From positions 121,373-185,372 of the forward strand of contig CAWIDS010000003.1 of NCBI GenBank assembly GCA_963834935.1: a stretch of DNA of 64,000 nt. The letters run 5' to 3'. The position numbers were made by a program, and so were the translations under genes. Shown piece after piece: positions 1 to 64,000 of this stretch (position 1 is its first letter; every line of letters starts with the position of its first letter). This DNA is from Candidatus Nomurabacteria bacterium (GTDB taxonomy: Bacteria > Patescibacteriota > Minisyncoccia > Phycocordibacterales > CALRBL01). Under the pieces are notes generated by a model. It had not been told where the DNA came from, made no database searches, and saw nothing but the letters and a program-made list of their open reading frames with translations.

Positions 1-544
1 CTAGGCCCGCCTTCTCGATATCCAAATCAGCAAAGCCGAGGGAACGGAGATGACCATAGAGATTGTTCCATCCAGTCTTAGTGGAACCGATCCTCCATTC
101 CGCTATAGTTTCTGAAGCAAGTCCTCGATTCTTCAAATAATCGAGTGATTTATCATCATTTTTCAACTCACTCACATAGAACGACGTGGCCTCCTCCATA
201 ATCTTACGGAGTAGCTCCTTTTCTTCTTCGTCCTTGCGGCTGCTGCTGTTTCCGGCATAGCTTTCGAGCTTTACGCCCGCGCGCTCGGCAAGCAACGCAA
301 GTGCCTCCTTGAAGTCCATCTTCTCGAATTCCTGGACGAAGGTGAAGATATCCCCTTTAGCCCCGCAGCCGAAGCAGTAATAGGATCCGCGTTCCGGTGA
401 CACCATAAAAGAAGGCGTCTTTTCGTTGTGGAAAGGACACTTTCCTTTGAAGTTGGCTCCCGCGCGGTCAAGCTTGATGTATGAAGAGATGATGTCAGAG
501 ATGGGAAGCCGTTCCTTGATCTGTTCGACGGCTTGTGATGACAT
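1..544 (-). CDS. dnaG: DNA primase DnaG, N-terminal part (gene runs off the window start)
   Basis: The reverse-strand translation from ATG at 542-544 reads MSSQAVEQIKERLPISDIISSYIKLDRAGANFKGKCPFHNEKTPSFMVSPERGSYYCFGCGAKGD, carrying the CHC2 zinc-finger signature of DnaG. The start overlaps the rpoC stop (TAATG). It is absent from the ORF track because no stop lies in the window. Confidence 0.8.
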   Translation of the reverse strand, partial: MSSQAVEQIKERLPISDIISSYIKLDRAGANFKGKCPFHNEKTPSFMVSPERGSYYCFGCGAKGDIFTFVQEFEKMDFKEALALLAERAGVKLESYAGNSSSRKDEEEKELLRKIMEEATSFYVSELKNDDKSLDYLKNRGLASETIAEWRIGSTKTGWNNLYGHLRSLGFADLDIEKAGL

Positions 545-3500
545 TATTTTTGAGATGTTTCGTCTTCGATCATCTTCTGCTTGGGACTTCCTGGAAATCC
601 CGTACCTGCAGGAATGAGGCGTCCGATGAGGACATTTTCCATGAGGCCGTGAAGGTCATCGATGCTTCCGCGGATAGCTGAGCCGATAAGGATCTTGTTG
701 GTGTGTTGGAATGAAGCAGCTGATAGAAAGCTTCGGCGGGAAAGAGATACCTCAGTAATACCCATCACCATAGGCTCTGACTTCGCCTCGATTCCTCCCC
801 TTTCCTTTATCTTTTTGTTTTCCTCGACAAGCTCGAAATTTTCGACGATGTCTCCTGCTGAGAACGGACTGTCGCCTGATTCCTTTACCTTCACGCGGGT
901 GAACATCTGGCGCACAATCACTTCGATATGTTTTCGCGATACGGATTCTCCCTGAAGCTCGTAAGGCTTCTTCACTTCGCCGATGACATACTCCTGAGCC
1001 TTTTCGCGGCCGCCGTATCGGAACAATTCGTCGATATCGCACGATCCGTCGGTAAGGATGTCTCCCTTCTTCACTTTGTCTCCTACCTTCACCAGAAGCA
1101 CGCGGATCGGATGAACTGCATATTCGAGTTCATTTTTCGTCTTGGTTGATTTAGATGGCTTTGCCTTGTCGCTGATTTCAGGGACGACAATGATACTTTC
1201 TCTTTTCCGGTATTCCTTATTTCAGTGACCATTCCGTCGACGGTGGCGATTGCAAGGCTGGATTCTTAGGCTTTCGCTTTTCGAAGATCTCTTCGACGCG
1301 AGGAAGTCCGGCAGTGATGTCTCCTCCGACCGAAGCTGTTCCTCCGGCATGGAAAGTACGCATCGTAAGCTGAGTTCCCGGCTCTCCGATGGCTTGCGCA
1401 GCTACCGTTCCGACTGCTTCTCCGATGTCTATCATTCTATTCTTTCCAAGGTCAAGTCCATAGCACATTCGACAGATTCCAGAGAGCGTCTTGCAGGTCA
1501 GAGGAGACCTTACGACTACTCTTGCGATGCCTTGCGCTTCGATCATCTTGGCTTCTGTCTTGGTAAGCAGATGATTGCGCTTGAAGAGCAGCTTTCCGTC
1601 CTTGTCATTCAAGTCTTCAGCAAGCACTCGTCCGCTAATGTATTTCGAGATCGAAGTCTCGATGCCTGAAGCGCTTTCCTTGACGATGGCTATTCCCTCT
1701 TTCGTTCCGCAATCCTCTTCGCTCACTACCACGTTCTGGGCAACCACGAAGAGTTTTCGAGTGAGATATCCGGCTTTAGCAGTGTTAATGCGGTGTCAGT
1801 AAGTCCTTTTCGGGCTCCGTGAGTACGAGATGAAGTATTCGATCGGAGTGAGCCCTTCTTTCGAAGACTGAGAGAACTGGCACTTCGATAGTCTCTCCTT
1901 TCGAGTTCTGGATGAGTCCTTTCATTCCGGCCATCTGAGTGATGTTTCCGATGGAACCTCGGGCTCCCGATGTGACCATGTCGTGGACTGATCCATTCTT
2001 ATCGAGCGTTCCAGGGATAAGCTTCTCGATCTTGCTTTTAGCATCATGCCAGATCTCGACATTCTTTCGAAGCTTCTCCTGCTCTGAAAGGAGTCCTTCA
2101 TTGTATTGCTCGTAAACCAGCTCAGAGTCCTTCTTTGAGGCTTCGATGATCTGGAATTTTCCGTCAGGAATGACGACATCGTCGATTCCCCAAGTGATTC
2201 CTGACTTAGTGACATAAGTGAAGCCGAACTTCTTGATTTCGTCGAGAATGGCAGGAACAGCATTCACTCCGTAAATATTAATGAGGTCTTCGACGATTCC
2301 TGACATGACTTGATCGGGAAATTTCCTTGTTGACGAATGGATAGTCGGCAGGAAGAATAGCGTTGAAAAGAATCCTTCCAACAGTAGTATCGGCAAGCTT
2401 TCCGCCGAAAGCTGCCCATTTAGGACCTTCTTCAGGCAATACCTTTATCGCTGCCCGGAGCGAAAGCGCTCCAAAATCAAGGGCAGACATTGCAGCTTGA
2501 GGACTTTCGAAGATATTTCCTTCACCTTTTTCTCCAACGACAATCTTCGTCGTCCAGTAACATCCGAGCACCACATCAAGAAGCTTTGCAGTGACTGTAG
2601 GATCTCCGCTTCCCGGCTTAAGGATGTTCTTGTCTGACGCCATGATTTCCCGAGCTTCCATCTGCGCTTCTTCTCCGAGAGGAACGTGAACTGCCATGGT
2701 GTCTCCATCGAAGTCGGCATTGAAAGCGGAACATACGAATGGATGCACTTGGATAGCGTTACCTTCGATGAGTACAGGCTGGAAAGCCTGAATACCGAGG
2801 CGATGAAGAGTAGGTGCGCGGTTCAGGAGCACGTATTTATCCTTGATGACGTCTTCAAGGATGGCCCATACTTCAGGAATTCCATCATCGATAAGTCGAG
2901 ATGCGCCGCGGATGTTGAAAGCCAATTCCTTTTCAAGAAGTTTTGAGATGACGAAAGGCCGGAACAATTCCAAGGCCATGTGCTTAGGGAGTCCGCACTG
3001 ATTGAGGCGAAGTTCCGGACCCACGACGATAACCGATCGTCCTGAATAGTCCACGCGCTTTCCAAGGAGGTTCTGTCGGAAGAGTCCTCGTCTTGCCTTT
3101 CAAGTTGTCGGCAAGGGATTTGAGCGGACGTCGCTGTGCCTGATTGACTCCAGCGAAAAGCTGATTGCCGTGCCGGATCGAGTTGTCGATCAAGGCATCG
3201 ACAGCTTCCTGAAGGATTCGTTTTTCGTTTCGAAGAATCACATCAGGAGCTTGAATTTCCTTAAGCTTCTTCAAGCGGTTGTTTCGGTTGATCACGCGTC
3301 GATAAAGGTCATTGACGTCGGATGTCGCGTGTCGTCCTCCGTCGAGAGCGACCATAGGGCGAAGTGCTGCGGGAATGACAGGGATACTGAGTAAGGAACA
3401 TCCATTCAGGACGGAGTCTGAGCTGATCATTCCCTTGATAAGGCCGATTCGCTTGTTCAGTTTTTCGCTTTTCGGTTGAGCTTGCTGATTCGAGATCCTT

Positions 3501-4218
3501 TTCGAGGCTGTCAAGAAGTTTCTTGAGGTCGAGCTTCTTGAAAAGATTGAAGACCGCTTCAGCACCGATTGCAGCTTCGAAGAGCGTTCCGTATTTGAGC
3601 GAGAATTTGTGGTATACGATCTCGTCAAGGACTCGTCCTTCCTGGATACTCTCGATGTCGCGCTTTGCGCTGATCAGAAGTTGCTTGATTGCTTCCTTCG
3701 TTTTCTCGTCCTGAAGCGACTTTTCACTTTTGATCTTGTATTCGGAATCGAGATCCTTGAGCACGCGTGTCCGTTCTTCCTCATTAACCTTAGTGACGAG
3801 GTATCCGGCAAAGTAAACAACTTTCTCGAGCTCGCCACTGTTCATTCCCAGAAGAAGCGCGATTCGAGAAGGCATGGTTCGGAGGAACCAGATATGAGAA
3901 ACGGGCGTTGCAAGCTCGATATGCCCCATTCGTTCTCGGCGCACGATTGATCGCGTGATTTCCACTCCGCATTTTTCGCAGATGATTCCTTTGTATCTGA
4001 TGCCTCGGTATTTTCCGCAGTAACACTCATAATCCTTGTCCGGACCGAAAATCTTCTCGTCGAAGAGGCCATTCTTCTCGGAACGCTGGGTACGATAGTT
4101 CATCGTCTCAGGCTTGGTCACTTCTCCACGATGACCATTCCTTGATTCTCTCAGGCGATGCAAGCTTGAGTGAACTGGATCGAAATCGTTGAGGGTGTCA
4201 TGTTTTGTTTTTTTTCAT
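544..4218 (-). pseudogene. rpoC: RNA polymerase beta-prime subunit, split into at least 6 frame-shifted pieces as written
   Basis: Minus-strand ORF pieces 3309-4163, 2984-3628, 2278-3054, 1785-2396, 1217-1747 and 544-1101 are collinear with RpoC. Recognisable motifs are [15 protein letters not shown] (zinc finger), [15 protein letters not shown] (catalytic), MRTFHAGG and the C-terminal IGRLIPAGTG. Successive pieces lie in different frames, so these are indels rather than in-frame stops. The start region is atgaaaaaaaacaaaaca-tga: removing one A from the A8 run restores [38 protein letters not shown]. Confidence 0.85.
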
Positions 4219-4237
4219 ATATTTTTTTATATCGTTA

Positions 4238-7461
<3,224 letters not shown>

Positions 7462-7503
7462 ACGATAAAAATGCCCTAGGCGATAGGGTGTTATTGGTTA
7501 TTG

Positions 7504-7532
7504 ATAATAGAGACGCTGATAATCGTGGTCAA
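7504..7532 (-). promoter_or_regulatory. candidate sigma70-type promoter of rpoB (TTGACC-17-TATTAT)
   Basis: Minus-strand TTGACC (plus 7527-7532) and TATTAT (plus 7504-7509) are separated by 17 nt, about 45 nt upstream of the rpoB ATG. Confidence 0.4.
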
Positions 7533-7669
7533 AAGTTTGTTGCTTAAGAGAACGCTAGTAATCGGGTCGAGAGACAGTCTGACAACCAAATAATTACTCA
7601 GCGCCACAACAATGACTCAATCAGGCGTAATGAGATTGCTACTCTAGCAAACAAATATTAAATATGCAA

Positions 7670-7757
7670 GTGCAAAGGTTCTGGTAAGTATCTTTTTGAA
7701 CGGCTTAGGCTATCCTGCCGCTTGAGCGAAAAAAGATACTTATCAGAACCTTTGCAC
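7670..7757 (-). terminator. long hairpin (about 27-bp stem, about 32-nt loop) downstream of tRNA-Cys and upstream of the rpoB promoter
   Basis: gtgcaaaggttctggtaagtatcttttt pairs with aaaaagatacttatcagaacctttgcac with a single G-U. It is followed on the minus strand by a T-rich tract, so it is a likely intrinsic terminator or processing element. Confidence 0.45.
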
Positions 7758-7772
7758 TTATACCTTAATTTT

Positions 7773-7847
7773 TGGAGGCGTAGAGCGGAATCGAACCGCT
7801 GTATAGAGATTTTGCAGATCTCTGCCTTACCACTTGGCTACTACGCC
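7773..7847 (-). tRNA. tRNA-Cys (anticodon GCA), CCA encoded
   Basis: The reverse complement GGCGUAGUAGCCAAGUGGUAAGGCAGAGAUCUGCAAAAUCUCUAUACAGCGGUUCGAUUCCGCUCUACGCCUCCA folds as a cloverleaf with 7-bp acceptor, anticodon loop CUGCAAA and T-loop UUCGAUU. Confidence 0.9.
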
Positions 7848-7936
7848 GAAACGCCGGCTTTGGCTGACAGAAACAACCATAACAGATTTTCGTCAAAATA
7901 TGAAGCAAATCAAGGATAAAAGGCTGATTTGAGCCA

Positions 7937-7965
7937 TTGACTTTTTTAATAAAGTATGATAAAAT
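7937..7965 (+). promoter_or_regulatory. strong sigma70-type promoter (TTGACT-17-TAAAAT) driving the SPFH gene
   Basis: Consensus-like -35 TTGACT and -10 TAAAAT with exactly 17-nt spacing, about 115 nt upstream of the ATG at 8082. Confidence 0.55.
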
Positions 7966-8081
7966 AATCTCAGATTGAGAAAGGGTGCACAGGCGTGCAA
8001 ATGATCTCAGTTATCACTCACACAAACAAACCTCGGTCCCCTTTTAGGCGACCTTTGACAGCAGAATAGAAAGTTACAAAC

Positions 8082-9154
8082 ATGATCTACGTATTCTTCA
8101 CGCCGGTGGCTCTAGCAGCCTTCGGATACTTCCTCTATCAGCTTTACCGCTGGATGGGAGAAAACCAGATCGGCTTCACCTTCATGGATGGAGGTACCGG
8201 CCGAGTAATCGTCGTCGGCAAGGGCCAACCGGTCAAATTCCTCGTTAACCTTCCCGGTTACGATGTTAATGACCCACATAACCCTGACCAACACGACAAA
8301 AACTTCCCTGATTGGCAGATAATCCCCACGTCGCACTTTAAAGCCTACCGAGATGAAAACTTCCTCAAGAAGCGCCTCGGTATATGGCTTATCCATTGGT
8401 GGCCATTCAATTTCGTATACGAGTATAAGTTCAGCTGGGTGGAATTTCGCCAACCAGCAGGGCAGAACGAGTACACGACGCGTTCTCGGGAAGAAACGAC
8501 TAAAATCTTCATGGCGCAGAATTTCCCTTACTTCTCCGAAGTGACGGATTTCTACATCAGTGGAAATGCAGTCTTCAGCCTTCCCTATGCGGTAAACTTA
8601 GCCATCACCAATCCCATGATTGCCCTTTTCGGGAACGAAGACTGGCTGGCAACAGCCCTCTTCGCCCTGAATGAGCGTGCCAAGGATTGGGCAGGTGGCC
8701 AAAGCCTTGAACAGCTTCTCTCCGAAGCTGACGACGTAAAAGGCTCGATCAAGGAGTCATTCGACGAATGGATGAAGGAAATCAATAAGTTCCTCATAGA
8801 AAAAGTCGGAGTAGAGCTCAAAAGCGCGAACTTCCTGAAGCTCGTTGACAGAAACGAAGCAGCGGGAGCAATGCGTCAGGCAATTCAAGCTGTCTTCATC
8901 GCCCAACGGAGCGCGGATGCATCAGCATTCGATGCGACTCGGATCAAAATATCGGCCTGTCGGAGGCGAAGGTAGTACGAGCAAAAGCCGAAGCAGATGT
9001 CGCCGGAGAACTAACGTTCGCGGAAGCGTATCGCAATCATCCAGAACTCGCTCGCGCTCGCGCGATCGAACGGACCGGCCTCACTACACTCGTCGAAGGA
9101 GGCTCAAACCCGCCGCCCGTCATTCTTGACGCAAGCGGCAAACCAACTCGATAA
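8082..9154 (+). CDS. SPFH/band-7 (stomatin/HflC-like) membrane protein; one apparent frameshift near 8940-8975
   Basis: The N-terminal TM helix plus SPFH core runs 8082-8975. The C-terminal coiled segment typical of the family (..AKVVRAKAEADVAGELTFAEAYRNHPELARARAIERTGL..) continues in another frame to the TAA at 9152-9154. Confidence 0.6.
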
Positions 9155-9185
9155 AACACACAATCAAAAAAGGAAAAACTAAGAA

Positions 9186-9329
9186 ATGAAATTATTAATA
9201 ACACTGTTCTGGGGAACGATGTTCCTTGGAATCGTTGCTCTAACCATCGCCTACCTGCGCGGTCGGCGACCAGCAGCGCCGGAGCAGCGCCCGCTCCTGC
9301 CGGACCATCGGTCTGGAACACGATAAAGC
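9186..9329 (+). CDS. small membrane protein (47 aa), hypothetical
   Basis: ATG preceded by aaggaaaaa. The product MKLLITLFWGTMFLGIVALTIAYLRGRRPAAPEQRPLLPDHRSGTR has one TM helix. It is not in the ORF track because it is under 60 aa. Confidence 0.3.
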
Positions 9330-9343
9330 TGGCCTCCATCAAT

Positions 9344-10309
9344 ATGGGCGGTCAGCTCCGGACACAGCTCCAGACCAACTGGAAAATGATCTTCTTCCTG
9401 ACGGCAGGATTTGGACTTATTTTTTGGATGGTGACCAGTCCTCTTCCCTTCAATCTCGGCTTGCCTGAGGCTGATCGGAATTGGATCTGGCTCGTCGGAA
9501 CTGGCCTGATGAAGTTCCTTCTCTTCGTAGCTGTCATTGGCGCAGGACTCTGCATCAGTGCCGGCACGCCTGGGAAGGTGCTCTTCAGGATCATGATGGC
9601 AGTACTCGCCATCATGGCACTCTGCCTCATCTGGCATGAGCTTGCGAGCTCGGCCAGCAAGGTGGATTGGAAAGCGCTCAACCCGTTCAGTGCTAGCGCC
9701 GCGGCTCCGACCTCTTCAACAAGGTCGCCGCTCGGCAACAGCGCTAACAGCAGCAATGCTGGAGCGAACATCAACATAACTGTTGATGGGTCTGATGTTC
9801 ACAGCTTCTTCCAAGCACACTCCCACGAGTTGCTTGTGGGATTCATAGTGGTCATCATTCTCGTACTGCTCGCCTTCCTGATCTGTACTAAGATCGGCAG
9901 GTCAGTGCTGCTTGGACTGTTGCTTGTGTGCCTCACCCTTCTTGCTGTCTGCAAGCTTGGGGCGGCTATCAAGAATGGCGGCCACATCACGCCGAAGCCG
10001 CCTGAGCAGATGATCCTGCCTTCAATGCACATCAGTTCGGACCTGTGGTATCGGGTCGACTGGACGGATAATTGGCGGCACTGGAATTACCGCGACTTCA
10101 AGCGGCCGCTGCCAAGCAAGGTGCTGGTTATCTTCAGCAAAGAGGAGCCGGAGATGACCGATCCTGCCCAGTACATCATCAGCAACAAGACCGACTTCAA
10201 GGATGTTCGCGGGGATCATAGCATCCCTATGTGGATACGTCTGGAACCTGTCGATGGTCAAAACATCGAGGGTGACGTGACAATCTACTACGAGCATCAT
10301 GATGGATAG
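9344..10309 (+). CDS. polytopic membrane protein, hypothetical (321 aa)
   Basis: Several hydrophobic helices and a central Ser/Ala/Asn-rich linker; no recognisable catalytic motif. Confidence 0.6.
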   Translation: MGGQLRTQLQTNWKMIFFLTAGFGLIFWMVTSPLPFNLGLPEADRNWIWLVGTGLMKFLLFVAVIGAGLCISAGTPGKVLFRIMMAVLAIMALCLIWHELASSASKVDWKALNPFSASAAAPTSSTRSPLGNSANSSNAGANINITVDGSDVHSFFQAHSHELLVGFIVVIILVLLAFLICTKIGRSVLLGLLLVCLTLLAVCKLGAAIKNGGHITPKPPEQMILPSMHISSDLWYRVDWTDNWRHWNYRDFKRPLPSKVLVIFSKEEPEMTDPAQYIISNKTDFKDVRGDHSIPMWIRLEPVDGQNIEGDVTIYYEHHDG

Positions 10310-10354
10310 TTCTTTGGGGCTTGGCGCCCGCGATCCGTTCGCAAAAAACCAAAC

Positions 10355-10384
10355 GCTCGGACCATCACTGGTCCGAGCTTTTTT
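10355..10384 (+). terminator. rho-independent terminator (gctcggaccatcactggtccgagc plus T6), likely bidirectional
   Basis: A GC-rich 10-bp stem followed by tttttt lies between the convergent genes ending at 10309 (+) and 10405 (-). Confidence 0.6.
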
Positions 10385-10404
10385 ATTTGGCTATTTATCG
10401 ATGA

Positions 10405-10677
10405 TTATTTTTCTACCGCATCAAGAGTATTCGAAGTATTGATTCCGAAGGTTCCGGTTATGAGCTTGAGTATCCCGAAAGCCGATATCATTATGGCCAT
10501 TCCGATAAGACCGTACATGACATGCCTTTTTGCCGTCTCTAAGGCATCCGCTTCATTGGCTTTCCGTATGAACTGGACCAGTCCCCAAAGGAAGACCAGC
10601 AAAGCCACGGCAAACATCAGGATGATGATAGGATTCAGTATCTCCGTGCTTATGGCCGAAATGATTTTATCGAGCAT
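10405..10677 (-). CDS. small two-TM protein, paralog 1 of 6 (VirB2/TrbC-like pilin-type fold suspected)
   Basis: 90 aa. TM1, then a hydrophilic loop with KANEADALETAKRHV, then TM2. Same architecture as the next five genes but the most divergent and lacking the GGD motif. Confidence 0.5.
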   Translation of the reverse strand: MLDKIISAISTEILNPIIILMFAVALLVFLWGLVQFIRKANEADALETAKRHVMYGLIGMAIMISAFGILKLITGTFGINTSNTLDAVEK

Positions 10678-10702
10678 TTATTTGATGAGCTGGAGACTTG
10701 GA

Positions 10703-11059
10703 CTATTGGGAGCCAGTAGGAACTTGGTTCGGAATCTGGACAGTGTTGTTGTTCAAACCGATAGTGTTCGAAAGGATGCGCACGAGTCCCCAGACCGAGG
10801 TCATGATGAAGATGATGACGATTCCGAGGATGATGGTGTTTCGAGCCTCCTTTATCTTGTCAGGATCTCCGCCGGCAGTGACATATCGGAGAAGTCCGAA
10901 GATGAATACGAGCACCGCTACTCCGATAACGAACGGTATAAGCTTGTTAATGAAAGAGCTTATGCCTGTGAGGAAATCGCCGTTCGACAAATCAAGTGCC
11001 TGGGCGAAAAGCAACCCTGGAAGAAGCAACAATGCGAGTGAACCTAAAAATTTTTTCAT
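10703..11059 (-). CDS. small two-TM protein with signal peptide, paralog 2 of 6 (VirB2/TrbC-like)
   Basis: 118 aa. Signal-peptide-like N-terminus, then IPFVIGVAVLVFIFGLLRYVTAGGDPDKIKEARNTIILGIVIIFIMTSVWGLVRILSNTI, which is the shared core of the family. Confidence 0.65.
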   Translation of the reverse strand: MKKFLGSLALLLLPGLLFAQALDLSNGDFLTGISSFINKLIPFVIGVAVLVFIFGLLRYVTAGGDPDKIKEARNTIILGIVIIFIMTSVWGLVRILSNTIGLNNNTVQIPNQVPTGSQ

Positions 11060-11135
11060 ACGATAAATTAATTTCTTATAATAAGCTTAAGTGTAGCACA
11101 ACTGCCAATCTCCACAATAGGATTTATCCGAAAGC

Positions 11136-11474
11136 CTAGCTGACGGTATTGTTATGGCTGCCGTCAACGCCGTCGATATTCTTGGCGCCGGGAACCTGCG
11201 GTATCTCATCCGAACTAGGAGTGGTGTTTGAAAGCATGATGGTATTTGAAATTACTCGGACCAATCCCCAGACGCACGTCATGACGAAGATGATGACTAT
11301 CCCCATGATTATGCTGTCACGCGCTTCCTTTATGGTATCGGAATCTCCCCCCGCCCTGATGTATTTCAAAAGGCCGAATACGAAGATAAGCACAGCGACA
11401 CCAATGATGACGTAGATCGTCTGATTGATGAATTTGGTGATAGTAGCAATTGATGTGGTGGCATCAGTGAACAT
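11136..11474 (-). CDS. small two-TM protein, paralog 3 of 6
   Basis: 112 aa. The core YVIIGVAVLIFVFGLLKYIRAGGDSDTIKEARDSIIMGIVIIFVMTCVWGLVRVISNTI is over 70% identical to paralog 2. Confidence 0.65.
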   Translation of the reverse strand: MFTDATTSIATITKFINQTIYVIIGVAVLIFVFGLLKYIRAGGDSDTIKEARDSIIMGIVIIFVMTCVWGLVRVISNTIMLSNTTPSSDEIPQVPGAKNIDGVDGSHNNTVS

Positions 11475-11480
11475 TTGTGT

Positions 11481-11756
11481 TTATTTTAGCTGAGGGACAG
11501 TATAGCCATTCGAGAAGAAGGTGTTGACGAGGATGTGAACAAGTCCCCATACGGATATCATAACGAAAAGGGCTATGATGCCGAAGATGATGTAATTGCG
11601 CGCCTCCTTGACCGCGTCCGAATCCCCTCCTGCCGACATGTACTTCAGAAGGCCGAAGATGAACAGAAGCACGGCGACACCGATAATGAGCGGGATAAGA
11701 AGATTGATCGAATTAGTGAAGAAAGAAACTACGCATTTGAAATCAGTACAATTCAT
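11481..11756 (-). CDS. small two-TM protein, paralog 4 of 6
   Basis: 91 aa. Core IPLIIGVAVLLFIFGLLKYMSAGGDSDAVKEARNYIIFGIIALFVMISVWGLVHILVNT. Confidence 0.65.
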   Translation of the reverse strand: MNCTDFKCVVSFFTNSINLLIPLIIGVAVLLFIFGLLKYMSAGGDSDAVKEARNYIIFGIIALFVMISVWGLVHILVNTFFSNGYTVPQLK

Positions 11757-11765
11757 ATGTTTTTA

Positions 11766-12143
11766 TTATGATGAAGCGCTGCCAATATTGGTAACCGTGG
11801 TCTGGATGACGGTCGAGATGACCTTGGCGCCAAGGAGGATAGCAGCGCCGATGACTGTGTAAAGAAGGACGAGCTTTGCCGTCTTTATCTTCCCTTCGTC
11901 TCCGGCTGCCGTCACGAAAAGGAAGCCGGCGTAGATGATGGCGATGATACAGGCGATAGCGCCAAGCTTCATGACTCCGGCCAGGATATTATTAAGAAAA
12001 GTAAAAAGATCCCCATTGCCGTTCAAAGGATTGCAGATTTTCCCCCCGCAATCAGTAGGAGAATAGTCTGCAAAGGAATAGAGGGGAAGTGAAAGGGCTG
12101 CTACTGCCACCAAGACTGCCGCGTATTTCATTATTTTTTTCAT
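11766..12143 (-). CDS. small two-TM protein with signal peptide and Cys-containing ectodomain, paralog 5 of 6
   Basis: 125 aa. Signal peptide, DCGGKIC, then GAIACIIAIIYAGFLFVTAAGDEGKIKTAKLVLLYTVIGAAILLGAKV; shares the hydrophobic-AGGD-xxKIKxAK-hydrophobic pattern. Confidence 0.6.
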   Translation of the reverse strand: MKKIMKYAAVLVAVAALSLPLYSFADYSPTDCGGKICNPLNGNGDLFTFLNNILAGVMKLGAIACIIAIIYAGFLFVTAAGDEGKIKTAKLVLLYTVIGAAILLGAKVISTVIQTTVTNIGSASS

Positions 12144-12146
12144 ATA

Positions 12147-12599
12147 TTATTTTTGCTGCAACATGCTGTAGTTCGGATTGACGCCTAAGGTGGTAAGTAT
12201 GAAATGGACAATAAGCCATGCGCCAAAAGTGAAGACGAAGCCCAGCACCACCTTCCCTATCATCCCTTTCGCTTGTTCAACTTTACCACTATTTCCTCCT
12301 GATGTCAGCATCAGGAATCCCGCATAGACCAAAGTGATGGTAGCAATGACGATGGTGGCATAAAGGAGAAGATCGATGATGCGGTTTATGAGATTGATGA
12401 GGTCACTCCAGGTACATGATTTCTCGCCGCTGCCGGGTGCGCCGGTCGAATTGATCTGGCTCAGTAAAGGTGTTCCTTGGCAAAAAGTGCCGTCTATTAT
12501 CGAATAGTTTGAATCGCCCGGATTGTTGCTCATAGCCAACGCAGAATATGCTGGAAAGAGAAGGCTGAGCGAAAAGATGAATAGAAGTATTTTTCTCAT
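12147..12599 (-). CDS. small two-TM protein with signal peptide and Cys-containing ectodomain, paralog 6 of 6 (ORF-track start 12635 probably too long)
   Basis: The internal Met MRKILLFIFSLSLLFPAYSALA at 12599 begins just after the stop of the upstream gene. It carries ..CQGTP..CTW.. and IATITLVYAGFLMLTSGGNSGKVEQAKGMIGKVVLGFVFTFGAWLIV. Confidence 0.55.
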   Translation of the reverse strand: MRKILLFIFSLSLLFPAYSALAMSNNPGDSNYSIIDGTFCQGTPLLSQINSTGAPGSGEKSCTWSDLINLINRIIDLLLYATIVIATITLVYAGFLMLTSGGNSGKVEQAKGMIGKVVLGFVFTFGAWLIVHFILTTLGVNPNYSMLQQK

Positions 12600-12600
12600 T

Positions 12601-13941
12601 TTAATTGGCATTCTTATTGCTAATAATAAGGTCAAATTGCTCTTCAGCCTTGGCTACTGCTTCGCCTGAAGTATTTTGGCCCGAAAGGACTGATTCGATC
12701 ATCTCCTGGAAGATCCCTTGCGATTGGCCAGGCGCCGGATCAAGCCAAGCATGCGAATACAAAGCGCTCGCATAAAGCGTCGAGCTGAAGCTGTCGGAAG
12801 GAGGATTCGAAAGGAGATCCCTTCTGACCGGCGGCATACCTGAGACAACTGCATATCTCTTCAGGAAATCCTGGCCTGTGAGGGTATTGATCACGCTGAG
12901 GTCTGCCTCCTGTTTTTTCGATGAAGAGAGGATGGATAAGCCGAGCATCTTGCCGTAAGTGACAGGAATCGCTACAGAGCTTGTAGTTGTCCCTGTGCGC
13001 GGCTCAGGAAAAGGAGCCATGCCGAAATTGAGATTAGGATTCTTTGCTTGGATATCCTTCGCTTCGCTTCCGTAGCCGATATACATGGCGAGATTATTCG
13101 CCACAAAATCATCCAAGGAAGAAGGCCGCGAGCGGTTCCATGTGTATTCCTTCTGGGCCGGATTGGCGAACTGAGTGTAGAAATCAATCGGGCTGGAGAC
13201 TTGTCCGAAAGAGACCATTATCGAGTCCTCTTTTTTTCCGGCGTCATATCTGACTGTCGAAATGGGAATGCCGGCTTGGAAGAAAAGCGCCGAAAGGATA
13301 TCCTTGGCATTGTCTACATTGCGATATTCGCCGAGAGCGATGGCGCTCGTCTGGATATTAAAATTAGAATCGGATTTGCCGAGAATAGGAACCAAGGAAA
13401 GGACCTGGTCCCAATGAGTGGGCGGCAGCGGCTGATTGGCTGCGGTGAAGATATCCCTGTTCCAATAAAGGACAAGCGGATCGACGGAAAAAGGCAAAGC
13501 GAGATAGCCGTCATTGACCCGGTACTGCTCCGCTTCTTGTATGAAATTCCCTTTGAAGGTGCTCTCGCTGTAATTCGCAAAAGGAATGGTTGTGATCTTA
13601 TCCTTCTCTGCAAAGACTTGCTCGAGAGGGAGAAGGACGATGTCCGGGCCATTGCCGCTCGCAAGCGCCTCAAGAAGATCCTGATCGAAAGTGATAGGAT
13701 CTTTTTCGACATAAGTAGCATTGATGACAGGAACAAGGCTGTTCGATGACGGCCCATTTATAGCCGAGATGACTCCATTAATCTGCTTGGCGTCGGCAGT
13801 TCCCCAAATGACGACATGTGCCGCCACGGTCTGCGCCTGATTCTTGTTCGAAGAGAAAAAAGAGAATACTACTACTCCCACCAATGTGCCGACGATGCAG
13901 ACGGCGAGGATGATCAATTGAAAAGGATTTGCTTTCGACAT
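12601..13941 (-). CDS. membrane-anchored ABC-transporter solute-binding protein (family 1, sugar-binding type)
   Basis: 446 aa. N-terminal TM anchor then an SBP fold (HVVIWGTADAK.., ..LASGNGPDIVLLPLEQVFAEKDKITTIP.., ..NNLAMYIGYGSEAKD..). No permease or ATPase gene is adjacent. Confidence 0.65.
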   Translation of the reverse strand: MSKANPFQLIILAVCIVGTLVGVVVFSFFSSNKNQAQTVAAHVVIWGTADAKQINGVISAINGPSSNSLVPVINATYVEKDPITFDQDLLEALASGNGPDIVLLPLEQVFAEKDKITTIPFANYSESTFKGNFIQEAEQYRVNDGYLALPFSVDPLVLYWNRDIFTAANQPLPPTHWDQVLSLVPILGKSDSNFNIQTSAIALGEYRNVDNAKDILSALFFQAGIPISTVRYDAGKKEDSIMVSFGQVSSPIDFYTQFANPAQKEYTWNRSRPSSLDDFVANNLAMYIGYGSEAKDIQAKNPNLNFGMAPFPEPRTGTTTSSVAIPVTYGKMLGLSILSSSKKQEADLSVINTLTGQDFLKRYAVVSGMPPVRRDLLSNPPSDSFSSTLYASALYSHAWLDPAPGQSQGIFQEMIESVLSGQNTSGEAVAKAEEQFDLIISNKNAN

Positions 13942-13971
13942 GATATGGGATTATTTTCCTTTATTATCTCA

Positions 13972-14529
13972 TTACATTTTCCGAAATACCAGCCCATAAT
14001 GGTGATCACCTGCGAAAAAATTCTTTTCCTTGACGAAGCCGACGAGGCTTGCGAGCTTTTCCACATGCTCTTCCGTGAAAAGATGATCTGCGCGCGGGCC
14101 GATGCCTTTCTCGCTCTCGCCATTGCGCGCCTTCCAATCGATCACTATCATCTTTCCGCCGTTCTTCAGGATGCGGTATGCATGAGAGAAAACGAACGAC
14201 TTGTCCTTGAGCAAAAAGACGGTGTTTGCGACAAGCACTCGGTCGATCTTTTCGGATGAGAGTATGCCTTCGGGCAATGCAAGGTCAGCCTTGATCACCC
14301 TTATGTGCCCCCATTCATTCTTTTTGGATTCGTTCGAGATTAAAGAAAGCAATTCTTCGTCATTATCAAAAGCATACACCCTTCCATACGGGCCGACGCG
14401 ATGCGCGAGAAGATAAGTGAAATGTCCGGCGCCTGATCCGAAATCGGCGACGTGCATCCCTTCGGCAACATTGAAATGTTCAAGCACTTTTTGAGGATCT
14501 AAGAAAACCATGTGGCAATTATACCACAA
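13972..14529 (-). CDS. class I SAM-dependent methyltransferase
   Basis: VADFGSGAGHFT (motif I) and a Rossmann-fold pattern. Confidence 0.7.
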   Translation of the reverse strand: MWYNCHMVFLDPQKVLEHFNVAEGMHVADFGSGAGHFTYLLAHRVGPYGRVYAFDNDEELLSLISNESKKNEWGHIRVIKADLALPEGILSSEKIDRVLVANTVFLLKDKSFVFSHAYRILKNGGKMIVIDWKARNGESEKGIGPRADHLFTEEHVEKLASLVGFVKEKNFFAGDHHYGLVFRKM

Positions 14530-14548
14530 GAATATTTTTTAATTGAGA

Positions 14549-17020
14549 TTACAGGCAGATGACCGAAGCGATACTATCGCCTTCGCGGAGCTTCATGATG
14601 CGCACGCCCTGCGTGTCCCGGCCGAGAGAAGGGATTTCCTTGAGGTCGCAGCGGATGACTTGGCTTTTTTTGGAGATGGCCACTGCTTCTTCGAAGGCAT
14701 CAGTGATGATGCGTGCGGAGATGAGGTCTCCGGTCTTCGCGGTGACCTTGACGGTCTTTATTCCAGAGCCGCCGCGGCCTTGGGTCTTGTATTCGCTGAG
14801 CGGCGTCTTCTTTCCATAGCCATTCTGCGAGACCACTAGAACTTCTCCGTTTTTGTCTGATTTTCGGACGGTATCCGCGCCGACCACCTTCACTCCCTTG
14901 TCGAGACGCATGACGCGTACGCCTCCGGCGCTTCGCCCCATTTCGCGCACATCGTCTTCCTGGAAGCGGATCGACTGGCCGTCTGAAGCCACCACCATTA
15001 TATCGTCTCCTTTTTCAACGAATGAAGCAGATACGAGCTCGTCTTTATCATCAAGCCTGATGGCAATGATTCCGCTTCGACGCACATCGAGAAAACTTTC
15101 AGCAGATACTCGCTTGCCTGTTCCTCCGGCAGTGACAAGGCATAGAGAAAGGTCGCTGCCTTTCTTGATTTCTTTCGGCATAGGAAGGATCGAGGTCACT
15201 TTCTCGTTCTGGCTGATCGATAGGAAGTTCATGATCGATTTTCCGCGGGTAGCCCTTTTACCTTCGGGAATCTCATAAGCTTTGATCTGATACGCCTTTC
15301 CTTTGTCGGTAAAGAAAAGAAGATCGCTATGCGTGCTGGTAGTGATGAAGTGAGTGATGAAGTCCTCTTCTTTGGTATTGAGGTCCATGACGCCGACGCC
15401 GCCGCGCTTCTGCTTGCGGTATTCATCCGGGTCGGTGCGCTTGATGTATCCGCCTGAGGTAAGGACGAGGACGGTTTCGACATCGGGAATGATGTCCTCG
15501 ACGGAAAAGTTCTTGGCATTGTGCTTGACGATCTTGGTGCGGCGCTCATCGCCGTATTTTTCCTTGATCTCCTTGAGCTCATCCTTGATGATACCTATCA
15601 CTTTCTTGGCGCTGGCAAGGATCGATTTCAATTCCTTGATGAGATCCTGCACTGAAGCGAGCTCGTCTTCTACTTTCTTTCGTTCGAGGTTGGCAAGGCG
15701 CTGAAGACGCATCTCGAGGATGGCAGTAGTCTGTCGGTCAGAGAACTTGAATTCCTTAATGAGATTCTTGCCCGCTTCCTCCACGTCTTTCGATGCGCGG
15801 ATGATCTTGATGATCTTGTCGATATGGTCGAGGGCGATCTTCAGGCCGAGAAGGATATGCTCTCGCTCTTCTGCCTTTTTCAAGTCGAACTCAGTGCGCC
15901 GCCGGATGACGGTCTTGCGGTGAGCGACAAATTCCTCAAGGAACGTCTTCAGCGGAATAGTCTGAGGCACGCCATCGACAAGGGCCACTGCATTGATGTG
16001 GAAGGTCTCTTCGAGGCGCGTATGCTTGTATAGAAAGTTCAGAAGCTGTTCGGGATAGGCGCCATTCTTCAGCTCGATGACGATGCGGATGTCGTTTGTC
16101 GATTCATCGCGAAGCTCTCGGATGCCCTCCACTTTTTTCTCGCGATGAAGGTCGGCAATCGAGGTGATCAGGTCAGCCTTGTTCACGCGATAAGGAATAG
16201 AAGTGATGATGATCGATGCCTTGCCCGCCTTGTCTTCGACAATCTCCGCTTCACCTCGCACGAGAATTCCTCCTTTGCCATTCGCATAGGCATGAGCAAT
16301 GTCCTTCGCACCGAAAGCGATGCCGCCAGTCGGAAAATCAGGACCTTTGATGAATTCAAGAAGGTCTTCAGTAGTGGCATCGGGATTATCCACAAGATGG
16401 GTAGTTGCATCGACAACCTCGCTCAGATTGTGAGGAGGGATATTCGAAGCCATGCCGACGGCGATGCCGAGCGTGCCGTTCAGGAGAAGATTGGGGACGG
16501 CGGTCGGAAGGACGACTGGCTCCCTCTTGGTGCCGTCGTAGTTCGGCCGATAGTCGACTGTGTCCTTCTCAATGTCACGAAGAAGCTCAGCGGACATGCG
16601 CGACATTTTTGCCTCGGTATAACGCATGGCCGCAGGACTGTCGCCATCGACGCTTCCGAAGTTTCCTTGTCCGAGCACGAGAGGGTATCTCATGGTAAAG
16701 GTCTGAGCCATGTTGACCATCGAGTCATAAATCGCGACGTCTCCATGCGGGTGATAATTTCCCATCACTTCTCCGACTACTGCTGATGATTTTCGATTTT
16801 TGCCGCCGGCAGTCAGGCCGATTTCGTGCATAGCGAAAAGGATGCGGCGATGCACTGGCTTCAATCCATCGCGGATATCGGGAAGCGCGCGATCTGTAAT
16901 GACCGACATGGCATAATCGATGAACGATTCGCGCATCTCGGTGGAGAAATTCCGCGAAACAACGCTCTGCCGCTCGGGAATAATAGCCTCTTCTGCCGGT
17001 TTTTTAGGTTTCTTATCCAT
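14549..17020 (-). CDS. gyrA: DNA gyrase subunit A
   Basis: 823 aa. ..[13 protein letters not shown].., YHPHGD, the active-site [10 protein letters not shown], and C-terminal beta-pinwheel repeats. Intact. Confidence 0.95.
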
Positions 17021-17042
17021 AAATTAGTCTGTCTATCTTATC

Positions 17043-17342
17043 TTAATTCGGCACATATTCCAAGGTGGCGGTGCTGCTTGCCTGCTGATCGCGATCGAAA
17101 TGAACCTTCGAGCCGGTGATTCCTTCATAGACATTGGCTACTCCCTGCTTAAATACTTGGAATGGGCTGTTCTCGGAATTGATCGTCGCTACCTGGACAT
17201 TTTGCAAAGAATCAGTATTGAAATATGAAAAGGAAGAATACCAGAAAAGAGCGATTATCACGGTGATGCCAGCGCTGACACCGACAGCGATGCGCTTTCG
17301 GTGATGAAGTGGTTTGGCTCGAAGATGTTCGATATATTTCAT
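17043..17342 (-). CDS. small membrane-anchored hypothetical protein (99 aa)
   Basis: Single N-terminal TM helix (IAVGVSAGITVIIALFW) and immediately upstream of gyrA on the same strand. Confidence 0.45.
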   Translation of the reverse strand: MKYIEHLRAKPLHHRKRIAVGVSAGITVIIALFWYSSFSYFNTDSLQNVQVATINSENSPFQVFKQGVANVYEGITGSKVHFDRDQQASSTATLEYVPN

Positions 17343-17347
17343 ATTTT

Positions 17348-17974
17348 TTATTTGGCGATTTTTAATACGACGATCTGGCCCTGCTTGCCTTCGATATCTT
17401 TCTTCTTGATAGTGAGCTTTTCAACCATATCTGCCGCCTGCTGGCTTCCCTCCTTGAGAAAAGTAGCGAGAGTCTTTTCGTTATAATGCATGGGAATGAT
17501 GAGCTTCGGCTCGAATGAGACAGCAAGCTGATAGGCTGAAGCTGGATCCAAGACACCTTCGCCTCCTACTGGCACGAAAAGAACATCTACTTCGCCGATC
17601 GCTTCCCTTGTCTCGGCATTCAGTGTCTTTGAGTTCTGGGCACCAAGGAAGCAGATCTTGATGCCATCAAGCGTGATCGTATATATTGTATTGATCTTTT
17701 CTTTTCCTCCATATGAAGTGACTCCCGGCAAGCCCCTGATGAACACCTCTTTTATCTCATACTCGCCAGGACCTTGGACGACGAAAGGCTTCTTCTCACC
17801 GTAAACCATCTCCTCTACTCCATTCATGTCTTCATGCCTGACGGATGAAAGGGCAATATCAGCGCCAAAGCGTGAGATTTTAATAGTGGAATCTTTTGAA
17901 GGAGGGTTCATTGCCAAAGCCAGATCCCCGACTTGCAGTTTGAAGAATTCGAGCCCTTGGTAGGTAATAATCAT
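17348..17974 (-). CDS. MBL-fold metallo-hydrolase (UlaG/YtkL-like)
   Basis: Likely start MIITYQGLEFFKLQ... Contains ..VDVLFVPVGGEG.. and ..IIPMHYN.., typical of beta-lactamase-fold hydrolases. Confidence 0.6.
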   Translation of the reverse strand: MIITYQGLEFFKLQVGDLALAMNPPSKDSTIKISRFGADIALSSVRHEDMNGVEEMVYGEKKPFVVQGPGEYEIKEVFIRGLPGVTSYGGKEKINTIYTITLDGIKICFLGAQNSKTLNAETREAIGEVDVLFVPVGGEGVLDPASAYQLAVSFEPKLIIPMHYNEKTLATFLKEGSQQAADMVEKLTIKKKDIEGKQGQIVVLKIAK

Positions 17975-18044
17975 GAAGGAATAATAGCACAGTGTATTTA
18001 CAAGTAAAAGAGAATATTTTAAACATCCTCCCAAGTGAGAATCA

Positions 18045-18077
18045 ATTATTTCTTAAAGAATTGGTTTATGGTATAAT
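18045..18077 (+). promoter_or_regulatory. extended -10 promoter (TGgTATAAT) preceding the 16S-like element
   Basis: atggTATAATtgc with TG two bases upstream of TATAAT; weak -35 (TTTCTT or TTAAAG). Confidence 0.4.
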
Positions 18078-18099
18078 TGCGCCAGGTGCCCCGCTGGAC

Positions 18100-18350
18100 A
18101 TTTAATGGGGAAGCGAACGCATGTGTAACTAGAATAGTCGAGAAGTGGGGGTGATTTGCCGAAAGGTAAAAACAAACCGCATGTGGCCCCTCTCTATATG
18201 AGAGGACGTTAAAGTCTGTTGTTCACGCAGCAGATGCTTCTTGATGGGCTCATGTCCCGTAGCCTGTTGGTGGAGGTAATGGCTCACCAAAGCTTCGACG
18301 GGTAGTCGATGGTTGAAAAATCATTGACCTTCAATCAGCCAAAAACACCT
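18100..18350 (+). ncRNA. 16S rRNA 5'-domain-like fragment (about E. coli positions 100-310), diverged, not part of a full rRNA operon
   Basis: Alignable by eye to 16S: GAAGCGAACGCATGTGTAAC ~ GGCGGACGGGTGAGTAAT; GTGGGGGTGATTTGCCGAAAGGTAAAAACAAACCGCAT ~ GGGGGATAACTACTGGAAACGGTAGCTAATACCGCAT; GATGGGCTCATGTCCCGTAGCCTGTTGGTGGAGGTAATGGCTCACCAAAGC ~ GATGGGATTAGCTAGTAGGTGGGGTAACGGCTCACCTAGGC. A terminator follows. Confidence 0.5.
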
Positions 18351-18351
18351 G

Positions 18352-18386
18352 CCGCGCAGCCTTCGGGCTGCGCGGTCCTTTTTTTA
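18352..18386 (+). terminator. rho-independent terminator (ccgcgcagccttcgggctgcgcgg plus T7)
   Basis: Perfect 10-bp GC stem with a UUCG loop, then ttttttt, closing the 16S-like transcript before the rpsA promoter (TTGCTT..TAAAAT at about 18404-18430). Confidence 0.65.
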
Positions 18387-18516
18387 TATTTCGCTTGCTT
18401 TCTTGCTTCTTGCGGCCTTTTGTGTAAAATCTACCTATTAATCAGTGCTTCTCGGTAACCCCGCCCTTGTCTCGATAGCTACGCAGGCGGAACCGTCTTG
18501 TACAACAAATATATAT

Positions 18517-19629
18517 ATGGTTACAACAGAAGAAAAGTTGGAAGAAAGTGCAGTAGTCGAGACAAAGAAATTGAGTTTGATGGATAAGTTTCTCTTGGAA
18601 AGCGTTACCCCTCCTGCAGAAGGAGACATCGTCGAAGGTCCGGTTATCGAGGCGCGAAAGGATCGCGTATTCGTCGATTTGCATCCCTATGGAACTGGTA
18701 TCATTTTCGGACGGGAATTCATCAATGCCCGCGACATCATACGGAAGGTCAACATCGGCGATAATATCGCAGCTAAGGTCATTTCCGTAGAAAACGACGA
18801 GGGTTACATCGAGCTTTCGCTCAAGGAAGCAAAGCAAGCGCTCATCTGGAGCGATGCCGAAGCAGCTATCCGCGACAAGACGACCTTCGACCTTGCAGTT
18901 GTCGAGGCAAACAAGGGAGGACTTATCCTCTCATGGCAAGGAATTCAGGGATTCCTTCCCGCTTCGCAGCTCAAGAACGATCACTACCCTCGCGTAGCGG
19001 ACGGCGACAAGGATCGCATTCTCGAAGAGCTCAGAAAATTAGTCGGAACCAAGATTCCAGTCATAATCATTTCCGCTCTTCCCAAGGAAGGAAAATTGAT
19101 CTTCTCAGAAAAAGATCCTGAATCGAAAGAAAAAGAAAAGATCGTCAGCAAATACGAAGTCGGAGAGGAATTGAACGGTGTTGTCACCGGTATCGTTGAT
19201 TTCGGAGTGTTCGTCAAAGTGGAAGAAGGCCTTGAAGGGCTTGTCCACATCTCTGAGATAGACTGGGCTCTCGTCGAGGATCCGAGAGCACTCTTCAAAG
19301 TCGGCGACAAGGTGAAAGTGAAGGTCATCGAGATCAAGGAAAACAAGATTTCCCTCTCAATCAAAGCCCTCAAGGAGAATCCTTGGAAAGGCGCCGAGAA
19401 GAAATACAAGAAAGATGACATCGTCGAAGGCGTCGTCATCAAGTTCAACCGCCATGGCGCGCTTGCTTCGATAGAAGAAGGTATCGCCGGACTCGTGCAC
19501 GTATCCGAATTTGGCAGCGAAGAAAAGCTCCGATCGACTCTCGAGCTCGGAAAGTCATACACCTTCAAGATCAGCCTCTTCGAGGCGAAGGATCAGAAGA
19601 TGACACTGTCGTTCGTCGAAAAGAAATAA
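18517..19629 (+). CDS. rpsA: 30S ribosomal protein S1 (four S1 domains)
   Basis: Repeated S1 domains (GDIVEGPVIEARKDRVFVDL.., ..GFLPASQLK.., ..GVVTGIVDFGVFVKV.., ..GVVIKFNRHGALASI..). Start chosen at MVTTEEKL; the ORF track starts at GTG 18445. Confidence 0.85.
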   Translation: MVTTEEKLEESAVVETKKLSLMDKFLLESVTPPAEGDIVEGPVIEARKDRVFVDLHPYGTGIIFGREFINARDIIRKVNIGDNIAAKVISVENDEGYIELSLKEAKQALIWSDAEAAIRDKTTFDLAVVEANKGGLILSWQGIQGFLPASQLKNDHYPRVADGDKDRILEELRKLVGTKIPVIIISALPKEGKLIFSEKDPESKEKEKIVSKYEVGEELNGVVTGIVDFGVFVKVEEGLEGLVHISEIDWALVEDPRALFKVGDKVKVKVIEIKENKISLSIKALKENPWKGAEKKYKKDDIVEGVVIKFNRHGALASIEEGIAGLVHVSEFGSEEKLRSTLELGKSYTFKISLFEAKDQKMTLSFVEKK

Positions 19630-19631
19630 GC

Positions 19632-19676
19632 AAAATAAAAAATAGCCGTAAGTGAGTGTATTACGGCTATTTTTTA
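19632..19676. terminator. bidirectional terminator hairpin (A-run, agccgtaa/ttacggct stem, T-run)
   Basis: Between convergent rpsA (+) and pth (-). Confidence 0.55.
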
Positions 19677-20267
19677 TTGGTTGAACTCGCTCATCGCTTT
19701 TTGCAAATCGTACTCGAAGACCACCTTGAGCGCTTCGTTTATCTTCTTGGCTTGCTTCTTCAGCGTATCAAGCTCCGGCTTCTTGAATTGGCCGAGGATG
19801 CATTTCTCCACGGCTTGCTCGCCTTGAGGCTTCTTGGCTTTTCCTTTGGGAGTGCTGGGAGAGATGCCGATGCGTATGCGGGCGAACTTCTCAGTCTTCA
19901 GCGCCTTGATGATTGATTCCAGTCCACGATGTCCTCCGCTTCCGCGGTTGAATGACATCTTCATTGTGCCGAGTGGCAAGTCGAGATCGTCGTAGATGAC
20001 GATGAGCTTTTCTGCTTTCTTTTCGCTCGCGATGAGAGGCTTCAGCGCATTTCCCGACCGGTTCATGAATGTCTCTGGCTCGACGAGAGTCATTTTCTCA
20101 TTCTCAATCTTTCCTTTTGAGACAAGCGCATTCAGTTTCTTGTCGAGCTTCCATTCCGAAAAATCATTCGCTTTCTTTATGTGCTCAAGAATGATCCTGC
20201 CGGTATTGTGCCGAGTAAACTGATATTCTTCTCCCGGATTTCCGAGACCCGCGATTATATATGGCAT
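19674..20267 (-). CDS. pth: peptidyl-tRNA hydrolase
   Basis: MPYIIAGLGNPGEEYQFTRHNTGR.. is the Pth signature. Confidence 0.9.
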   Translation of the reverse strand: MPYIIAGLGNPGEEYQFTRHNTGRIILEHIKKANDFSEWKLDKKLNALVSKGKIENEKMTLVEPETFMNRSGNALKPLIASEKKAEKLIVIYDDLDLPLGTMKMSFNRGSGGHRGLESIIKALKTEKFARIRIGISPSTPKGKAKKPQGEQAVEKCILGQFKKPELDTLKKQAKKINEALKVVFEYDLQKAMSEFNQ

Positions 20268-20368
20268 GGGGGAAGCATAACATACGCGCCGACGCTTGCG
20301 CCATTCATATACTCCATACTACAATACATCAATCTCCGCGGCGGAGTTAATTTTAATTCAAATAATTT

Positions 20369-21001
20369 ATGGAAGAAATACAGCCAGTAGAGAAAAAGCA
20401 GACAAAAGCATCCCTGGCGAAAGAAATTTTCAGCTTTGCGCTCATCGTCATCGTCATCATCCTCCCGATTCGCCTTTTCGTCGCGCAGCCTTTCATCGTC
20501 GTCGGCACTTCGATGGAACCCACCTTCCTCAACGGCCAGTATCTCATCGTGGACGAGCTGACTTACCATTTCAATCCTCCGCAGCGCGGCGACGTCATCG
20601 TCTTCAAATTCGACAGCAATCCCGCAAGCAGCCAGGATGCGCCAGCCAATCCGAGTGATCCTTCCAAATATTTCATCAAGCGCATCATCGGACTTCCCGG
20701 CGAGACAGTGGATATACAGAATGGCAAAGTAACCATCTTCAACAACAAAAATCCTGAAGGGTTCGTGCTCGATGAGCCATACATAAACAATCCGCCGACG
20801 AACACTATCCATGTGACCGTCCAGCCTGGCGATTACTTCGTCATGGGAGACAATCGCGCCGTCAGTTTCGATTCTCGCTCATGGGGATTGCTTAATGGAC
20901 AGAAGATAATCGGAAGAGTCTTTCTCCGCCTCTTGCCTCCTCAAAAGATAGGAATCCTTCCTGGAAACAGCGCAGGAGATTACAGCAATGAAAAAAAGTA
21001 A
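20369..21001 (+). CDS. lepB: signal peptidase I
   Basis: TM anchor, GTSMEPT (catalytic Ser) and GDNRAVSFDSRSWG (Lys box). Confidence 0.9.
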   Translation: MEEIQPVEKKQTKASLAKEIFSFALIVIVIILPIRLFVAQPFIVVGTSMEPTFLNGQYLIVDELTYHFNPPQRGDVIVFKFDSNPASSQDAPANPSDPSKYFIKRIIGLPGETVDIQNGKVTIFNNKNPEGFVLDEPYINNPPTNTIHVTVQPGDYFVMGDNRAVSFDSRSWGLLNGQKIIGRVFLRLLPPQKIGILPGNSAGDYSNEKK

Positions 21002-22187
21002 TATCAAGACAAGGCCTAAGAAAAAAGAGCTTTTCCCCTCATACATAAGGACCTCTTCCTTTTACGGCTTCTTGAGCGCCTCCGAGTACATAAAGGATTT
21101 CAATGTCAGCAAGAAAGATGTTGCCAAGACGAAATTGATTCCCTGCTCGCACAAGTCCGAAGGTTATCTTGAGGAAAAGATCGCATTGATGCGGCTCTTT
21201 TTGGAAAAGAAAATGAATGCCCTGCCTCAGCCGATCATGCTTTTCTACCGGAGTCCGTTCGGTTTCGAAGACAAGACCGTCTCCTACGCCCATCACGCTC
21301 CCACTTTCAACCTCGACATCATAGGAAATCCTAAAAGCATCGCTGATGCCATGATCATCGAGACTTCCTACGTCATTTCGCAGGAGGAATACAAGGATTG
21401 CGAGCTGACTGTGGAGATAAATACCGTCGGCGACAAGGATTCGCTGGCGCGCCTACGCCGAGAACTGACCATCTTCTACAAGAAGAACTGGCGCGAGGTT
21501 CCCGCTGACATCAAGCCTCTCTACAAAAAGGATATCTTCGAATCATTCCGCACTCATGACAAAAAATGCGCAGCGCTCCGCGAGCGCGGCCCTGATCCTC
21601 TCCGCTGCCTTTCCGAAAACAGCCGGAAGCATTTCAAGGAAGTGCTTGAGTATCTCGAAAGCCTCTGCATTCCCTATTCCATGAATCATGGCCTTACCGG
21701 CGACTTGGCATATGGCAGCGACACGGTTTTCGAGATCAAGGCTTTAAACAGGAAGACCAGCGAAGAAAAAGTGGTCGCCAACGGCCAGCGTTACAATGCC
21801 GTCGCCCGGAAATTCTGGGGAAAGAAGGATGTGCCTTCGATCGGCGCCAATATCAAGATCAAGAATCATCTCCTGGAATGCAAAAGTGACCTCAAGGAAA
21901 AGAAATACAAGCTTTACTTCATCCAGCTCGGCTTTGAAGCCAAGCTCAAGAGCATGCAAGTGCTCGAGATGCTTCGCAAATCGAAGATCGACGTCTACCA
22001 GTCGCTCTCGAAAGACAAGATGACTGCCCAGATCGGCTTGGCCGAAAAAATGCAGATTCCCTACATCATTATCATGGGCCAGAAGGAAGCCATGGAAAAC
22101 AGCGTCGTTGTTCGCAACATGAATACCCGCTCACAAGACACCGTCCCGCTTGAGGAACTGATCGGATATATAAGGAAGCTGAAGTAA
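20988..22187 (+). CDS. histidyl-tRNA synthetase-like class II aaRS protein (divergent; catalytic motifs degenerate)
   Basis: HisRS-like core (..DIIGNPKSIADAMIIETSYVISQ..CELTVEINTVGD..; ANGQRYNAV ~ GGRYD motif 3) and a HisRS-type anticodon-binding C-terminus (YIIIMGQKEAMENSVVVRNMNTRSQDTVPLEEL). The N-terminal region lacks the canonical RPEGTA and FRYERPQ motifs. Confidence 0.5.
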   Translation: MKKSNIKTRPKKKELFPSYIRTSSFYGFLSASEYIKDFNVSKKDVAKTKLIPCSHKSEGYLEEKIALMRLFLEKKMNALPQPIMLFYRSPFGFEDKTVSYAHHAPTFNLDIIGNPKSIADAMIIETSYVISQEEYKDCELTVEINTVGDKDSLARLRRELTIFYKKNWREVPADIKPLYKKDIFESFRTHDKKCAALRERGPDPLRCLSENSRKHFKEVLEYLESLCIPYSMNHGLTGDLAYGSDTVFEIKALNRKTSEEKVVANGQRYNAVARKFWGKKDVPSIGANIKIKNHLLECKSDLKEKKYKLYFIQLGFEAKLKSMQVLEMLRKSKIDVYQSLSKDKMTAQIGLAEKMQIPYIIIMGQKEAMENSVVVRNMNTRSQDTVPLEELIGYIRKLK

Positions 22188-22202
22188 GAATTAAAATCGG
22201 GC

Positions 22203-22232
22203 AATAAAAAAGCCGCGAGTAATACTCGCGGC
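22203..22232 (-). terminator. terminator hairpin gccgcgagtaatactcgcggc with T-run on the minus strand
   Basis: Downstream of the minus-strand pentapeptide-repeat gene. Confidence 0.55.
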
Positions 22233-22261
22233 GAAAGTCAGAATGACTTCATCAACTGATG

Positions 22262-22888
22262 CTAGATAAAAAGAGCTTCCTCAACGTGAGCCTTCATCAT
22301 ATCCCGAACAGCTTCGGATGACATAAAGACCGGAATGCCCGCCAGACGGAATTGCAAGGCTAAGGCTGGATCGTCAGTCCGCACATAGGGCGTCTTGAGA
22401 AACCATTCGCTGTCCTTGTCGCTCTGGATCACGAGATTCCGAGCCAGCATTATGCCCGAAAGCTCGAGACCTTTTTCCAGCTTCAGCCATGCAAGCTCGA
22501 GGTCGTAGCGTGTTACCTCGAGGTCGCGAAGGCAGACGGTGCCTAGCGTGCACCCCCAAAACTTCAGGCTTTCCATCTTGCCGCCCGAAAGAGAAGCATG
22601 CGTGCCGGAACAGCGATCGACACTGAGACCTTTGAGGAAATTCGTGTTCCGGGAGGAAAGCGAAAGATGCTCGAAGTTCTCAATTGTCACCGCCCCCATG
22701 AAGTTGATGTTTTCAAAGCGGATCGAATTGATCTTTCCTTTCTGAAACTTCTTTTCCGGAAAGACTATTTTTTTGCCGTCCAGTCTTACGTCATCTTGAA
22801 CGGTGAGGGTCTGGCCAATGGAGATCTTGTCCCCGACCAGTTTTTCAATGAACTCAGCGGCGCTGAGCAGGGTTTTGTTTTGTATCAT
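22262..22888 (-). CDS. pentapeptide-repeat protein
   Basis: Tandem A(D/N)LxX-like pentapeptides (..FENINFMGAVTIENFEHLSLSSRNTNFLKGLSVDRCSGTHASLSGGKMESLKF..). Start taken at MIQNKTLL. Confidence 0.55.
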   Translation of the reverse strand: MIQNKTLLSAAEFIEKLVGDKISIGQTLTVQDDVRLDGKKIVFPEKKFQKGKINSIRFENINFMGAVTIENFEHLSLSSRNTNFLKGLSVDRCSGTHASLSGGKMESLKFWGCTLGTVCLRDLEVTRYDLELAWLKLEKGLELSGIMLARNLVIQSDKDSEWFLKTPYVRTDDPALALQFRLAGIPVFMSSEAVRDMMKAHVEEALFI

Positions 22889-23180
22889 GTGTATTTGCTC
22901 CTGAGGAAAAACTACCAGCATTTTTAGACTACGTCAATATATGCTATCCTTGCCACAGAATGCACTACGTTTCCCCAACCCACACCTCTGACGGAGTCGA
23001 ATGGCTTAAAAGGATAAACAGGATGTTCGGGCCTGATGCCCCACACTCGACATTGTTCGAAGATGTCGACCGGAGGCTTGCCTCCCAATCCGCCTCGGGC
23101 GAGCTTGCTCGATTAACCGCCCACGAAGAGCAAGGAATCTTCAGCAATTTGCTGCACTGATTCCAGTCCCCCTTCCTTCT

Positions 23181-23205
23181 GCCCGCATCAAGCGGGCTTT
23201 TTTTA
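23181..23205 (+). terminator. rho-independent terminator (gcccgcatcaagcgggc plus T8)
   Basis: Closes the 22940-23180 intergenic unit and is followed by a TTGCAT-17-TAATCT promoter for rpsU. Confidence 0.6.
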
Positions 23206-23247
23206 TAGTTGCATCCCCACAAGAGGTGTGTTAATCTATCCGGACAT

Positions 23248-23484
23248 ATGATCAACGTAGAAGTAGAGCGAAATCCAAACGAGAACAATGCGAATATCAT
23301 CCGCAAATTCACTAAGCGCGTGCAGGAAGCAGGCATCTTGAACCGCGTCCGCAGCCTCCGTTACCACGAGCGCCCAGCATCGAAATACGTGCGCAAAAAG
23401 AAGACTCTCAAATCTATCGGCCGACGAAAGGAAATGGATCTCCAGATCAAGCTCGGAAAAGCCCGCGCATACCCATCGCGATAA
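23248..23484 (+). CDS. rpsU: 30S ribosomal protein S21
   Basis: MINVEVERNP..IRKFTKRVQEAGILNRVRSLRYHERPSKYVRKKK is S21-like; start at the internal Met of the ORF-track entry. Confidence 0.85.
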   Translation: MINVEVERNPNENNANIIRKFTKRVQEAGILNRVRSLRYHERPASKYVRKKKTLKSIGRRKEMDLQIKLGKARAYPSR

Positions 23485-23499
23485 GATACTGAATAGAAA

Positions 23500-23880
23500 A
23501 TGCTGTCTTTTTCCCAGACCGTAAAAAACAATCCGATAAAGAACGGATTGTTTTTTCGTAACGCCCTCGAGAAAGTACTCGGGAAAAAATACGAGCTCTC
23601 GCTCGTCTTCATCGGCGACAAGCTCTCACGCCGATTGAACAAAACCCATCGCGGCATCAACAAGCCGACCGATATCCTTTCCTTCACTCTCGACAAGGAA
23701 TCCGGAGAAATTTTCATCAATCTCAATTACTCAAAGAAAAAAGCGAAGCAATTCGATCGCGAATTCCAGAACTACATCAAATTCTTGTTTATCCACGGCT
23801 TGTTCCATTTGAAAGGTTACGAACATAGTAGTAGAATGGAAAGCGAAGAAATAAGAATCAGAAAACTTTTTAACATATAA
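23500..23880 (+). CDS. ybeY: rRNA maturation endoribonuclease YbeY
   Basis: HGLFHLKGYEH, the H3xH5xH zinc motif. Confidence 0.85.
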   Translation: MLSFSQTVKNNPIKNGLFFRNALEKVLGKKYELSLVFIGDKLSRRLNKTHRGINKPTDILSFTLDKESGEIFINLNYSKKKAKQFDREFQNYIKFLFIHGLFHLKGYEHSSRMESEEIRIRKLFNI

Positions 23881-23887
23881 AAACTAA

Positions 23888-25066
23888 ATGAAACGAAACG
23901 TCTCCATCGGCATCGACATAGGAACCCGCTCCACCAAGGTGGTCATCCTTCAAAATGGAAACGGCGTGAAAGAAGAAGCAGTCAAGCAGTCGCTCGCTCC
24001 CCGCATCATCGCCACTGGCCTCTCTGACACCAAAGGCATGCGCCACGGCTACATCACTCATCTCGGCGAGGCGATCAAAAGCGTCCGCGGAGCGGTACGT
24101 ATGGCAGAAAAGACCTTGGGGACGAAAATGCCGAAGGCTTGCATCAGCGTCGGAGGCATCAGCCTGAGCGGAAACGTCTTCATCTCATCGACTGCAATCG
24201 CCAAGAATGGAGAGGTTTCCGCTCAGGACGTAGCCAAAGTGCTTGAACCAGCTCATACCGACATGCCCCAGAGCTTCGCGCTCAATCGCCGCATCATCAA
24301 TACCTTTCCCCTTTCATACAAGATCGATGGGCGAACCGTTCCCGGCAATCCCCATGGCCTTAAAGGCGCCAAACTCGAATCACGCAGCCTGTACGTCACC
24401 TGCCTGACGCATCACATAAACGACCTGATCGCTGCCGTCGAGGAAGCGGACATTGACGTCGAAGATATCATCGCCGGCCCTATCGCCAGCGCCAACGTCG
24501 TGCTCTCAAAAGCTGAAAAGATAGCGGGGGTAGTGCTTGTAGACATCGGCGCGGAAACAGTCTCGATGGTTGTCTACGAGAACGGCTTGCCGATATCCCT
24601 CGAAGTCTTCCAAATCGGCTCGAATGACATCACTAATGACATCGCCCTCGGCATGAAGATAAATCTCGACCAAGCGGAAGCCATGAAAAAAGAAAGTGGA
24701 AAGGGCGAACACTCGAAACGAAAACTTGATGAGATCATCCACGCCCGTCTTTCTGACATCTTCGAGCTCATAGAAGGTCATCTGAAGAAGATCGGCAAGA
24801 GCGGATTGCTCCCAGCTGGCATCGTCCTCTGCGGCGGAGGATCAGAACTCAATAATATCGAAGAGATTGCCAAGCACTACCTCAAGCTTCCGGCGCGCCG
24901 CGTCGAAAACAAGCTCGACGGCAACATGCGGGGACAGATAAAATCAGGCGAATGGGGTGGGGCCTACGGAGCTGCCCTTTTCAGCCTTTCGCCGAGCGAA
25001 GAAGATGGCGGAGAAGAACCCTCAGGACCAGGTTTTTTTGCCTGGATTAAGCAATTTTTACCCTAA
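23888..25066 (+). CDS. ftsA: cell division protein FtsA
   Basis: Actin-fold N-terminus VSIGIDIGTRSTKVVIL and an FtsA domain layout, immediately upstream of ftsZ. Confidence 0.85.
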   Translation: MKRNVSIGIDIGTRSTKVVILQNGNGVKEEAVKQSLAPRIIATGLSDTKGMRHGYITHLGEAIKSVRGAVRMAEKTLGTKMPKACISVGGISLSGNVFISSTAIAKNGEVSAQDVAKVLEPAHTDMPQSFALNRRIINTFPLSYKIDGRTVPGNPHGLKGAKLESRSLYVTCLTHHINDLIAAVEEADIDVEDIIAGPIASANVVLSKAEKIAGVVLVDIGAETVSMVVYENGLPISLEVFQIGSNDITNDIALGMKINLDQAEAMKKESGKGEHSKRKLDEIIHARLSDIFELIEGHLKKIGKSGLLPAGIVLCGGGSELNNIEEIAKHYLKLPARRVENKLDGNMRGQIKSGEWGGAYGAALFSLSPSEEDGGEEPSGPGFFAWIKQFLP

Positions 25067-25131
25067 GAAGTCAATGTGTTTCCTTTTAAATACCTTTCTG
25101 ATAGTATAATCGCACTAATAACATTACCTTT

Positions 25132-26307
25132 ATGCCACAAATCAAACCTGAAGTCGAAACATTCGCCCGCATCAAAGTCGTCGGAGTAGGAGGATCGGGA
25201 AAAAATGCCGTCAACCACATGGTAAATGCCAAGGTAAAAGGCATCGATTTTATCTCCATAAACACTGATGCCCAGGACCTTCACCACTCACTCGCAAAAA
25301 AGAAGATCCACGTCGGCAAAAACCTCACTCGAGGCCTTGGCGCCGGAATGAATCCTGAAATCGGCAAGCGTGCCGCTGAAGAGACTCGCGAGGAAATCCA
25401 AGAAGCGCTCAAGGGTGCGGACATGGTATTCGTCACCGGAGGAATGGGCGGAGGAACCGGAACCGGAGCAAGTCCGATCGTAGCAAAGATCGCCAAAGAG
25501 ATGGGCGCTCTTACCATCGGCGTCGTTACTAAGCCTTTCGGCTTCGAAGGCGCTCTCCGCAACAAGCTCGCTGAACAGGGTCTCGCCGAGCTTCGCGACT
25601 CTGTCGATGCTCTTGTAGTCATTCCTAACGACCGCTTGATGATGGTTATTTCGAAGGAAACTACCGCCAAGCAAGCCTTCACTATGAGCGATGAAGTACT
25701 CAAGCAGGCTGTGGAAGGCATTTCTGACCTCATCACTACCCCAGGTTCGATCGCCAACATCGACTTTGCCGACATCCGCGCTATCCTCGACAATGCAGGC
25801 TCTGCTCTCATGGGTGTAGGAACAGGAATCGGTGAAAAGCGAGCGGAAGATGCCGCAAAAGCAGCCATCAATTCCCCTCTTATTGACCTTTCGATTACCG
25901 GAGCTCGGGGAGTGCTCTTCTCTATCGCCGGCGGTGACGACCTTACCATGTTCGAGATCCAGGATGCTGCCCGCGTCATCACCGAATCGATCGACCCCGA
26001 AGCCAAGGTCATCTTCGGTACGGTCAAGGATGACAAGCTTAAGAAAGGCGAACTCAAGATTACGGTCATCGCCTCAGGCTTCCCTGAAGTCACCACTAAT
26101 CCTAAAAAGGGTCTCTTCGGCAGCATCGAGGAAGAGCCTCGCGGAAAGATTTACAATACCCTTCAAAGCCTTACCAAGGACATAAAGCCTCTCTCTGAGC
26201 GCGCTTCCGAAGAAAAGGAAGAGACAAAGCTCGAACCTTCATCAGGAATGGAAGACGATAAGGACGACTGGGGCGCCGTTCCAGCATTCTTAAGGAGAAA
26301 AAAGTAA
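25132..26307 (+). CDS. ftsZ: cell division protein FtsZ
   Basis: VVGVGGSGKNAVNHM and the tubulin signature GGGTGTGASP. Confidence 0.95.
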   Translation: MPQIKPEVETFARIKVVGVGGSGKNAVNHMVNAKVKGIDFISINTDAQDLHHSLAKKKIHVGKNLTRGLGAGMNPEIGKRAAEETREEIQEALKGADMVFVTGGMGGGTGTGASPIVAKIAKEMGALTIGVVTKPFGFEGALRNKLAEQGLAELRDSVDALVVIPNDRLMMVISKETTAKQAFTMSDEVLKQAVEGISDLITTPGSIANIDFADIRAILDNAGSALMGVGTGIGEKRAEDAAKAAINSPLIDLSITGARGVLFSIAGGDDLTMFEIQDAARVITESIDPEAKVIFGTVKDDKLKKGELKITVIASGFPEVTTNPKKGLFGSIEEEPRGKIYNTLQSLTKDIKPLSERASEEKEETKLEPSSGMEDDKDDWGAVPAFLRRKK

Positions 26308-26436
26308 AAACTCAAAATACAAAACACTCGTTTTAAAAAGACCTTGCGAGGCTCGACGGAGCGAGCACGAGGAATTTTCTAGCAGGAAAATATCCGTGTC
26401 TTTTTAAAACGAGTGTTTTGTATTTTGAGTTTTTAC
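26304..26436. repeat. perfect 39-bp inverted repeat (arms 26304-26342 and 26398-26436) around a 55-nt spacer
   Basis: The left arm gtaaaaactcaaaatacaaaacactcgttttaaaaagac equals the reverse complement of the right arm. The left arm begins inside the ftsZ stop codon and the right arm is followed by tttttactttttacc. Confidence 0.9.
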
Positions 26437-26461
26437 TTTTTACCTTTATAATGCTGGAACA

Positions 26462-27397
26462 ATGACTTACGACTTAGCAATTCTAGGAGGCGGACCAGGC
26501 GGTATTTCAGCGGGAATTTATGCATGCAGGAAACGATTGAAAACCGTCTTCATCACCGACACTTTCGAAGGACAGAGCGCGGTCTCTGTGGGTATCCAGA
26601 ATTGGATCGGCGAGATCGAGATTCCGGGAGCCGAGCTTGCGCTCAAGATGAAGAAGCATCTCCTTGCCTATGCCGCTGACACTCTCGACATAAAGGAAGG
26701 AGAACGCGGCCAACAGATCATCAGGCACGAGGAGAACGGCCAGGTGTTTTTCGAGATAAAGACCGCCAAGAACAGCTATCTTGCGAAAACAGTGCTCGTT
26801 TCCACTGGAAGCGTACGGAGGAAGCTTGATATTCCTGGCGCTGCAGAATATGAAAACAAAGGAGTCGTCTACTGCGCTTCGTGCGACGGGCCGCTTTTTG
26901 CCGATATGGACGTCACGGTGGTCGGAGGCGGAAATGCCGCATTCGAGACTGTCGCTCAGCTCCTTGCCTACTGCAAGAGTGTCACGTTGCTTAACAGGAG
27001 TAGCGATTTCCGGGCTGATCCCATAACAGTGGCAAAAGTGACGAAAAATCCGAAGCTCACCGTCATTACCAACGCCATTACAAAGGAAATTTTCGGAGAG
27101 AAATTCGTAAACAGGATTTCATATATTGACGCACTTACCTCCACTGATCATGAAATACCCACCAAAGGCGTCTTCGTTGAGATTGGCCTCATTCCGAATA
27201 CCTCATTCTTGAAGGACATCGTCGAGCTTGATTCATACGGACACATCGTCATCGATCCACGCACCCAATCATCGAAGACTCCAGGCATCTGGGCAGCTGG
27301 CGACTGCACCGACGTGCTCTACCACCAAAACAACATTGCCGCTGGCGACGGTGTCCGCGCACTCGAGGACATTTACTTGCATCTGCATACGCGCTAA
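26462..27397 (+). CDS. trxB: thioredoxin-disulfide reductase-like flavoprotein
   Basis: FAD motif DLAILGGGPGG, the redox CxxC pair CASCDG (canonical CATCDG) and the NAD(P) motif VVGGGNAA. Confidence 0.75.
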   Translation: MTYDLAILGGGPGGISAGIYACRKRLKTVFITDTFEGQSAVSVGIQNWIGEIEIPGAELALKMKKHLLAYAADTLDIKEGERGQQIIRHEENGQVFFEIKTAKNSYLAKTVLVSTGSVRRKLDIPGAAEYENKGVVYCASCDGPLFADMDVTVVGGGNAAFETVAQLLAYCKSVTLLNRSSDFRADPITVAKVTKNPKLTVITNAITKEIFGEKFVNRISYIDALTSTDHEIPTKGVFVEIGLIPNTSFLKDIVELDSYGHIVIDPRTQSSKTPGIWAAGDCTDVLYHQNNIAAGDGVRALEDIYLHLHTR

Positions 27398-27406
27398 AAT
27401 AACTGC

Positions 27407-27643
27407 ATGAGCGCATTCTTCACGCCATTCAATCTGTTCTTGATCGCCTTCCTCGTTATGCTCGCTATCTACTGGCTCTTCTCTTTCTTCATCCTTTATC
27501 ACCTCATCCGCTTCGGCGTCGGCACAAGGCCGAAGCAGGCATCGCTCATCTATCTTGTCGGCTCTCTGCTGCTCTTCTTCTTCATCGTATTCACCTACGT
27601 CGCCATCGTCTTCGACATTCCCCCTTTCCTTAAAATGATATGA
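27407..27643 (+). CDS. small membrane protein (78 aa, two TM helices)
   Basis: Hydrophobic; overlaps the next gene by 4 nt (operon). Confidence 0.45.
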   Translation: MSAFFTPFNLFLIAFLVMLAIYWLFSFFILYHLIRFGVGTRPKQASLIYLVGSLLLFFFIVFTYVAIVFDIPPFLKMI

Positions 27644-28188
27644 GACTTTCTATCTTCAGCCAGACGCACCACACGTTCGAAGGAAAGCGCGATGACGAGA
27701 CCGTTGAGATTTTCCTTTACAGCCATTGGATCATCATGGCCCTTAAGATCATATTCTATTTCTTTCTTGCCTTCCTGCCGCTCTTGCCGATGATATTCTT
27801 CGCCAGAGAAATCGTCGAATACGAATCGGTGAGCGTCACCTTGTTCGCCCTTCTGGCATATTACCTGCTTCTCTGGTCCACCCTTTTCTATGAGGCGATG
27901 ATCTATCTTCTCGATACCTGGATCGTCACCAATGATCGGATCTTGGATATAGTGCAGAGAGGCTTCTTCTACCGCACCGTTTCAGAGCTCAATCTTGCCA
28001 AAATCCAGGACATCTCGGTCAGAATGAAAGGAATAATGCAGACTGTCTTCGACTATGGCGACATTGAGATCCAATCGGCTGGCACAGTCAACAAATTCCT
28101 CTTCAGGCAAGTCTCGCATCCTCATATGATAAAGGACGAGATCATGAAGCTGGTGCTCGAAGCAAAGAAAAGGGAGAGCGGCTTGTAA
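27640..28188 (+). CDS. membrane protein with bacterial PH-like (YdbS/YdbT-type) domain
   Basis: Two TM helices then a bPH-like C-terminal domain (..WIVTNDRILDIVQRGFFYRTVSELNLAKIQDISV..). Confidence 0.45.
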   Translation: MRLSIFSQTHHTFEGKRDDETVEIFLYSHWIIMALKIIFYFFLAFLPLLPMIFFAREIVEYESVSVTLFALLAYYLLLWSTLFYEAMIYLLDTWIVTNDRILDIVQRGFFYRTVSELNLAKIQDISVRMKGIMQTVFDYGDIEIQSAGTVNKFLFRQVSHPHMIKDEIMKLVLEAKKRESGL

Positions 28189-28190
28189 AT

Positions 28191-28535
28191 TCAGGGATTC
28201 TGGAACTCGGAGTAAATGGATAAGATGAGCTCAATTATTCTTTTTTCGTAATCGGTCTTCTTCGCCTTGATGAGGGAAGAAATTTCCGACTCGCTGAGGA
28301 TCGATTCTTTCTTTAAAAGCATTTCTGTGATTTCAGCCAGGAACTTTTCCCTCTCGGAAGCGACCCGGGTATACAAGGCATACCTAAGGGTGAGAACGTC
28401 TTCTTCATCGAGATAGTCGGCATTATGCAGGAACAACTCATCAATCGCCTTGGTCTCCTTTTCGGTAAGTTCGGAACGGCTAACAGCTATCAGGTCATGA
28501 ATGCGTTGTCCATCATTTGGTATTTCATTAGACAT
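28191..28535 (-). CDS. hypothetical protein (114 aa)
   Basis: Acidic, helical, no recognisable motif. Confidence 0.4.
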   Translation of the reverse strand: MSNEIPNDGQRIHDLIAVSRSELTEKETKAIDELFLHNADYLDEEDVLTLRYALYTRVASEREKFLAEITEMLLKKESILSESEISSLIKAKKTDYEKRIIELILSIYSEFQNP

Positions 28536-28570
28536 ATATTCGTACTGGTATCATAACATAAAAAAGCCGC

Positions 28571-29110
28571 CTAGGATGGCGGCTCCCCGAAGAGGTTTGC
28601 TTGCCTGAGCTTTGGCTCGGAATCAGCGGAACCTGGGTCTTTTCTTTCCTGCCTGACCAAAGCTGCGTATTTTGAACGCAGGCGGCGGCCGCCGAGCCTC
28701 AGATAGCGGCGAATGTAGTATTCGAAGCTCTCTTTCTGGTCATCCAAGGCATGTGGATCGATGCGGTGGTCGAAATCTCCTTCGACATCGACCATGTTGC
28801 TATGCAGGATACAGATGAGAGTCGGGTCCTTTGATCGGAACGCGACAATCGAGCCATCGGGGTCTTGGCCATAGATCGTGCCTGTGATGAAGAGCTGTCC
28901 CGTACCCGGGTCCATGAGTTCTTGTACCTGAGTCATGGTTCCCACGATCTCGTAATGGGTTCCGCGGCGAAGGCGGAACTTCTGGCTGAGCACCCGGTCA
29001 GCCTCCTCGCGAGCTCCAACCTGTGAACGGAAGATAATGATTTCTACTGACATAATTCTCCTTTTCTCAGGCAAAGATAGCACATTTCCCTCAATAAACC
29101 AATTTGGCAA
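28571..29110 (-). CDS. hypothetical protein (about 160-179 aa)
   Basis: No recognisable motif; local GC is somewhat elevated. Confidence 0.4.
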   Translation of the reverse strand: MPNWFIEGNVLSLPEKRRIMSVEIIIFRSQVGAREEADRVLSQKFRLRRGTHYEIVGTMTQVQELMDPGTGQLFITGTIYGQDPDGSIVAFRSKDPTLICILHSNMVDVEGDFDHRIDPHALDDQKESFEYYIRRYLRLGGRRLRSKYAALVRQERKDPGSADSEPKLRQANLFGEPPS

Positions 29111-29338
29111 AAGAGGGTGTCCGTACTACTTTTATCTGACTGCCTGGTTATGTAAAAAATCTAATGGAACACCCTGTAGAAATGCTTGTAAAACAAGAGA
29201 ATATTAATGCTTTGAAGGGTTTATTTGGTCTTGTTTTTGAGGAACTTCCTATATACGAGGAAATAGTTAATGGAACACCTAAATTGTCCTTACCTTATAA
29301 GCTATCCGAGGAATTTCATCGTTCTAAATCACTAAGTG

Positions 29339-29410
29339 TGACCCTACCGGGAGTCGAACCCGGCTTTAAAGCTTGAAAAGCTTCCGTCCTAACCGATAGA
29401 CGATAGGGCC
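29339..29410 (-). tRNA. tRNA-Glu (anticodon UUC)
   Basis: The reverse complement GGCCCUAUCGUCUAUCGGUUAGGACGGAAGCUUUUCAAGCUUUAAAGCCGGGUUCGACUCCCGGUAGGGUCA folds as a cloverleaf with anticodon loop UUUUCAA; no CCA encoded. Confidence 0.9.
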
Positions 29411-29432
29411 AGTGCGTTCCTTTATAACATTT

Positions 29433-29461
29433 TTGTGCATAAATGTAAAAAGTGGTATGGT
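29433..29461 (+). promoter_or_regulatory. candidate promoter TTGTGC-17-TATGGT for the tRNA-Ser/tRNA-Val/tsaD unit
   Basis: Ends about 9 nt before tRNA-Ser. Confidence 0.35.
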
Positions 29462-29470
29462 GTTGCTACT

Positions 29471-29557
29471 GGAAGAGTGGCAGAGTGGTCGAATGCACCA
29501 GTTTCGAAAACTGGCATGGGGGAAACCCTATCGAGAGTTCAAATCTCTCCTCTTCCG
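29471..29557 (+). tRNA. tRNA-Ser (anticodon CGA), long variable arm
   Basis: GGAAGAGUGGCAGAGUGGUCGAAUGCACCAGUUUCGAAAACUGGCAUGGGGGAAACCCUAUCGAGAGUUCAAAUCUCUCCUCUUCCG with anticodon loop UUCGAAA. Confidence 0.9.
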
Positions 29558-29592
29558 CAAGAAAGGCATTTGAGGTATAGTATTTTGACACT

Positions 29593-29631
29593 GCGCGGCT
29601 AGCTGTTTTGGTAGATACAGATCATTACGTC
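29593..29631 (+). pseudogene. tRNA-Val 5'-half remnant (pseudo-tRNA)
   Basis: gcgcggctagctgttttggtagatacagatcattacgtc versus genuine tRNA-Val gcgcggttagctcagttggtagagcatctcattgacgtt (about 28/39 identical). It ends in the anticodon loop, with no T-arm or acceptor 3' strand. Confidence 0.5.
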
Positions 29632-29663
29632 AAAAAAAGGAAAAGTGATAATATTCGGACAAT

Positions 29664-29736
29664 GCGCGGTTAGCTCAGTTGGTAGAGCATCTCATTGACG
29701 TTGAGAGGGTCACAGGTTCGAATCCTGTATCGCGCA
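29664..29736 (+). tRNA. tRNA-Val (anticodon GAC)
   Basis: GCGCGGUUAGCUCAGUUGGUAGAGCAUCUCAUUGACGUUGAGAGGGUCACAGGUUCGAAUCCUGUAUCGCGCA; ends 4 nt before the tsaD ATG. Confidence 0.9.
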
Positions 29737-29740
29737 CACT

Positions 29741-30901
29741 ATGAAAATCCTCGCTATCGAGACGAGCTGCGATGAGACAGCTGTCTGTATATTGGAATGT
29801 GCCGGCACTCCCGAAAAGGGAGATTTTGAGATGAAGATCCTCGGCAATACCCTGCACTCGCAGATCTCACTCCATGAGGCGTATGGCGGCGTGGTGCCGA
29901 TGATGGCCAAGCGCGAGCATGCCAAGAATCTCATTCCCCTCATGAGGAAAGCGCTCGCTGAAGCGCAGACGAAGGCCGAAGCAGGAACTGAAAAGATTAC
30001 GAAACAAAAGATAACCATAGACGAAGAGTTGGTCGGAAAGCTTTTCGGACGCGAAGAAGAATTCAGGAATGACTTTCTGGAATTTATCCGTACTGCTCCG
30101 AGTCTTCCCGTTGATGCCATTGCCGTCACAGAAGGACCGGGCCTTGAACCTGCACTCTGGATGGGCATCATATTCGCCGAAGCCCTCTCTTCCGTCTTCG
30201 ACATCCCGCTCATTCCCGTCAACCACATGGAAGGCCACATCCTCTCGGTGCTTCCGCAAAAGATAACTTTCCCCGCGCTGTCGCTTCTGATTTCCGGCGG
30301 ACACACTGAGCTTGTGCTGATGCGGGAATGGAACTCCTATGAAGTGATCGGTCAGACCCGAGACGACGCAGCCGGCGAAGCCTTCGACAAAGTAGCTCGC
30401 ATGCTCGGCCTTCCCTATCCCGGCGGGCCGGAAATTTCAAAGCTTGCCGGGCAAGGGCGAACCAAGACTTCAACCATTCCCTACATCCTTCCGCGACCGA
30501 TGATCAATTCCAAAGATTATGATTTCTCTTTCTCTGGATTGAAGACCGCCGTCCTCTACAGCTTGAAGCACGGAGAAATCGACAAAGAGATTGTTTCGAA
30601 GGAATTCGAAGATGCGGTCACTGACGTGCTCATCGCAAAGTCATTCAAAGCTGTCGACGAATTCGGTATCAGGACGCTCATCATCGGCGGCGGAGTGATA
30701 TCGAACTCATACATTCAGGATCGATTCAAGCAAAAAGCAGAAGCTTACGGCGATCTGAGCCTCCTTCTGCCTCCGAAAGAATCCCGTACCGATAATGCAA
30801 TCATGATCGGTATCGCTGGATACATCCGCCAGCTTTACGATATAACCTCCAAAAAAGGGCTCAAAGCAAGGGGAAATTGGAGTTTGACAGAGCATATATA
30901 A
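29741..30901 (+). CDS. tsaD: tRNA N6-adenosine threonylcarbamoyltransferase TsaD (Kae1/Gcp family)
   Basis: MKILAIETSCDETAVCIL, a metal-binding His pair (..VNHMEGHIL..) and GGGVISN; contains a roughly 50-aa lineage-specific insertion. Confidence 0.85.
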   Translation: MKILAIETSCDETAVCILECAGTPEKGDFEMKILGNTLHSQISLHEAYGGVVPMMAKREHAKNLIPLMRKALAEAQTKAEAGTEKITKQKITIDEELVGKLFGREEEFRNDFLEFIRTAPSLPVDAIAVTEGPGLEPALWMGIIFAEALSSVFDIPLIPVNHMEGHILSVLPQKITFPALSLLISGGHTELVLMREWNSYEVIGQTRDDAAGEAFDKVARMLGLPYPGGPEISKLAGQGRTKTSTIPYILPRPMINSKDYDFSFSGLKTAVLYSLKHGEIDKEIVSKEFEDAVTDVLIAKSFKAVDEFGIRTLIIGGGVISNSYIQDRFKQKAEAYGDLSLLLPPKESRTDNAIMIGIAGYIRQLYDITSKKGLKARGNWSLTEHI

Positions 30902-31304
30902 CGTGCTAAGGTAGCTAGCGAAGTCGAGGATGGCCACGAAATCCAATAGACAGTAGCTTCAATCTGCCTACAGGCCGCCGTCCCCTTCAGTCGCCACGCC
31001 TCTCCTTGGCAAATGGTTTGAAAAAATTGAAGCTAGCGCTTGGAATTGGCTTTGATTCATCCACGCAGAAGCCGCATCGGAAATTCCGAGAAAGAACTCA
31101 AGCCTGCAGAAGGCCGCACGATGGTGTCTTGATCCGGGTGCGGGATCACTACACGGGAGCCACCCCAAAAAATTACAGCATCTAAAGACCAGCGAACAGC
31201 CACACTGGTAAGAAGGAAACAATAAAAGCCTCGAGACACGCAAGTGTTCTCGAGGCTTCATCATTTCATATTTTTGAAATCAGGGCCGGAAATGCTAGAA
31301 TTGC
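30902..31304. other. 403-nt GC-rich untranslated region between tsaD and valS; candidate structured RNA or leader ending in a terminator hairpin
   Basis: No convincing ORF (only antisense low-complexity ORFs). Internal near-repeat gcagaagccgcatcgg / gcagaaggccgcacgatgg, hairpins (gatccgggtgcgggatc) and a 3' hairpin aagcctcgagacacgcaagtgttctcgaggctt followed by a T-rich tract about 40 nt before the valS ATG. Confidence 0.25.
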
Positions 31305-33446
31305 TTGATGAATGAGAAATTCCTGAAACCCTACGATTCCGTCGAGACCGAAAGCCGAATATACGAACTCTGGGACAAAAGCGGCTTCTTCAACCCTGAT
31401 ATCTGCATCGAAAAAGGCATTACCAAGGCTGACGCCGAAGTATTCAGCATGGTCCTCCCGCCTCCGAATGTCACCGGTATCCTTCACCTCGGCTCGTCCT
31501 TAATGCTTACAATCCAGGACATCTACGTGAGGAAAAACCGCATGGCTGGCAAGCGCACTCTCTGGATTCCCGGCACCGATCATGCCGCAATTGCTACCCA
31601 ATCAGTGGTTGAAAAGGCTTTGGAAAAAGAAGAGGGTAAGCGGAAACATGACCTCGGCCGGGAAGAATTCCTCAAGCGCGTGGAAGCATTTGCCGAACAG
31701 AACAGGAAGAATATCCTCAACCAAGCCAAAGCCCTTGGCGCTTCGCTCGACTGGTCGCGCGAAGCATATACCCTGGACGAAAAAAGAAGCTTCGCCGTCC
31801 GCACTACATTCAAGAAAATGTATGATGACGGCCTCATTTACCGGAAAAACCGCGTCATTAACTGGGATCCGAAAGGCCAAACCACCATTTCCGACGATGA
31901 GATTGTTTACGAGGAGCGTGACGCGGTGATGTACACTTTCAAATACTCGAAAGACTTCCCTCTTTCGATATCGACTACCCGACCTGAGACAAAATTTGGT
32001 GATACCGCCGTCGCTGTCCATCCTGATGACGAACGCTACCAAAAATACATCGGTCAAACTTTCAAGGTGGACTTCCTCGGCGAAGCGCTTGAGATCAAGA
32101 TTATCGCCGACCACGAAGTAGACAAGGAATTCGGTACTGGTGCTCTTGGCGTGACGCCGGCGCACAGCATGATCGACTACGAGATAGCGGAAAGGCATGA
32201 CCTTCCCATGAAGCAGGTGATCGACGAATACGGAAAGATGACTATCGGCCCGGAGGGCATCAAAGGCGTCAAGGCAGCTGAAGCGCGCAAGAAAGTCGCT
32301 GAACTTTTAAAGAACGCCGGCTTGATCGAAAAGGAAGAACCTATCAGGCAGAATGTCAGCACCGCCGAGCGCTCAGGCGGCGTGCTTGAGCCGCTACCTA
32401 AGCTCCAGTGGTTCGTCAACGTGAACAAACCGATTGCAGAACGCTCTAACAAGACCCTCAAGGAACTGATGCTCGAAGCGCCCGTCGAGTTCGTCCCCGT
32501 CCGCTTTCATAATATCTATGATCAATGGATCAAGAACTTGCGCGATTGGTGCATCTCCCGGCAGATCTGGTTCGGACATCGCATTCCAGTGTGGTACAAA
32601 GGAGAAGAGATATTTGTTAGCACTGATGCTCCAGAAGGCGGAGATTGGACTCAAGATCCTGACACCCTCGACACCTGGTTCTCCTCAGGCCTTTGGACCT
32701 TCTCCACGCTTGGCTGGCCCAATCAAACCGCTGACCTCAAGAACTATCACCCCACCACCCTTATTGAGAATGGAACAGACCTTATCTTCTTCTGGGTGGC
32801 TCGAATGATCCTGATGTCCACCTACCTTCTCGGCGAAATTCCCTTCAAGACGAGCTATTTCCACGGCCTGGTGCGAGACGAGAAAGGAAGGAAGATCAGC
32901 AAGTCGCTCGGCAACAATATCGACCCGATCGACATGGGCAAGAAATACGGCACTGACGCGCTCAGGATGTCGCAGATCATCGGCACCCAGCCCGGCAACG
33001 ACAGCAAGATGTCCGAAGACAAGATCCGTGCCTACAAGAATTTCGCTAACAAGATATGGAATATCACCCGCTTCGTCCTGACAAACACTGAGGATTTCAA
33101 TCGAGATGAAAAGAGAGAAGCGACCGACGAGGATCAGAAGCATCTCGACGAATTAGCGCTGCTGACGAAAGATATCACCAAGGATATCGATGAATTCCGC
33201 CTTCATTTGGCAGGAGAAAAGTTGTATCATTATGTATGGCATCAATTCGCCGATGTCATCATCGAGGAAAGTAAAGCTAAGCTTGCCGAAGGCGGAGAGA
33301 CGAAGAAAAGCGCGCAGCTGATGCTCGTCACCATCCTTGAGACATCGCTCAGATTGCTCCATCCTTTCATGCCTTTCGTCACCGAGGAAATCTGGCAGCT
33401 TCTCGGCAAGGAAAGCCTATTGATGACGGAAAAGTGGCCTCAATAA
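31305..33446 (+). CDS. valS: valyl-tRNA synthetase (713 aa; lacks the C-terminal coiled-coil extension)
   Basis: HIGH motif (PPPNVTGILHLGS), KMSKS (KISKSLGN), editing-domain and anticodon-binding segments. Ends ..LLMTEKWPQ without the usual roughly 100-aa coiled coil. Confidence 0.9.
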   Translation: MMNEKFLKPYDSVETESRIYELWDKSGFFNPDICIEKGITKADAEVFSMVLPPPNVTGILHLGSSLMLTIQDIYVRKNRMAGKRTLWIPGTDHAAIATQSVVEKALEKEEGKRKHDLGREEFLKRVEAFAEQNRKNILNQAKALGASLDWSREAYTLDEKRSFAVRTTFKKMYDDGLIYRKNRVINWDPKGQTTISDDEIVYEERDAVMYTFKYSKDFPLSISTTRPETKFGDTAVAVHPDDERYQKYIGQTFKVDFLGEALEIKIIADHEVDKEFGTGALGVTPAHSMIDYEIAERHDLPMKQVIDEYGKMTIGPEGIKGVKAAEARKKVAELLKNAGLIEKEEPIRQNVSTAERSGGVLEPLPKLQWFVNVNKPIAERSNKTLKELMLEAPVEFVPVRFHNIYDQWIKNLRDWCISRQIWFGHRIPVWYKGEEIFVSTDAPEGGDWTQDPDTLDTWFSSGLWTFSTLGWPNQTADLKNYHPTTLIENGTDLIFFWVARMILMSTYLLGEIPFKTSYFHGLVRDEKGRKISKSLGNNIDPIDMGKKYGTDALRMSQIIGTQPGNDSKMSEDKIRAYKNFANKIWNITRFVLTNTEDFNRDEKREATDEDQKHLDELALLTKDITKDIDEFRLHLAGEKLYHYVWHQFADVIIEESKAKLAEGGETKKSAQLMLVTILETSLRLLHPFMPFVTEEIWQLLGKESLLMTEKWPQ

Positions 33447-33449
33447 AAA

Positions 33450-34154
33450 ATGTTCAATTTGACACAAATAATAACCTATGCGTCGCTCGGCGGCATCATT
33501 CCATGCCTTTTCTGGCTCATCTTCTGGCTGCGTGAGGACAGCGCGAAGCCTGAACCCGTCCGGATGATACTGGCATGCTTCGTGGCGGGAATGATCACCA
33601 CCATTATCGTCTTCCCCTTTGAATACTTCGTCACCCTCCTGGTAAAAAGCGACAGCAGCATAGCAGTGGTGCTCTGGGCAGTCATCGAGGAAAGCTTCAA
33701 GCTCATAGCCTGCTATCTTATCGCTTTAAGAAGCAAGTACTACGATGAGCCTATCGATGCAGTCATCTACATGGTCGTCATCGCTCTTGGTTTCGCCGCC
33801 CTTGAGAATACTTTCTTCCTTATCGGTCCACTTTCAGCAGGAAATACCCTCGACAGTGTCATTACAGGCAATCTGCGTTTCATCGGCTCGAGCCTGCTCC
33901 ACACTCTCGCCTCCGGCACCATCGGAGTGTTCATAGCCTTCGGTTTCTACAAGATCATCAAGGAGAAGGAGAAGTTCCTGGCTGTCGGCCTGCTGTGCGC
34001 AATCATATTGCACACCCTTTTCAATTTTTTTATACTGCAAGAGAATGGCGACCACACCTTCCTGGTATTCGGAAGCGTCTGGGTGCTTCTAGTGGCTTTT
34101 ATCGTGGTACTAGAGAAGATAAAGGGTATTACAAGGAATAAAGCTGTGATATGA
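33450..34154 (+). CDS. PrsW-family intramembrane metalloprotease
   Basis: Polytopic, with the EExxK (VIEESFKL), FxxxE (ALENTF) and HxxxN (HTLFN) motifs. Confidence 0.65.
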   Translation: MFNLTQIITYASLGGIIPCLFWLIFWLREDSAKPEPVRMILACFVAGMITTIIVFPFEYFVTLLVKSDSSIAVVLWAVIEESFKLIACYLIALRSKYYDEPIDAVIYMVVIALGFAALENTFFLIGPLSAGNTLDSVITGNLRFIGSSLLHTLASGTIGVFIAFGFYKIIKEKEKFLAVGLLCAIILHTLFNFFILQENGDHTFLVFGSVWVLLVAFIVVLEKIKGITRNKAVI

Positions 34155-34164
34155 TATATCCAAT

Positions 34165-34662
34165 ATGAAGAAAAAAACATTTTTTGAAAAACTAACGGGA
34201 GGAATCAACGTCGACGAATATGAAGAGGAAGAAATCATGGAAATGGATGAACGGCGAGCTCCTACGGCATCCCTCAAGATAAAGGATTCCTCAAGCGAGT
34301 GGCTTGAAGAAGCTGCGCATGAAGGACAGCTCACTGTGGACGTCTACCAGACTGCCAACAGCATCATCATCAAAACGCTTGTCGCCGGCGTGCGTCGAGA
34401 AGACCTCGACATCTCCATCTCGCGCGACATGGTCACTATCAAAGGCAAGCGAGAAGAGGAACGAAACATCTCGGAAGACGATTACTTCCATAAAGAGCTC
34501 TACTGGGGAGCATTCTCTCGCACCATCATGCTTCCTCACGAGATAGACATCGACGGCTCGGAAGCCACTGAGAATCTCGGCCTTCTGGTCATCAAGCTGC
34601 CGAAGATCGACAAGGAAAAGCAGACCAAGCTCCGAGTGATGAAATCGCTGGGAAATAGCTAA
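34165..34662 (+). CDS. Hsp20/alpha-crystallin small heat-shock protein
   Basis: Alpha-crystallin domain (..GQLTVDVYQT..DLDISISRDMVTIKGKREEE.., C-terminal ..LVIKLPK). Confidence 0.8.
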   Translation: MKKKTFFEKLTGGINVDEYEEEEIMEMDERRAPTASLKIKDSSSEWLEEAAHEGQLTVDVYQTANSIIIKTLVAGVRREDLDISISRDMVTIKGKREEERNISEDDYFHKELYWGAFSRTIMLPHEIDIDGSEATENLGLLVIKLPKIDKEKQTKLRVMKSLGNS

Positions 34663-34674
34663 CCCAAAATGACG

Positions 34675-34702
34675 AAAAAAACCGGACTCATTCCGGTTTT
34701 TT
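34675..34702. terminator. bidirectional terminator (A-run, ccggactcattccgg, T-run)
   Basis: Between hsp20 (+) and tRNA-Phe (-). Confidence 0.55.
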
Positions 34703-34716
34703 CTTTCGTTTCGACA

Positions 34717-34792
34717 TGGTGCCGAGGACCAGATTTGAACTGGTGACCCCACGCTCTTCAGGCGTATGCTCTACCAACTGAGCTACCTCGGC
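34717..34792 (-). tRNA. tRNA-Phe (anticodon GAA), CCA encoded
   Basis: The reverse complement GCCGAGGUAGCUCAGUUGGUAGAGCAUACGCCUGAAGAGCGUGGGGUCACCAGUUCAAAUCUGGUCCUCGGCACCA. Confidence 0.9.
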
Positions 34793-34833
34793 ATTTTAAT
34801 TTAACTACCAAAACAGCATACCTCACCACTGTT

Positions 34834-35121
34834 TTACTTCGTGAAATAATTCTTGAACGTGTCTGAAATCCCCTGCTGGGTGTTTTGGATGCTCTGATAG
34901 GTCTGCACTATATTGCTGATGTATGGCTTGGCGTAATAGTAGGCGTAGACCGCGCCTCCGGCGAAGATGACGATATAGACAAGCCTATAAATGAATGCTA
35001 TGCGGTTGCTGGTGCGAAGGCCGCGTAAGATGCGGTTATTCTCTTCGCCTAAGGCAAGGTTTTTCTCTAAAAGCTCTTTTAATTCTTCATCCATACGAAT
35101 ATGACTATAACAGAAAATCAT
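34834..35121 (-). CDS. small membrane protein, hypothetical (95 aa)
   Basis: One TM helix (IAFIYRLVYIVIFAGGAVYAYYYA). Confidence 0.4.
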   Translation of the reverse strand: MIFCYSHIRMDEELKELLEKNLALGEENNRILRGLRTSNRIAFIYRLVYIVIFAGGAVYAYYYAKPYISNIVQTYQSIQNTQQGISDTFKNYFTK

Positions 35122-35999
35122 GAGGCCCGCCAGCGGGCGAAAATGCCTGCTGGAAGGAGCCTCTTTGAGGCGCTTTCCTCGATGACAAGCTCTCCCGACT
35201 CGATGACGCCGCCTTTTTTCTCCTTGATTGAAAGAAGGTTATTCGCATAAGCAACAGGCGAGTAACCTGCCGAATATCCGTTGATGAGGAAGAAAAGTCC
35301 TTCTTCGTGGAGAAGCTGTTTAGCACCCTCGATTAACGGAAGAAGATCAGTCTCAATGTCCCAGACTTCCCTTTTCGGGCCGTGGCCGTAGGAAGGCGGA
35401 TCCATAATGATGCCGTGATAGCGGTTGCCTCGGCGGATCTCGCGTGCAACGAATTTCTTGACGTCATCGGCGATCCAGCGCACTTTCCTGTCTTGAAGGC
35501 CGGAGAGCTCGGCATTCTTGCGTGCATTCTCGATGATGCCGGAGGAGGCATCCACATGCACGACTTCCGCTCCCACTTTGAGGCACGCAAGGGTCGCACC
35601 GCCTGTGTAGGCGAAGAGGTTGAGCACTGAGACCGTGTCACGCGTCTTCAGCCTTTCTTCAATCACTTCACCGAGCCACTGCCAATTCGAGAACTGCTCG
35701 GGAAAGACACCAGTGTGTTTGAATGAGCCGAGAGTCGATGAGAATGAAATGCCTTCGAAGGAGGTCACCCACGTCTCTGGGATCTGCTTGTCCGAGAGCA
35801 TGCGCCATTTTCCTTTTCCCCCAATGCTTTCAAAAGCTGCGTCAGCCTTTTCCCACTCCTGCGCCGCCAGACCTTTCTGATACAGGGCTTGCGCATCCGG
35901 GCGGCGAAGGATAAAGCCCCGGAATCGCTCGAGCTTCTCACCTTCTCCGCTGTCGAGAAGCTCGTAGTCTTTTGAGGATTTGGTGATGAGGTTATTCAT
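35118..35999 (-). CDS. class I SAM-dependent RNA methyltransferase (RlmI/RlmK-like)
   Basis: ..VLNLFAYTGGATLACLKVGAEVVHVDASS.. and ..IIMDPPSY.. (SAM binding and the DPPY-like motif). Confidence 0.65.
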   Translation of the reverse strand: MNNLITKSSKDYELLDSGEGEKLERFRGFILRRPDAQALYQKGLAAQEWEKADAAFESIGGKGKWRMLSDKQIPETWVTSFEGISFSSTLGSFKHTGVFPEQFSNWQWLGEVIEERLKTRDTVSVLNLFAYTGGATLACLKVGAEVVHVDASSGIIENARKNAELSGLQDRKVRWIADDVKKFVAREIRRGNRYHGIIMDPPSYGHGPKREVWDIETDLLPLIEGAKQLLHEEGLFFLINGYSAGYSPVAYANNLLSIKEKKGGVIESGELVIEESASKRLLPAGIFARWRAS

Positions 36000-36619
36000 T
36001 ATTTTCTATTATTTGAAGTCCAAATATCATTCCACCAATCAGAAGGATTTACTTCATACATTACCTTACCAAGCTTCTTTCCTGTCTCTGTCTTGAGTTT
36101 TTCTATTTGAGCATTTATTTTTGAATTACCTTTACCGTAAAGCCAGATTGTTGCTTCTTTATTTCCTGCCCAATCATATTCTCTCAAAAGAAGTATTTGA
36201 TCCAAAAGATCTGCTTCCTTAGCTAAAATAGCTTCCCTGCTTTCTCTTTCTTTGTATTCAGTGACAAAATCCTTCAATTCAGGATAAGGTAAACCTCCTA
36301 GCTGTTCATTATCAATTTCATCTTCAAAAATCTTAATGTATTTCTTATGTATCCAATTATGATCATTACTCCTTACTTCGGCCATGTCATGCAGAAGACT
36401 CATCATTACTGTTTTATATGGATCAGCTCCTTCTTCTTTTGCTAAAAACCAGCTTATAACCGCTACTCTATACGAATGGGAAGCAATACTGTCAGACATA
36501 TCATCGGTCAAAAACACCTGACGATGCATTCGCATCAGTTTCCTCATCGTACCAATTTCATACAAAAAATTTACAATCTCCTTTTGATTTTTATTCTTTT
36601 GCGGTTTTTTAGACTTCAT
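35999..36619 (-). CDS. HD-domain phosphohydrolase (YfbR-like 5'-nucleotidase family)
   Basis: ..SDSIASHSYRVAVISWFL.. and ..LLHDMAEV.. (HD motif). Confidence 0.65.
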   Translation of the reverse strand: MKSKKPQKNKNQKEIVNFLYEIGTMRKLMRMHRQVFLTDDMSDSIASHSYRVAVISWFLAKEEGADPYKTVMMSLLHDMAEVRSNDHNWIHKKYIKIFEDEIDNEQLGGLPYPELKDFVTEYKERESREAILAKEADLLDQILLLREYDWAGNKEATIWLYGKGNSKINAQIEKLKTETGKKLGKVMYEVNPSDWWNDIWTSNNRK

Positions 36620-36632
36620 TAAATTAAGCGTG

Positions 36633-36704
36633 TGCCATCGACAGGAATCGAACCTGTATCGACTCGTTAGGAGTGAGCCGTTCTATCCATTGAACTACGA
36701 CGGC
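36633..36704 (-). tRNA. tRNA-Arg (anticodon CCU)
   Basis: The reverse complement GCCGUCGUAGUUCAAUGGAUAGAACGGCUCACUCCUAACGAGUCGAUACAGGUUCGAUUCCUGUCGAUGGCA. The anticodon loop CUCCUAA closes on an A31-C39 mismatch, so the anticodon assignment is moderately confident. Confidence 0.7.
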
Positions 36705-36730
36705 ATAGAAACAGCTTAACCGCTAAAGGC

Positions 36731-36970
36731 TTATGCCGCAATACCGAGAAGATTTGAGAGGTTTTCCTTGTCGAAACCGATAATGATGTCGTTGTCGATG
36801 ATGGTGACTGGCACGCCCATCTGGCCGCTTCTGTCGAGCATCTCGGCGCGCTTTGTAGCATCGCTGGCAACGTCGTATTCAGTATAGGCGACATTGTGTT
36901 CCTTGAAGAAGTCCTTGGTCATCTTGCAATAGGTGCAGTTCGGGGTGCTATATATTGTTACGTTTTTCAT
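36731..36970 (-). CDS. glutaredoxin-like protein (NrdH/glutaredoxin family)
   Basis: VTIYSTPNCTYCKMTKDFF.. (CxxC) and ..GVPVTIIDND.. Confidence 0.7.
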   Translation of the reverse strand: MKNVTIYSTPNCTYCKMTKDFFKEHNVAYTEYDVASDATKRAEMLDRSGQMGVPVTIIDNDIIIGFDKENLSNLLGIAA

Positions 36971-36984
36971 ATGCTGGCATTATA

Positions 36985-37368
36985 TCATTTCTTGAATACG
37001 CCTGTCACCTTTTGCCAGAAACTTCCCCACCACGAAGTCGTAGCGGTCGAGGTCGGCGTATCTTCAGGCTTGTCGACGATGACCATAATATTCTCGCCGT
37101 CCTTGGCTACCTGGAATTTGTCGCGTATTTCCTCTTCCACACCTGAACTGCTCTGCAGGCGTGTCGTCTCATCCTGAAGGCTTTGCTGACGCTGCATGAG
37201 ATCGTTCAATTCAGCCTGAGCACGAGCGGCATTCTCGCTGCTTTCCTTTTCTTTCTGGTAAAGGCTCCAATTGCCGCGTATGAGAAGGAGAATGACAAGT
37301 GCCATTCCTGCAATCATAAGCTTCGGGCGGAGCGAACCTTTCTTTTTCTTCTGTTGAAATTCCTTCAT
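36985..37368 (-). CDS. septum-formation initiator-like (FtsB/DivIC family) protein
   Basis: N-terminal TM helix followed by a coiled coil (..AQAELNDLMQRQQSLQDETTRLQ..). Confidence 0.45.
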   Translation of the reverse strand: MKEFQQKKKKGSLRPKLMIAGMALVILLLIRGNWSLYQKEKESSENAARAQAELNDLMQRQQSLQDETTRLQSSSGVEEEIRDKFQVAKDGENIMVIVDKPEDTPTSTATTSWWGSFWQKVTGVFKK

Positions 37369-37505
37369 AGAGGTGTATGATGACAGTATATCTCATGTTA
37401 TTCCATCCTAAAAACAAGAAGCTGGTACAGGTCATCTGGACCGTCCTCTGCATACTCATCGTCATATCGATGATCCTTCTGTATATCCCCCACTAAAGAG
37501 AGGTC

Positions 37506-37531
37506 AAAAAAGCCGGCCCTGACGGGTCGGC
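37506..37531 (-). terminator. GC-rich terminator hairpin (gccgacccgtcagggccggc then T6 on the minus strand)
   Basis: Immediately downstream of the 37547-38368 gene. Confidence 0.5.
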
Positions 37532-37546
37532 ACTGCAAGCTGAAGT

Positions 37547-38368
37547 TCAGCCGGCAATTAGAGAAGCGGAATCGCCACCGAGGTGCATCGGCTCGCCTAA
37601 CTTTCTGCTCAGAAGGTGCCTGACCGTACTTACGGTCTTCTTGCCTCCTATCACCCTGATCGGTATCGTCTTGCCAAATTCTCCTCCGTCATCGGCGGAG
37701 AACCTGAGCTGCGTCATGTCTTCAGCAACGCTCCAACGGCCAGTACCAAAAGCCTGATCCAAAGCCTGCTGGCAATCCTGACGGAGCCTGTTCTTGATGA
37801 AGCCCTTGAGGAAATTGCGATTGAGGCAGAGGATCAGAGTCTGACGTTCCCTGTTTGATTTGAACCTGTCGCAGACGATGACTTCTGAAGACCTCCTTCT
37901 CAGATGCCGAAATTCCATCGACGTAGCAAGATGCTGCATCAAACGGACATCGAGGATGTAAACATACTGGAGCTCGTTAGCAAGTATGACTCGCCTTTCG
38001 GTCCTGCCGATCTTCCTGCTCAGAAGTTTTGACTTGCCACGCTTTCCATGCTTGACCGAGGTGTGGATGCCCATGTAAAACACAAGAGCATACACTCCCA
38101 TGCTAACTTGCACCAGGAAGCCGGTCCCTTCGGTTTCTTTGTGGAGATTCGCAATCTGGCCTACTGTCGGACGATGAGCATGTCTGCCATTACACATCTT
38201 GACTTGGACTGCTAACTTCTGCCGACTGATGTAAACATCGGCAAGGTTGACGAATTCTTCTTCTTGAGAGACAACGGTTCCGCCGACAAGGTGAGCTAAT
38301 AGCTCTTCCCCGAAAGCAGAAACGGTTCCAATGACACGATCTGACGCTGCACAAAAATTCTTCTGCAA
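37547..38368 (-). CDS. hypothetical protein (273 aa), inside a locally GC-rich segment
   Basis: No motif recognised; GC is visibly higher than in flanking genes. Confidence 0.45.
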   Translation of the reverse strand: MQKNFCAASDRVIGTVSAFGEELLAHLVGGTVVSQEEEFVNLADVYISRQKLAVQVKMCNGRHAHRPTVGQIANLHKETEGTGFLVQVSMGVYALVFYMGIHTSVKHGKRGKSKLLSRKIGRTERRVILANELQYVYILDVRLMQHLATSMEFRHLRRRSSEVIVCDRFKSNRERQTLILCLNRNFLKGFIKNRLRQDCQQALDQAFGTGRWSVAEDMTQLRFSADDGGEFGKTIPIRVIGGKKTVSTVRHLLSRKLGEPMHLGGDSASLIAG

Positions 38369-38504
38369 GGCTTGCTCCTCTCTAATTGGTTAAAGGTTCA
38401 ACGTACAAATTCACGCTTATTATATCGCCAGGAGATGAAAATGGATATGAAAATAAACTTATACAATAAAAAAAGACCGGCGGTAAGGCCGGTCAGGAGC
38501 GAAA

Positions 38505-39785
38505 TCAACGCTCCATCACGATTTTGGCGAAGCGAATCGTCGGATCGATGCGCGCTTTGCGAGTCCCAGAGAAGGAATGATGGTCGAGGAAATGATCCTG
38601 TTCTGATGAGGGTATGACTCTCAGCCTTTCAGGCATCAATTTTCCGCCGACATAGTAACCACCAGAAGTGATGTTGTACCGGCAATGATCCTGGACCGGG
38701 CAGTTGCCACAGCTTCTCTCGAAGCGTCTGACTCGCCCTGCGACGGAAAACAGCGTTTCTGCAGACCATTTCAAGCCGATATACCGCTTCCTTCCTTTGG
38801 GCACTTCCTGATCAGCAGGAAACTCAATAGCAAATGACCCTTCATCAAGGAGCGTTCCTCTATCTCTTTCCTCCCTGGCGACCTTTTTCAGCTTGTCCTC
38901 GCGGCGGGAATCGACCACGTACCCGGAATTGCCCGGGTTATCGCGGCAGAATGATCTCGAGAGAAGCCAAAGACAGTCGGTCAGGGCGATCGGCGATATC
39001 TTGGAATTCCTGCAATACCACTCAGTCACTTCCCGCGCAAGCCGCTGGGTCTCTGCCGTCATGAAATCGACACCTACTGCTTGCTTGGCATTCATTCCGC
39101 GCACCCGAAGGATCTGATTTGAAGTCAGCAATCGCAGGATATGGAAATCGACTGGTACCGGCGCGTAGAACATCGGCACGAGCTTGGCGTCCATCAGGAA
39201 GTAGGCAATCATGGCGACCATCTTTTCCCGGAAAAACATGAATCCGTGAGGCTTGTCATCATTCCGGAAATCTCCGTTGCTGCCAATCGTCTTGCCTTTG
39301 ATGCGCTTTGTAAGCTTCGAGAATCTTCGGACGGTCATGCATCAGTAGGCACGGATTCCTTTCCAGAACCGTGCTAGCTTTCTCATGTTGTAAACCCAGC
39401 CGAGGGAATTCTCTTGTGCACGCTGACCGAGACGATGCTCGACAAGCGCTCCATTGATTTCCGTAATCTGCTCCCTTGTCCTTTGAGGCCCCCAATCATC
39501 GTAGTCATACGGATTGAAGAGGTCCGGCCTTTTCTCATGCATCTCCTTGAGCAAGGATGCGGCAGTGTCGCTTTCGACGCCGCCGCGCATCCACAAGCAA
39601 AGCAGGAAGAGGAAGACCGCATGCTGCGCGCTACCCTTTTCCAGGTTTGAAGGAAGGAATTGGTCAGCTTGGGGCACGTGAGCCCTGTTGTAAGGTGGCC
39701 CTTTTTCCGAGAGCCGTTGAATCAAAGCGTTAAAGACCACTCGGGCCTGGCGCTTATCTGCGTAGAACCGAATTTTTTCATTCAT
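38505..39785 (-). CDS. hypothetical protein, written as two same-frame ORFs (39342-39785 and 38505-39338) joined by one in-frame TGA
   Basis: ..KGIRAY-TGA-C-MTVRRF..; the stop at 39342-39344 and the next ATG at 39336-39338 are in the same reading frame. The C-terminal half has a Cys cluster RSCGNCPVQDHC. GC-rich. Confidence 0.4.
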
Positions 39786-39819
39786 AAATGTGCTTGGACT
39801 TCGCCTAGCTTAGCAAAAA

Positions 39820-39856
39820 TCCAGAAAAAGCCAAATCCCGCCTTTCAGCGGGATTT
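39820..39856 (-). terminator. terminator of rnpB (aaatcccgctgaaaggcgggattt plus GGCTTTTTCTGG on the minus strand)
   Basis: Hairpin with T-tract immediately 3' of the RNase P RNA. Confidence 0.6.
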
Positions 39857-40152
39857 GGGTGCGTCTATAAGCCGAATTCTGTATTGGACGATCATTTATC
39901 TGGGCCTTTGATCACTCAAAGGCTCGAGCGGCACTCGCCGATTACCGCCGTTTCGGGCATAAATCAGCGCACGGCCTTGCACAGAAGTAAGGATTTTGCC
40001 GTTTCACCCTCCGCTTGCGCGGAGGCTCGTCTCTGTTCGCACCTCGGCCATCGCTGGCGACGGGAATTACCCGCTACTCTTGGCTCTTGCGAGCCGCTGT
40101 GTTCGGACTTTCCTCCCTGCCTTTCGGCAAGAGCGATCATCTGGCGCACTCG
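39857..40152 (-). ncRNA. rnpB: RNase P RNA (bacterial type A-like, compact)
   Basis: On the minus strand: GAGGAAAGUCCGAACACAG (P4 5' strand), GCGGGUAAUUCCCG (L15-like GGUAA), GGAGGGUGAAACGGC (J11/12), and GGCCCAGAUAAAUGAUCGUCCAAUACAGAAUUCGGCUUA, which matches E. coli GGCCUAGAUGAAUGACUGUCCACGACAGAACCCGGCUUA. P4 covaries (GUCCGAAC with GAAUUCGGCU versus GUCCGGGC with GAACCCGGCU). Confidence 0.85.
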
Positions 40153-40161
40153 GCTACTTTA

Positions 40162-40698
40162 CTATTTTGAAGAGGTGTTGTCTACTAAAGTGATCTTGCT
40201 TCCCACCTGGACATTATGCTGATCGAAGAATCCAGCATTAACTTCAAGCACGTACTTCGAAGGAACATCCGAACCGAAAGTCTCAGGATAGGTGCTCGGC
40301 GACACGTTCTTTTCCTCATGAACGATAGTAAAGTCGCTGCCAAGCCATGCGATATCGAGTGGATAGATCATGTCTTTCATCCATATCTGTGGGTTACCGA
40401 GCGAATCGAATACGAAAAGCATTCCCTTGTTGTCATCAAGATAAAATGAGCCTCCGAGACCGCGCTCCCTTTCAGCTTCGGTGGAAGCAAGATCAACTGA
40501 TATTTGTGTATCGCCAATCGAAATCGGCACAGGAATCTTGTCATTCGAGCTGAGGTCTATCGATATCTCCTGATCAAGGCTGTTCTGCTGGAGGCTTTTG
40601 ACATAGGGGATGAATACGTAAAATATCGCCGCCACGATAAGCAACACGGCGACAAGAATGAGTATCTTCTTTAAGCTGCCGGCATGATCATAATCCAT
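40162..40698 (-). CDS. DUF192-family protein (COG1430), membrane-anchored
   Basis: ..GMLFVFDSLGNPQIWMKDMIYPLDIAWLGSDFTIV.. matches the DUF192 core. Confidence 0.6.
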   Translation of the reverse strand: MDYDHAGSLKKILILVAVLLIVAAIFYVFIPYVKSLQQNSLDQEISIDLSSNDKIPVPISIGDTQISVDLASTEAERERGLGGSFYLDDNKGMLFVFDSLGNPQIWMKDMIYPLDIAWLGSDFTIVHEEKNVSPSTYPETFGSDVPSKYVLEVNAGFFDQHNVQVGSKITLVDNTSSK

Positions 40699-40727
40699 GA
40701 CCTGATTATATATGATATCCTGGAAGC

Positions 40728-41102
40728 ATGCACAGGTTCGAAATCACCTACAGCCTCGCAAAATGCCCCTTCGGCTGGTGCGTCCTCGGTATGAACGGCA
40801 GCAGGATATGTGGTCTTTCTTTTTTGGAGAGCGATGACAAGAAAAAGGCCGCAGCGATGATCAGAAAATTTTCGATTCCCTTCGGAGAAACAGTGAACTA
40901 CTCGGATATTGCCAGAACCATCAAATCGCCCCGAGCTGTCAGGGCCGTCGGCACCGCCTGCGGCAGGAACCCTATCAATTTCATTATTCCCTGCCATCGC
41001 GTCCTCACCTCCGATGGTGGCCTTGGCGGATACAATAGCGGCATCAAGAGAAAGAAAGAAATAGTGGAATGGGAAGCGGAGTTGCGGACGAAAGGTAAAT
41101 AA
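40728..41102 (+). CDS. ogt: methylated-DNA--protein-cysteine methyltransferase (Ogt/MGMT) DNA-binding domain protein
   Basis: ..IIPCHRVL.. is the active-site PCHR motif. Confidence 0.8.
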   Translation: MHRFEITYSLAKCPFGWCVLGMNGSRICGLSFLESDDKKKAAAMIRKFSIPFGETVNYSDIARTIKSPRAVRAVGTACGRNPINFIIPCHRVLTSDGGLGGYNSGIKRKKEIVEWEAELRTKGK

Positions 41103-41188
41103 AAAAGTCCCGCACTGAGCGAGACATTCAAGCAAACGTGGCAGGCTTGTAGGAAAATTCCTTGACCACCGTCCCTTCCGCATTGAAG

Positions 41189-41602
41189 TTAACCGTAGCT
41201 TCGATTCTTTCCCCCAGCAAGAACGAGCGGAAGCCATTCCACATCGTCAATCCACATCTTTTTATAAGGAATATCCGAAAGTGGATACCATTTTGGCCGC
41301 ATCTCTTTCGTCTCAGCCGGCTCCCCTTGCCACTGTCGCGCAAAGAAAACATAGCAATCGAAGATGTGATTCCCATCGAAATAGAAATGAAGGAAGGCGA
41401 CCTGGACGAGATCTTCTTCCTCAGCAACGAGACAAAATTCCTCATTGAGCTCGCGTGCGGCTGCAGTCTTGATGCTTTCGTTCCCTTCGATCTTGCCGCC
41501 GGGCCCATTTATTTTTCCTTCGCCAAAGCCCTCCAATTTCAAACCAAGAAGAATCTCATCAGGCTTCAGGCAAAAACAAAGCGTTGTTTTTTTCATATAC
41601 AC
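41189..41602 (-). CDS. NUDIX hydrolase
   Basis: Nudix box GGKIEGNESIKTAAARELNEEFCL. Confidence 0.8.
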   Translation of the reverse strand: MYMKKTTLCFCLKPDEILLGLKLEGFGEGKINGPGGKIEGNESIKTAAARELNEEFCLVAEEEDLVQVAFLHFYFDGNHIFDCYVFFARQWQGEPAETKEMRPKWYPLSDIPYKKMWIDDVEWLPLVLAGGKNRSYG

Positions 41603-41653
41603 CGTTAAGGTTTAGAGTATGATAGCATGAATCGTCTCCTAAGGACTATTCTG

Positions 41654-42403
41654 CTAATCTGTCCATTCCGATATCACCTTCTTTGTCTCTTCAGGACCGC
41701 TTACCTGAATACAATCCACGCCAGCAGCCTTGGCAGGATAGTCATTGCCGCCAGGAAAAATAGCATCGCCGACAAAAAGCATCCGGCTTATCGGCACGCT
41801 GAGAAACTCAGACAATTTTGCTATTCCATATGCCTTATCGACGCCTTTTAGGGTTATGTCGATGGAAGTCGTGCCGCCGATATGAATATCGAATTCAGGC
41901 AATTCCTTTCTCAAAATATCTGTTATCTGATTGCGCTTCCTTTTATCGGGATCCCAAGCCTCCTTGAGCTCCAACGGTGCGTTCTGGCCTAAAGCGGAAA
42001 AAGTTATCTGAGAGCCGCGATCCTCTATCGCTTCGCCATAAATTTCCTTCGGAGCGATGTATCTTTCAGAGGAAAGGGCTTCGTTCAATCTGCTTATTAT
42101 CTTTTCCTTGTCAGCAGCGGAAAAGTCCAGCGCGTATTGCTCACGCCATCCGTCCTGCCACGCATACAGCCTCGAGCCCGATGTAGGTAAAAGAAAAAGA
42201 TTCGAAAGCTGCGCTGGGCCACAGGTTATCCTGCTCAGAAATTGATCCTGAAACTGCGAATAAGCGCCGCCAGAAATGACCGCTACTTTCTTTTTCATCA
42301 GGAGGCGCGCGATCAGCGCTGCCATATCGTCATCAATGGCAGATTTGCTGACTGCAAGAGTGCCGTCCAAATCAAAGATGATAAGCTCCTTGTCCGGTTT
42401 CAT
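41654..42403 (-). CDS. HAD-superfamily hydrolase (Cof/PMM-like subfamily IIB)
   Basis: IIFDLDGTLA (motif I) and ..FVGDAIFPGGNDYP.. (motif IV). Confidence 0.7.
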   Translation of the reverse strand: MKPDKELIIFDLDGTLAVSKSAIDDDMAALIARLLMKKKVAVISGGAYSQFQDQFLSRITCGPAQLSNLFLLPTSGSRLYAWQDGWREQYALDFSAADKEKIISRLNEALSSERYIAPKEIYGEAIEDRGSQITFSALGQNAPLELKEAWDPDKRKRNQITDILRKELPEFDIHIGGTTSIDITLKGVDKAYGIAKLSEFLSVPISRMLFVGDAIFPGGNDYPAKAAGVDCIQVSGPEETKKVISEWTD

Positions 42404-42404
42404 A

Positions 42405-44309
42405 TTAAGTTCGAAGTTTCCTTAAGAGCACGTTCAGGTTGATGGCTGCTGCGCCGATAACACTGTCTGCGGCGCCGTAATATATGTATGCGACTCCCTT
42501 GATTACCACCAGGCTGCAAGGAAAGACGACGTTCGGCATCGTGCCTTTGAGCTCATATTCTTCTTCAGGCTCGAAAACAGGAGCGGCGGTACGGGCCTTT
42601 ACCACTGTCGGATCATTCAGATCAAGCAGGAGGGCGCCGACGCGGTACTTCCGGCTCCTTGAAATGCCGTGATAGAGAAGAAGCCATCCTTGCTTGGTCT
42701 TCACGGGAGGTCCGGCGATGCCGACCTTCTCGCTATCCCACATTCCCTGCCGAGGACTTATTATCTCGATGCACCTGGTTATGCTTTCCTTCGAGAAGTC
42801 GAGCGATGAAACCATATCGGCGCAAACGTCATTGTTGACCCTATGTAATATCATGTATTTTCCTCCTATCTTTTCAGGAAGGATCGCGGCATCCTTGTTT
42901 GAAACGGTTGGAGGCGTAATGACGTTCGGTACCGACCAGGCTTTCCAGCGCATGGCGAGAAAATCCTTCACGCTAATCGAGCTCACGGCGACGCGCGGCA
43001 TCTTGCCGTCATATGCGGTGTATGTCATATAGAGCTTATCGCCAACCTGCACGATGCGCGGATCCTCGCAACCATAATTGGCATTGGTTGAATCGGATCT
43101 GCGCTCGAAATCGGCGCGCGGAAGATATATAGGTTTTTTCGGACGTTCGCTGATGGCGAAACCGTCATCACTTACCGCATAGCCCAAGGCCGAGACGTTA
43201 GTGGCTGAAGCTCCCCTATATATGATATGAACCTTGTCGCCAAGATAGATAGCTGCAGGATTCAGAGTCCCGCCAGCCTCCCAGGCTAATCCAGGGCGCG
43301 GAGATATGATGGGGTTGCCGGCATAGCGCTTGAAAGCCGAGCGCTTCGCATTAGTCATGCTGTCCAGAAGGTCATCCAGATACACCGAAGCTATCGCGCA
43401 ATGTGTATCAGCCGCGCCATAATATATTTCCAATTTATCCTTCCTAATCAGCGCGCCGGAAGGAAATACTATATTGCTTACATGACCAACCTTCTCGTAA
43501 TATTCATCAGGAACCATGAACGGCCCTTTGGTGATAGCGATGATTCGCTTTGGATCCTTTGAATCAAGCAGTACTGCTTCGACGCCGAAAACGCTATCCG
43601 GCTTGCCGTAATTCTGGACGCGAGAATAGATGACAAGCCAACCCTTATCCGTCTTTACCGGAGGCGCTCCCAATTCGACTTGGTCGGAACCAGATCGGTG
43701 CAAGGGTATCTTGAATCCATCCAATGCTTTCATCCATTCATTCCAGTATGTTGAGGACCACATATCTTCCGGCTTATCGAATTCTATGTAGCAAATATCA
43801 GAAGGTACCCGATCAGTGTTTATCGTGACCAGCGCAGCCATCTTGCCGTTTATCTTTTCTGGGAAAAGCGCCATGGCTTTGGCATTGAAAGGCGTGACCA
43901 GATGCTTCTCGTCGATGGTTTTCAGATCCTTGCTCAGAGCGACGGCAACTTTGATATTGTCAGCGGAAAAAGGAAAGCCACCGAGTGCGGTATAGAATAT
44001 GTAATACGTCTTGCCGATTTTGGTTATGCGCGGATCCTCGCAGCCGTACTTGTCATATTCGGTGCTCGGCCCGAACAGGATTCTCCTGTTTTCAAAGTGA
44101 ACGCCATCCTTCGCCTCCGCCACGGCAATGACTGAAGTGCTTATATGAGGCTCTCTTAGTATTTCTTGCTCCGATTGTGCCCGATAGAGCAAATAAGTCT
44201 TATTCTTTTCTGCTATCGGACATCCGTTGAAAGTCGCCAAAGCTTCCCATGGACGAGATTTGTCGGGCGAGAGAATCGGATTATGGCTTGATCTGGTGAG
44301 AGTGAACAT
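42405..44309 (-). CDS. tandem double GH130-family glycoside phosphorylase-like protein
   Basis: Two repeats of the GH130 core, each with YGCEDPRI and beta-propeller motifs (..GWLVIYSRV.., ..GWLLLYHGI..). Start taken at MFTLTRSSHNPIL; the ORF-track start 44408 would overlap the upstream gene. Confidence 0.7.
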   Translation of the reverse strand: MFTLTRSSHNPILSPDKSRPWEALATFNGCPIAEKNKTYLLYRAQSEQEILREPHISTSVIAVAEAKDGVHFENRRILFGPSTEYDKYGCEDPRITKIGKTYYIFYTALGGFPFSADNIKVAVALSKDLKTIDEKHLVTPFNAKAMALFPEKINGKMAALVTINTDRVPSDICYIEFDKPEDMWSSTYWNEWMKALDGFKIPLHRSGSDQVELGAPPVKTDKGWLVIYSRVQNYGKPDSVFGVEAVLLDSKDPKRIIAITKGPFMVPDEYYEKVGHVSNIVFPSGALIRKDKLEIYYGAADTHCAIASVYLDDLLDSMTNAKRSAFKRYAGNPIISPRPGLAWEAGGTLNPAAIYLGDKVHIIYRGASATNVSALGYAVSDDGFAISERPKKPIYLPRADFERRSDSTNANYGCEDPRIVQVGDKLYMTYTAYDGKMPRVAVSSISVKDFLAMRWKAWSVPNVITPPTVSNKDAAILPEKIGGKYMILHRVNNDVCADMVSSLDFSKESITRCIEIISPRQGMWDSEKVGIAGPPVKTKQGWLLLYHGISRSRKYRVGALLLDLNDPTVVKARTAAPVFEPEEEYELKGTMPNVVFPCSLVVIKGVAYIYYGAADSVIGAAAINLNVLLRKLRT

Positions 44310-44313
44310 GTTT

Positions 44314-45474
44314 TTATGCTTTTCCGTGAGCGACAAGCCAATCGAGAAGTGGACGGAGCGGGGTTTTGGCCGTGCAGACATATTTATCTCCACCTCCATA
44401 GTATACAACCAAATCTTCCCCGTCGATCACCGCGCCGGACGCATATACCACTCCCGACTTCATGTCATTCTCATAAGGCATATCGGGCTCGAGCAGCGGG
44501 CCGCGGGAACGATAAAGTATCCTAGTCGGATCGGAGATATCCAGTATCATGCAGCCAAGCTTGTATTTATCTGGATCATTCTTGTCCATGGCGTGATACA
44601 GGAGCAGCCATCCGATGTCGGTCCTCAAGGGCGGCGCACCTGCTCCGCGCATCCAATTGTCCCAATGGCTCGGCCTGCCTCCTGATGGCGGCGAACTCTT
44701 TATGTGCTTGCCCGGCTGTTCATATATCTCATCCAGATAATCTATCTTGATGTCGGGAGATATGCTGTGCAGGACTGCGAACTTGCCATTTATCTTTTCG
44801 GGGAAAAGCACCCAGTTCTTATTCACTTCTCCCATAGGAGAAATGAATCGCTGCCGTTTCCAATTCCAGCGCTTCTTCTTTAAGTCTTCAGTCTTTATCG
44901 ACGTAAGCACGATGCGTACGCAGTCCCACCCCTCGAATGCCGTATAGGTCATGTAGGCTCGATCACCGATGATCACCAGCCGCGGATCCTCGCACCCTCC
45001 CCAGCCGCCACCTGACACGTAGATGCTCGAATCATAATTTTGCGGATATTCTTGACTTCTTTCTTTAGGATCGCGCGATGCAACTGAAACATACACTGGG
45101 TAGTCTGTTCTATCGTCGAATTTCACGCCGTCACGGCTTCTTGCATATCCGATGCGCGACAATCCGTCTTGGCCGATAGCGCGATAGAACATATGGAATA
45201 TGCCATCTTCATCCCTCGCTACGGCTGGATTGAATGTAGCTACCGTCTCCCATTCCCTGTGAGCCTGCGGCTTTATTATGGGATTATGCTTATGACGCTC
45301 CAGTGACAATCTGTCTGGCTTATGCTTCTTTGAAGATTTTCTCTTCGGAAAGAAAAGGAGGATGATCGAATATATCAGGTAAGCGGCAGATACGAGAATT
45401 ACAATCAGAAAAATGAACCAAATCATTTTTAATTCAGCACTGCCATCAATTAAAAAAAGTGATTGCATCAGCAC
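44314..45474 (-). CDS. GH130-family glycoside phosphorylase-like protein with N-terminal TM anchor
   Basis: TM helix then ..HNPIIKP.., GGCEDPRLV and GWLLLYHAMD. Confidence 0.7.
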   Translation of the reverse strand: MLMQSLFLIDGSAELKMIWFIFLIVILVSAAYLIYSIILLFFPKRKSSKKHKPDRLSLERHKHNPIIKPQAHREWETVATFNPAVARDEDGIFHMFYRAIGQDGLSRIGYARSRDGVKFDDRTDYPVYVSVASRDPKERSQEYPQNYDSSIYVSGGGWGGCEDPRLVIIGDRAYMTYTAFEGWDCVRIVLTSIKTEDLKKKRWNWKRQRFISPMGEVNKNWVLFPEKINGKFAVLHSISPDIKIDYLDEIYEQPGKHIKSSPPSGGRPSHWDNWMRGAGAPPLRTDIGWLLLYHAMDKNDPDKYKLGCMILDISDPTRILYRSRGPLLEPDMPYENDMKSGVVYASGAVIDGEDLVVYYGGGDKYVCTAKTPLRPLLDWLVAHGKA

Positions 45475-45531
45475 GCATATTGTATCAAATTATTTCCTCT
45501 CTATTCAATAGAGGGGGTGTTGATAAGTACC

Positions 45532-45915
45532 CTACAGCATCTTCAGCGACAACCTGCTTAATACCTTCACTGCATTGTCCTGGGCAGTCTTGCTGTCCTT
45601 GCTTGCGACGAAATTGTCCCAATCGGTATTGAGAACATCGTCATGAAGCTGGCGGATGTCATCCTCAAGCTTGACGCGGTCGTCATAGGAGATGGTGGCA
45701 TTCTGGTTGACCAGGACGGTATCGATGAAGAATTTGAGCGTCTGCGCCGTCTGTAGGCGAAGCTGATCCTTCTGATCCATGGCAGTGGTCTGATCCTGGA
45801 GGAGCTTCTCATTGGTGGTATATTGGATGCTAAAGAAGATGTTTCCTGCAAGAAGGACGAGCATCAAAAAGTTAGAGAACAAGCGTACCCTGTCTAATCC
45901 TGAGCTAAAAGTCAT
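45532..45915 (-). CDS. membrane-anchored hypothetical protein (127 aa)
   Basis: N-terminal TM helix and a helical C-terminus. Confidence 0.4.
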   Translation of the reverse strand: MTFSSGLDRVRLFSNFLMLVLLAGNIFFSIQYTTNEKLLQDQTTAMDQKDQLRLQTAQTLKFFIDTVLVNQNATISYDDRVKLEDDIRQLHDDVLNTDWDNFVASKDSKTAQDNAVKVLSRLSLKML

Positions 45916-46234
45916 AATATTTTTGTTAAGTTAATAATAAGCGGTTATGCTGTTAATGCTATTGTACAACAGACTGCGACTGATTGTTACCATGAGTGTC
46001 TTTATTTTTTTGAAGATAGTAATAAGTATTTCCTAAAGCAATCAAGGCTACAACCGCTATTAGAAACGGAGCAATGAACCCCTTAAGTATATTATTAAAG
46101 TAAGCTTAAAATACTGCGGGGAGTAAGGCGTACCCAAGAAATTGCTCGCCGATTCCTTATACGAGAATTCGATGGCATGAAATCTAAGAAATTCTAGTGA
46201 CCGCATGCGCTATCTAAGTTCCGAAATTATTATA

Positions 46235-46276
46235 CAAAAAAGAAAGAGCCCGCGCGAAAAAGTCTCGCGCGGGCTC
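46235..46276 (-). terminator. terminator hairpin gagcccgcgcg..cgcgcgggctc with T-rich tail on the minus strand
   Basis: 11-bp GC stem downstream of the GC-rich gene. Confidence 0.55.
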
Positions 46277-46327
46277 AAAGGGTCTAAGACCCGAAGTAAC
46301 TAACTTAAGTATCCAAGTTTCCAAGGA

Positions 46328-47014
46328 CTACTCGTCGCAGAAGCACAGCAGGACGAAGTCGTCGCTCCAGGGGTTCTCGAAGTAGCCGAGGTGGAAGTGG
46401 AAGTCGCCACCCGAGTGGGCACTCACGTACGGCACCCTGCGGCAGCCGCCGGCATCTTCCCAAAGGCGATCCTTCTCATCGAAGGAAACGTACCACTTAC
46501 CCTTCGGCAGTTGAGCGCGTTTCTGTTCGTAGACGAGGGAAGCCCCTTGAGCTCCGACGAGCACGGCCTTCTGCGTGGCAAGAAACGCCATGCGCTCTTC
46601 CGATGTGGTCTCGCCGGGGGTGACTTGCTTGTACGCGCGAACGCGGAGCTTGTCGCCTGGCTTGAGCACACGGGAGGGATTGCCGAAGTTCCCGTCGGTG
46701 ATGTTGTCGTTGTAGTAATAAAACTCCTTGCGGTGTTTCTTACCAAACGTCGTGAGCCGACTGCCGTGAACGTAGTCATCGGGCACCGTGATGGTGCCGA
46801 GATCAACGAGCAGGGCGAACTTGTCGTTCCGAAACTTTTCGATGAATTGCGCGATGTGATCGTTGAGACCGGGGGCCTCATTGATGCGTTGCGCTTCTTC
46901 TTCGGTGAGGCCGGACTTGTTGAAGGCGGCCTCGACTTTTTCCATGAAACGGAGACCTTTTGGATCCCGTGCAGTAACGTGTGATGTGGTCAATGCTTTT
47001 GGCATCGTCGTCAT
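46328..47014 (-). CDS. hypothetical protein (228 aa) in a roughly 60% GC gene; candidate horizontally acquired
   Basis: The first 100 nt are 62% GC versus about 46% in valS; AAGGAG RBS then ATGACGACGATG. No family recognised (..GNFGNPSRVLKPGDKLRVRAYKQV.., C-terminal ..GGDFHFHLGYFENPW..). Confidence 0.5.
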   Translation of the reverse strand: MTTMPKALTTSHVTARDPKGLRFMEKVEAAFNKSGLTEEEAQRINEAPGLNDHIAQFIEKFRNDKFALLVDLGTITVPDDYVHGSRLTTFGKKHRKEFYYYNDNITDGNFGNPSRVLKPGDKLRVRAYKQVTPGETTSEERMAFLATQKAVLVGAQGASLVYEQKRAQLPKGKWYVSFDEKDRLWEDAGGCRRVPYVSAHSGGDFHFHLGYFENPWSDDFVLLCFCDE

Positions 47015-47063
47015 CTCCTTTATTGTACCGGATACGCTCCAGCGGTTGCGTCTTGTCCCAGAA

Positions 47064-47112
47064 TTGAGACGAGCTTTTTAAGCCCGATACAGGCACAAAA
47101 AGCTCGTCTCAA
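47064..47112. terminator. perfect 16-bp inverted repeat ttgagacgagcttttt / aaaaagctcgtctcaa (17-nt spacer)
   Basis: Lies between tRNA-Ser(GGA) and the GC-rich gene; probably terminates the tRNA transcript. Confidence 0.45.
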
Positions 47113-47267
47113 CATGCTTCTTCTCAAAGAACTATCTTGCTTGTAGATTATACACCCATATATAGCTTATGTCAAGTACTTTAAATACCGAGGGTCTCAG
47201 GGATTTGAACTAAAAAGACGTTGGAAAATATAGGTTTCCGCATAGGTCCGATACAAAAGACTGACTG

Positions 47268-47354
47268 CGGAGGATAAGAGATTCGAACTCTTGAAAGGAT
47301 TTCTCCCTTACCACCTTTCCAAGGTGGCGCACTCGACCACTATGCGAATCCTCC
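47268..47354 (-). tRNA. tRNA-Ser (anticodon GGA), long variable arm
   Basis: The reverse complement GGAGGAUUCGCAUAGUGGUCGAGUGCGCCACCUUGGAAAGGUGGUAAGGGAGAAAUCCUUUCAAGAGUUCGAAUCUCUUAUCCUCCG. Confidence 0.85.
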
Positions 47355-47363
47355 AGTTTATAG

Positions 47364-47642
47364 TTATGCGTTCCTTATGAAAGCCTCTATCTCACCCTCA
47401 GGCAGATCGAAGTCAGGAGATGACTCTTCAATGAAACTGCTTCCGATAATGACATGATAGAGCTGACTCTTATTAAGAAGATCGTTAGGATATTTCTCTT
47501 TCAGTAGGTCGAGAAATTCATTCATCTTTTCGTTCATCTCGATTATATCTCCTTCTTCCGCCTTCTGCCTATAAAGTGCCTTCAATTCTACTACTTTCTC
47601 ACTTTGATTTTTCTCTGATGCTTCTGCTGGATTTGATGACAT
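47364..47642 (-). CDS. hypothetical acidic protein (92 aa)
   Basis: No motif recognised. Confidence 0.4.
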   Translation of the reverse strand: MSSNPAEASEKNQSEKVVELKALYRQKAEEGDIIEMNEKMNEFLDLLKEKYPNDLLNKSQLYHVIIGSSFIEESSPDFDLPEGEIEAFIRNA

Positions 47643-47661
47643 ATCAATATATTATTTATTA

Positions 47662-48567
47662 TTACTTTACCTCCATTCCCCGCAAAATCCTAATCCTATC
47701 CTCCGTCGGCGGATGGGTCATGAAAAGGCCAGTGAGACCCTTGGTGGCGCGGTCGCCAAAGGGGTTGGAGATGAAGAGATGAGCGGTGGCATGCGAGGCA
47801 CGTTTGAGGGGAATGCTGCTGTTCTCTATCTTTTCCAGAGCATCAGCAAGGCCCTCGGGATAGCGGGTAAGTAGGGCACCATCGGTGTCTGCAAGATATT
47901 CGCGGCGACGGGAAATGGCAAGCTGAATGAGAGTTGCCGCGATCGGCGACAGAATGATGAAGATGATGCCGATGATTGCCAGTGGATTGCCACCTTCCCT
48001 CTCGGAACTTCGTCCGCCGCCAAACCACAGGCTCCGGGTGAAGATATTGGCGATAAGCGAGATGAAGCCGACAAGCACCACAACTACGCTCGAAAGCAGG
48101 ATATCTTTGTTGCCGATATGCGACAGCTCATGAGCAAGCACTCCTTCAAGCTCGGTGCGGTTGAGAATGGCCAGCAAGCCTGAAGTGACGGCCACCGCCG
48201 CATGATCCTTGTTTCGACCCGTAGCAAAGGCATTCGGAGAAGAATCAGGAATGATGTAGATGCGCGGGCACGGAAGGCCGGCAGTGATGGCAAGATTCTC
48301 GACGATGCGCTTGAGCTCGAGATGCTGCGGAATATTCACAGGGTCAATCTCGACAGCTCCCGAAGTGGACAAAGCTATCTTGTCGGAATACCAGTAGCTC
48401 GCGATATTCATCAAGATGCTAAAAATGATGGCGATGTAGAGGATCATCTGGTCGTCGTACACTACGCTTATCGCATAGCCGACGCCTAAAACCACGACGA
48501 AGAAGACAGCCATCAGCAGCCAGGTCCTCGCGGTGTTTTTTGATTGCTGTGTGTAGAGCGTTGCCAT
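47662..48567 (-). CDS. htpX: M48-family zinc metalloprotease HtpX
   Basis: TM helices and HELSHIGNKD (HExxH). Confidence 0.85.
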   Translation of the reverse strand: MATLYTQQSKNTARTWLLMAVFFVVVLGVGYAISVVYDDQMILYIAIIFSILMNIASYWYSDKIALSTSGAVEIDPVNIPQHLELKRIVENLAITAGLPCPRIYIIPDSSPNAFATGRNKDHAAVAVTSGLLAILNRTELEGVLAHELSHIGNKDILLSSVVVVLVGFISLIANIFTRSLWFGGGRSSEREGGNPLAIIGIIFIILSPIAATLIQLAISRRREYLADTDGALLTRYPEGLADALEKIENSSIPLKRASHATAHLFISNPFGDRATKGLTGLFMTHPPTEDRIRILRGMEVK

Positions 48568-48573
48568 TGAAGA

Positions 48574-49125
48574 CTAGAACTTCACTTCGACAGGATTCTT
48601 TGCGGCAGCATCGGCTTCAGTCAGCTCGAAAAGCTCCATCTTCTGGAAGTGGAATGCCGAAGCGATAAGGTTTGAGGGAAACGATTCGATCTTGATGTTC
48701 AGATCGCGGACATTGCCGTTGTAGAAACGGCGGGCAGCCTGAATCTTGTTCTCGGTATCTGAAAGCTCATTCTGGAGGGAAAGAAAATTCTGATTAGCCT
48801 TGAGGTCAGGGTAGGCTTCAGCGACGGCGAAAAGGGATTTCAAGGTTCCGGAAAGGGTGTCTTCGGCCTTGGCCTTATCGGCAAAGCCCTGCGCTCCGAT
48901 GGCCGAAGTGCGAGCTGCTGTGACTTGCTCGAACACTCCAGACTCGTGCGCGGCATAGCCTTTGACGGTATTGACGAGGTTCGGAATGAGGTCGTAGCGG
49001 CGCTTCAATTGGACGTCAATGTCCGCCCATGCCTCCTTTGCCCGGTTTATAAGACTTACGAAGCCGTTGTAGCTCAAGGCAAACCAGAGAATAATAATGA
49101 CGAGGGCTGCTAATGCGATAATCAT
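48574..49125 (-). CDS. lemA: LemA-family protein
   Basis: N-terminal TM helix and LemA-like ..RRYDLIPNLV.. / ..RRFYNGNVRDLN.. Confidence 0.75.
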   Translation of the reverse strand: MIIALAALVIIILWFALSYNGFVSLINRAKEAWADIDVQLKRRYDLIPNLVNTVKGYAAHESGVFEQVTAARTSAIGAQGFADKAKAEDTLSGTLKSLFAVAEAYPDLKANQNFLSLQNELSDTENKIQAARRFYNGNVRDLNIKIESFPSNLIASAFHFQKMELFELTEADAAAKNPVEVKF

Positions 49126-49238
49126 AGATTTAATGGGTTAAAATTGGTAACTGAAGCATTATAACACATTTGCTGTTTGGTCGTCATGAAAAGAAGTTTG
49201 AATTGTCCATATAAGGTAAATCAAAGATTGAGCATAAA

Positions 49239-51221
49239 CTACCTTACCATCCAGCTCTTATTCGAATTCATTGCCGCCGTCATCTTGTCCATTATTTTGT
49301 TGATCTCGTCGTCGGTAAGAGTGCGCTCATAAGACTGAAAGACAAGGCGATAGCCATATGAGGTCTTGACCTCGCCTGTCTCTTTGAATGTTTTGGTGAA
49401 GGTATCAAAAAGGTCGGCGCGGACGAGAAGATCTGTTCCCTCCTTGCGAATGATCGCCTCGGCTTCACTTTTTTTTTCTTCGGACATTTCGCCAGGTATG
49501 AATACGGCGATGTCCCGCAAGACGAACGGATATGATGAAATAGATTTGTATCTTGTTTCGCTTTCCGAAGCTTTTGCAAACAAAACATCTTCGGCAGGAT
49601 CAGGAAGCGCGGCAATCAATGCATCAAGATCAAGTTCCATCAAGCCTTCAGTATTATTTATGACTCCGATCTGCTTGTTTTTGACAAGCAGAATGCCTCC
49701 CGTATCGTCGATTGTGCAGATCGTAATGACATTTGCCTGCAATTCCTTCAGAAGATGCTCCCGCACCGCCTTGATCAGCTCATTCTCCTTTTCGCCTTTG
49801 AATGATTTCGCATTGGCAATGGCGACGCAAAGCGATGCATGCTCACCTTCTTTCTTGAAGACCTTTCCTATCTCGAAGACCTTTATCTGGTCAAGCCCGA
49901 GAAGCGGCGCATTGTGGAGATTGAGTTCCAAGGCTTTTGATACGCCTTCCGAAAGGCTGGTGCGTAGGAAGTTCTTGTCGCTAGCGATGGATTTCTCGAT
50001 CTCGAAATCTCCTTTTGCCTGGAGAGCATAAGTCGACACTTCCGAAAAACCTGCAGCGGCGAGGATATCTTTTATCTTCTCAGAATAGAAGAAAAATTTA
50101 TTGGGAGTAACTGCGGTACTGACAGGCGGCAATGACGCTAATGGAATCTTTTCATATCCGTACAATCTGCCGACTTCTTCTGCGATATCCTCGGCAATGA
50201 CAAGGTCGAGCCGCTCTTCAGGAACGGAAAGCATCACTTCATCTCCAGAAATTTCCGTGCCGATATCCAGCCTCTTGAGAATCAAGGATATTTCCTCAGT
50301 TGAAATGATTATCCCCAAAAGAGAATTGATCGTATGAGGATTGATCTTAATCTTTCGGGCAGTTTCCTTAACGGGATAGTAATCGGAAGTTTCTCCGATT
50401 TCGGCAGCAGGATCAAGCTCCCTGATCAAGACGGTCGCTTCATTCATTCCTTTTTCCGCAAAGGAAGCAGTAATGCCGTTCTCGAAACGCTTCGAAGAGT
50501 CATTCTTAATGCCGACTTTCGCCGAAGATCTCCGCACTGATGCCTTGTCAAAATTCGCCGCTTCGAGGATCAGGTTTTTTGTCTCGCTCGTTACTTCAGC
50601 TTTTTTGCCCCCTTTAATTCCGGCAATGGCAAGCGGTCCTTTTTCATCGGCAATTATCAGAATATCGGCAGAGAGCGCGACTTCCTTTCCGTCGAGGGTG
50701 ATTATTTTCTCGCCCTCTTTCGCCTTCCTCACGACAATCGCCCCTTCGACCTTATCCGCATCGAATGCATGCAAAGGCTGTCCCATGTCGAGCATGACGT
50801 AATTGAGCACATCAACAATCGAATTAATCGAGCGCTGGCCGAGCGCCTCCAGCTTTTCTTTGATCCAGGCAGGCGACTCTCCTATCTTTGCCTTATTTAT
50901 CCTCCTTCCGATGTATCTGATGCATTCCTTTTCCTCGACTTTGATATCGAGAGGGAGTAAAGATCGCGTCGGAACTTCAGGCTCTATCGATTCTTTTTGA
51001 GGAATATCCAAAAGAGCAGAAAGCTCATAGGCCAAGCCCCTATGGGAAAGCGCATAGCAGGCGCGGTCAGGCAGCACTTTGACGTCAAAGACTATGTCGC
51101 TTCCCTTTTGATTCATTTCCTCAATCTCGAACACGCCGAAAGTGAGGGTTTCGTTGATCTTTTCAGGTGGAGGTAGCCCCTTCTCGAAATATTTCTTGAG
51201 CCAGTCGTAGGAAATTAGCAT
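49239..51221 (-). CDS. pheT: phenylalanyl-tRNA synthetase beta subunit (short form, about 660 aa)
   Basis: Starts MLISYDWLKKYF, with B3/B4, B5 and FDX-ACB-like segments; shorter than the canonical roughly 800 aa. The ORF-track start 51275 overlaps pheS. Confidence 0.85.
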   Translation of the reverse strand: MLISYDWLKKYFEKGLPPPEKINETLTFGVFEIEEMNQKGSDIVFDVKVLPDRACYALSHRGLAYELSALLDIPQKESIEPEVPTRSLLPLDIKVEEKECIRYIGRRINKAKIGESPAWIKEKLEALGQRSINSIVDVLNYVMLDMGQPLHAFDADKVEGAIVVRKAKEGEKIITLDGKEVALSADILIIADEKGPLAIAGIKGGKKAEVTSETKNLILEAANFDKASVRRSSAKVGIKNDSSKRFENGITASFAEKGMNEATVLIRELDPAAEIGETSDYYPVKETARKIKINPHTINSLLGIIISTEEISLILKRLDIGTEISGDEVMLSVPEERLDLVIAEDIAEEVGRLYGYEKIPLASLPPVSTAVTPNKFFFYSEKIKDILAAAGFSEVSTYALQAKGDFEIEKSIASDKNFLRTSLSEGVSKALELNLHNAPLLGLDQIKVFEIGKVFKKEGEHASLCVAIANAKSFKGEKENELIKAVREHLLKELQANVITICTIDDTGGILLVKNKQIGVINNTEGLMELDLDALIAALPDPAEDVLFAKASESETRYKSISSYPFVLRDIAVFIPGEMSEEKKSEAEAIIRKEGTDLLVRADLFDTFTKTFKETGEVKTSYGYRLVFQSYERTLTDDEINKIMDKMTAAMNSNKSWMVR

Positions 51222-51222
51222 A

Positions 51223-51921
51223 TTAGAATTGGTTAATGAGGCGAAGGTCTCCAGAATACAGCGAACGCACGTCATCGATGCCGTATTTAAGCATTAGCAG
51301 GCGGTCGAGGCCGAAGGCGAAAGCAAAGCCTTTCCATTCTTTCGAATCGATGCCGACGTATTTGAATACGTTAGGATGAACCATTCCCGCTCCTGCCACC
51401 TCAAGCCATTTATCCTTCCATTTCATATCGACTTCAAGGGCCGGCTCGACGAAAGGAAAATAGCTGGGCCTGAAGCGGATGACGACATCGTCGCCGAAAT
51501 ATCTCTTGAAGAAATTTTCCAAAGTGAATTTCAAATGAGCCAAGGATACCTCCTTGTCGACAAACAAGGCTTCTAGCTGATGAAATTGCGCTTCATGCGT
51601 GGCGTCCGTCGCTTCATTCCTGAAAACCTTGCCGGCTGGCACGACTATCCTGAATGGAGGCTTGTGGTTTTCCATGTAACGGATCTGGACTGCAGAAGTT
51701 TGCGTCCTGAGAAGCTTTTTCGTTCCGTCAAAATCCCCTTTTATCCAAAATGTATCCTGCATGTCGCGCGCCGGATGATTGTCGGGAATATTCAGCGCGT
51801 CGAAATTGTAATATTCCGTCTCGAGCTCGGGGCCTTCGGCAACCGAAAAGCCCATCTCATTAAAAATGCGATAGATGTCCCTCATGAGAAGCGTTATGGG
51901 ATGAAGATGTCCTTTTTGCAT
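51223..51921 (-). CDS. pheS: phenylalanyl-tRNA synthetase alpha subunit (catalytic core only, about 232 aa)
   Basis: ..GHLHPITL.., ..FRPSYFPFVEPALEVD.., and ..GAGMVHPNV.. (class II motifs 2 and 3). The ORF-track N-terminal extension is low complexity and overlaps the upstream gene, so the start is taken at MQKGHLHP. Confidence 0.8.
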   Translation of the reverse strand: MQKGHLHPITLLMRDIYRIFNEMGFSVAEGPELETEYYNFDALNIPDNHPARDMQDTFWIKGDFDGTKKLLRTQTSAVQIRYMENHKPPFRIVVPAGKVFRNEATDATHEAQFHQLEALFVDKEVSLAHLKFTLENFFKRYFGDDVVIRFRPSYFPFVEPALEVDMKWKDKWLEVAGAGMVHPNVFKYVGIDSKEWKGFAFAFGLDRLLMLKYGIDDVRSLYSGDLRLINQF

Positions 51922-51922
51922 A

Positions 51923-52873
51923 CTAAGATGATAGCTGGTTAGTGCTCGAAGCGGAAGGGGTAAGGAGAAGCTCGTAAATGGAAGCTCTATCCTTAATGAA
52001 GACACGCTGATCGTAGGTACGGAAATCGAGATTGCTGCCCGAAAGGAGCTCGAAGGTATTCTGCGGGGTTCGCGTGTCAAGCTCGGTAATATAGATGCCG
52101 TCCGGCTTGGAGAAAAGAATGACATCATTCCTTCCCTGATAGAAATCGACTCTCTTTACCCCGTCAGAATTCATGACATCCACGCTGTCCTGGCACGCGA
52201 CCCTTTCCTCATCACAGAAAAGGAAAGGCGTCGAGTCCTCGCTGCCCAGCCATACTGCTTTCACCCAGCCACCATCCTTCACTATCTCTATATTATTCCT
52301 GATGAGGCTAGAGGTCGCCGCAATGGAAAAAGGGGCTGAGACGTAAGGAGAAGTGGTGGAAAAGCCTTTCAGGCTCCGGACGGTCGAGGTCGATGAAAGA
52401 TCGTGAACCGAAGTAGTAGCGGCAAAAAGCAGAGTCACTTGCTTGTAAAGAGGATTGCTTTCGGAGCCGTAATCGTTGGAAATGAATTTAGGGATGGAAC
52501 TGGTGGCAATATCCTGCGGAATAAGATACGGGTAGCCTTCAGCAACGCGCTGGGCTTTGACGTCAATCTTCTTGTTCCACGAGCGATAGCCAGGCTTAGT
52601 GACCATGACGTCGTACGACTGCGCTTTGAGATTGGAGATGAAGATACCGCGATAGAAAAGGCTGGTGGTCTGCGAGAGCGACCCATCGAGATACACCTCG
52701 GCTCCTGACTCAGGATAGAAGACATAGATGCCTCCGGTCTTTTGGAGCGAGAAATCCTTGGTGAGGCGATATCCCGTGGAATAAAGGATAGCCACCGGTA
52801 TCAATATTATGAAAATGAATATGAAGAAAAGAAAGAAAAGGAAGCGCATTCGGGCTGGCATTGGCTCTGTCAT
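51923..52873 (-). CDS. membrane-anchored hypothetical protein (316 aa)
   Basis: N-terminal TM helix (FLFFLFFIFIFIILIPVAIL) and a beta-rich ectodomain. Confidence 0.45.
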   Translation of the reverse strand: MTEPMPARMRFLFFLFFIFIFIILIPVAILYSTGYRLTKDFSLQKTGGIYVFYPESGAEVYLDGSLSQTTSLFYRGIFISNLKAQSYDVMVTKPGYRSWNKKIDVKAQRVAEGYPYLIPQDIATSSIPKFISNDYGSESNPLYKQVTLLFAATTSVHDLSSTSTVRSLKGFSTTSPYVSAPFSIAATSSLIRNNIEIVKDGGWVKAVWLGSEDSTPFLFCDEERVACQDSVDVMNSDGVKRVDFYQGRNDVILFSKPDGIYITELDTRTPQNTFELLSGSNLDFRTYDQRVFIKDRASIYELLLTPSASSTNQLSS

Positions 52874-52878
52874 AGGTC

Positions 52879-54426
52879 TTACATTATAGCATCTTTCTTA
52901 TGAAATTTCGGCGTAACCCAGAAACCCATGTATCTTCCGAAAAAGAGGCGCGTCTCGGCATCAAGGCCGGGAACTGCTCCGAAAATGATGATGGTGATAG
53001 GTACAAGCACCCACTGCAGGAACATCACCAGCTGGTCGCGCCTGCGCTGGCGGCTGGGAAGCTTCGGCAGGAAGTTCAGGAAGACGAAAGCGCTGACGAC
53101 AAGGCCGGACATGGCGAGGATCATCAGGTTCCGAGTGATGATCGGCAGATTGTAAGAGAGGACCGTGCTATTGAAATCCTTTCCGCCGAGAATCAGAGGT
53201 AGCCATCCGAGAAGCAGGATCATTATCGGGTTGGTAGCAAGAGACCAATACCCTTCGAGCTGGGTGAAGGTTACCCGTATCTTCTTCCATAGAGGAATCT
53301 GCCTGTTCTTCATGAAGCTGAAGAGGATGTATGGCACGTTCTCTGATCCCCATGCCCAGCGCCGCTGCTGCTTGTAGATATTCTTCATCGTCTGCCAGAA
53401 TGTCGGCGCAAGGTTGGCATCCATGGAAACTGGGTATGAAAGGGAGATCGTGCGGTAATCGCCATCGTAAGCCATGTAGGCATTCCAAAAGATGCGTGAA
53501 TCCTCCGACACCATGTTCTTCTGCCAGAAGCCGATATCATGAAGGGTCTTGAACGATACCGTATGTGAGGAGAACGTGACGTTCTTCTCCGGGCGCTCTT
53601 GCTGGATCATCTGCCAGAACGTGCTCGATCCGGCGACAACTCGCGAGAAGGCAGGAGCATCCCAGATATTGTTGTTGAAGAAAGGCACTGGCTGATACGA
53701 AACGCGATAGCGGTCTTCGGCGGTCAGGAAATGCCAGGTGACGCAAAGAAAATAATTCTTGTAGACGGCTGTGTCGATATCGAAAGCTGATACCAAGACG
53801 TCATCATATGAAATGGAATGGGCGTCGAGGATTTTTGCCTGGGCTTCGCGGGCGGCATAGGAAATATTCGAGCCCTTGCCTGCCATCTCGCCAGGGAGAT
53901 CAGCAGGATGCGATGTAACGAGGAAATACCCGAACTTCGAAGCGTGCTTCACGCGTATCTTCTCTGCAATCTCAGCTGCTTCCTTTCCCCGCTTCGCTTC
54001 GCTTGCAAGGACGACGATCATCTTCTTCAAGTCATAGTCGGAATCGATCAATGCAATGATACTTTTTTCTATGGTCTCGAAGTCTTCACTGTAAAAAGGA
54101 AGGATGATCATGTGATAGACGTGCTCGTATCTGAGATTCGAAAGCATCTCCCTCCAGTCGATCACCAACGCATGGTTCATCCTCATCCAGTTGCGGCGAA
54201 GAAAATATGAAAGATAAATGGTCTTCAGGAGCCAATAAAGGTCGAAGACAATGATGAAGATCGAAGCGAAGATGGGAAAGAAATGGGAAAGGATGATGGT
54301 GCCGAGAATGGTTCCCCAGGCTAACGTTCCCGGGACCATTTCGAAAATCCGGTAAACTACCCTGTCAGTTCCAGACAGATCGGAAGCCCTTCCTACGTGA
54401 AAATAAGGAGAATCCTTGTATGGCAT
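52879..54426 (-). CDS. family-2 glycosyltransferase (cellulose-synthase-like processive GT2)
   Basis: Multiple TM helices, D,D,D-type motifs and QQRRW (QxxRW). Start moved to MPYKDSPYF because the ORF-track start overlaps tRNA-Thr. Confidence 0.65.
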   Translation of the reverse strand: MPYKDSPYFHVGRASDLSGTDRVVYRIFEMVPGTLAWGTILGTIILSHFFPIFASIFIIVFDLYWLLKTIYLSYFLRRNWMRMNHALVIDWREMLSNLRYEHVYHMIILPFYSEDFETIEKSIIALIDSDYDLKKMIVVLASEAKRGKEAAEIAEKIRVKHASKFGYFLVTSHPADLPGEMAGKGSNISYAAREAQAKILDAHSISYDDVLVSAFDIDTAVYKNYFLCVTWHFLTAEDRYRVSYQPVPFFNNNIWDAPAFSRVVAGSSTFWQMIQQERPEKNVTFSSHTVSFKTLHDIGFWQKNMVSEDSRIFWNAYMAYDGDYRTISLSYPVSMDANLAPTFWQTMKNIYKQQRRWAWGSENVPYILFSFMKNRQIPLWKKIRVTFTQLEGYWSLATNPIMILLLGWLPLILGGKDFNSTVLSYNLPIITRNLMILAMSGLVVSAFVFLNFLPKLPSRQRRRDQLVMFLQWVLVPITIIIFGAVPGLDAETRLFFGRYMGFWVTPKFHKKDAIM

Positions 54427-54452
54427 ATTTCGGCAGTCATTCGGCATGAGTG

Positions 54453-54525
54453 AGCCGCCTCTCGGACTTGAACCGAGGACCTTCGCTTTACAAAAGCGTT
54501 GCTCTACCAACTGAGCTAAGGCGGC
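54453..54525 (-). tRNA. tRNA-Thr (anticodon UGU)
   Basis: The reverse complement GCCGCCUUAGCUCAGUUGGUAGAGCAACGCUUUUGUAAAGCGAAGGUCCUCGGUUCAAGUCCGAGAGGCGGCU; A27-A43 mismatch at the top of the anticodon stem. Confidence 0.8.
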
Positions 54526-54589
54526 AATTTTTAACAACTGTATTTATGACTCTAACACAAGAAAACCCCTCTATCAAACTGCTTTTCTC

Positions 54590-54880
54590 CTATTTCTTCG
54601 GCAGCTTTTTCTTCAAGTATTTGACTGCTTTATGAAAATAAAACTCGGCGCGCTCGATGACATAATGTCCGAACAGCACGAAGGTCTTCCTGTTGAAGAA
54701 CTTCACGACGCGTTTGAGCTTCCAAAGCTTGTCGAGGAAGAACCTGTCCACTTTCTTTATGAATTGTATGGTCTTACCGAAGAGATTCCTTTCCATTATC
54801 TGGTCATAGGCCAAACGGACCACGATCATCAGGATAATGAGAGCAAGCGCCGTGAAAAAGATTATTTGGGAGATAAGCAT
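54590..54880 (-). CDS. small basic membrane protein, hypothetical (96 aa)
   Basis: N-terminal TM helix and a Lys-rich tail. Confidence 0.35.
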   Translation of the reverse strand: MLISQIIFFTALALIILMIVVRLAYDQIMERNLFGKTIQFIKKVDRFFLDKLWKLKRVVKFFNRKTFVLFGHYVIERAEFYFHKAVKYLKKKLPKK

Positions 54881-55485
54881 AAGGCTTCCCGCTCTCGGTT
54901 ATTTCTCGAGAGCGGAAAACGGGCGATCTTGCCGATAGCGATCTTCTCGCCGAATTTCTGGGTAGCATTGGTGATGAGCTCAGCTATGGTCTGATCCTCA
55001 TTCTTGATATAAGGCTGCTCCATAAGTACGCGTTCCTTGAAGTAAGCGTCGATCTTTCCTTGAAGAATCTTCTCCTTCAAGTCCTCAGGCTTGCCCTCTA
55101 CTTCCTTCGAGAAAAGTTCCTTGGCACGCGCCATTTCTTCCTCGCCGATATCTTCGCGGCGGACGAATTCAGGGTTGGTCGCAGAGACATGCATGGCGAT
55201 ATCGCGGGCAAGAGAAACGAAATCCTGGTTCTTCGAGACGAAATCAGTTTCGGAAAGGAGCATGACCATGGCGCCGATGGTGCCATTCGAATGAATATAT
55301 GAAGAAACCGCTCCGGCGCTGAGGTCACGGTCGGATTTCTTCGAAGCGATGTCTGCTCCCTTCTTCTTCAGAAGCATAATAGCCTTCTGCATGTCTCCGC
55401 CTGCTTCCTCAAGAGCTTTCCTGCATTGCATGACCGAAATACCTGTCTCTTCCCTTAATTGCTTTACTTGTTCGGTTGTAATCAT
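54862..55485 (-). CDS. tsf: elongation factor Ts
   Basis: MITTEQVKQLREETGISVMQCRKALEEAGGDMQKAI.. is the EF-Ts UBA-like N-terminus. The C-terminal 15 aa are atypical, so a terminal indel is possible. Confidence 0.85.
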   Translation of the reverse strand: MITTEQVKQLREETGISVMQCRKALEEAGGDMQKAIMLLKKKGADIASKKSDRDLSAGAVSSYIHSNGTIGAMVMLLSETDFVSKNQDFVSLARDIAMHVSATNPEFVRREDIGEEEMARAKELFSKEVEGKPEDLKEKILQGKIDAYFKERVLMEQPYIKNEDQTIAELITNATQKFGEKIAIGKIARFPLSRNNREREALCLSPK

Positions 55486-55501
55486 ACGAAAATAGTTAAA
55501 A

Positions 55502-56212
55502 TTATTTGACTTCCTTCGATCCTTCCTTGTATTCGGCGATGGCGGCGTCTACGATATAATTGATGCTTGAGACTGAAGCGTCGTTTCCGACGATAGGATA
55601 GGTGACTTCATTGATATTGCAATCTGATCCGCAGAGAGCGATGACAGGAATGCCGAGAGCTTCTGCTTCGCGAAGGGCGATGTTCTCTTTCCTTGAATCA
55701 ACTATGAAAAGGGCGTCAGGCATCTTGGTAAGAGGAATGAGTCCAGAGAAAAGAGTGTCGAGGCGGGTGATCTCGCGATCAATGAGCAGTCGCTCCTTCT
55801 TGGTGTATTTTCCAAGCTCTCCTTTCTCACGCTTCTGGCTTAGGTCGAGGAATTTGTCGATTCGCTTTCGGATTTCGCCGAAATTGCTCAAGGTTCCTCC
55901 GATCCATCGGCCCGAGACGAAAGGCATGTTGAGAGCTCCTCCTGCCTTGGCGATAGCCTTGCTAGCTTCGCTCTTGCCTCCGACGAAAAGGATGTTTTTC
56001 TTCTCTGAACCGAGCTTCTTGATGAAAGCAAGAGCGTCTTCGAGGAGAGTCTCTGTCTTTTCAAGGTCAAAGATCTCCACACGATTCTTCACTCCGAAAA
56101 TGTAAGGGCTGACAGTAGGATGCCGTCGCGATTTGACGAAACCGAAATGAGCTCCTGCCTTGAAAAGAGCTTCGATACGCGTTTTTGCCATTGTTTCGCT
56201 GTTTTTTGTCAT
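55502..56212 (-). CDS. rpsB: 30S ribosomal protein S2
   Basis: ..LFKAGAHFGF.., ..ILFVGGKSEAS.., and ..IPVIALCGSDCN..; the start (MTKNSE or MAKTRIE) is uncertain. Confidence 0.85.
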   Translation of the reverse strand: MTKNSETMAKTRIEALFKAGAHFGFVKSRRHPTVSPYIFGVKNRVEIFDLEKTETLLEDALAFIKKLGSEKKNILFVGGKSEASKAIAKAGGALNMPFVSGRWIGGTLSNFGEIRKRIDKFLDLSQKREKGELGKYTKKERLLIDREITRLDTLFSGLIPLTKMPDALFIVDSRKENIALREAEALGIPVIALCGSDCNINEVTYPIVGNDASVSSINYIVDAAIAEYKEGSKEVK

Positions 56213-56249
56213 GTTCGAAAATTCTAGCAGATTGTGGAAGAAATGCAAA

Positions 56250-57176
56250 TTACTCGCCCTTGTATGCAGCTAAGGCATCTATGATTGGGTCAAGATATCC
56301 CTCCATTATCTTGGGAATGTTGTGCCAGGACTCCTTTATGCGGTGATCAGTGATCCTGTCTTGGAGAATATTGTAGGTGCGGATCTTCTCGGATCGGTCT
56401 GCGGTTCCGATCTGACCTTTCCTATTTGCGGAGAATTTCTTCGCTTCCTCTTCTTCCTTTATGGCTTCAAGCTTGGCAATGAGGATGCTCATGGCTTTTT
56501 CGCGATTCTTAAGCTGGCTGCGCTCCGAAGTGCAGCGCACATCGATGCCGGTTGGCTTATGGATGAGGCGCACTGCTGTCTCCACCTTATTCACGTTCTG
56601 GCCTCCGGCTCCCCCCGAACGAGAGAATTCCATCTCGATATCAGCCGGGTTGATGACGATGGCTGATTTCTTCCTGATAGGAAGGATGGCGACTGAAGCA
56701 GTCGAGGTATGGACTCGCCCCATCTTTTCCGTCGCAGGAACGCGCTGAACCCTGTGAACTCCAGTCTCGAAGCGAAGTTTCTCAAATACCCCCTCTCCGT
56801 CAAATTCAAAAGTCAGATTATCAAGCTGGGTAACCCTCCAATTCTTCATCACAGCGTACTTTGCATACATCTGGCCGAGCTCTTCAGCAAAAAGGGTCGC
56901 TTCTTCCCCTCCCGCTCCGGCACGGATCTCCAAGATAAGCTGGCGTGGAAATTCCATGTCAGCCTCTTCTTCTTTCCTTATGATATCTTCCATTTGCTTG
57001 TAAATGACATCCATCTGTCCTTCGATGCGGGCCGACTCTTCCTTTGCCAACTCAGCCATTGCCGGATCACTCTCTGCTATAGACAAAGACTCGTCACGTT
57101 CTTTGCCGAGACGTTCGTATTCCGAAGCCAAGAAGCTTGTCTTATAATTTTCCTTGAAGTTATCTATTTGTTGCAT
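56250..57176 (-). CDS. prfA: peptide chain release factor 1
   Basis: PAT tripeptide (RVPATE), the RF1-specific codon-recognition motif, and GGQNVN (GGQ). Confidence 0.85.
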
Positions 57177-57241
57177 GTTAAAATAATTATACTATAGAAA
57201 AAATTCTCCAGTCTGCCCGGATATCTTTCCCTAAACGTTAG

Positions 57242-57493
57242 TTATTTTTTAGCAACGGCTTTTCGAGCCTTGAACTTTTCAACGCGGCCGGCTGAGTCGA
57301 GGACTTTCTCGTTTCCGGTATAGAAAGGGTGAGATGCGCTTGAGATTTCCACTTTCGTGAGAGGATACTCCTTTCCTTCGAAAGTGCCTGTCTCTTTGGT
57401 CTCGATGGTAGAACCGATAAGGAACATGGCTCCGCTCGAGCTGTCCTGGAAGATCACCATTCGATAATTCTTTGGGTGGATGTCTTTTTTCAT
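57242..57493 (-). CDS. rpmE: 50S ribosomal protein L31
   Basis: [10 protein letters not shown].. Confidence 0.85.
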
Positions 57494-57516
57494 GTGGATA
57501 TCAGACTATCAGATAA

Positions 57517-58887
57517 TTACGGTTGTTGCAAGATATCGATGTTTGACTGGATCGCAGTGGCTTTGGCTATGACCTGATCTCCGTAGAAGGTATTGCTTCC
57601 CGAGCAATTACGGCCCGAATAATAACGGCAAGCGGCATTGTGCTCTGCGGTATAGCCTCCTGCAGAAGCCCCAAGGTCTGACAGATAAAGGGCTGAAGCG
57701 GTGATGGCATCCTGAGGATTCCAAGGATCAGGCATGGCTTTTCCTACCGCATGTCCGATCCTGTCCTTGCTAAGCATCCAGGTCGAGGCAATGAATTGCG
57801 CTGGACCCATAGCTCCTCCGTAGCCAACACTGAACGGACAGGAGACGCGAGTATGATGGGAATCGCGTCCGAGGGCGGTCGTTATCTCAATGAAAGGCTC
57901 GATATCCCTTCCCGGTTTCATCACGTTAGCGACGGCCGCTCCGCTCGATACTTTGACCCCGGCTCCGGTAGTATCGTCGGAAAGATAGCACGAACCTACA
58001 TTTGCCCCCAGATTGCTTTCTTGCTGGATGATGGCAAGTATGAATGCAGGACGGACTCCAGTGATAGCGGAAGCTGATTTGGCATATGTAAGGGCATCTT
58101 CGAATTTGATGGCTGATACGTCGCGCAATTGGAACAAGGCATTCCTAATCTGCGTCGCTTGCGCCTCCTTCTGAGCGATGAGATTTTGATACTGGCTCTG
58201 CTGCTGTTTGTTGAGGCTCAGAAGCTGTTTCTTGTCCGCCTCAGCTTTTTTAATATTAGCCTGTTCCTGCTCGATATTCACTTTGGTATCGATCTCCTGA
58301 TTCTTTTGCTGATCGAGCGATTGCTTCTGTACTTCAGTCTGGGCTTCAGCCTGCTTTACCGTTCCCAAGAGGCTGCTGAGAGAATCCTGAATGGAAGAAA
58401 GAGCGTCGAAATCGATGAAAAAATCAGTGAGATTCCTCTGCGCGAGAAAGGCATCTGCTATTGAGAAAGAATCAAGCTGGTTAGTCTGGTCTATGATCTC
58501 GCTCAATGACTGGTGCCCTTGGTCGATCTGGCTGCTCAGGGTGTTTATGGTCTGTACCTTGACTGTAATATCCTTGCCGAGCTGGGCAATCGCCAGATTA
58601 TGGGCCTTTATCTTAAGCTGCGCCTCTGCAATCTGGGCATCGAGGATGGCAATGTCACGACTTATGGATTTCCCTTCGCCTTCCTTCTCTGTCAGGATGG
58701 CCTGCTGCTGAGTGATCTGATTCTCGATATCAGTAAGCTCGGCTTGGAGAGCGGCTTGCTGGGCAGGGGTGAGAGGTGCCGGCGTAGTCTGGGAAAATCC
58801 CGGGATTATATGAAAAGAAAAGGCTGCTGTTGCTATCAAAGCAAGAGAAAAAAAGCCGATTACTGTCTTTTTTATGGAAATACGCAT
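57517..58887 (-). CDS. secreted coiled-coil protein with C-terminal lysozyme-like/transglycosylase-like domain (putative peptidoglycan hydrolase)
   Basis: Signal/TM, a roughly 250-aa Gln/Ala-rich coiled coil, then ..AIIQQESNLGANVGSCY.. (ES catalytic dyad-like). Confidence 0.5.
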   Translation of the reverse strand: MRISIKKTVIGFFSLALIATAAFSFHIIPGFSQTTPAPLTPAQQAALQAELTDIENQITQQQAILTEKEGEGKSISRDIAILDAQIAEAQLKIKAHNLAIAQLGKDITVKVQTINTLSSQIDQGHQSLSEIIDQTNQLDSFSIADAFLAQRNLTDFFIDFDALSSIQDSLSSLLGTVKQAEAQTEVQKQSLDQQKNQEIDTKVNIEQEQANIKKAEADKKQLLSLNKQQQSQYQNLIAQKEAQATQIRNALFQLRDVSAIKFEDALTYAKSASAITGVRPAFILAIIQQESNLGANVGSCYLSDDTTGAGVKVSSGAAVANVMKPGRDIEPFIEITTALGRDSHHTRVSCPFSVGYGGAMGPAQFIASTWMLSKDRIGHAVGKAMPDPWNPQDAITASALYLSDLGASAGGYTAEHNAACRYYSGRNCSGSNTFYGDQVIAKATAIQSNIDILQQP

Positions 58888-58912
58888 GTAATATACTGGA
58901 AATGCCAGAGCA

Positions 58913-59560
58913 CTATTCCGCCGCCTCTGACGCACCCTCTTCTTCTTTCTTTCCTTTACTTACCGAAAGCTCGATAGCAGAAAGATCCACTGGAGCTGAT
59001 TCCTCGATGACTTCTTCTTTTGCCTCAGATACAAGAGCAATCACTTCTTCAGGAGCAGAAACGAGATCAACACCGGCTGGAAGGATGATGTCTTTAGCAA
59101 GGATCTGCGATTCGAAATTGACCAATGAATCGATCGAAACGGTGAGGGCGTGAGGAAGGTTCGAAGGTGTAGCCTCGATTTCGATTTCGTGAGCTACCTT
59201 GACCAAAGTACCTCCTAGTTCCTTTACGGCAGGAGAATTTCCTTCAAAGTGGAGAGGAACGTTGACCTGGACCTTCTTTCCCTTTTCGACGACATAGAAG
59301 TCGACGTGGCGGACTTTTTCAGTGACGGGATCTAGGTCAATATCGTGGATAAGGGCTTCATGGTCGCCCCTCTCGGTCTTAAGGACGACGATCGAGGATT
59401 CTCCGGCCTGCTTCCATACTCGCATGAATTCTACTTCAGAGAGAGTGATAGGGGTCGAGGATTCCTTTCGGCCGTAAAATACGGCAGGAATCTTGCCATT
59501 CTTGCGAAGATTATAGATATTATCGGCCTTTGCCCGTGTTGTTGTTGCAAGTGTGATCAT
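58913..59560 (-). CDS. rplY: 50S ribosomal protein L25 / general stress protein Ctc
   Basis: ..RKNGKIPAVFYGRKESSTPITL.. Confidence 0.8.
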   Translation of the reverse strand: MITLATTTRAKADNIYNLRKNGKIPAVFYGRKESSTPITLSEVEFMRVWKQAGESSIVVLKTERGDHEALIHDIDLDPVTEKVRHVDFYVVEKGKKVQVNVPLHFEGNSPAVKELGGTLVKVAHEIEIEATPSNLPHALTVSIDSLVNFESQILAKDIILPAGVDLVSAPEEVIALVSEAKEEVIEESAPVDLSAIELSVSKGKKEEEGASEAAE

Positions 59561-59593
59561 AAGAATCTTAATATACCCTAATGTTCAGAAAAA

Positions 59594-60457
59594 TCAAGCA
59601 ATTCGGTTAAAGAGCTTCAATCGAGCTTCGACTTGGGCCTGCATAGCCTCAAGCGGCCCTTTCATTATCTTGTAGGGCGCTACTTCGTCAGGGTTGGCTG
59701 TGAGATAAGTACGAAGCGTCGAAGCGAAGGCGAAGCGAAGCTCGGTGCTGATGTGGATGATGGCCATTCCCGCATCGGCCGCCTTCATGAAATCCTCGTC
59801 TGGAGTTCCCGATCCACCATGGAGAACCATCGGAATGCCGATCGCCTCAGAAATCGCCTTAATGCGCTCAATATGAAGATGTGGATCCTTGCCGACGCGC
59901 ATCATGCCGTGAACATTGCCCACAGCCGGCGCGAACATATCGACTCCAGTCGCTTTTACAAAATTTAACGCCTGCTCGGGAGTGGTAAGGTCAGCTTCGT
60001 TCTGAAGTGCTCCTTCGGGAATGGCATCGAGGATCTTCGAGGAGCTGCCTATGTAGCCGAGTTCTGCTTCTACAATAATGTCAGGATTAACACTTCGTGC
60101 GTAGTCGACGCACTGCTTGGTAATCTTGATGTTTTCTTCGATAGGCAACTTGGCGCCGTCGAAGATGACCGAATCAAAGCCGGCGTCGATCACTTCCTTC
60201 ACCCGCTCGAAAGAATAGGTATGGTCGGCATTCAGGAAAACCTTCACTCCGTCAGCTTTGGCCGTATTCACCAAAGCGATCACCTGCTTGATGCCGATGA
60301 AGTCACGCTCTCCTTCGGAAACACCGATAATGACCGGAACATCGAGCTTTTTTGATGCATTCACTACCGCCCAAAATCCTTCGATGTTTGAAATGTTAAA
60401 ATGACCTATTGCTACTTTCCTTTTCAGCGCGTCCTGGATGGTTTCTTTGTATGTCAT
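59594..60457 (-). CDS. fba: class II fructose-bisphosphate aldolase
   Basis: ..HFNISNIEG.., ..LNADHT.., ..MVLHGGSG.. Confidence 0.85.
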   Translation of the reverse strand: MTYKETIQDALKRKVAIGHFNISNIEGFWAVVNASKKLDVPVIIGVSEGERDFIGIKQVIALVNTAKADGVKVFLNADHTYSFERVKEVIDAGFDSVIFDGAKLPIEENIKITKQCVDYARSVNPDIIVEAELGYIGSSSKILDAIPEGALQNEADLTTPEQALNFVKATGVDMFAPAVGNVHGMMRVGKDPHLHIERIKAISEAIGIPMVLHGGSGTPDEDFMKAADAGMAIIHISTELRFAFASTLRTYLTANPDEVAPYKIMKGPLEAMQAQVEARLKLFNRIA

Positions 60458-60500
60458 GCAGGCTATTCTAACATATGATATAATTTTCAGACACAACTAT

Positions 60501-61505
60501 ATGAATATCCCAAAAGAAATCGAGTTCTTAGCCATCGGAGATACGGTAGTGGATGCCTTTATCAGGCTCATCACAGCGGAAGAGATAGTGAATGTAGACC
60601 ATAATACGAGGGAAATCTGCATGACCTTCGGGGACAAGATCCCTTATGAATTTGCTGAAATCATCTCGGGCGTAGGAAACAGCGCCAATGCGGCCGTCTC
60701 GATCGCCCGCCTCGGCCTTCCCTCTTTCCTACTGTCGAATATCGGCGATGATCAGTACGGAAAGGATTGCCTCGATAATTTCCACCACAACAATGTCGAC
60801 ACCAGCCTCATCAAGATCCACCAAGGCAAAAATACCAACTACCATTACGTGCTCTGGTATCACAACGAGCGCACCATCCTCATCAAGCACGAGGAATATA
60901 CCTATGAGCTTCCCGACCTTCCTGCGCCGAAATACATATACCTGAGCTCGCTCTCGCAGAATTCCCTCAACTTCCACATGATGCTTTCTTCGTATCTTGA
61001 ATCTCATCCCGAAAGCAAACTCGTATTCCAGCCGGGGACGTTCCAGATCAGCCTGGGAACCGAGGCTCTCAAATCGATTTACCGACACACTTATCTCTTC
61101 TTCTGTAATGTTGAGGAAGCGCGCCGCATACTGAAAGTAGAAGACAAGGATATCAAGAAGCTATTTGCCGGAATTACTGCCCTCGGCCCGAAGATAACGG
61201 TGATTACCGATGGTCCGAAAGGAGCTTACGCATACGACAGTCTTTTAGACCAGACATGGTTCATGCCGCCTTATCCTGATCCAAAAGAACCTTACGAAAG
61301 GACAGGAGCCGGGGATGCCTTCGCTTCCACATTCACCGGAGCATTGATGCTCGGCAAGACCATTCCCGAAGCCCTCGCATGGGGCGCCATCAACTCGATG
61401 TCGGTCGTCCAGTACGTCGGCGCCCAGAAAGGCCTCCTTTCACAGGACAAAATTGAAGAATATTTGAAAAACAAACCAGCAGCGTTTCAAGCACAGTTGA
61501 TCTAG
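60501..61505 (+). CDS. PfkB-family carbohydrate kinase
   Basis: ..VGNSANAA.. and the C-terminal GAGDAFASTFTGALMLG (PfkB signature 2). Start at MNIPKEIEF. Confidence 0.75.
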   Translation: MNIPKEIEFLAIGDTVVDAFIRLITAEEIVNVDHNTREICMTFGDKIPYEFAEIISGVGNSANAAVSIARLGLPSFLLSNIGDDQYGKDCLDNFHHNNVDTSLIKIHQGKNTNYHYVLWYHNERTILIKHEEYTYELPDLPAPKYIYLSSLSQNSLNFHMMLSSYLESHPESKLVFQPGTFQISLGTEALKSIYRHTYLFFCNVEEARRILKVEDKDIKKLFAGITALGPKITVITDGPKGAYAYDSLLDQTWFMPPYPDPKEPYERTGAGDAFASTFTGALMLGKTIPEALAWGAINSMSVVQYVGAQKGLLSQDKIEEYLKNKPAAFQAQLI

Positions 61506-61508
61506 AGG

Positions 61509-61739
61509 CTACTTTTCATCAACTGCACTAAAACGCGCCACTTTCTGCCCGTCTTTGTTCGTCACTTCCTCTGTCCATTCGAAATATGGTCGTGTCCAGA
61601 GGCGAGAGAGAGGATTCGGATAGAGGGATTCATAGACAACGATATCCTGAAGCGTTTCGCTATCCTTTGCCAAAGCGATTACTTTATACAAATTGTTGTT
61701 TTTGTAATGCTTGTAGACGCCGTCGATATTTATTTTCAT
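61509..61739 (-). CDS. DUF1653-family protein
   Basis: ..GVYKHYKNNNLYKV.. Confidence 0.6.
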   Translation of the reverse strand: MKINIDGVYKHYKNNNLYKVIALAKDSETLQDIVVYESLYPNPLSRLWTRPYFEWTEEVTNKDGQKVARFSAVDEK

Positions 61740-61764
61740 ACGATAATTGTATTACGTGCAGATT

Positions 61765-62742
61765 CTATTGCAATAGAGATATCACCGCTTTCTTGATCGA
61801 ATCCTCGCCCATTCCATAGTACTCGATGAGTTCCGCAGGCGTTCCCGACTGGCCAAAGCGATCATAGACGCCAATGAATGCGATTTTTGACGGGTGATGT
61901 GCGGCTAATGTTTCCGCGACTAGGCTTCCCAAGCCGCCTGCAATCTGATGTTCTTCGACGGTGACTATTTTCAATGTCTTTTTTGCGAGAGCGACAACTG
62001 CATCGACATCGAGCGGCTTGATGGTTGCAACATTGAGCACCTCGACTTCGATTCCCTCTTTAGAAAGATCCTCAGCCACCTTCAAAGCTTTGTGGAGTAG
62101 TGCTCCCGTAGCAATTATTCCCACTTGCGGCTTTCCTTCTTTCGCTTCACGATAGGTGTATACCTTACCTATCTCAAAAGGAGTTTCTTCAGTAGTGATG
62201 ATCGGAGTTTTCTCGCGAGCAAGGCGGATATAAGTAGGATGAGGGGTCTTTGCTGCGGCAATTGTCGCTTTCTTCGCCTGGATAGCATCGCACGGAGAAA
62301 TGACCACCATATTCGGAATGATGCGAGTGAGAGCGATATCCTCGATTGCTTGATGTGTTCCTCCGTCAGGACCGACAGACACACCTGCATGCGAACCCGC
62401 TATCTTCACCGGCACGTTGTTGTAACAAATAGTGGTGCGGATCTGTTCCCAGTTCCGCCCCGGACTGAACATGGCATACGAAGCCATGAAAGGGATCTTT
62501 CCCATATGCGCCATGCCAGCAGCGACGCTTGCCATATTCTGCTCGCTTATGCCCATCTCAAAAAAGCGGTCAGGAAAAGACTTCTTGAACAGGTCGATCT
62601 TGGCGGATTCGGTCAGGTCGGCGCAAAGAGCCATCACCTTCTCATCTTCCTGTCCTGCAATTACGAGACCTTCACCAAAACCCTGACGAATAGGCACCAG
62701 TTCTACGTCATCATTAAATCGATGTGGGTTTAAAGGGTACAT
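61765..62742 (-). CDS. transketolase, C-terminal (pyrimidine-binding) subunit of a split transketolase
   Basis: ..GISEQNMASVAAGMA.. and ..HAGVSVGPDGGTHQAIEDIAL..; start at MYPLNPHRF. Confidence 0.8.
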   Translation of the reverse strand: MYPLNPHRFNDDVELVPIRQGFGEGLVIAGQEDEKVMALCADLTESAKIDLFKKSFPDRFFEMGISEQNMASVAAGMAHMGKIPFMASYAMFSPGRNWEQIRTTICYNNVPVKIAGSHAGVSVGPDGGTHQAIEDIALTRIIPNMVVISPCDAIQAKKATIAAAKTPHPTYIRLAREKTPIITTEETPFEIGKVYTYREAKEGKPQVGIIATGALLHKALKVAEDLSKEGIEVEVLNVATIKPLDVDAVVALAKKTLKIVTVEEHQIAGGLGSLVAETLAAHHPSKIAFIGVYDRFGQSGTPAELIEYYGMGEDSIKKAVISLLQ

Positions 62743-62935
62743 TAGTATGAAAAAATTCCGCGGAGGCAAGGCGAGCGGGTGCGAACTCCAAAGTAAATAT
62801 CTATGTGAGTGCAGTCGCTCGCCATGTCTCCGCACAATCCAATCAATTGTAACATATGGCGCTTAAAGGAAAAGATTTTTTATATTAGACAATTTTAAAA
62901 ATAAAATGTAATGTTCCGATCAGAAAGGACAAAGT

Positions 62936-63307
62936 ATGCCAGTCGTAACCATTTTAGGAATTCGGGAAAACTCAAGCAAATTGACCCTCGGCCGGATTTT
63001 CCATGAGGTCAGGCGCGAGATAGCCAAAGTTAATGAACTAGGCATCACTGAAAGGCAAGTGTCGGTCTTTTTTCCGACTGACCTGGGCGAATCCGTAAGG
63101 AGGAACTTCAACTGCAATGATATCTGCGTCTTGATCCGTCTTTACGCCATGCCGGAACGGACCGACGAGGTAATCCACGAAATGGCCGAACACGTTCAAA
63201 GGCGGCTTAAAAAGGAATATTTCCCCGATTCTTTGGTCGAGGTTCTTCCAATCATGCTTAACCCGAAGCATTGCAGCTCGTCCGCTGACGAGAAAGGTAA
63301 AAACTAA
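62936..63307 (+). CDS. hypothetical protein (123 aa)
   Basis: No motif recognised. Confidence 0.4.
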   Translation: MPVVTILGIRENSSKLTLGRIFHEVRREIAKVNELGITERQVSVFFPTDLGESVRRNFNCNDICVLIRLYAMPERTDEVIHEMAEHVQRRLKKEYFPDSLVEVLPIMLNPKHCSSSADEKGKN

Positions 63308-63349
63308 ATCTGCTCCATTAGTACGACTTGCAACCGCAGGTCTTTTTTA

Positions 63350-64000
63350 TTACTCCTCCTTTGCAGCAGCGACTACTCCAGCCTTCTGGGCATGGGAATC
63401 CACTTCATAGCTGGTATTCTGCATCTCGAAGAAGTTGACAAGCTCGTGGACGTCGGTGGCGGTAGCCATCCATTTTGCAGGGTTGGTAACGTTGAAATGA
63501 GTTTCAAATCCAAGTTCTTCCAAGCGTCGGTCAGCCACATATTTTACATATTGGTTCACATAGTCGGCATTGAGGCCAAGGATTCCTCGAGGGAAAAGGT
63601 CATTATTGTAGTTTACTTCAAGCTCCACTCCCCTGATGATGATTTCTCGGATCTCATTGGCGAAGTCAGCGGTCACCACGGAAGCGTTCTCGGTAAGAAT
63701 CTCATTCACCAGGTTGATGCCGAATTTGAGATGCAGGCTCTCATCACGGAGCACCCAAGCAATCATCGAGCCGAAGTTGCGGAGCTGATTGCGCTGTCTG
63801 AACGAAAGAGCGACCATGAATCCAGAGTAGAACCACACTCCTTCCATGACGATATTGGTTGCCACGAGGTTGCGAATAAAATCGCGCTTGCCTTCGTCAG
63901 TCTCGATATCGAGAGAATCTTCGGTCATCCGGGTGACATAATTAGAAATGAAGTTCTCTTTTGCCGTCATCGATGGCACTTCGAGATGAAGATTGAAGAT
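63350..64000 (-). CDS. nrdB: class I ribonucleotide reductase beta (R2) subunit, C-terminal part (gene runs off the window end)
   Basis: ..IVMEGVWFYSGF.. and ..VLRDESLHLKFGINLVNE.. (di-iron ligand region); the frame stays open to position 64000. Confidence 0.75.
   Translation of the reverse strand: MFNLHLEVPSMTAKENFISNYVTRMTEDSLDIETDEGKRDFIRNLVATNIVMEGVWFYSGFMVALSFRQRNQLRNFGSMIAWVLRDESLHLKFGINLVNEILTENASVVTADFANEIREIIIRGVELEVNYNNDLFPRGILGLNADYVNQYVKYVADRRLEELGFETHFNVTNPAKWMATATDVHELVNFFEMQNTSYEVDSHAQKAGVVAAAKEE

Follow-up and report, generated by a model that had tools for sequence, protein, structure and literature searches.

Dense frameshifts in rpoB and rpoC of a Patescibacteria contig most likely reflect a consensus built from mixed populations

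Introduction

How can both large RNA polymerase genes appear broken by frameshifts in a bacterium, given that RNA polymerase cannot be lost by an organism? The question is raised by a 64-kb stretch of Candidatus Nomurabacteria DNA (the window), near the start of which an initial annotation had placed at least 13 indels in rpoC and rpoB and a single one in a presumed SPFH gene, with larger neighboring genes left intact. That annotation favored localized consensus error, arising from low coverage, strain collapse or long-read homopolymer error, and named a decayed second copy and genuine pseudogenization as alternatives. Both genes also serve routinely as markers in phylogenetics and in estimates of genome completeness. 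Single-base indels that split genes are a recognized class of artefact in long-read assemblies (PMC9262707), and in long-read metagenome assemblies frameshift errors form an acknowledged class, more common in complex samples such as soil (PMC13087279).

Results

Both genes lie on the minus strand, rpoC (RNA polymerase β′) at 544–4217 and rpoB (RNA polymerase β) at approximately 4238–7461, and ORF lists and tblastn show each of them to be full length and collinear with intact relatives from end to end, while split across frames. Because the pieces occupy different frames, recoded stop codons under an alternative genetic code can be ruled out; the frame changes are true indels, as the initial annotation had held. 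Frameshift-aware protein-to-DNA alignment put the frame-changing events at no fewer than 12 for rpoC, a count identical for each of three references, and at 27–30 for rpoB (four references, 82% identity), so that the earlier figure of at least 13, correct as to the reality of the indels, strongly underestimates a number closer to 40. Despite these events, the approximately 2290 corrected codons of rpoB and rpoC contain no in-frame stop. The corrected RpoB (1070 aa) is 82–83% identical to many intact RpoB proteins of 1056–1100 aa, and RpoB is intact in all of the best 120 full-length homologues listed. When aligned to intact homologues, which carry precomputed Pfam Rpb1 and Rpb2 domains, the corrected RpoB and RpoC show every expected domain in collinear order, the catalytic NADFDGD motif among them. 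Lineage-wide fragmentation of RpoC was considered, since a first homologue search returned only RpoC pieces of at most 450 aa, and rejected after a full-length query and GTDB loci revealed intact genes in relatives; the first query was 258 aa long, and a length limit set by it is the probable reason for the short matches.

The disruptions are sharply confined. If frame-changing events were evenly spread over the 64 kb, the chance of at least 39 of 40 falling within the 6.9 kb of rpoBC would be 7e-37. The 5′ part of the primase gene dnaG (2–544, minus strand), which runs off the window start, is intact, with Pfam matches to Zn_ribbon_DnaG (5e-36) and DNAG_N, and an intact tRNA-Cys (GCA) gene (7773–7847, minus strand) stands between rpoB and the next gene. 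Full-length domain matches were also obtained for GyrA (823 aa), the class-I aminoacyl-tRNA synthetase ValS (713 aa), FtsA, FtsZ, PheT (678 aa) and GH130 genes of 667 and 386 aa, which bears out the earlier observation that gyrA, valS, GH130, ftsZ and ftsA are undamaged and extends it to dnaG and pheT. Three further candidate sites in the window were examined and discarded: the three overlapping ORFs at 40162–41602 are distinct genes, encoding a DUF192 protein, a protein of unknown function and a NUDIX protein, the 1.1-kb apparent gap at 44408–45532 is a third GH130 ORF, and the gap at 39785–40162 is occupied by RNase P RNA.

One frameshift does lie elsewhere, in an orphan gene on the plus strand (8082–9154) that is SPFH-like at best. 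A single base is missing at approximately 8947–8953 (ATCAAAATATC), whether from a run of A or within a variable codon, and the 357-aa protein obtained by stitching the frames aligns collinearly with its sole homologue (P0244; 50% identity, 99% coverage), which was all that the homologue search for a near-identical intact copy returned. The count of exactly one frameshift is hence confirmed and the SPFH label weakened, as Pfam yields no Band_7 match in the stitched protein, and in P0244 the match (E=0.012, 16.1 bits) falls below the Pfam cut-off of 23.6. This frameshift is separate from the rpoBC events.

An intact version of the locus is available in an independent public assembly, the Logan contig L081 (run ERR10755936), which carries the same dnaG-rpoC arrangement and encodes an uninterrupted RpoC of 1221 aa (P0122). 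Window positions 1–1128, including the dnaG segment, show zero differences from L081; the first difference occurs at 1129, and from there to 4401, where L081 ends, the two sequences differ by 102 mismatches, mostly synonymous, and 30 single-base indels, 21 of them in rpoC. The shared dnaG neighbor and the identical 1128-bp flank indicate that the window locus is allelic, not paralogous, to the intact one. In their distribution the mismatches resemble genuine variation shaped by selection, with third, first and second codon positions accounting for 60, 18 and 12 of them, respectively, and 57 synonymous against 28 non-synonymous substitutions. Furthermore, at mismatch sites the window base agrees with nine relatives more often than the L081 base does (51 sites versus 24), an asymmetry that a consensus drawn toward relatives by their reads would be expected to show, and that could also stem from faster evolution in the L081 lineage. 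The homologue search found no near-identical intact RpoB (best match, 82% identical) and the allele-level analysis therefore addresses rpoC together with the final 160 nt of rpoB, which the near-identical intact allele covers. The block in which both substitutions and indels concentrate hence runs from 1129, as set by the comparison with L081, to at least 7347, its right edge lying beyond the last robust rpoB event (7341–7347).

These observations bear directly on the notion of a decaying pseudogene, whether an extra rpoBC copy that has died or the loss of genes by a degenerate symbiont. At first glance, two neighboring genes with so many disruptions do look decayed, Patescibacteria genomes are reduced, and the 64 kb inspected, out of a contig of 201.5 kb, leave room for a second copy elsewhere in the genome. 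Neutral decay, however, accumulates nonsense codons and shows no codon-position bias, and rpoBC displays neither property: stops are wholly absent from the corrected frames, substitutions relative to the intact allele lean synonymous, and the rpoC indels follow codon structure, with deletions restricted to wobble sites, which is impossible under neutral decay. In addition, the locus is allelic to an intact one, and it is established that loss of RNA polymerase is not an option for the organism. Pseudogenization and a decayed second copy, the alternatives offered by the initial annotation, are thus contradicted, and we regard decay as very unlikely.

The exact placement of indels against L081 reveals where they fall; in most of rpoB positions can be assigned to within a few bases, and the wobble-site result pertains to rpoC. 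All six rpoC deletions (alignment positions 4173, 3680, 3569, 3413, 1786 and 1194) affect third codon positions, for which the chance expectation is (1/3)^6 = 0.0014, and each deleted base has a run length of 1. The leftmost indel, at 1194 (the gap position in the L081 alignment; minus strand), removes the third-position G of a GTG codon. Among the 15 inserted rpoC bases, 13 are unlike both of their neighbors, and 14 match the alternative allele that relatives carry at an adjacent aligned site (null expectation 8.4 ± 2.0; P=0.0014). Several insertions on the minus strand read as two alleles written in succession. At 3090, an inserted C turns AAG-AGA-GGA into AAGACGAGGA, so that the Arg alleles AGA (L081) and CGA (relatives) are both present, as ACGA; this insertion produces the non-homopolymer break that had been noted around GKTRTL. 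At 1824, an inserted A combines TCT (L081) with ACT (all six relatives shown) into TACT, and at 4199 an inserted G combines TAC (L081) with GAC (a relative, L001) into TGAC. Further instances of allele doubling in rpoC include TCG/TCA rendered as TCAG and AAA/AAG rendered as AAGA.

The insertion at 4199 also settles the reading of the rpoC start, where the initial annotation had placed an indel in an A8 run and proposed that A7 would restore the frame. The run exists, and relative to L081 arises by a T>A substitution (ATAAAAAAC to AAAAAAAAC); the true frame break is the G inserted beside it. This run is one of two arguments for genuine frame changes bypassed in expression by programmed ribosomal frameshifting or transcriptional slippage, the other being that slippage on long A runs is known to rescue frameshifted genes in some endosymbionts. 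Yet the frame does not break at the A8 run, the exactly placed indels lie outside homopolymers, and the approximately 40 sites share no evident slippery motif, their contexts being heterogeneous and non-repetitive; no conserved slippery sequence or long homopolymer common to relatives is apparent at the shift sites. Moreover, close and distant relatives encode uninterrupted genes, and frameshift positions differ among affected contigs. The probability that such a bypass operates here is, in our estimation, vanishingly small.

A more substantial competing account dispenses with any mixture of populations and invokes random errors of sequencing chemistry where long-read coverage was poor or polishing was lacking, such as across a gap between good contigs that a handful of noisy reads spanned. 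It is in keeping with the size of the affected block (~6.3 kb), which is that of a single long read, with the approximately 3:1 excess of insertions over deletions, and with an error density that approaches raw-read levels at 4232–4360 (minus strand), the most error-dense stretch, which spans the C-terminal tail of rpoB and the spacer to rpoC and in which nine indels fall within ~130 nt and just beyond which the k-mer contig L081 terminates. Random errors would nonetheless not be expected to hit third codon positions in six of six deletions, to introduce a neighboring-site alternative allele in 14 of 15 insertions, or to bring 102 mainly synonymous substitutions, and the association with homopolymers is absent: rpoC indels do not sit inside same-base runs. 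The non-homopolymer character reported at the outset is thereby borne out in rpoC, whose indels speak against two of the causes then proposed, homopolymer error and simple low-coverage random error, as the latter would not select third codon positions. We consider the random-error account unlikely.

The pattern recurs beyond the window. In three other long Patescibacteria contigs fragmentation is centered on rpoBC, at positions that differ: in two of them (L082, 956 kb; L084, 434 kb) rpoBC is fragmented and large neighbors are intact, and in the third (L085, 222 kb) clpB is split as well. This recurrence makes the artefact look systematic at rpoBC, which is both long and conserved. Across affected contigs, frameshifts gather in common hot regions, which lie at variable codons within conserved motifs. 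A further contig, L083, shows classical homopolymer-linked frameshifts spread along its length.

Discussion

The evidence gathered here suggests that the frameshifts are most likely errors of consensus building that are not present in the organism's DNA. Specifically, it appears highly probable that the approximately 40 one-base indels in rpoBC are false and were made by an assembler that merged the reads of at least two populations closely related to each other. Two features expected of such a mixed consensus were found, namely an uninterrupted version of the locus for this organism, in L081, and, in rpoC, indels at polymorphic sites that carry alternative alleles. The cause preferred by the initial annotation, localized consensus error and strain collapse in particular, is accordingly favored by the intact allele with its identical flank and by the position of indels on polymorphic and wobble sites.

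In the mechanism we propose, the consensus or polishing step over positions 1129 to at least 7347 would have operated on a mixed read pile contributed by no fewer than two closely related populations, the additional reads deriving from a second strain, from one or more related Patescibacteria species, or from both. These reads would have been inseparable at the 7-kb rpoBC locus because of its strong conservation. Where the populations differ by a single base, both alleles may have been written side by side, generating a false 1-nt insertion, or neither may have been written, generating a false 1-nt deletion, and elsewhere one allele may have been picked, leaving an apparent SNP. The outcome would be a chimeric sequence with approximately 3% mostly synonymous "SNPs" and some 40 frame-breaking indels, bounded by less conserved flanks that remain clean if foreign reads do not pile up there. 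This scheme presumes that the record comes from a long-read (overlap-consensus) assembly and that a conserved locus can recruit foreign reads, and the allele-doubling step itself is suggested by the sequence patterns described above. Clean flanks next to a population approximately 97% identical in rpoBC also require either a more distant relative whose high similarity is limited to this region or strains that differ only within the block.

Under this mixed-consensus mechanism, the organism almost certainly carries normal rpoB and rpoC genes. The converse, in which frameshifted rpoBC genes physically exist in cells, as a recently inactivated second copy beside an intact one or as genes expressed despite massive frameshifting, and in which the wobble pattern has a biological cause, strikes us as extremely improbable. 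The practical value of the finding is modest, and it has no biological significance. On the one hand, fragmented rpoBC genes in the window and in at least three other public Patescibacteria contigs can distort marker trees, completeness estimates and pseudogene counts. On the other hand, the case illustrates that a mixed-population consensus can be recognized from sequence alone, through wobble-site indels, duplicated alleles, the lack of stops and an error-free flank that an intact allele matches exactly.

Several known systems resemble the locus in part. Natural splits of RNA polymerase genes, such as cyanobacterial rpoC1/rpoC2 and archaeal A′/A″, likewise distribute the large subunits over more than one ORF, but they do so at one conserved domain boundary and endow each piece with its own start and stop, whereas in the window the frame changes at approximately 40 arbitrary points, with no start signals and with unsplit genes in relatives. 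Endosymbiont pseudogenes rescued by poly(A) slippage also make essential genes of a small genome look frameshifted; they involve, however, one or a few indels inside long homopolymers under relaxed selection, as opposed to some 40 indels outside homopolymers, a synonymous bias and an intact allele at the locus. Frameshift and truncated-protein errors of long-read assemblies, which are revealed by the IDEEL test and corrected by proovframe or Homopolish, come closer, in that genes encoded at full length by relatives are broken up by indels of one base. In their classical form these errors are homopolymer-linked and contig-wide, whereas the indels considered here occur only in rpoBC, keep clear of homopolymers and coincide with wobble sites. 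Lastly, the collapsed-strain consensus of long-read metagenome assembly, the problem addressed by Strainberry, Strainy and Floria, similarly merges reads of similar haplotypes into an allele mosaic with no counterpart among real genomes. Relative to that situation, in which variants are lost across a whole genome, the window presents false indels at SNP sites within one conserved locus of 6–7 kb, and the sequence bordering the affected block is identical to that of one real haplotype.

Results

The rpoC (544-4217) and rpoB (about 4238-7461) genes, both on the minus strand, are frame-broken, and are flanked by the 5' part of dnaG (2-544, minus strand) and by a tRNA-Cys gene (7773-7847, minus strand). 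In tblastn searches with intact RpoB, RpoC and DnaG proteins from the GTDB genomes L001, L003 and L005 of related Patescibacteria, both polymerase genes were collinear from first to last residue while hopping among all three frames, as the initial annotation had described. Frame-changing events, for which that annotation had advised a frameshift-aware count, were enumerated with a purpose-written protein-to-DNA alignment permitting frameshifts, which returned 12 events in rpoC with each of three references and 27-30 in rpoB with four references of 82% identity; the true number is about three times the earlier figure of at least 13 indels. The corrected rpoB and rpoC frames contain no in-frame stop in about 2290 codons, yielding a complete RpoC and a 1070-aa RpoB. 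The remainder of the window consists of long, tightly packed open reading frames, and the larger neighbouring genes are indeed intact, with domain matches running end to end in GyrA, a class-I aminoacyl-tRNA synthetase (ValS), FtsA, FtsZ, PheT and the GH130 genes. Were 40 events scattered evenly, 39 of them would land in rpoBC with a probability of 7e-37.

A 258-aa RpoC fragment clusters at 90% identity with P0122, a full-length 1221-aa RpoC from the Logan assembly of run ERR10755936. P0122 is encoded on L081, a 6.3-kb contig holding the rpoB end, an intact rpoC, dnaG and one additional gene. Aligned base by base, window positions 1-1128 are identical to L081, and positions 1129-4401, where L081 ends, differ by 102 mismatches and 30 single-base indels. 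Judged by this alignment, L081 is the same locus, with rpoC whole, from the same organism or one nearly identical to it, which makes the window rpoC allelic to an intact gene and not a paralogue. These allele-level comparisons take in rpoC but, of rpoB, just the final 160 nt. The mismatches fall at codon positions 3, 1 and 2 in the proportion 60:18:12 and comprise 57 synonymous versus 28 non-synonymous changes, indicating that most of them represent real variation under purifying selection, rather than random error or neutral decay. Substitution density is mosaic along the block: the catalytic core (2001-2500) has next to no substitutions, and values of 4-7% are reached across the N-terminal third of rpoC and in the rpoB tail. 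Indel density peaks there as well, with 9 indels within 130 nt (4232-4360), close to where the k-mer contig L081 terminates.

The indels bear little resemblance to chemistry errors. The deleted bases all lie in runs of length 1, the inserted bases are unlike either neighbour in 13 of 15 cases, and all six rpoC deletions affect third codon positions (chance 0.0014). Furthermore, 14 of 15 inserted bases correspond to the relatives' alternative allele at the adjacent aligned site, against a random expectation of 8.4 +/- 2.0 (P=0.0014). At 3090, for instance, L081 has AGA (Arg), the relatives CGA (Arg) and the window ACGA, which accounts for the frame break noted earlier around GKTRTL; the same pattern is seen at 1824 (TCT in L081, ACT in the relatives, TACT in the window), 1869 (TCG, TCA, TCAG), 3735 (AAA, AAG, AAGA) and 4199 (TAC, GAC, TGAC). 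We know of no mutation process that picks wobble positions for deletions or inserts a neighbour's alternative allele. A decaying pseudogene is contradicted by these wobble-site indels, by the lack of stops in the corrected frames, by the synonymous bias of the substitutions and by the allelic nature of the intact copy. Programmed frameshifting or slippage is likewise contradicted, since the roughly 40 sites are heterogeneous and non-repetitive, the relatives carry intact genes, and the A8 run at the rpoC start, initially put forward as a site of frame disruption, is not where the frame breaks. Random errors in a read-sized unpolished segment would account for the size of the block, but leave both the codon-aware placement of indels and the synonymous SNPs unexplained.

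Four further contigs, drawn from short RpoC matches sitting on long contigs, were inspected. L082 (JGI, 956 kb) carries 4 rpoB and 5 rpoC frameshifts (9) at 5570-12491 next to intact genes with products of 646, 776, 582, 478 and 1001 aa. L084 (ENA/NCBI, 434 kb) has 1 and 12 (13) at 5660-12510, with intact ligase, FtsW and RecA neighbours and FtsK called as two genes (259 + 424 aa), and L085 (222 kb) has 7 and 4 (11) at 5451-12750, with clpB also split. In L083 (717 kb), genes are broken throughout, as is usual in a noisy assembly. The rpoBC breakage in L082, L084 and L085, all three public Patescibacteria contigs, suggests a locus-specific assembly artefact, and frameshift positions differ from contig to contig, arguing against any conserved biological signal. 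The 'contig_N' names of the ENA records presumably follow a long-read-assembler style. Separately, the homologue search with the 258-aa query listed no protein above 450 aa, despite the existence of full-length RpoC proteins; candidates seem to have been restricted by length relative to the query, which can make fragmented genes look falsely common.

The orphan gene at 8082-9154 (plus strand), 1.5 kb distant from rpoB, gives a stitched product collinear with the 374-aa protein P0244 (50% identity, 99% coverage), the only homologue found among 5.8 billion proteins besides the record's own fragment, and is a member of a very rare family. The collinearity implies exactly one frameshift, at about 8947-8953, where the local sequence, ATCAAAATATC, would fit an A5 run shortened by one A, or the loss of a variable base. 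The single frameshift initially reported for this gene hence stands; its SPFH label is weak, the Band_7 match of P0244 being below threshold. We regard this frameshift as distinct from the rpoBC events, an ordinary one-off error or mutation.

Several other elements were observed in the window. An isolated 262-nt stretch (18108-18369, plus strand) matches only positions 104-347 of the bacterial 16S rRNA model, with 56.9 bits in the whole-window search (gathering score 50) and 48.8 bits when searched locally. It lies within a 410-bp spacer, upstream of the gene for an S1-domain protein (18445-19629), and its folding is moderately better than that of shuffled sequence (z = -2.4). A modern piece of 16S rRNA should score higher than this; the stretch may be a degenerate fragment of rRNA or a leader that mimics rRNA. 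Two adjoining GH130 (mannoside phosphorylase-like) genes lie at 42405-45474 (minus strand), a 667-aa open reading frame with a tandem domain and a 386-aa one with an apparent N-terminal hydrophobic segment, overlapping by about 95 nt as maximal frames. Five small paralogous frames (90-125 aa) form a tandem array at 10405-12143 (minus strand), each with a hydrophobic core and a common 'GGD.D..KEAR' motif. The apparent non-coding gap at 39852-40152 is occupied by a bacterial class A RNase P RNA (minus strand, 133 bits).

Discussion

The frameshifts in rpoB and rpoC are not real biology, and their interest as a biological feature is accordingly low. The localized consensus error preferred in the initial annotation is borne out by the intact allelic copy and by indels that sit at wobble sites or double an allele; among the causes it listed, collapse of strains or species is favoured, whereas homopolymer and low-coverage error fit poorly with run-length-1 deletions and codon-aware placement. 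Given two haplotypes in roughly equal proportion, a consensus step should, we infer, either write out both bases at a SNP or leave both out. The rpoBC block would not be separable between populations, whereas its flanks would be, presumably because few highly conserved segments in a bacterial genome are longer.

At the mismatch sites, the window base agrees with nine relatives at 51 sites and the L081 base at 24, a skew that fits a consensus pulled by reads of related populations, with faster evolution of the L081 lineage as an alternative explanation. Under a mixed consensus, the partner may be a single close strain, or else several related species. The contigs share hot regions at residues 260-275 and 361-375 of L001 RpoC, and in the second both the window and L082 break at a variable codon within an invariant motif; in L082, both ATA and TAC appear to have been written out. 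Such spots, where perfectly anchored flanks enclose one multi-allelic codon, are where errors are predicted under a mixture model.

The sequencing platform was probably long-read. The feature serves as a quality warning for rpoB and rpoC in long-read metagenome-assembled genomes. Frameshift errors are an acknowledged error class of long-read metagenome assemblies, commoner in those from soil (PMC13087279; for background on such errors in long-read assemblies, see PMC9262707).

Follow-up and report, generated by a model that had tools for sequence, protein, structure and literature searches.

The 64-kb window analyzed here (the whole stretch of DNA, part of a 201.5-kb contig) contains an operon of an ultra-small bacterium (Patescibacteria/Parcubacteria) with six genes predicted to encode VirB2-like pilins behind the gene for a membrane-anchored sugar-binding-type protein (solute-binding protein, SBP; Table 1). 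The pilin genes are co-oriented on the minus strand and span 10405–12599, with the SBP gene directly upstream; we number them p6 (first in the array) to p1 (last). The first-pass annotation had listed six consecutive minus-strand genes for proteins of 90–162 residues; all six ORFs are present, but the longest protein is better taken as 150 residues. The 162-aa form of p6 uses a TTG start at 12635 and overlaps the SBP gene by 35 nt, whereas translation from the alternative ATG at 12599 yields 150 residues (MRKILLF...) and begins 1 nt past the end of the SBP gene (stop at 12601). The same start was chosen in an independent gene call for a second assembly. With it, the same-strand, 1-nt spacing first noted between the SBP gene and the array is borne out. 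The upstream methyltransferase is a possible member of the pilin–SBP system.

Table 1. Features of the pilin–SBP locus (positions in the window).
Feature	Position	Strand	Evidence
Putative bidirectional intrinsic-terminator-like hairpin closing the operon	10355..10378	.	10-bp stem, 7 GC pairs, T-runs on both strands
Pilin p1, class D, last in array, 90 aa	10405..10677	-	PF18895 below cut-off; NF045849
Pilin p2, class C, penultimate, 118 aa, 76-nt gap before gene	10703..11059	-	PF18895 just below cut-off
Pilin p3, class C, 112 aa, polar C-terminal tail	11136..11474	-	PF18895 match
Pilin p4, class C, AGGD-loop group, 91 aa	11481..11756	-	PF18895 match
Pilin p5, class B, second in array, 125 aa	11766..12143	-	PF18895 and TrbC matches
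Pilin p6, class A, first in array, 150 aa	12147..12599	-	PF18895 and TrbC matches
SBP, MalE-like family-1, membrane-anchored, 446 aa	12601..13941	-	PF01547, PF13416, AF2 model, Foldseek
Class I SAM methyltransferase, conserved upstream neighbor	13972..14529	-	PF13847, PF08241, PF13649

Hydropathy analysis identifies two strong hydrophobic helices in all six paralogs and an N-terminal, Sec-type signal-like segment in p6, p5, and p2 that is absent in p4, p3, and p1. Cys pairs closely precede TM1 in p6 (C40/C62), p5 (C32/C37), and p4 (C3/C8); thus, the two-TM architecture with an optional signal peptide and occasional paired Cys, proposed in the first-pass annotation, is confirmed. In p6, the signal peptide is followed by a ~50-aa extracellular region containing Cys40/Cys62 and then by the TM hairpin; in p5, it is followed by Cys32/Cys37 and the TM hairpin. 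The AF2 model of p2 (pLDDT 75) contains helices at residues 2–21, 29–61, and 66–104, with the AGGD loop at the turn; with the hydropathy profiles, this describes the helical hairpin of the PF18895 type, that is, two hydrophobic helices joined by a short polar/basic loop. The loop motif first thought to be shared by the array, (R/K)Y..AGGD(S/P)D..KEAR, is carried by p2–p4, but p5 (AAGDEGKIKTAK), p6 (SGGNSGKVEQAK), and p1 (KANEADALETAK) have only degenerate versions. The estimate of more than 60% identity among p2–p4 holds for p2–p3 (68%, local identity) and p2–p4 (64%) but is slightly generous for p3–p4 (54%); all other pairs share 17–33%.

In a Pfam search, all six paralogs match PF18895 (T4SS_pilin), and four score above its curated gathering cut-off (26.6 bits, whole-protein score): p6 (35.8 bits), p5 (35.5 bits), p4, and p3 (28.9 bits each). 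The remaining two fall just under it: p2 (25.9 bits), which is 64–68% identical to p3 and p4 (both above the cut-off), and p1 (23.5 bits), orthologs of which are picked up in 62 species by an HMM built from the six paralogs. Three paralogs also match PF04956 (TrbC/VirB2) weakly (p6, 22.4 bits, E = 1.5e-4; p5, 22.1 bits, E = 1.8e-4; p2, 17.6 bits), and none of the six reaches its cut-off of 27.9 bits. The Mycoplasma-type model NF045849 (Mbov_0395 pilin-like conjugal transfer protein) is the best NCBIfam match for five of the six and the second for p3, with scores of 15–28.8 bits (E = 3.3e-6 for p1) that all lie below its 40-bit cut-off. The initial assignment of the paralogs as VirB2/TrbC-type pilins is therefore supported by the matches to PF18895. 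We reject a type IV pilin identity, as did that assignment: PF07963 (N_methyl) gave no match at E ≤ 1 for the six paralogs or the SBP in the Pfam search, and no G/FTLIE-type prepilin motif is visible in the paralog sequences. Structure and sequence searches of the PDB with the pilins returned generic helical hairpins only, with no VirB2 or TraA match.

The SBP has the family-1 profile of ABC-importer binding proteins (PF01547, 51.2 bits, E = 2.5e-13; PF13416, 49.8 bits, E = 5.3e-13) and their two-lobe, MalE-like fold: its AF2 model (pLDDT 93) consists of a single N-terminal TM helix (residues ~6–30), a short linker, and a two-lobe SBP domain, and the top Foldseek matches in the PDB are the sugar SBPs 5ci5, 4qsd, and 2zyo (E ~ 1e-20). 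Relatives occur in at least 552 species. Many aromatic and acidic residues are invariant in 59 homologs, which indirectly supports the binding of a small ligand in the inter-lobe cleft. The protein is attached to the membrane by its TM anchor and not by a lipoprotein signal; of the hallmarks of a class III signal, its N-terminus (..NPFQLII..) has neither Gly at −1 nor Glu at +5.

The genes expected to accompany either type of protein are absent from the neighborhood, as the first-pass annotation had noted for the window. We found no VirB4, VirD4, or VirB6 in the 64 kb, and in 80 related species the DNA up to 7 kb from the array likewise contains none of these T4SS genes and no large P-loop ORF resembling VirB4; the array is not encoded within or beside a T4SS cluster (VirB4, VirB6, VirB3, VirB8) of the kind described for Southlakia epibionticum. 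A search for ORFs combining a Walker A motif with an ABC signature (LSGGQ) was also negative, both in the window and up to 7 kb from the array in the 80 species; by this measure, the SBP has no linked cognate ATPase.

The association of the SBP with the pilins extends far beyond this genome, the operon being conserved among Paceibacteria. The paralog HMM identified matches in 74 other species (E = 1e-5 to 1e-39); in every species with enough downstream DNA (74 of 74), a same-strand array of four to eight pilin genes lies right behind the SBP homolog, with a median SBP–pilin gap of 2 nt (mostly −4 to +19 nt). This co-occurrence is far beyond chance. The methyltransferase gene is directly upstream of the SBP gene in 71 of 76 species, and the gyrA–methyltransferase–SBP–pilin order persists when the SBPs share only 38–52% identity, while the flanks beyond this block differ between species.

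The order of the pilins is also conserved: A (p6), B (p5), C (p2–p4), and D (p1). The p6-type occupies position 1 in 72 of 74 species, the p5-type occupies position 2 in 71 of 73, and the p1-type is the last gene in 62 of 74; within class C, a p4-like type is the most common at position 3 (48 of 72) and a p2-like type at the penultimate position (50 of 73). Because the p6-, p5-, and p1-types each score far better against their own class than against their genomic neighbors, their divergence is ancient and each class has been retained; judged from sequence comparison, they are ancient positional orthologs in an order that is fixed across species. Copy number varies only in class C, from one to five. 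Repeated duplication and diversification, offered initially to explain the entire array, thus is not supported as a general explanation; with ordered ancient classes and a single class of variable copy number, the array is not an instance of free diversification.

In two species, the SBP and the first pilin (p6-type) are fused in frame (L087, 568 aa; L061, 560 aa). The fusions are 66% identical and free of N-runs, both domains are confirmed by Pfam, and the two species belong to one clade, the only one in which fusion was seen. The SBP domain precedes the Cys loop and TM1, which places it extracellularly; in L036, a subtilase S8 domain takes the place of the SBP domain, and the class A position can bear other extracellular domains instead (subtilase, Cys-rich repeats). 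Where the SBP and class A pilin are separate genes, their spacing is tight enough for translational coupling. The 74 species and the natural fusions make the SBP link stronger than could be known from the window.

The first-pass annotation considered the system plausibly undescribed; however, tandem PF18895/VirB2-like arrays in Patescibacteria have been published. A survey reported 441 arrays of 2–11 such pilins, most abundant in Microgenomatia and Saccharimonadia, and, among 1948 assemblies with both a pilin and VirB4, placed PF18895 pilins close to virB4 in 1135 (PMC12102498); in the literature, VirB4 is found in 2417 of 3035 Patescibacteria genomes. The six-pilin array of S. epibionticum (SEML1_0014–0019), which is essential, lies in a T4SS cluster beside VirB6 (Wang et al., 2023; PMC10633639). 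No pilus has been observed for any PF18895 protein, and the function is unknown even in Saccharibacteria (PMC11665869). The survey makes no mention of an SBP or of positional classes (PMC12102498); the fixed partnership between SBP and pilin array appears to be new and seems unreported.

The S. epibionticum array resembles the one described here in family (PF18895), phylum, and the tandem arrangement of about six divergent two-TM pilins; we also count as a likeness that it belongs to a monoderm type otherwise carrying a Gram-positive-type T4SS. The contexts differ, with the saccharibacterial cluster lacking an SBP and the array here located behind gyrA, the methyltransferase, and a dedicated SBP. 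The diderm TrbC/VirB2 pilins (PF04956; e.g., Agrobacterium VirB2, RP4 TrbC, and F TraA) are also small pro-pilins, in which a signal peptide precedes two hydrophobic helices connected by a short basic loop; however, the profile similarity is weak (E ~ 1e-4 for p2, p5, and p6, with scores below the Pfam cut-off), three paralogs here have no signal peptide, the organism lacks an outer membrane, neither VirB5 nor VirB1 is linked, and the solved pilus subunits are unmatched in the PDB searches. Bartonella and Anaplasma also have several tandem, divergent VirB2 genes (as cited in PMC12102498), but those are read as variation of one subunit, whereas the classes here are ancient, ordered, and architecturally distinct. 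The Mbov_0395 family protein of Mycoplasma ICEs is likewise a two-TM hairpin (~80 aa) of a monoderm MPF-FATA-type system; the pilins here score below the cut-off of its model, are not on an ICE, and are present in several copies. The SBP shares its fold and Pfam families with the cluster-B carbohydrate SBPs of ABC importers (MalE; mannobiose-binding protein, 4r9f; Atu4361, 4qsd) but differs in that it is TM-anchored, lacks a linked ABC ATPase, and invariably has pilin genes behind it, with a pilin fusion in two species. In the bindosome of the archaeon Sulfolobus, sugar-binding proteins are assembled on the surface with small pilin-like Bas proteins, using type IV pilin-like signals, a type IV pilus-type ATPase, and a membrane protein. 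Compared by general description, both systems would tie a sugar-binding protein to small pilin-like proteins; the pilins here are of the T4SS (VirB2) type.

We consider it reasonably probable that the pilins of this chromosomal Paceibacteria operon assemble at the surface, with the SBP as the ligand-binding module of the resulting structure, which presumably is built by a T4SS encoded elsewhere. Each pilin would insert as a hairpin whose loop is cytoplasmic and whose termini both lie outside; a Patescibacteria-type (MPF-FATA-like) T4SS elsewhere in the genome would then extract the subunits and build from them a short heteromeric pilus or conduit. Class C could supply the bulk subunit, and classes A and B could be minor, 'cargo-bearing' pilins; the SBP would be located on or beside the class A pilin, outside the membrane, where it may bind a carbohydrate-like ligand, either a glycan on the host surface (for adhesion or host recognition) or a solute from the host that is passed on to the conduit. 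In favor of this reading are the family matches and their T4SS context in other Patescibacteria, the linkage, the ordered classes, the fusions, and an SBP of intact fold but with no linked ATPase; against it are the absence of T4SS genes from the window and from the 7 kb around the array in 80 relatives, the below-cut-off scores for PF04956 and NF045849, the PDB searches that matched no VirB2 or TraA, the absence of an observed pilus for any PF18895 protein, the synteny of the entire block, and the restriction of the fusion to one clade. Only tentatively do we go further and suggest that the SBP and ordered pilins might constitute one apparatus, a VirB2-like filament/conduit whose class A pilin bears a MalE-like receptor (in other species, a protease or Cys-rich domain), used by Paceibacteria for host-glycan recognition or host-derived carbohydrate capture.

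The best of the alternatives, which we nevertheless judge unlikely, is a membrane complex independent of any T4SS, in which five to eight distinct two-TM subunits form a fixed hetero-oligomeric channel and the SBP is its substrate receptor. The fixed order and classes point to a complex of defined stoichiometry, the start/stop spacing is suggestive of translational coupling, an SBP–subunit fusion exists, and in 80 species neither an ABC partner nor a VirB4-like gene is nearby; if true, binding-protein-dependent uptake would here take a new form, in organisms that must import most of their building blocks. However, PF18895 members in other Patescibacteria sit inside T4SS clusters, no energizing component is linked, a class C copy number of one to five is unusual for a fixed channel, and the subtilase and Cys-rich repeats at the class A position fit the display of surface modules better than a transporter. 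We find it improbable that the paralogs can replace one another as alternative pilins and are kept for variation in antigenicity or host range, a role proposed for the Bartonella and Anaplasma VirB2 paralogs and suggested for Patescibacteria arrays (PMC12102498): this published interpretation fits the low identity of most pairs and the differing number of p2–p4-class genes, but the p6-, p5-, and p1-types are positional orthologs in 62–72 of ~74 species, the classes differ in architecture (signal peptide or none, Cys loop, cargo domains), and there are no repeats or invertible elements to indicate a switching mechanism. Similarly improbable is that the SBP, typical in fold and sequence of carbohydrate SBPs, is an ordinary sugar-ABC receptor with its permease and ATPase elsewhere and an unrelated neighbor of the pilins: because synteny covers the entire block from gyrA to the pilins, adjacency by itself could reflect inherited gene order, but it is retained in all 74 species at low SBP identity while the outer flanks change, the gap is mostly short, the fusion is maintained in two species, and the anchor is a TM helix instead of a lipoprotein signal.

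The T4SS/VirB2-like pilins of Patescibacteria are essential in the one species tested, with a role described as 'completely unknown' (PMC11665869), and the speculated roles of the T4SS range from effector delivery to the uptake of host molecules (PMC12857230). While pilin arrays in this phylum were already known, the ordered classes and the fusions appear to be new, in addition to the SBP linkage. The ordered classes argue that the arrays encode a heteromeric machine and not alternative forms of a single subunit, and the published arrays would then have to be read differently. An SBP that is tied to the pilin array in all 74 testable species, and fused to a pilin in some, is a concrete handle on pilin function, and the partnership hints at the purpose of the pilins. 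If, as we suggest only tentatively, the SBP and the ordered pilins constitute one apparatus, no ligand-binding component would have been linked before to the essential pilins of the Patescibacteria T4SS, and the SBP would be a binding protein whose partner is a T4SS-type assembly and not an ABC transporter.

Seven genes, all on the minus strand and in the same orientation, occupy positions 10405-13941 of the window: the gene for the SBP (a membrane-anchored family-1 solute-binding protein) is followed by those for six small membrane proteins, p6 to p1 in the order of transcription. The most likely start of p6 is the ATG at 12599, 1 nt past the SBP stop, which gives a protein of 150 aa; the length first reported, 162 aa, is that of the longest ORF. 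A consensus scan found no promoter on the minus strand in the 76-nt gap 5' of p2. The hairpin that closes the operon forms a bidirectional terminator common to the array and to two convergent genes on its 3' side; L002, one of the related-species loci with an SBP homolog, has a Band_7 protein of 386 aa and an unknown protein of 353 aa at the matching position.

Positions of the SBP gene and of other features in the window
Feature	Position	Strand	Description
rpoB/rpoC region	2-7317	minus	homologous segments in alternating frames, ~13 frame changes over 7.3 kb
Two convergent genes 3' of the array	8082-10309	plus	297-aa protein and 321-aa multi-TM protein
Terminator-like hairpin closing the operon	10355-10378	both	10-bp GC-rich stem, T-runs on both strands
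SBP	12601-13941	minus	446 aa; one N-terminal TM helix and family-1 solute-binding domain
SBP residues 1-30	13852-13941	minus	TM anchor opening with conserved ..PFQLI..
Class I SAM methyltransferase	13972-14529	minus	directly upstream of SBP
Phosphomannomutase-like gene, then two GH130 genes	41654-45474	minus	GH130: beta-1,4-mannooligosaccharide phosphorylases
SLT lytic-transglycosylase domain protein	57517-58935	minus	472 aa; 43 kb from the pilin array

Each of the six small proteins has two strong TM helices by hydropathy, preceded in p6, p5 and p2 only by an additional signal-like N-terminal segment; a Cys pair lies immediately ahead of TM1 in p6, p5 and p4. The proteins p2, p3 and p4 are 54-68% identical to one another, and every other pair is 17-33% identical. 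In Pfam, all six match PF18895 (T4SS_pilin), p3-p6 above the gathering cut-off and p2 (25.9 bits) and p1 (23.5 bits) slightly below it; sub-threshold matches to PF04956 (TrbC/VirB2) were found for p2, p5 and p6, in keeping with the VirB2/TrbC likeness first noticed. NF045849, a pilin-like conjugal transfer protein of Mycoplasma ICEs (NCBIfam), is matched below threshold by all six and is the top NCBIfam match for five. Profile searches found no type IV pilin signal in any of the paralogs. We rejected a holin or other small-membrane-protein family, as only PF18895-type matches are consistent over all six. The AF2 model of p2 (pLDDT 75) is a signal helix followed by a hairpin of two helices, whose turn contains the AGGD motif; because searches of solved structures with the pilins, both by fold and by profile, returned generic hairpins only, the link to VirB2 is drawn from sequence profiles and from where genes of this family lie in other genomes.

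The association between the SBP and the pilins is conserved. A pattern scan derived from an SBP alignment detected relatives in at least 552 species-representative genomes; of these, 80 loci were retained and their ORFs searched with an HMM of the six paralogs in the window. SBP homologs are titled Parcubacteria, Paceibacterota, Taylorbacteria or Zambryskibacteria. In all 74 loci with enough downstream DNA, 4-8 pilin ORFs lie directly 3' of the SBP on the same strand, the first pilin ORF starting a median of 2 nt past the SBP stop; the six loci without a pilin match have at most 411 nt of sequence after that stop. Thus, the array of six paralogs adjoining an SBP that was described in the first-pass annotation is confirmed by ORFs, hydropathy, profiles and this 74/74 linkage, and its description is correct save for small details. 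In 71/76 loci, the gene immediately 5' of the SBP encodes a class I methyltransferase, and in 50/62 GyrA lies upstream of the methyltransferase. In two loci, this GyrA contains an intein (1193-1215 aa, Intein_splicing; L007 5713-9294 and L008 4315-7962), and in a third it is of similar length (1213 aa; L015 1490-5131).

When each foreign pilin is assigned to its best-matching window paralog, the first position is p6-type (class A) in 72/74 arrays, the second is p5-type (class B) in 71/73, and the final gene is p1-type (class D) in 62/74; in several of the exceptions at the final position, a contig end seems to have truncated the array. Between the second gene and the last lie one to five copies of p2/p3/p4-type (class C) genes. 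The score margins are large for the p6, p5 and p1 classes and small among p2, p3 and p4; from these assignments and margins, the array consists of at least four ancient classes in a conserved order, and copy number changes in one class only. The class order favours a heteromeric assembly and speaks against a main role for free diversification or antigenic variation.

In two loci, the SBP and a p6-type pilin are encoded as a single ORF (L087 3510-5216, 568 aa; L061 6986-8668, 560 aa); these fusion proteins are 66% identical, are free of N-runs, and have both domains confirmed by Pfam. A third apparent fusion (L030) was rejected, since a run of N accounts for it, and a homolog search with p6 returned four proteins, none of them a fusion. 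In the fusions, the Cys loop and TM1 of the pilin follow immediately after the SBP domain, which lies on the side of the class A pilin expected to face outward. In L036 (4722-6347, plus strand), the place of the first pilin after the SBP is taken by one ORF that combines a signal peptide, a subtilase S8 domain, a Cys loop and the T4SS_pilin hairpin; the first two pilins of L010 (8276-10331) and L018 (8276-10332) carry N-terminal domains of 200-300 aa that are Cys-rich or PT-linker (in L010, Cys-rich repeats linked by PT-rich linkers). Given these fusions and extra domains, pilins of classes A and B act like carriers for extracellular modules. Tandem double pilins, with two full hairpins per ORF, also occur in several species (L005 12047-12835; L019 9562-10293; L028 10579-11316).

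The SBP matches PF01547 (E=2.5e-13) and PF13416 (E=5.3e-13), and its confident structure model (pLDDT 93) resembles carbohydrate-binding SBPs; the closest PDB sequence relative of its profile is the mannobiose-binding protein 4r9f. This relative and the GH130 genes in the window may be a coincidence, but they point to a candidate ligand class for the SBP. F7 and G22 of the anchor are each kept in at least 90% of 59 homologs. The anchor bears a loose likeness to a prepilin signal, without the key residues of one: a class III (type IV pilin-like) signal at PFQLI was rejected because Gly is missing at -1 and Glu at +5, and an N_methyl match was not obtained.

The remainder of the window is housekeeping (GyrA, the FtsA and FtsZ region, aminoacyl-tRNA synthetases and ribosomal proteins). 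The rpoB/rpoC region has a normal total span, no homopolymer runs at the junctions and no Ns, and its frame changes could be local assembly errors or pseudogenisation; unlike it, all other large genes of the window are intact. No VirB4, VirD4 or VirB6 was found in the 64-kb window, nor any ORF combining Walker A with an ABC signature; likewise, no ABC-ATPase-like and no VirB4-like large P-loop ORF was found within 7 kb in the 80 loci. The SLT domain protein in the window is predicted from its domain to have what we take to be a VirB1-like activity.

We consider it probable, though well short of secure, that the operon encodes a T4SS-assembled heteromeric pilin structure that carries the SBP at the class A pilin. 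Sec or YidC would place the pilins in the membrane so that both termini face out and the basic loop faces in. A T4SS whose genes lie at another site would build them into a short heteromeric surface structure, made up mostly of class C, with module-bearing pilins of classes A and B as minor components; and the SBP would be held at the class A pilin as the binding module for a carbohydrate-type ligand or host glycan. The data show directly the family assignment, elements of the topology, the linkage, the order and the fusions; the role of a T4SS in assembly, the formation of a pilus, contact between an unfused SBP and a pilin, and the ligand are inferred. An SBP-dependent membrane channel that operates independently of a T4SS seems unlikely. 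We give a small chance to a battery for variation, against which the conserved ordered classes argue, and an equally small one to a mere conserved neighbourhood of SBP and pilins.

Arrays of this kind are known in Patescibacteria, so the pilin array itself is not new. A search of 3,035 Patescibacteria genomes with PF18895 and PF04956 identified 441 arrays of 2-11 VirB2-like pilin genes each, with within-array identity of ~25% on average and pilins near virB4 in 1135/1948 assemblies having both pilin and VirB4; host adaptation was suggested as their role (Quiñonero-Coronel et al., 2025; PMC12102498). The essential T4SS cluster of S. epibionticum includes six PF18895 pilins, SEML1_0014-0019 (Wang et al., 2023; PMC10633639), and is without an SBP, in contrast to the SBP-led array described here. 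Reviews call the function of these pilins and T4SS unknown and speculate on a pilus-like conduit. A solute-binding protein is mentioned in neither of the two studies nor in those reviews, and a full-text search of the open-access literature found no report of an SBP-pilin link in Parcubacteria. Of the initial interpretation as a possibly undescribed system, the pilin family therefore stands and the novelty of the array does not; what looks unreported is that the SBP is an obligate partner, that the array lies away from the T4SS cluster, that its classes are ordered and that fusions to cargo occur. The operon is no new class of system, yet the lead it provides on an unanswered question of Patescibacteria biology can be tested.

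Follow-up and report, generated by a model that had tools for sequence, protein, structure and literature searches.

A degenerate 16S rRNA 5′-domain copy between predicted transcription signals upstream of rpsA in a Paceibacteria genome

The rpsA locus and its transcription signals

We analyzed a 64,000-nt stretch of DNA (the window) in which a non-coding element precedes an rpsA-like gene. The gene order is gyrA (−), a small hypothetical gene (−), an MBL-fold hydrolase gene (−), the element, S1 (+), pth (−), lepB and hisS. The hydrolase gene, with its likely ATG at 17975, is divergent from rpsA, and the S1 homologues place the organism in the Paceibacteria/Parcubacteria-type CPR. An earlier note, made from the sequence alone, had proposed that the element is a stand-alone 16S rRNA 5′-domain-like RNA with its own promoter and terminator. 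The signals around it and the downstream gene are as follows.

18069–18077 (+): extended −10 promoter element TGGTATAAT, a consensus match with a weak −35
18351–18386 (+): intrinsic terminator (terminator scan)
18403–18430 (+): putative rpsA promoter TTGCTT-16-TAAAAT, 3′ of the terminator and outside the element (read from the sequence)
18447–18516 (+): conserved rpsA 5′ UTR leader, GUAACC plus hairpin CCGCC/GGCGG (alignment of relatives)
18517–19629 (+): rpsA-like gene, 370 aa from ATG, four S1 domains (Pfam S1, 5.8e-42; NCBIfam S1 models)

Both transcription signals that the earlier note had assigned to the element were recovered. The extended −10 element TGGTATAAT at 18069–18077 predicts a transcription start near 18084–18086, and the terminator combines an 11-bp stem (nine G-C pairs) with a UUCG loop and a T7 run. 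Promoter and terminator, identified by consensus matches only, thereby bracket a non-coding stretch. The motif TGNTATAAT occurs six times in the window against 1.17 expected, a count that none of 100 shuffles reached, and each of the five other sites immediately precedes a correctly oriented gene or tRNA. These sites are at 14518–14526 (−), 36979–36987 (−), 49158–49166 (−), 52883–52891 (−) and 60476–60484 (+). It is plausible that the motif is a promoter signature in this genome, and its placement suggests that transcription in the CPR genome studied here depends on promoters with an extended −10 and a weak −35. A discrete transcript of ~300 nt that ends before the rpsA promoter is likewise plausible, because an extended −10 lies upstream and a strong intrinsic terminator downstream.

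The rpsA gene appears to have control signals of its own. Its putative promoter is weak by consensus and was not picked up by the scan that listed the terminator; relatives carry TTTACA-N17-TAATCT at the homologous position. The proximal 70 nt before rpsA form a leader that is common to relatives without the element and whose hairpin occurs as CCGCC/GGCGG, UUACC/GGUAA, UCGCU/AGCGA or CCUGC/GCAGG, with double compensatory changes in four of the five pairs. Within this Paceibacteria clade, we observed the leader also at L082 1527–1598, L087 2930–3003, L088 1433–1503, L090 1526–1596, L001 2410–2480, L008 1135–1202 and L021 2410–2475. An apparent outer helix reads GCCUUUUGG/CCGAAAGGC in L088 and GACAUCU/AGAUGUC in L008. 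The leader has no Rfam match and is a candidate S1 autoregulatory leader. Because rpsA has this conserved, covarying leader downstream of the terminator, its regulation is predicted to be independent of the rRNA-like element.

Elsewhere in the window, we found a compact class A RNase P RNA at 39852–40152 (−) (301 nt, 133 bits), several of whose helices are shorter than in the 367-position model. Three diverged direct repeats of ~173 nt (69–71% identity, spacings 478 and 279 nt) at 10760–11689 probably represent a repeated domain in a coding region, and an AT-rich intergenic stretch at 26299–26441 holds an inverted repeat with perfect 44-nt arms that are 55 nt apart.

Homology to 16S rRNA and degeneration

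A whole-window cmscan at gathering thresholds matched the bacterial SSU rRNA model (RF00177, SSU_rRNA_bacteria) at 18108–18369 (+), covering model positions 104–347. The score of 56.9 bits (E = 1.6e-13) is above the Rfam gathering threshold (GA 50), and a local re-scan of the element gave 51.1 bits. The covariance-model check that the earlier note had called for is thus significant. We also built our own HMM, independent of RF00177, from 14 genuine 16S segments; it picked up the same region (18160–18310, E = 7e-13), so that 16S 5′-domain-like homology is upheld by two models. A local scan of the element region returned no credible match to any other Rfam family, its sole extra match being sub-threshold and to the terminator hairpin.

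The match is local and spans ~16% of the SSU molecule (model 104–347 of 1533), corresponding roughly to E. coli 16S positions 100–350 and helices H7–H14. Nothing in the element precedes model position 104, which confirms that the canonical 16S 5′ end is missing. A complete SSU would comprise 5′, central, 3′ major and 3′ minor domains, and the element does not. The window holds no 16S gene, and the 515F, 338, 806 and 1492 motifs occur nowhere in its 64,000 nt. A helix map was derived from the cmscan alignment to RF00177.

18108–18302 (+): core, H7 to H11 homologue (cmscan alignment, helix map)
18119–18130/18246–18255 (+): H7, 9/10 pairs canonical
18139–18145/18237–18243 (+): H7, 7/7 pairs canonical
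18147–18180 (+): H8, 9/11 pairs canonical
18186–18209 (+): H9, 8/10 pairs canonical
18214–18235 (+): H10, a lengthened hairpin (helix map, MFE fold)
18256–18302 (+): H11, 13/15 pairs canonical
18305–18328 (+): H12 position, now an uninterrupted 10-bp hairpin capped by a GAAA loop (alignment, fold, helix map)
18329–18350 (+): H13, a degenerate remnant, 3/6 model pairs canonical
18351–18376 (+): H14 position, occupied by the terminator stem-loop and followed by T7

The earlier note had claimed helices h6–h12. The alignment is solid from H7 to H12, while H6 is unsupported beyond a short hairpin. The MFE fold of the RNA strand (−113 kcal/mol, z = −3.74) recovered the H8, H9, H10, H11 and H12 hairpins. 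The near-universal 16S motif that had drawn attention to the element, GTAATGGCTCACCAAAGC, is indeed present at 18274–18291, and the block expected to follow it, GCTGGTCTGAGAGGA, reads GTCGATGGTTGAAAAATCA and is degenerate as described. The terminal hairpin of H11 retains 27 of 28 nt, while the other universal blocks have decayed, with AGCGAA in place of GAGUAA and AACAAACC in place of UAAUACC.

The 3′ part of the match fits weakly over model positions 313–347, where H13 is poor and the terminator stands for H14. The H12 hairpin has the sequence GUCGAUGGUU GAAA AAUCAUUGAC; on its 5′ side, a 2-nt insertion pairs with residues that genuine 16S leaves as a 3-nt bulge, yielding a perfect stem. The universal CUGAGAGG is lost in this region, where the element reads UUGAAAAA, and the H13 remnant is AAUCAGCCAAAAACAC as opposed to the genuine CACUGGGACUGAGACAC. 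The terminator takes the place of the 338–355 region of 16S and sits exactly at the position of H14 (CUCCUACGGGAG). Its loop region, AGCCUUCGGGCU, aligned to model positions 336–347 and CUCCUACGGGAG, and the spacing from H12 is kept within ~2 nt. The terminator may therefore be derived from H14 and built by extending it.

The element is far from a working 16S. Over the same model span, a genuine 16S (L093) scored 208.5 bits with almost all highly conserved positions matching, about four times the score of the element, which is thus about a quarter of that of the genuine segment. Only 68 of 98 highly conserved Rfam consensus positions match in the element, so that ~30% of near-universal nucleotides are altered. 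Compared along the H5–H12 stretch with 12 genuine 16S genes of diverse lineages, the element shows ~51% identity; the same 12 genes share a mean mutual identity of 71% and a minimum of 58%. Not every oddity need have arisen after insertion. CAUG in place of CGCG in H7 and the GUCG...GAAA...CGAC form of H12 may have been inherited from the parent, because both also occur in the real 16S L093. Since the 5′ 100 nt and everything beyond ~350 are missing and ~30% of near-universal nucleotides are changed, we conclude from the alignment that the element cannot serve as ribosomal RNA. This agrees with the earlier note, which had judged it a non-functional 16S. The element combines rRNA homology, truncation and loss of conserved residues, as a partial copy would.

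Base pairs are preserved better than conserved single-stranded residues. Over model positions 104–289, 49 of 56 pairs are canonical, as scored against the Rfam consensus and not against the organism's own parent 16S, in a covariance-model alignment that is fitted to structure and so favours pairing. Among the conserved unpaired positions of H7–H12, 11 of 44 are altered relative to the same consensus. A simple neutral simulation at d = 0.25, the divergence seen at these unpaired sites, left 37–41 of 56 canonical pairs, with P(≥49) = 0.0005–0.011. The excess is not significant at d = 0.15 (P(≥49) = 0.06–0.27), a divergence still within the sampling error of 11/44, and transition-biased drift (G-C to G-U to A-U) keeps pairing without selection.

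Distribution among relatives and in sequence databases

An independent assembly, a Logan contig from run ERR10755936, contains the element with 100% identity and the same flanks; being identical, it adds no covariation information. We then compared the five closest relatives examined (L082, L087, L088, L089 and L090; S1 identity 82–88%). The element is missing upstream of rpsA in all five. Four of them share the MBL-rpsA arrangement, and the upstream neighbour differs in L090. The spacer whose orthologues we compared is 17976–18516 in the window.

The spacers of the relatives have contents of their own. L082 (1264–1595) carries a perfect inverted repeat of ~30 bp, L087 (2528–3000) an 86-aa predicted ORF behind a similar TGATATAAT promoter, and L088 (1156–1500) a 28-bp inverted repeat around ~110 nt. 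The spacer of L089 is only 165 nt long and consists of the rpsA promoter and leader without an insert, and L090 has a short sequence upstream of rpsA, also without an insert. Judged from these sequences, the MBL-rpsA spacer is a hotspot for unrelated lineage-specific inserts. Because relatives without the element hold unrelated DNA in the spacer, the element would be a lineage-specific insertion. For the same reasons, namely that the element is missing in relatives whose spacers hold unrelated inserts, we take its position beside rpsA to be incidental. The earlier note had found this adjacency notable; that suggestion is not supported, as the relatives' spacers lack the element and rpsA has its own promoter and leader past the terminator.

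To extend the comparison, we searched 80 GTDB species loci and 10 further loci with nhmmer, blastn (word size 7) and the real-16S HMM. Neither the element nor 16S similarity was found in the 80 species loci around rpsA (539 kb), so that neither these species nor the five closest relatives examined have the element at the orthologous locus. Across all 90 related loci, there was no homologue outside the same organism and hence no covariation across genomes. Exact 25-mers of the element had no match in JGI metagenomes, three element k-mers had none in IMG/VR, and GenBank phages gave no match by blastn in distant mode. Within the window, we found neither further copies of the element nor target-site duplications or inverted repeats flanking it.

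A relaxed H11 pattern run on metagenomes returned 18 loci, comprising 14 genuine 16S genes from diverse lineages and four phage-like loci with an H11 mimic. None of the 18 is a close parent 16S (best local match, 59 nt at 88%), and the pattern recovered no Paceibacteria 16S from these metagenomes. A literature search on bacterial 16S pseudogenes and rpsA leaders yielded nothing directly comparable.

Origin of the element and comparison with known systems

Taken together, we consider it somewhat better than an even chance that the element is a transcribed, species-specific, degenerate rRNA-derived relic without conserved function, that is, a young, decaying and non-conserved copy of the 16S 5′ domain. 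In one Paceibacteria (CPR) lineage, an ectopic, truncated copy would have entered a hypervariable spacer that separates the divergent MBL-fold hydrolase gene from the rpsA promoter. Its transcript would probably be a stable RNA of ~300 nt with extensive structure, stopping short of the rpsA promoter, and the main effect of its terminator, possibly made from H14, would be to shield rpsA from transcription arriving from upstream. Such a relic presumably has no function in trans.

Several lines of evidence argue for a relic. SSU homology is significant by two independent models, degeneration is clear in both score (51–57 vs 208.5 bits) and identity (~51% vs 71%), and the independent ERR10755936 contig repeats the sequence and its flanks exactly. 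The element is confined to this organism among the relatives' spacers, the 80 GTDB loci, JGI metagenomes, IMG/VR and GenBank phages searched; rpsA retains its own conserved leader 3′ of the terminator, and the spacer demonstrably tolerates junk. A decaying rRNA pseudogene fragment, one of three options offered by the earlier note, is therefore the most likely of them on the grounds of homology, truncation and absence from relatives. Four observations sit less easily with it. The helices are better kept than neutral decay predicts at d = 0.25, H12 was turned into a perfect hairpin by an insertion that pairs with a former bulge, promoter and terminator are both near-consensus, and in compact CPR genomes 300 nt of transcribed junk is somewhat unexpected.

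The better-than-neutral helix retention therefore leaves room for a young rRNA-derived small RNA. A lineage-specific RNA of ~300 nt, exapted from 16S and acting in trans through its H7–H12 fold, could be a decoy or buffer for 5′-domain binding proteins, or a decoy for a factor that targets this region of 16S. We regard this as possible, though on balance unlikely. It would account for a discrete unit with a consensus extended −10, as at five other gene starts, and a strong terminator, for the low folding energy (z = −3.74), for pair retention above neutral expectation (at d = 0.25, not at d = 0.15), for the survival of 27 of 28 nt in the H11 terminal hairpin while other universal blocks degraded, and for the remodelling of H12 into a perfect stem. 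Yet no relative conserves the element, hence covariation evidence is lacking, the spacer takes unrelated inserts in sister lineages, and the junction strands that shape native 5′-domain protein sites (GAGUAA, UAAUACC) are mutated. uS17 and bS20 contact H7, H9 and H11 in published 30S structures. A more specific proposal, in which the H7–H12 fold of a newborn small RNA is selected, titrates uS17/bS20 or another 5′-domain ligand and has a terminator sculpted from H14, appears doubtful; if true, it would show the exaptation of rRNA into a regulatory RNA while it is happening.

A role in cis is very improbable. As a leader or attenuator of rpsA, the rRNA-like domain would bind a ribosomal protein and thereby favour the terminator, with read-through into rpsA otherwise. 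The element does have the same orientation as rpsA, and a terminator does lie between the structured RNA and the gene. S1, however, is not known to bind H7–H12, the fold offers no alternative antiterminator pairing, and the rpsA promoter region and leader hairpin past the terminator are common to relatives without the element. Known ribosomal protein leaders are short, convergent and shared across taxa, not 250-nt homologues found in one species (PMC7247131).

We give still less weight to the idea that the element is a genuine piece of a split 16S that assembles into the ribosome in trans. In its favour, the window contains no 16S gene for comparison, and insertions and atypical processing are well known in the rRNA genes of CPR bacteria; against it, universal residues are lost (GAGUAA, UAAUACC, CUGAGAGG and the 338–355 region), the bit score is about a quarter of a real segment's, and the element is absent in close relatives, which would need an intact 16S. 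Although rRNA regions are frequent misassembly sites in MAGs, an assembly chimera or contamination joining reads of a real rRNA operon is scarcely credible, as the element lies inside the contig between unique, single-copy flanks, is reproduced identically by the second assembly (ERR10755936) and is too degenerate for any organism's real 16S.

If the element is only a relic, as we favour, it still matters in practice, because partial SSU matches of this kind can confuse rRNA-based binning, copy-number estimates and the taxonomy of CPR MAGs. It would also indicate that certain spacers accept rRNA-derived insertions even where the genome is very compact. If instead its structure is selected, the locus would record how ribosomal RNA gave rise to a structured small RNA in a CPR bacterium and would offer a natural construct for studies of autonomous 16S 5′ subdomain folding and ribosomal protein binding.

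Among known systems, the element most directly resembles bacterial 16S (RF00177), in both sequence and secondary structure over model positions 104–347 and, from H7 to H11, helix by helix. It differs in having its own promoter and terminator, in lying outside any rrn operon and in being absent from relatives. rRNA-mimicking leaders of ribosomal protein genes, such as those of S15, S4, L20 and L1 (Meyer 2018; PMC7247131), are likewise rRNA-like RNAs upstream of a ribosomal protein gene and are followed by a terminator. Such leaders are short, local mimics of convergent origin; each binds the product of the gene that it precedes, and their conservation extends over genera or phyla (PMC7247131). 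By contrast, the element is a 250-nt true homologue in one species; a terminator, the rpsA promoter and a separate leader intervene before the gene, and it has no covarying homologues.

A further comparison is provided by the phage-like loci, in which the same H11 terminal hairpin (GUUGGUGAGGUAAUGGCUCACCAA) occurs outside rRNA genes in a folded non-coding module. This module carries H11 only and shares no sequence with the CPR element beyond the H11 hairpin. The H11 copy is 47 nt long (GUUAUCAGCUAGUUGGUGAGGUAAUGGCUCACCAAGGCGACGACGGC), has all pairs canonical and gives a sub-threshold SSU match of 32 bits. Copy and module were located at L109 3982–4028 (IMG/VR), L107 1140–1190 and L191 3001–3137, the last being E. 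coli M37H chromosome 1573975–1574111. The module forms a conserved three-way junction of ~130 nt; at least 81 IMG/VR contigs contain it, as do 111 of 5426 complete E. coli genomes. In lambdoid/phi80-like enterobacterial prophages it belongs to the early-left operon, with the repressor region on one side and gam-recT-exo on the other, and variable genes come after it. It is unannotated, has no Rfam family and might be an RNA that mimics rRNA in antitermination or protein binding.

The closest parallel to our preferred reading is offered by rRNA pseudogenes and partial rRNA copies, with which the element shares truncation, mutation, ectopic position and lineage specificity. Most copies of this kind are neighbours of rrn operons or mobile elements, whereas the element stands alone among core genes of a compact CPR genome, with a promoter-like site before it and a terminator after it. 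The element thus fits the loose, known category of partial rRNA gene copies and pseudogenes, and its isolation among core genes and its neat bracketing by transcription signals are unusual for such copies.

What the first reader, a model, noticed from the sequence alone, without database searches (positions are those of the whole stretch)
37506..39790. GC-rich two-gene insert of unknown function next to rnpB, with an in-frame TGA joining two ORFs
Genes 37547-38368 (273 aa) and 38505-39785 have visibly higher GC than the flanking FtsB-like and DUF192 genes, their own GC-rich terminator, and no recognisable family. The second carries a C-x2-C-x5-C cluster (RSCGNCPVQDHC). The second gene is written as two ORFs in the same frame separated only by TGA-TGC-ATG (..KGIRAY*CMTVRR..). 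This may be a genuine stop and restart, a nonsense mutation in a 425-aa protein, or a recoded or selenocysteine UGA. Genome-wide TGA recoding is unlikely, because most genes here end in TAA/TAG and PrsW ends in TGA without downstream continuation. A foreign GC-rich pair adjacent to an RNA gene is the kind of place where defence or mobile cargo sits.
Basis: partly seen in the sequence, partly recalled or inferred. Interest (0 to 1): 0.55.

Follow-up and report, generated by a model that had tools for sequence, protein, structure and literature searches.

The report
Frameshifted glycosylase gene plus nuclease partner
The "in-frame TGA" is an ordinary hidden stop codon exposed by two compensating one-base indels inside one gene for an iron-sulfur DNA-glycosylase-like protein; that gene and the nuclease-like gene beside it form an unannotated two-gene module scattered through Patescibacteria, with no recoding and no GC anomaly.

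Summary
The coordinates, the TGA-TGC-ATG junction, the Cys cluster, the terminators and rnpB are all real. The "GC-rich insert" is not: the genes have GC 0.51-0.53 against a window gene mean of 0.495 (sd 0.032).

ORFs 39342-39785 and 38505-39338 are one gene. About 57 homologs of 420-480 aa span both halves without a break. At the junction the homologs read FW.GDPR.LM.D.P.F. The window reads this motif (NPCLLMHDRP) only in another frame. Adding one base near 39357 and removing one near 39325-39328 raises the family-HMM score from 526.0 to 545.7 bits. In 9,368 control patches the largest gain was 2.4 bits. The TGA therefore lies in a 31-nt out-of-frame patch and is not Sec, recoding or a point nonsense mutation. 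rpoB and rpoC in the same window are broken by at least 12 frameshifts, so an assembly error is the likeliest cause (about 60%). A recent lesion is the main alternative.

The protein has a HhH-GPD superfamily fold (Qng1, AGOG, EndoIII, MutY) with an EndoIII-like Cys loop. The 273-aa neighbour looks like a PD-(D/E)xK nuclease (motif and topology only). Of 83 loci of this Patescibacteria family, 20 have a nuclease-like partner, 19 a ParB-like partner, and none both. Function is untested. Interest is modest.

The parts
38505..39785 (-). One gene for a ~425-aa Fe-S HhH-GPD-superfamily glycosylase-like protein, written in this assembly as two ORFs
   Evidence: 57 homologs, most of 420-480 aa, cover 98-100% of the fused translation. 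Both halves hit the family HMM (E 3.9e-57 and 1.8e-97). The AF2 model of homolog P0010 has pLDDT 90.7. Foldseek PDB matches are Qng1/DUF2419 (8e-4), MUTYH, EndoIII, MutY and AGOG.
39342..39785 (-). N-terminal ORF (147 aa), ending in the exposed TGA at 39342-39344
   Evidence: The last four residues (IRAY) are out-of-frame sequence.
38505..39338 (-). C-terminal ORF (277 aa) starting at ATG 39336-39338. It carries the PVPVDFH motif and the Cys cluster
   Evidence: It is identical to database protein P0001. Its first residues (MTVR) are out-of-frame sequence.
39325..39358 (-). Out-of-frame patch of ~31 nt. One base is missing at ~39357/39358 (GG-AAT) and one is extra at ~39325-39328 (CCG-A-AGA). 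The alternative frame reads NPCLLMHDRP, matching the family motif GDPRxLMxDxP
   Evidence: Three-frame translation. Repair raises the family-HMM score from 526.0 to 545.7 bits. In 9,368 control patches the maximum gain was 2.4 bits and the mean was -19.9 bits.
39222..39224 (-). Lys188 codon (FREK), invariant in the family. Candidate Schiff-base lysine
   Evidence: Invariant column. Its role is inferred by analogy with EndoIII K120, AGOG K140 and Qng1 K199. Not tested.
39147..39149 (-). Asp213 codon in the invariant PVPVDFH motif. Candidate catalytic Asp of the HhH-GPD fold
   Evidence: Invariant. It aligns with PIPVDYRV of AGOG 1xqo and PVDTHVHRV of Endonuclease III 8a5f.
38682..38711 (-). C359-x2-C362-x5-C368, an EndoIII-type Fe-S cluster loop. 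The invariant Cys280 (38946-38948) is the probable fourth ligand
   Evidence: C359 and C362 are invariant, C368 is >=90% conserved and C280 is invariant. The loop aligns with CGKCILRERC of Endonuclease III. The Pfam EndIII_4Fe-2S hit is weak (E 0.13).
37547..38368 (-). Gene for an intact 273-aa PD-(D/E)xK-like nuclease partner. Putative active site: E21 (38306-38308), D44 (38237-38239), Q55-V-K57 (38198-38206)
   Evidence: The family has 14-35 members, all without annotation. E21, D44 and K57 are >=90% conserved, and position 55 is Q or E. The AF2 model has pLDDT 82.2 and an alpha-beta-beta-beta-alpha-beta core. PDB matches to EcoRV, HincII and MutH are only weak (E ~1). The gene is adjacent to the glycosylase gene in 20-21 of 83 loci.
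38369..38504 (-). Intergenic spacer. It holds the terminator of the glycosylase gene (38475-38494), then a TATAAT-like box (~38420-38429) and a GAGAGGAG Shine-Dalgarno sequence before the TTG start of the nuclease gene
   Evidence: The terminator was found. The promoter-like box and the SD are read directly from the sequence and are inferred, not tested.
37506..37531 (-). Hairpin plus T-run after the nuclease gene
   Evidence: Read from the sequence. It did not meet the criteria of the scan.

Best explanation
The two ORFs at 38505-39785 are one gene. It encodes a ~425-aa iron-sulfur protein of the HhH-GPD DNA-glycosylase superfamily.

In this assembly the gene carries one missing base (~39357) and one extra base (~39325-39328), 31 nt apart. 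Between them the sequence is read out of frame, so the conserved Leu-Met codons CTG-ATG appear as C-TGA-TG and give the stop. Nothing is recoded. The lesion is most likely an assembly or consensus error (about 60%). Otherwise it is a very recent inactivating mutation (about 30%).

The intact protein is inferred to bind DNA through its Cys4 cluster loop and flip out a base. It would excise the base using Asp213, and probably nick the strand through a Lys188 Schiff base.

The downstream 273-aa gene is its conserved partner. It is probably a Mg2+-dependent PD-(D/E)xK endonuclease (E21, D44, Q/E55-x-K57) that makes or completes the phosphodiester cut at the same sites.

Together the two genes form an accessory two-gene DNA-targeting module. 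It is found sporadically in Patescibacteria and sits at different chromosomal sites in different genomes. In other genomes the nuclease is replaced by a ParB-like protein. I lean slightly to a restriction-like role against foreign or modified DNA (~45%) over specialised base-excision repair (~40%).

Shown: one gene, the double indel, the fold class, the conserved residues, and the gene linkage. Inferred: catalysis, physical cooperation and biological role.
For: One gene:
- Homologs are uninterrupted and cover 98-100% of the fused translation.
- 82 other loci have a single ORF.

Double indel:
- The alternative frame reads NPCLLMHDRP where the family has GDPRxLMxDxP.
- Repair gains 19.7 bits. 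The maximum gain in 9,368 control patches was 2.4 bits.

Artefact likely:
- rpoC and rpoB at 1-7700 are split into >=11 fragments in alternating frames.
- One of these breaks looks like a homopolymer miscall.
- The only independent contig (Logan L083, 100% identical to 37036-39319) stops 6-9 nt short of the patch.
- All invariant residues of both halves are intact.

Fold:
- The AF2 model has pLDDT 90.7.
- Foldseek matches Qng1, MUTYH, EndoIII, MutY and AGOG with probability 0.98-1.0 for the top 11 hits.
- The profile aligns PVPVDFHV with the catalytic-Asp motifs of AGOG and EndoIII, and CGxCPxxxxC with the EndoIII cluster loop.
- Three members hit Pfam AGOG below threshold.

Partner:
- The conserved motif is E...D-x10-(Q/E)-V-K.
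- The predicted core has PD-(D/E)xK topology.
- The weak structural matches are all restriction-type nucleases.

Linkage:
- A nuclease-like gene lies within ~100 nt in 20 of 83 loci, in tandem, convergent and divergent arrangements.
- A ParB-like gene is adjacent in 19 loci, and no locus has both.
- The flanking genes differ in the window, L001, L002, L003 and L004/L005.
- HhH-superfamily glycosylases are known to act in antiviral defence (bioRxiv 10.1101/2025.10.29.685425).
Against: - No reads were available, so an artefact cannot be told from a real mutation. Outside rpoBC the window looks clean, and two errors that compensate exactly are unusual if errors are independent.
- The nuclease assignment has no significant sequence or structure match. 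Q at the E position in this subfamily could mean a non-catalytic DNA-binding protein.
- The best structural match, Qng1, acts on a nucleotide, not on DNA.
- 44 of 83 loci have the glycosylase-like gene with no recognised partner, so the partner is dispensable.
- Against defence: there is no PADLOC hit, no relatives in viral contigs, and no mobile-element hallmarks. Neighbours are housekeeping or repair genes: MGMT-like and NUDIX in the window, and a UvrC-like gene, identified by eye, in 6 loci.
- No physical interaction, Fe-S cluster or enzymatic activity has been tested.
Confidence: 0.62

Rival explanations
1. Genuine split gene. After a frameshift exposed the TGA, a second indel put the ATG at 39336-39338 back in frame. 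The cell then makes a 147-aa and a 277-aa polypeptide by termination-reinitiation, and they reassemble into an active enzyme.
For: The second indel restores exactly the frame of the C-terminal part, and an ATG lies 3 nt after the stop. Every invariant residue in both halves is preserved. The break falls between two predicted helices.
Against: The patch destroys a conserved motif, including a >=90% conserved Pro. No Shine-Dalgarno sequence lies at a useful distance from the ATG; the AAAGGAA box is ~17-20 nt upstream. No other locus is split at this site. The same assembly has many frameshifts in essential genes.
Confidence: 0.07
2. The UGA is decoded: as selenocysteine, by stop-codon reassignment (code 4 or 25), or by programmed read-through or frameshifting.
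For: The two ORFs are in the same frame and are separated only by TGA.
Against: Homologs have neither Cys nor Sec at this position, and the surrounding 10 codons match the family only in another frame. The 70 nt after the UGA fold no better than shuffles (z = +0.63). TGA ends 17 of 58 long ORFs. There is no tRNA-Sec in the window. Decoding the ancestral frame would need two opposite programmed shifts 31 nt apart, without known slippery sites.
Confidence: 0.02
3. The pair is ordinary housekeeping base-excision repair. The protein would be a lineage-specific replacement for Nth, MutY or AGOG, and the nuclease would process the nicked abasic site. It would not be an accessory or defence-like module.
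For: The fold and motifs are those of classical repair glycosylases. Half of the loci have the gene alone among housekeeping genes. MGMT-like and NUDIX genes lie nearby in the window, and a UvrC-like gene lies within ~1 kb in 6 loci. GC and codon usage are native.
Against: The occurrence is sporadic: 96 loci were found in a scan of 185,579 species genomes. The chromosomal position varies. The partner is exchanged between unrelated folds, PD-(D/E)xK and ParB-like. The copy in this window is apparently dispensable if the lesion is real.
Confidence: 0.4
4. The large protein is not a DNA enzyme. It would be a Qng1-like nucleoside or nucleotide glycosylase that salvages a base (for example queuine) for these auxotrophic bacteria.
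For: The best structural match is the queuine-salvage enzyme DUF2419/Qng1 (E 8e-4, ~315 aligned columns). That Patescibacteria depend on salvage is my own background knowledge.
Against: The EndoIII-type Cys loop is a DNA-binding element in EndoIII and MutY (established knowledge). The conserved neighbours are nuclease-like or ParB-like DNA proteins. The TM-scores to Qng1 and to MutY/MUTYH are similar.
Confidence: 0.08

Closest known systems
Endonuclease III / MutY (HhH-GPD glycosylases with a [4Fe-4S] cluster loop; Pfam PF00730 + PF10576)
   Same: All-helical HhH-GPD fold by Foldseek (2abk, 1muy, 3n5n). The P-V-D-x-H-V-x-R motif holds the catalytic Asp, and there is a C-x2-C-x5-C loop near the C-terminus.
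   Different: No Pfam hit reaches threshold. The first Cys of the C-x6-C-x2-C-x5-C signature is missing, and an invariant Cys ~80 residues upstream probably replaces it. The protein is about twice the size, with an N-terminal extension and, in the long form, a charged insert. It has a conserved nuclease-like or ParB-like neighbour.
AGOG (archaeal 8-oxoguanine glycosylase/lyase, PF09171) and Qng1/DUF2419 (queuosine-nucleotide glycosylase)
   Same: These are the closest matches by structure (7ulc, E 8e-4; 1xqp) and by profile (1xqo, E 0.07 over PIPVDYRV). Three family members hit PF09171 below threshold. The family has an invariant Lys and an invariant Asp, the residue types mutated in the PDB entries K199C and D231N.
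   Different: AGOG and Qng1 have no Fe-S loop. The Lys-Asp spacing is 25 here, against 32 in those enzymes. Sequence identity is 10-12%. The substrate is unknown.
Defence-associated HhH glycosylases Dag1/Dag2 (bioRxiv 10.1101/2025.10.29.685425); also Brig1 (PMC11078745), which is UDG-fold
   Same: Dag1 and Dag2 are divergent HhH-superfamily glycosylases outside the housekeeping families. They are accessory in distribution, and Dag1 acts as a bifunctional enzyme on modified phage DNA.
   Different: The Dag proteins are single-gene systems from integrons of Vibrio and other bacteria. No homology to them was tested here. This family has no PADLOC hit, sits among housekeeping genes, and often has a nuclease-like or ParB-like partner.
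Type II restriction-type PD-(D/E)xK nucleases (EcoRV, HincII, MutH)
   Same: The 273-aa protein has an acidic residue on helix 1, a D-x10-(Q/E)-x-K hairpin motif and an alpha-beta-beta-beta-alpha-beta core. The only nucleases among its weak structural matches are these enzymes.
   Different: No match is significant (E ~1, probability <0.1; hhalign against MutH gives probability 0.3%). Most members have Q in place of the second acidic residue. No methyltransferase partner is present.
Frameshift-disrupted genes and consensus indel errors in metagenome-assembled genomes
   Same: An ORF is split by indels while every conserved residue is retained. Essential genes (rpoB, rpoC) in the same contig are also frameshifted. 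Homolog locus L084 shows the same kind of damage.
   Different: Here the two indels compensate exactly, so the two ORFs are in the same frame and mimic an in-frame stop codon.

Membership tests
Selenoprotein gene (UGA = Sec) | SECIS stem-loop immediately 3' of the UGA | tested here: not met
   The 71 nt from the UGA fold at -12.1 kcal/mol, against a shuffle mean of -13.7 (z = +0.63).
Selenoprotein gene (UGA = Sec) | Homologs carry Cys or Sec at the aligned position | tested here: not met
   The homolog columns read L-M of GDPRxLMxDxP, and the window matches them only in another frame.
Selenoprotein gene (UGA = Sec) | tRNA-Sec and selA/selB/selD in the genome | not testable with these tools
   Only 64 kb is available. 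No tRNA-Sec is present in it.
Reassigned UGA (genetic code 4 or 25) | UGA is not used as a terminator, and in-frame UGAs occur at conserved Trp or Gly positions | tested here: not met
   17 of 58 ORFs of >=200 aa end in TGA. Dense intact ORFs are called with table 11.
HhH-GPD DNA glycosylase superfamily | Two-domain all-helical fold shared with EndoIII, MutY, OGG1 and AGOG | tested here: met
   For the AF2 model (pLDDT 90.7), Foldseek gives probability 0.98-1.0 to Qng1, MUTYH, EndoIII and MutY, and 0.80 to AGOG. The model is of homolog P0010, which is 57% identical to the window protein.
HhH-GPD DNA glycosylase superfamily | Conserved catalytic Asp after the HhH / Gly-Pro-rich loop | tested here: met
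   The invariant D213 in PVPVDFH aligns with the VD motifs of AGOG and EndoIII.
HhH-GPD DNA glycosylase superfamily | Sequence-profile membership (Pfam PF00730 HhH-GPD or PF09171 AGOG at the gathering score) | tested here: not met
   There is no PF00730 hit. PF09171 is hit only below threshold, in 3 of 53 members (best E 8e-4).
HhH-GPD DNA glycosylase superfamily | Base-excision (with or without AP-lyase) activity on DNA | not testable with these tools
   This needs biochemistry. The lyase role of Lys188 is an inference.
Endonuclease III-type [4Fe-4S] cluster loop | C-x6-C-x2-C-x5-C signature | tested here: inconclusive
   C-x2-C-x5-C is conserved and aligns with the EndoIII loop. The first Cys is absent at -7.
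PD-(D/E)xK nuclease superfamily (273-aa protein) | alpha-beta-beta-beta-alpha-beta core with D on one strand and (D/E)xK on the next | tested here: met
   Predicted elements are H2-28, E45-47, E52-59, H69-80 and E90-98. D44 and (Q/E)55-V-K57 lie on the hairpin, and E21 on helix 1. All are >=90% conserved except that position 55 alternates between Q and E.
PD-(D/E)xK nuclease superfamily (273-aa protein) | Significant sequence or structure similarity to a known member | tested here: not met
Known anti-phage defence system | Match to a catalogued defence family | tested here: not met
   PADLOC gave 0 of 53 glycosylase-like members and 0 for the nuclease. The one weak hit was for the N-terminal ORF (PDC-M01B, E 0.004).
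Known anti-phage defence system | Location in defence islands or on mobile elements | tested here: not met
   The neighbours are FtsB, glutaredoxin, rnpB, DUF192, MGMT-like and NUDIX. There are no relatives in viral contigs. No flanking repeats were found.
Horizontally acquired GC-rich island | Composition outside the host range | tested here: not met
   GC is within +0.5 to +1.1 sd of the window genes, and GC3 is within 1 sd.
Horizontally acquired GC-rich island | Empty site in a close relative | not testable with these tools
   No relative closer than ~59% protein identity was found. A metagenome scan with the neighbouring DUF192 protein found nothing.

The most novel reading that the evidence does not exclude
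The pair would represent an undescribed two-component DNA-targeting system of Patescibacteria. An AGOG/Qng1-like Fe-S HhH glycosylase would be the base-sensing, base-excising effector, and it would work with an interchangeable DNA-cutting or DNA-loading partner. That partner would be a PD-(D/E)xK nuclease in some lineages and a ParB-like CTPase-fold protein in others. The system would restrict foreign DNA carrying a modified base, possibly a 7-deazaguanine given the Qng1 resemblance, or would process imported host DNA.
Probability: 0.2. Interest if true: 0.6.

Novelty: new variant of a known kind. Interest (0 to 1): 0.3.

Why it matters
For the scan, an in-frame stop between two same-frame ORFs can be produced by a pair of compensating indels. 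It should be checked in all three frames against homologs before recoding is considered. This contig also has frameshifted rpoB and rpoC, so its other "pseudogenes" deserve suspicion.

For biology, the finding exposes a family of roughly a hundred Fe-S HhH-GPD glycosylase-like proteins that no library annotates. The family is confined to Patescibacteria. It is linked in a mutually exclusive way to either a restriction-type nuclease-like protein or a ParB-like protein.

If the module proves to be a base-excision restriction or DNA-processing system, it would add a two-component architecture to the recently recognised glycosylase-based defences. It would also bear on how ultra-small episymbionts handle foreign or host DNA. 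As it stands the function is inferred only.

Tried and rejected
- Sequence libraries. Pfam, NCBIfam, PADLOC and PHROGs gave nothing at threshold for either protein or for whole-family scans.
- Selenocysteine or SECIS. Rejected.
- GC or codon-usage island. Rejected.
- Flanking direct or inverted repeats as insertion scars. Only short chance-level matches were found.
- RNA-gene adjacency as an integration hotspot. It is not recurrent in 21 loci.
- Phage origin. Neither protein has relatives in IMG/VR.
- Empty-site test. A metagenome scan with the DUF192 neighbour found nothing, and the genome-collection scan did not return the window's own species.
- Independent confirmation of the junction. The Logan contig L083 stops at 39319. 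Exact look-ups of the 277-aa, 147-aa and DUF192 products found no other contig.
- Methylation-motif (GANTC) basecalling error. Both indels abut GANTC sites. However, two well-bounded rpoC frameshifts do not, and 255 other GANTC sites are clean. This is left unexplained.
- Literature. No paper describing this family in Patescibacteria was found.
Full report
**1. What is in the sequence**

On the minus strand the order is:
- DUF192 gene (40162-40698)
- rnpB (39852-40152; RNase P class A, 133 bits), with its terminator at 39831-39858
- a 147-aa ORF (39342-39785)
- a 277-aa ORF (38505-39338)
- a terminator (38475-38494)
- a 273-aa ORF (37547-38368), followed by a hairpin and T-run (37506-37531; read)
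- an FtsB/DivIC-like gene (36985-37368; PF04977, E 4e-10)

The 147-aa and 277-aa ORFs are in the same frame. They are separated by TGA (39342-39344), TGC and ATG (39336-39338). The string RSCGNCPVQDHC is present.

**2. The GC claim fails**

The window GC is 0.488. Across 57 genes the mean GC is 0.495 (sd 0.032) and the mean GC3 is 0.575 (sd 0.067). The three ORFs have GC 0.510, 0.526 and 0.529, and GC3 0.58-0.62. That is within about one standard deviation, and several ordinary genes are richer. The only strong compositional outlier nearby is the HD-domain gene 35999-36619 (GC 0.338, GC3 0.285). No repeats flank the pair beyond chance-level 15-22-mers.

**3. The two ORFs are one gene**

A search with the fused translation found 57 proteins. 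Apart from the exact 277-aa ORF itself, most of the 33 closest are 420-480 aa long and 43-59% identical. They cover 97-100% of the query, apart from one truncated sequence. In a scan of 185,579 species genomes, 96 stretches encode relatives. The best 79 loci come almost entirely from Patescibacteria MAGs: Saccharibacteria, Paceibacterota/Parcubacteria, Liptonbacteria, Zambryskibacteria, Kazan and others. In all of them the gene is a single ORF; only the window gives two separate hits.

**4. What the TGA is**

In the alignment the homologs read ...FW.GDPR.LM.D.P.F... across the junction. The window reads FWKG-IRAY*CMTVR-RFSKL, with no matching residue in ten positions.

Translating the other frames gives NPCLLMHDRP in the neighbouring frame, which matches the P, L, M, D and P of the motif.

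I tested this formally. I built a family HMM from 53 homologs and scored every stop-free version of the gene with one base added at i and one removed at j near the junction.
- The best repairs add a base at gene position 428 (window ~39357/39358, inside GG-AAT) and remove one at 457-460 (window 39325-39328, inside CCG-A-AGA).
- They score 545.7 bits, against 526.0 for the frame-0 reading with X at the stop.
- As a control I introduced 9,368 patches of the same kind and length everywhere else in the repaired gene. The best gained 2.4 bits and the mean change was -19.9 bits.
- The observed 19.7-bit gain is therefore what removing one such patch is expected to give.

The gene thus carries two compensating 1-nt indels, 31 nt apart. 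The TGA is the out-of-frame reading of the conserved Leu-Met codons (C-TGA-TG).

This excludes a point nonsense mutation, selenocysteine and UGA reassignment:
- No SECIS-like fold follows the UGA (z = +0.63).
- There is no tRNA-Sec in the window.
- TGA terminates 17 of 58 long ORFs.
- Decoding the ancestral frame would need two opposite programmed frameshifts, which is not credible.

**5. Real lesion or artefact?**

I could not see reads, so this stays a probability.

For an artefact:
- The first 7.7 kb of the same window holds rpoC and rpoB shattered into at least 11 ORF fragments. Their Pfam domains run in order (Rpb1_1 to Rpb1_5, Rpb2_1 to Rpb2_7) and their frames alternate, which needs at least 12 uncompensated frameshifts in essential genes.
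- At one tightly bounded break (1788-1795) the sequence TTAACACTGCT would restore the conserved beta-prime motif if it were TTAAAAACTGCT. That is a homopolymer-type miscall (the motif is from my own knowledge).
- The contig therefore contains consensus indel errors.
- The only independent assembly of this region is a 2,284-bp Logan contig from run ERR10755936. It is 100% identical to 37036-39319 and ends 6-9 nt before the inferred extra base. The patch is therefore not independently supported.
- Every family-invariant residue in both halves is intact. Any real lesion would have to be very recent.
- A compensating second indel cannot have been selected in the usual way, because the patch contains a stop.

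Against an artefact:
- The remaining 56 kb looks clean.
- Two independent errors that cancel exactly are unusual.

My estimates are: artefact ~60%, recent inactivation ~30%, functional split gene using the ATG three bases after the stop <10%, recoding ~2%.

One oddity is unexplained. Both indels abut GANTC sites (39354-39358 and 39321-39325), which has about a 0.2% chance. The rpoC breaks do not share this, and 255 other GANTC sites show no lesion.

**6. What the large protein is**

No sequence library recognises it.

An AlphaFold2 model of homolog P0010 (57% identical, 53-sequence alignment) is confident: pLDDT 90.7, pTM 0.89, and almost entirely helical.

Foldseek against the PDB returns only HhH-GPD-superfamily enzymes at the top:
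- the queuine-salvage glycosylase DUF2419/Qng1 (7ulc, E 8e-4, ~315 aligned columns)
- human MUTYH (3n5n)
- E. coli endonuclease III (2abk)
- MutY (1muy)
- Pa-AGOG (1xqp)
- OGG1

A profile search of PDB sequences aligns the invariant PVPVDFHV with PIPVDYRV of AGOG (E 0.07) and PVDTHVHRV of endonuclease III. It also aligns CGrCPveetC with CGKCILRERC, the Fe-S loop of endonuclease III. Three members touch Pfam AGOG below threshold.

The invariant residues include K188, D213, C280, C359 and C362, and C368 is at least 90% conserved (window numbering).

I infer a bifunctional glycosylase/lyase type active site (Lys/Asp) and a Cys4 cluster whose first ligand has moved. Neither inference is tested. 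Short forms (~340-400 aa) lack the charged insert that is present in the window's long form.

**7. What the 273-aa protein is**

It is intact and has its own SD (GAGAGGAG) and a TATAAT-like box, both read.

The family is small. The first search found 8 proteins and the profile search 14. A profile search over 1.84 billion cluster representatives found 32. All are unannotated.

Across 35 members E21, D44, V56, K57, N60, H63 and R66 are at least 90% conserved, and Q71 is invariant. Position 55 is Q or E. The motif is therefore E...D-x10-(Q/E)-V-K.

The AF2 model (pLDDT 82.2) places E21 on a long first helix, D44 and Q55-V-K57 on a beta hairpin, then a helix and a strand. This is the PD-(D/E)xK core order.

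The structural matches are weak and not significant, though the nucleases among them are EcoRV, HincII and MutH (E 0.8-2). The BFVD, PDB-profile, Pfam and MutH hhalign tests gave nothing significant. I call it a probable PD-(D/E)xK nuclease (~70%). The Q variant may be a poor catalyst or only a DNA binder.

**8. The two genes are linked**

The database contig lengths already suggested co-occurrence. Fetched loci show glycosylase gene then nuclease gene in tandem in L001, L002 and L003, with 110-150-nt spacers as in the window.

After HMM iteration over 83 loci:
- A nuclease-like gene lies next to the glycosylase-like gene in 20 loci (median gap 89 nt), in tandem, convergent and divergent arrangements.
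- A ParB-like gene (ParB_N + HTH_ParB, GERRxRA box, 370-450 aa) lies next to it in 19 loci (median gap 68 nt), again in all arrangements.
- No locus has both.
- 44 loci have neither.
- An HNH-like neighbour occurs in 3 loci.

A neighbour-joining tree shows that partner type follows glycosylase clades with several switches. The window groups with L007 (no partner) and L001-L005 (nuclease).

Nuclease homologs checked from their own side are again next to a glycosylase-like gene in L085 and L084. In L084 that gene is broken into at least 5 frames, in an assembly that also splits another gene. One case has no such neighbour.

The flanking genes differ in every genome examined, and RNA genes are not recurrent neighbours. 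There are no relatives in viral contigs.

**9. How it most likely works**

Shown: one gene, the fold class, the conserved Lys, Asp and Cys residues, and the conserved adjacency with alternative partners.

Inferred: the large protein binds duplex DNA with the cluster loop, flips and excises a base (D213), and probably nicks by beta-elimination (K188). The partner, a nuclease or a ParB-like DNA clamp or nuclease, acts on the same DNA.

The biological role is open.
- Sporadic distribution, a shifting location and partner replacement by unrelated folds are the habits of restriction-like modules. HhH-superfamily glycosylases have recently been shown to defend against phages with modified guanines (bioRxiv 10.1101/2025.10.29.685425).
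- On the other side are the native composition, the housekeeping and repair neighbours (an MGMT-like gene and NUDIX in the window; a UvrC-like gene in six loci), the lack of any PADLOC hit, and the many solitary copies. These fit a lineage-specific repair enzyme.
- A Qng1-like salvage role is a minor rival.

**10. Comparison, novelty, verdict**

The junction is ordinary: a frameshift lesion, probably an assembly error, that happens to mimic an in-frame stop. The "GC-rich foreign insert" is not supported.

What remains of interest is the family itself. It is an unannotated, Patescibacteria-restricted Fe-S member of the HhH-GPD superfamily, closest to AGOG/Qng1 in fold and to EndoIII in its cluster loop. 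It sits in a two-gene arrangement with interchangeable nuclease-like or ParB-like partners. I found no description of it. I rate it a new variant of a known kind, with interest 0.3.

Noticed in passing
window 1-7700 (- strand): rpoC and rpoB are shattered into at least 11 ORF fragments in alternating frames, with Pfam Rpb1_1 to Rpb1_5 and Rpb2_1 to Rpb2_7 in order. That needs at least 12 uncompensated frameshifts in essential genes. It points to local consensus indel errors in this contig. One break (1788-1795) looks like a homopolymer miscall.
   Followed up: partly
window 18108-18369 (+): A 262-nt match to the bacterial SSU rRNA model, positions 104-347 only (51-57 bits, gathering score 50). 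It lies in the 410-nt gap directly upstream of the ribosomal protein S1 gene (18445-19629) on the same strand. It could be an rRNA-like leader or an rRNA fragment. No full 16S gene is in the window.
   Followed up: partly
window 35999-36619 (-): An HD-domain / YfbR-like 5'-deoxynucleotidase gene with GC 0.338 and GC3 0.285, about 5 sd below the window's genes. This is the real compositional outlier near the finding, next to tRNA-Arg(CCT) at 36632-36704.
   Followed up: no
window 39321-39325 and 39354-39358: Both inferred indels in the glycosylase-like gene abut GANTC sites (GATTC, GAATC). The chance of this is about 0.2%. The rpoC frameshifts do not share the feature, so it is unexplained.
   Followed up: partly
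L015, L017, L023, L033, L058, L061, L068, L072, L077 and others (next to the match at ~6001-7100): In 19 of 83 loci the glycosylase-like gene is adjacent to a 370-450-aa ParB-like protein (ParB_N + HTH_ParB, GERRxRA box) instead of the nuclease-like protein. The two partners never occur together. An HNH / His-Me endonuclease-like gene is the neighbour in 3 loci (for example L033 3455-4063).
   Followed up: partly
L084 2425-3814: The glycosylase-like gene next to nuclease homolog P0060 is broken across at least 5 frame changes, and an Amidohydro_2 gene on the same contig is split in two. This is another error-rich assembly, not a conserved split.
   Followed up: partly
L083 (= window 37036-39319): The independent Logan contig from run ERR10755936 is 100% identical to the window. 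It ends 2 nt from the GATTC site and 6-9 nt from the inferred extra base, so the junction itself has no second source.
   Followed up: yes
window 40728-41102 (+), 41189-41602 (-): An MGMT-like DNA_binding_1 protein and a NUDIX hydrolase lie just beyond rnpB/DUF192. A spurious 188-aa ORF (40671-41237, -) overlaps the MGMT-like gene on the opposite strand.
   Followed up: no
window 42405-44408 and 44314-45474 (-): Two adjacent GH130 (mannooligosaccharide phosphorylase family) genes. The larger one carries two GH130 stretches.
   Followed up: no
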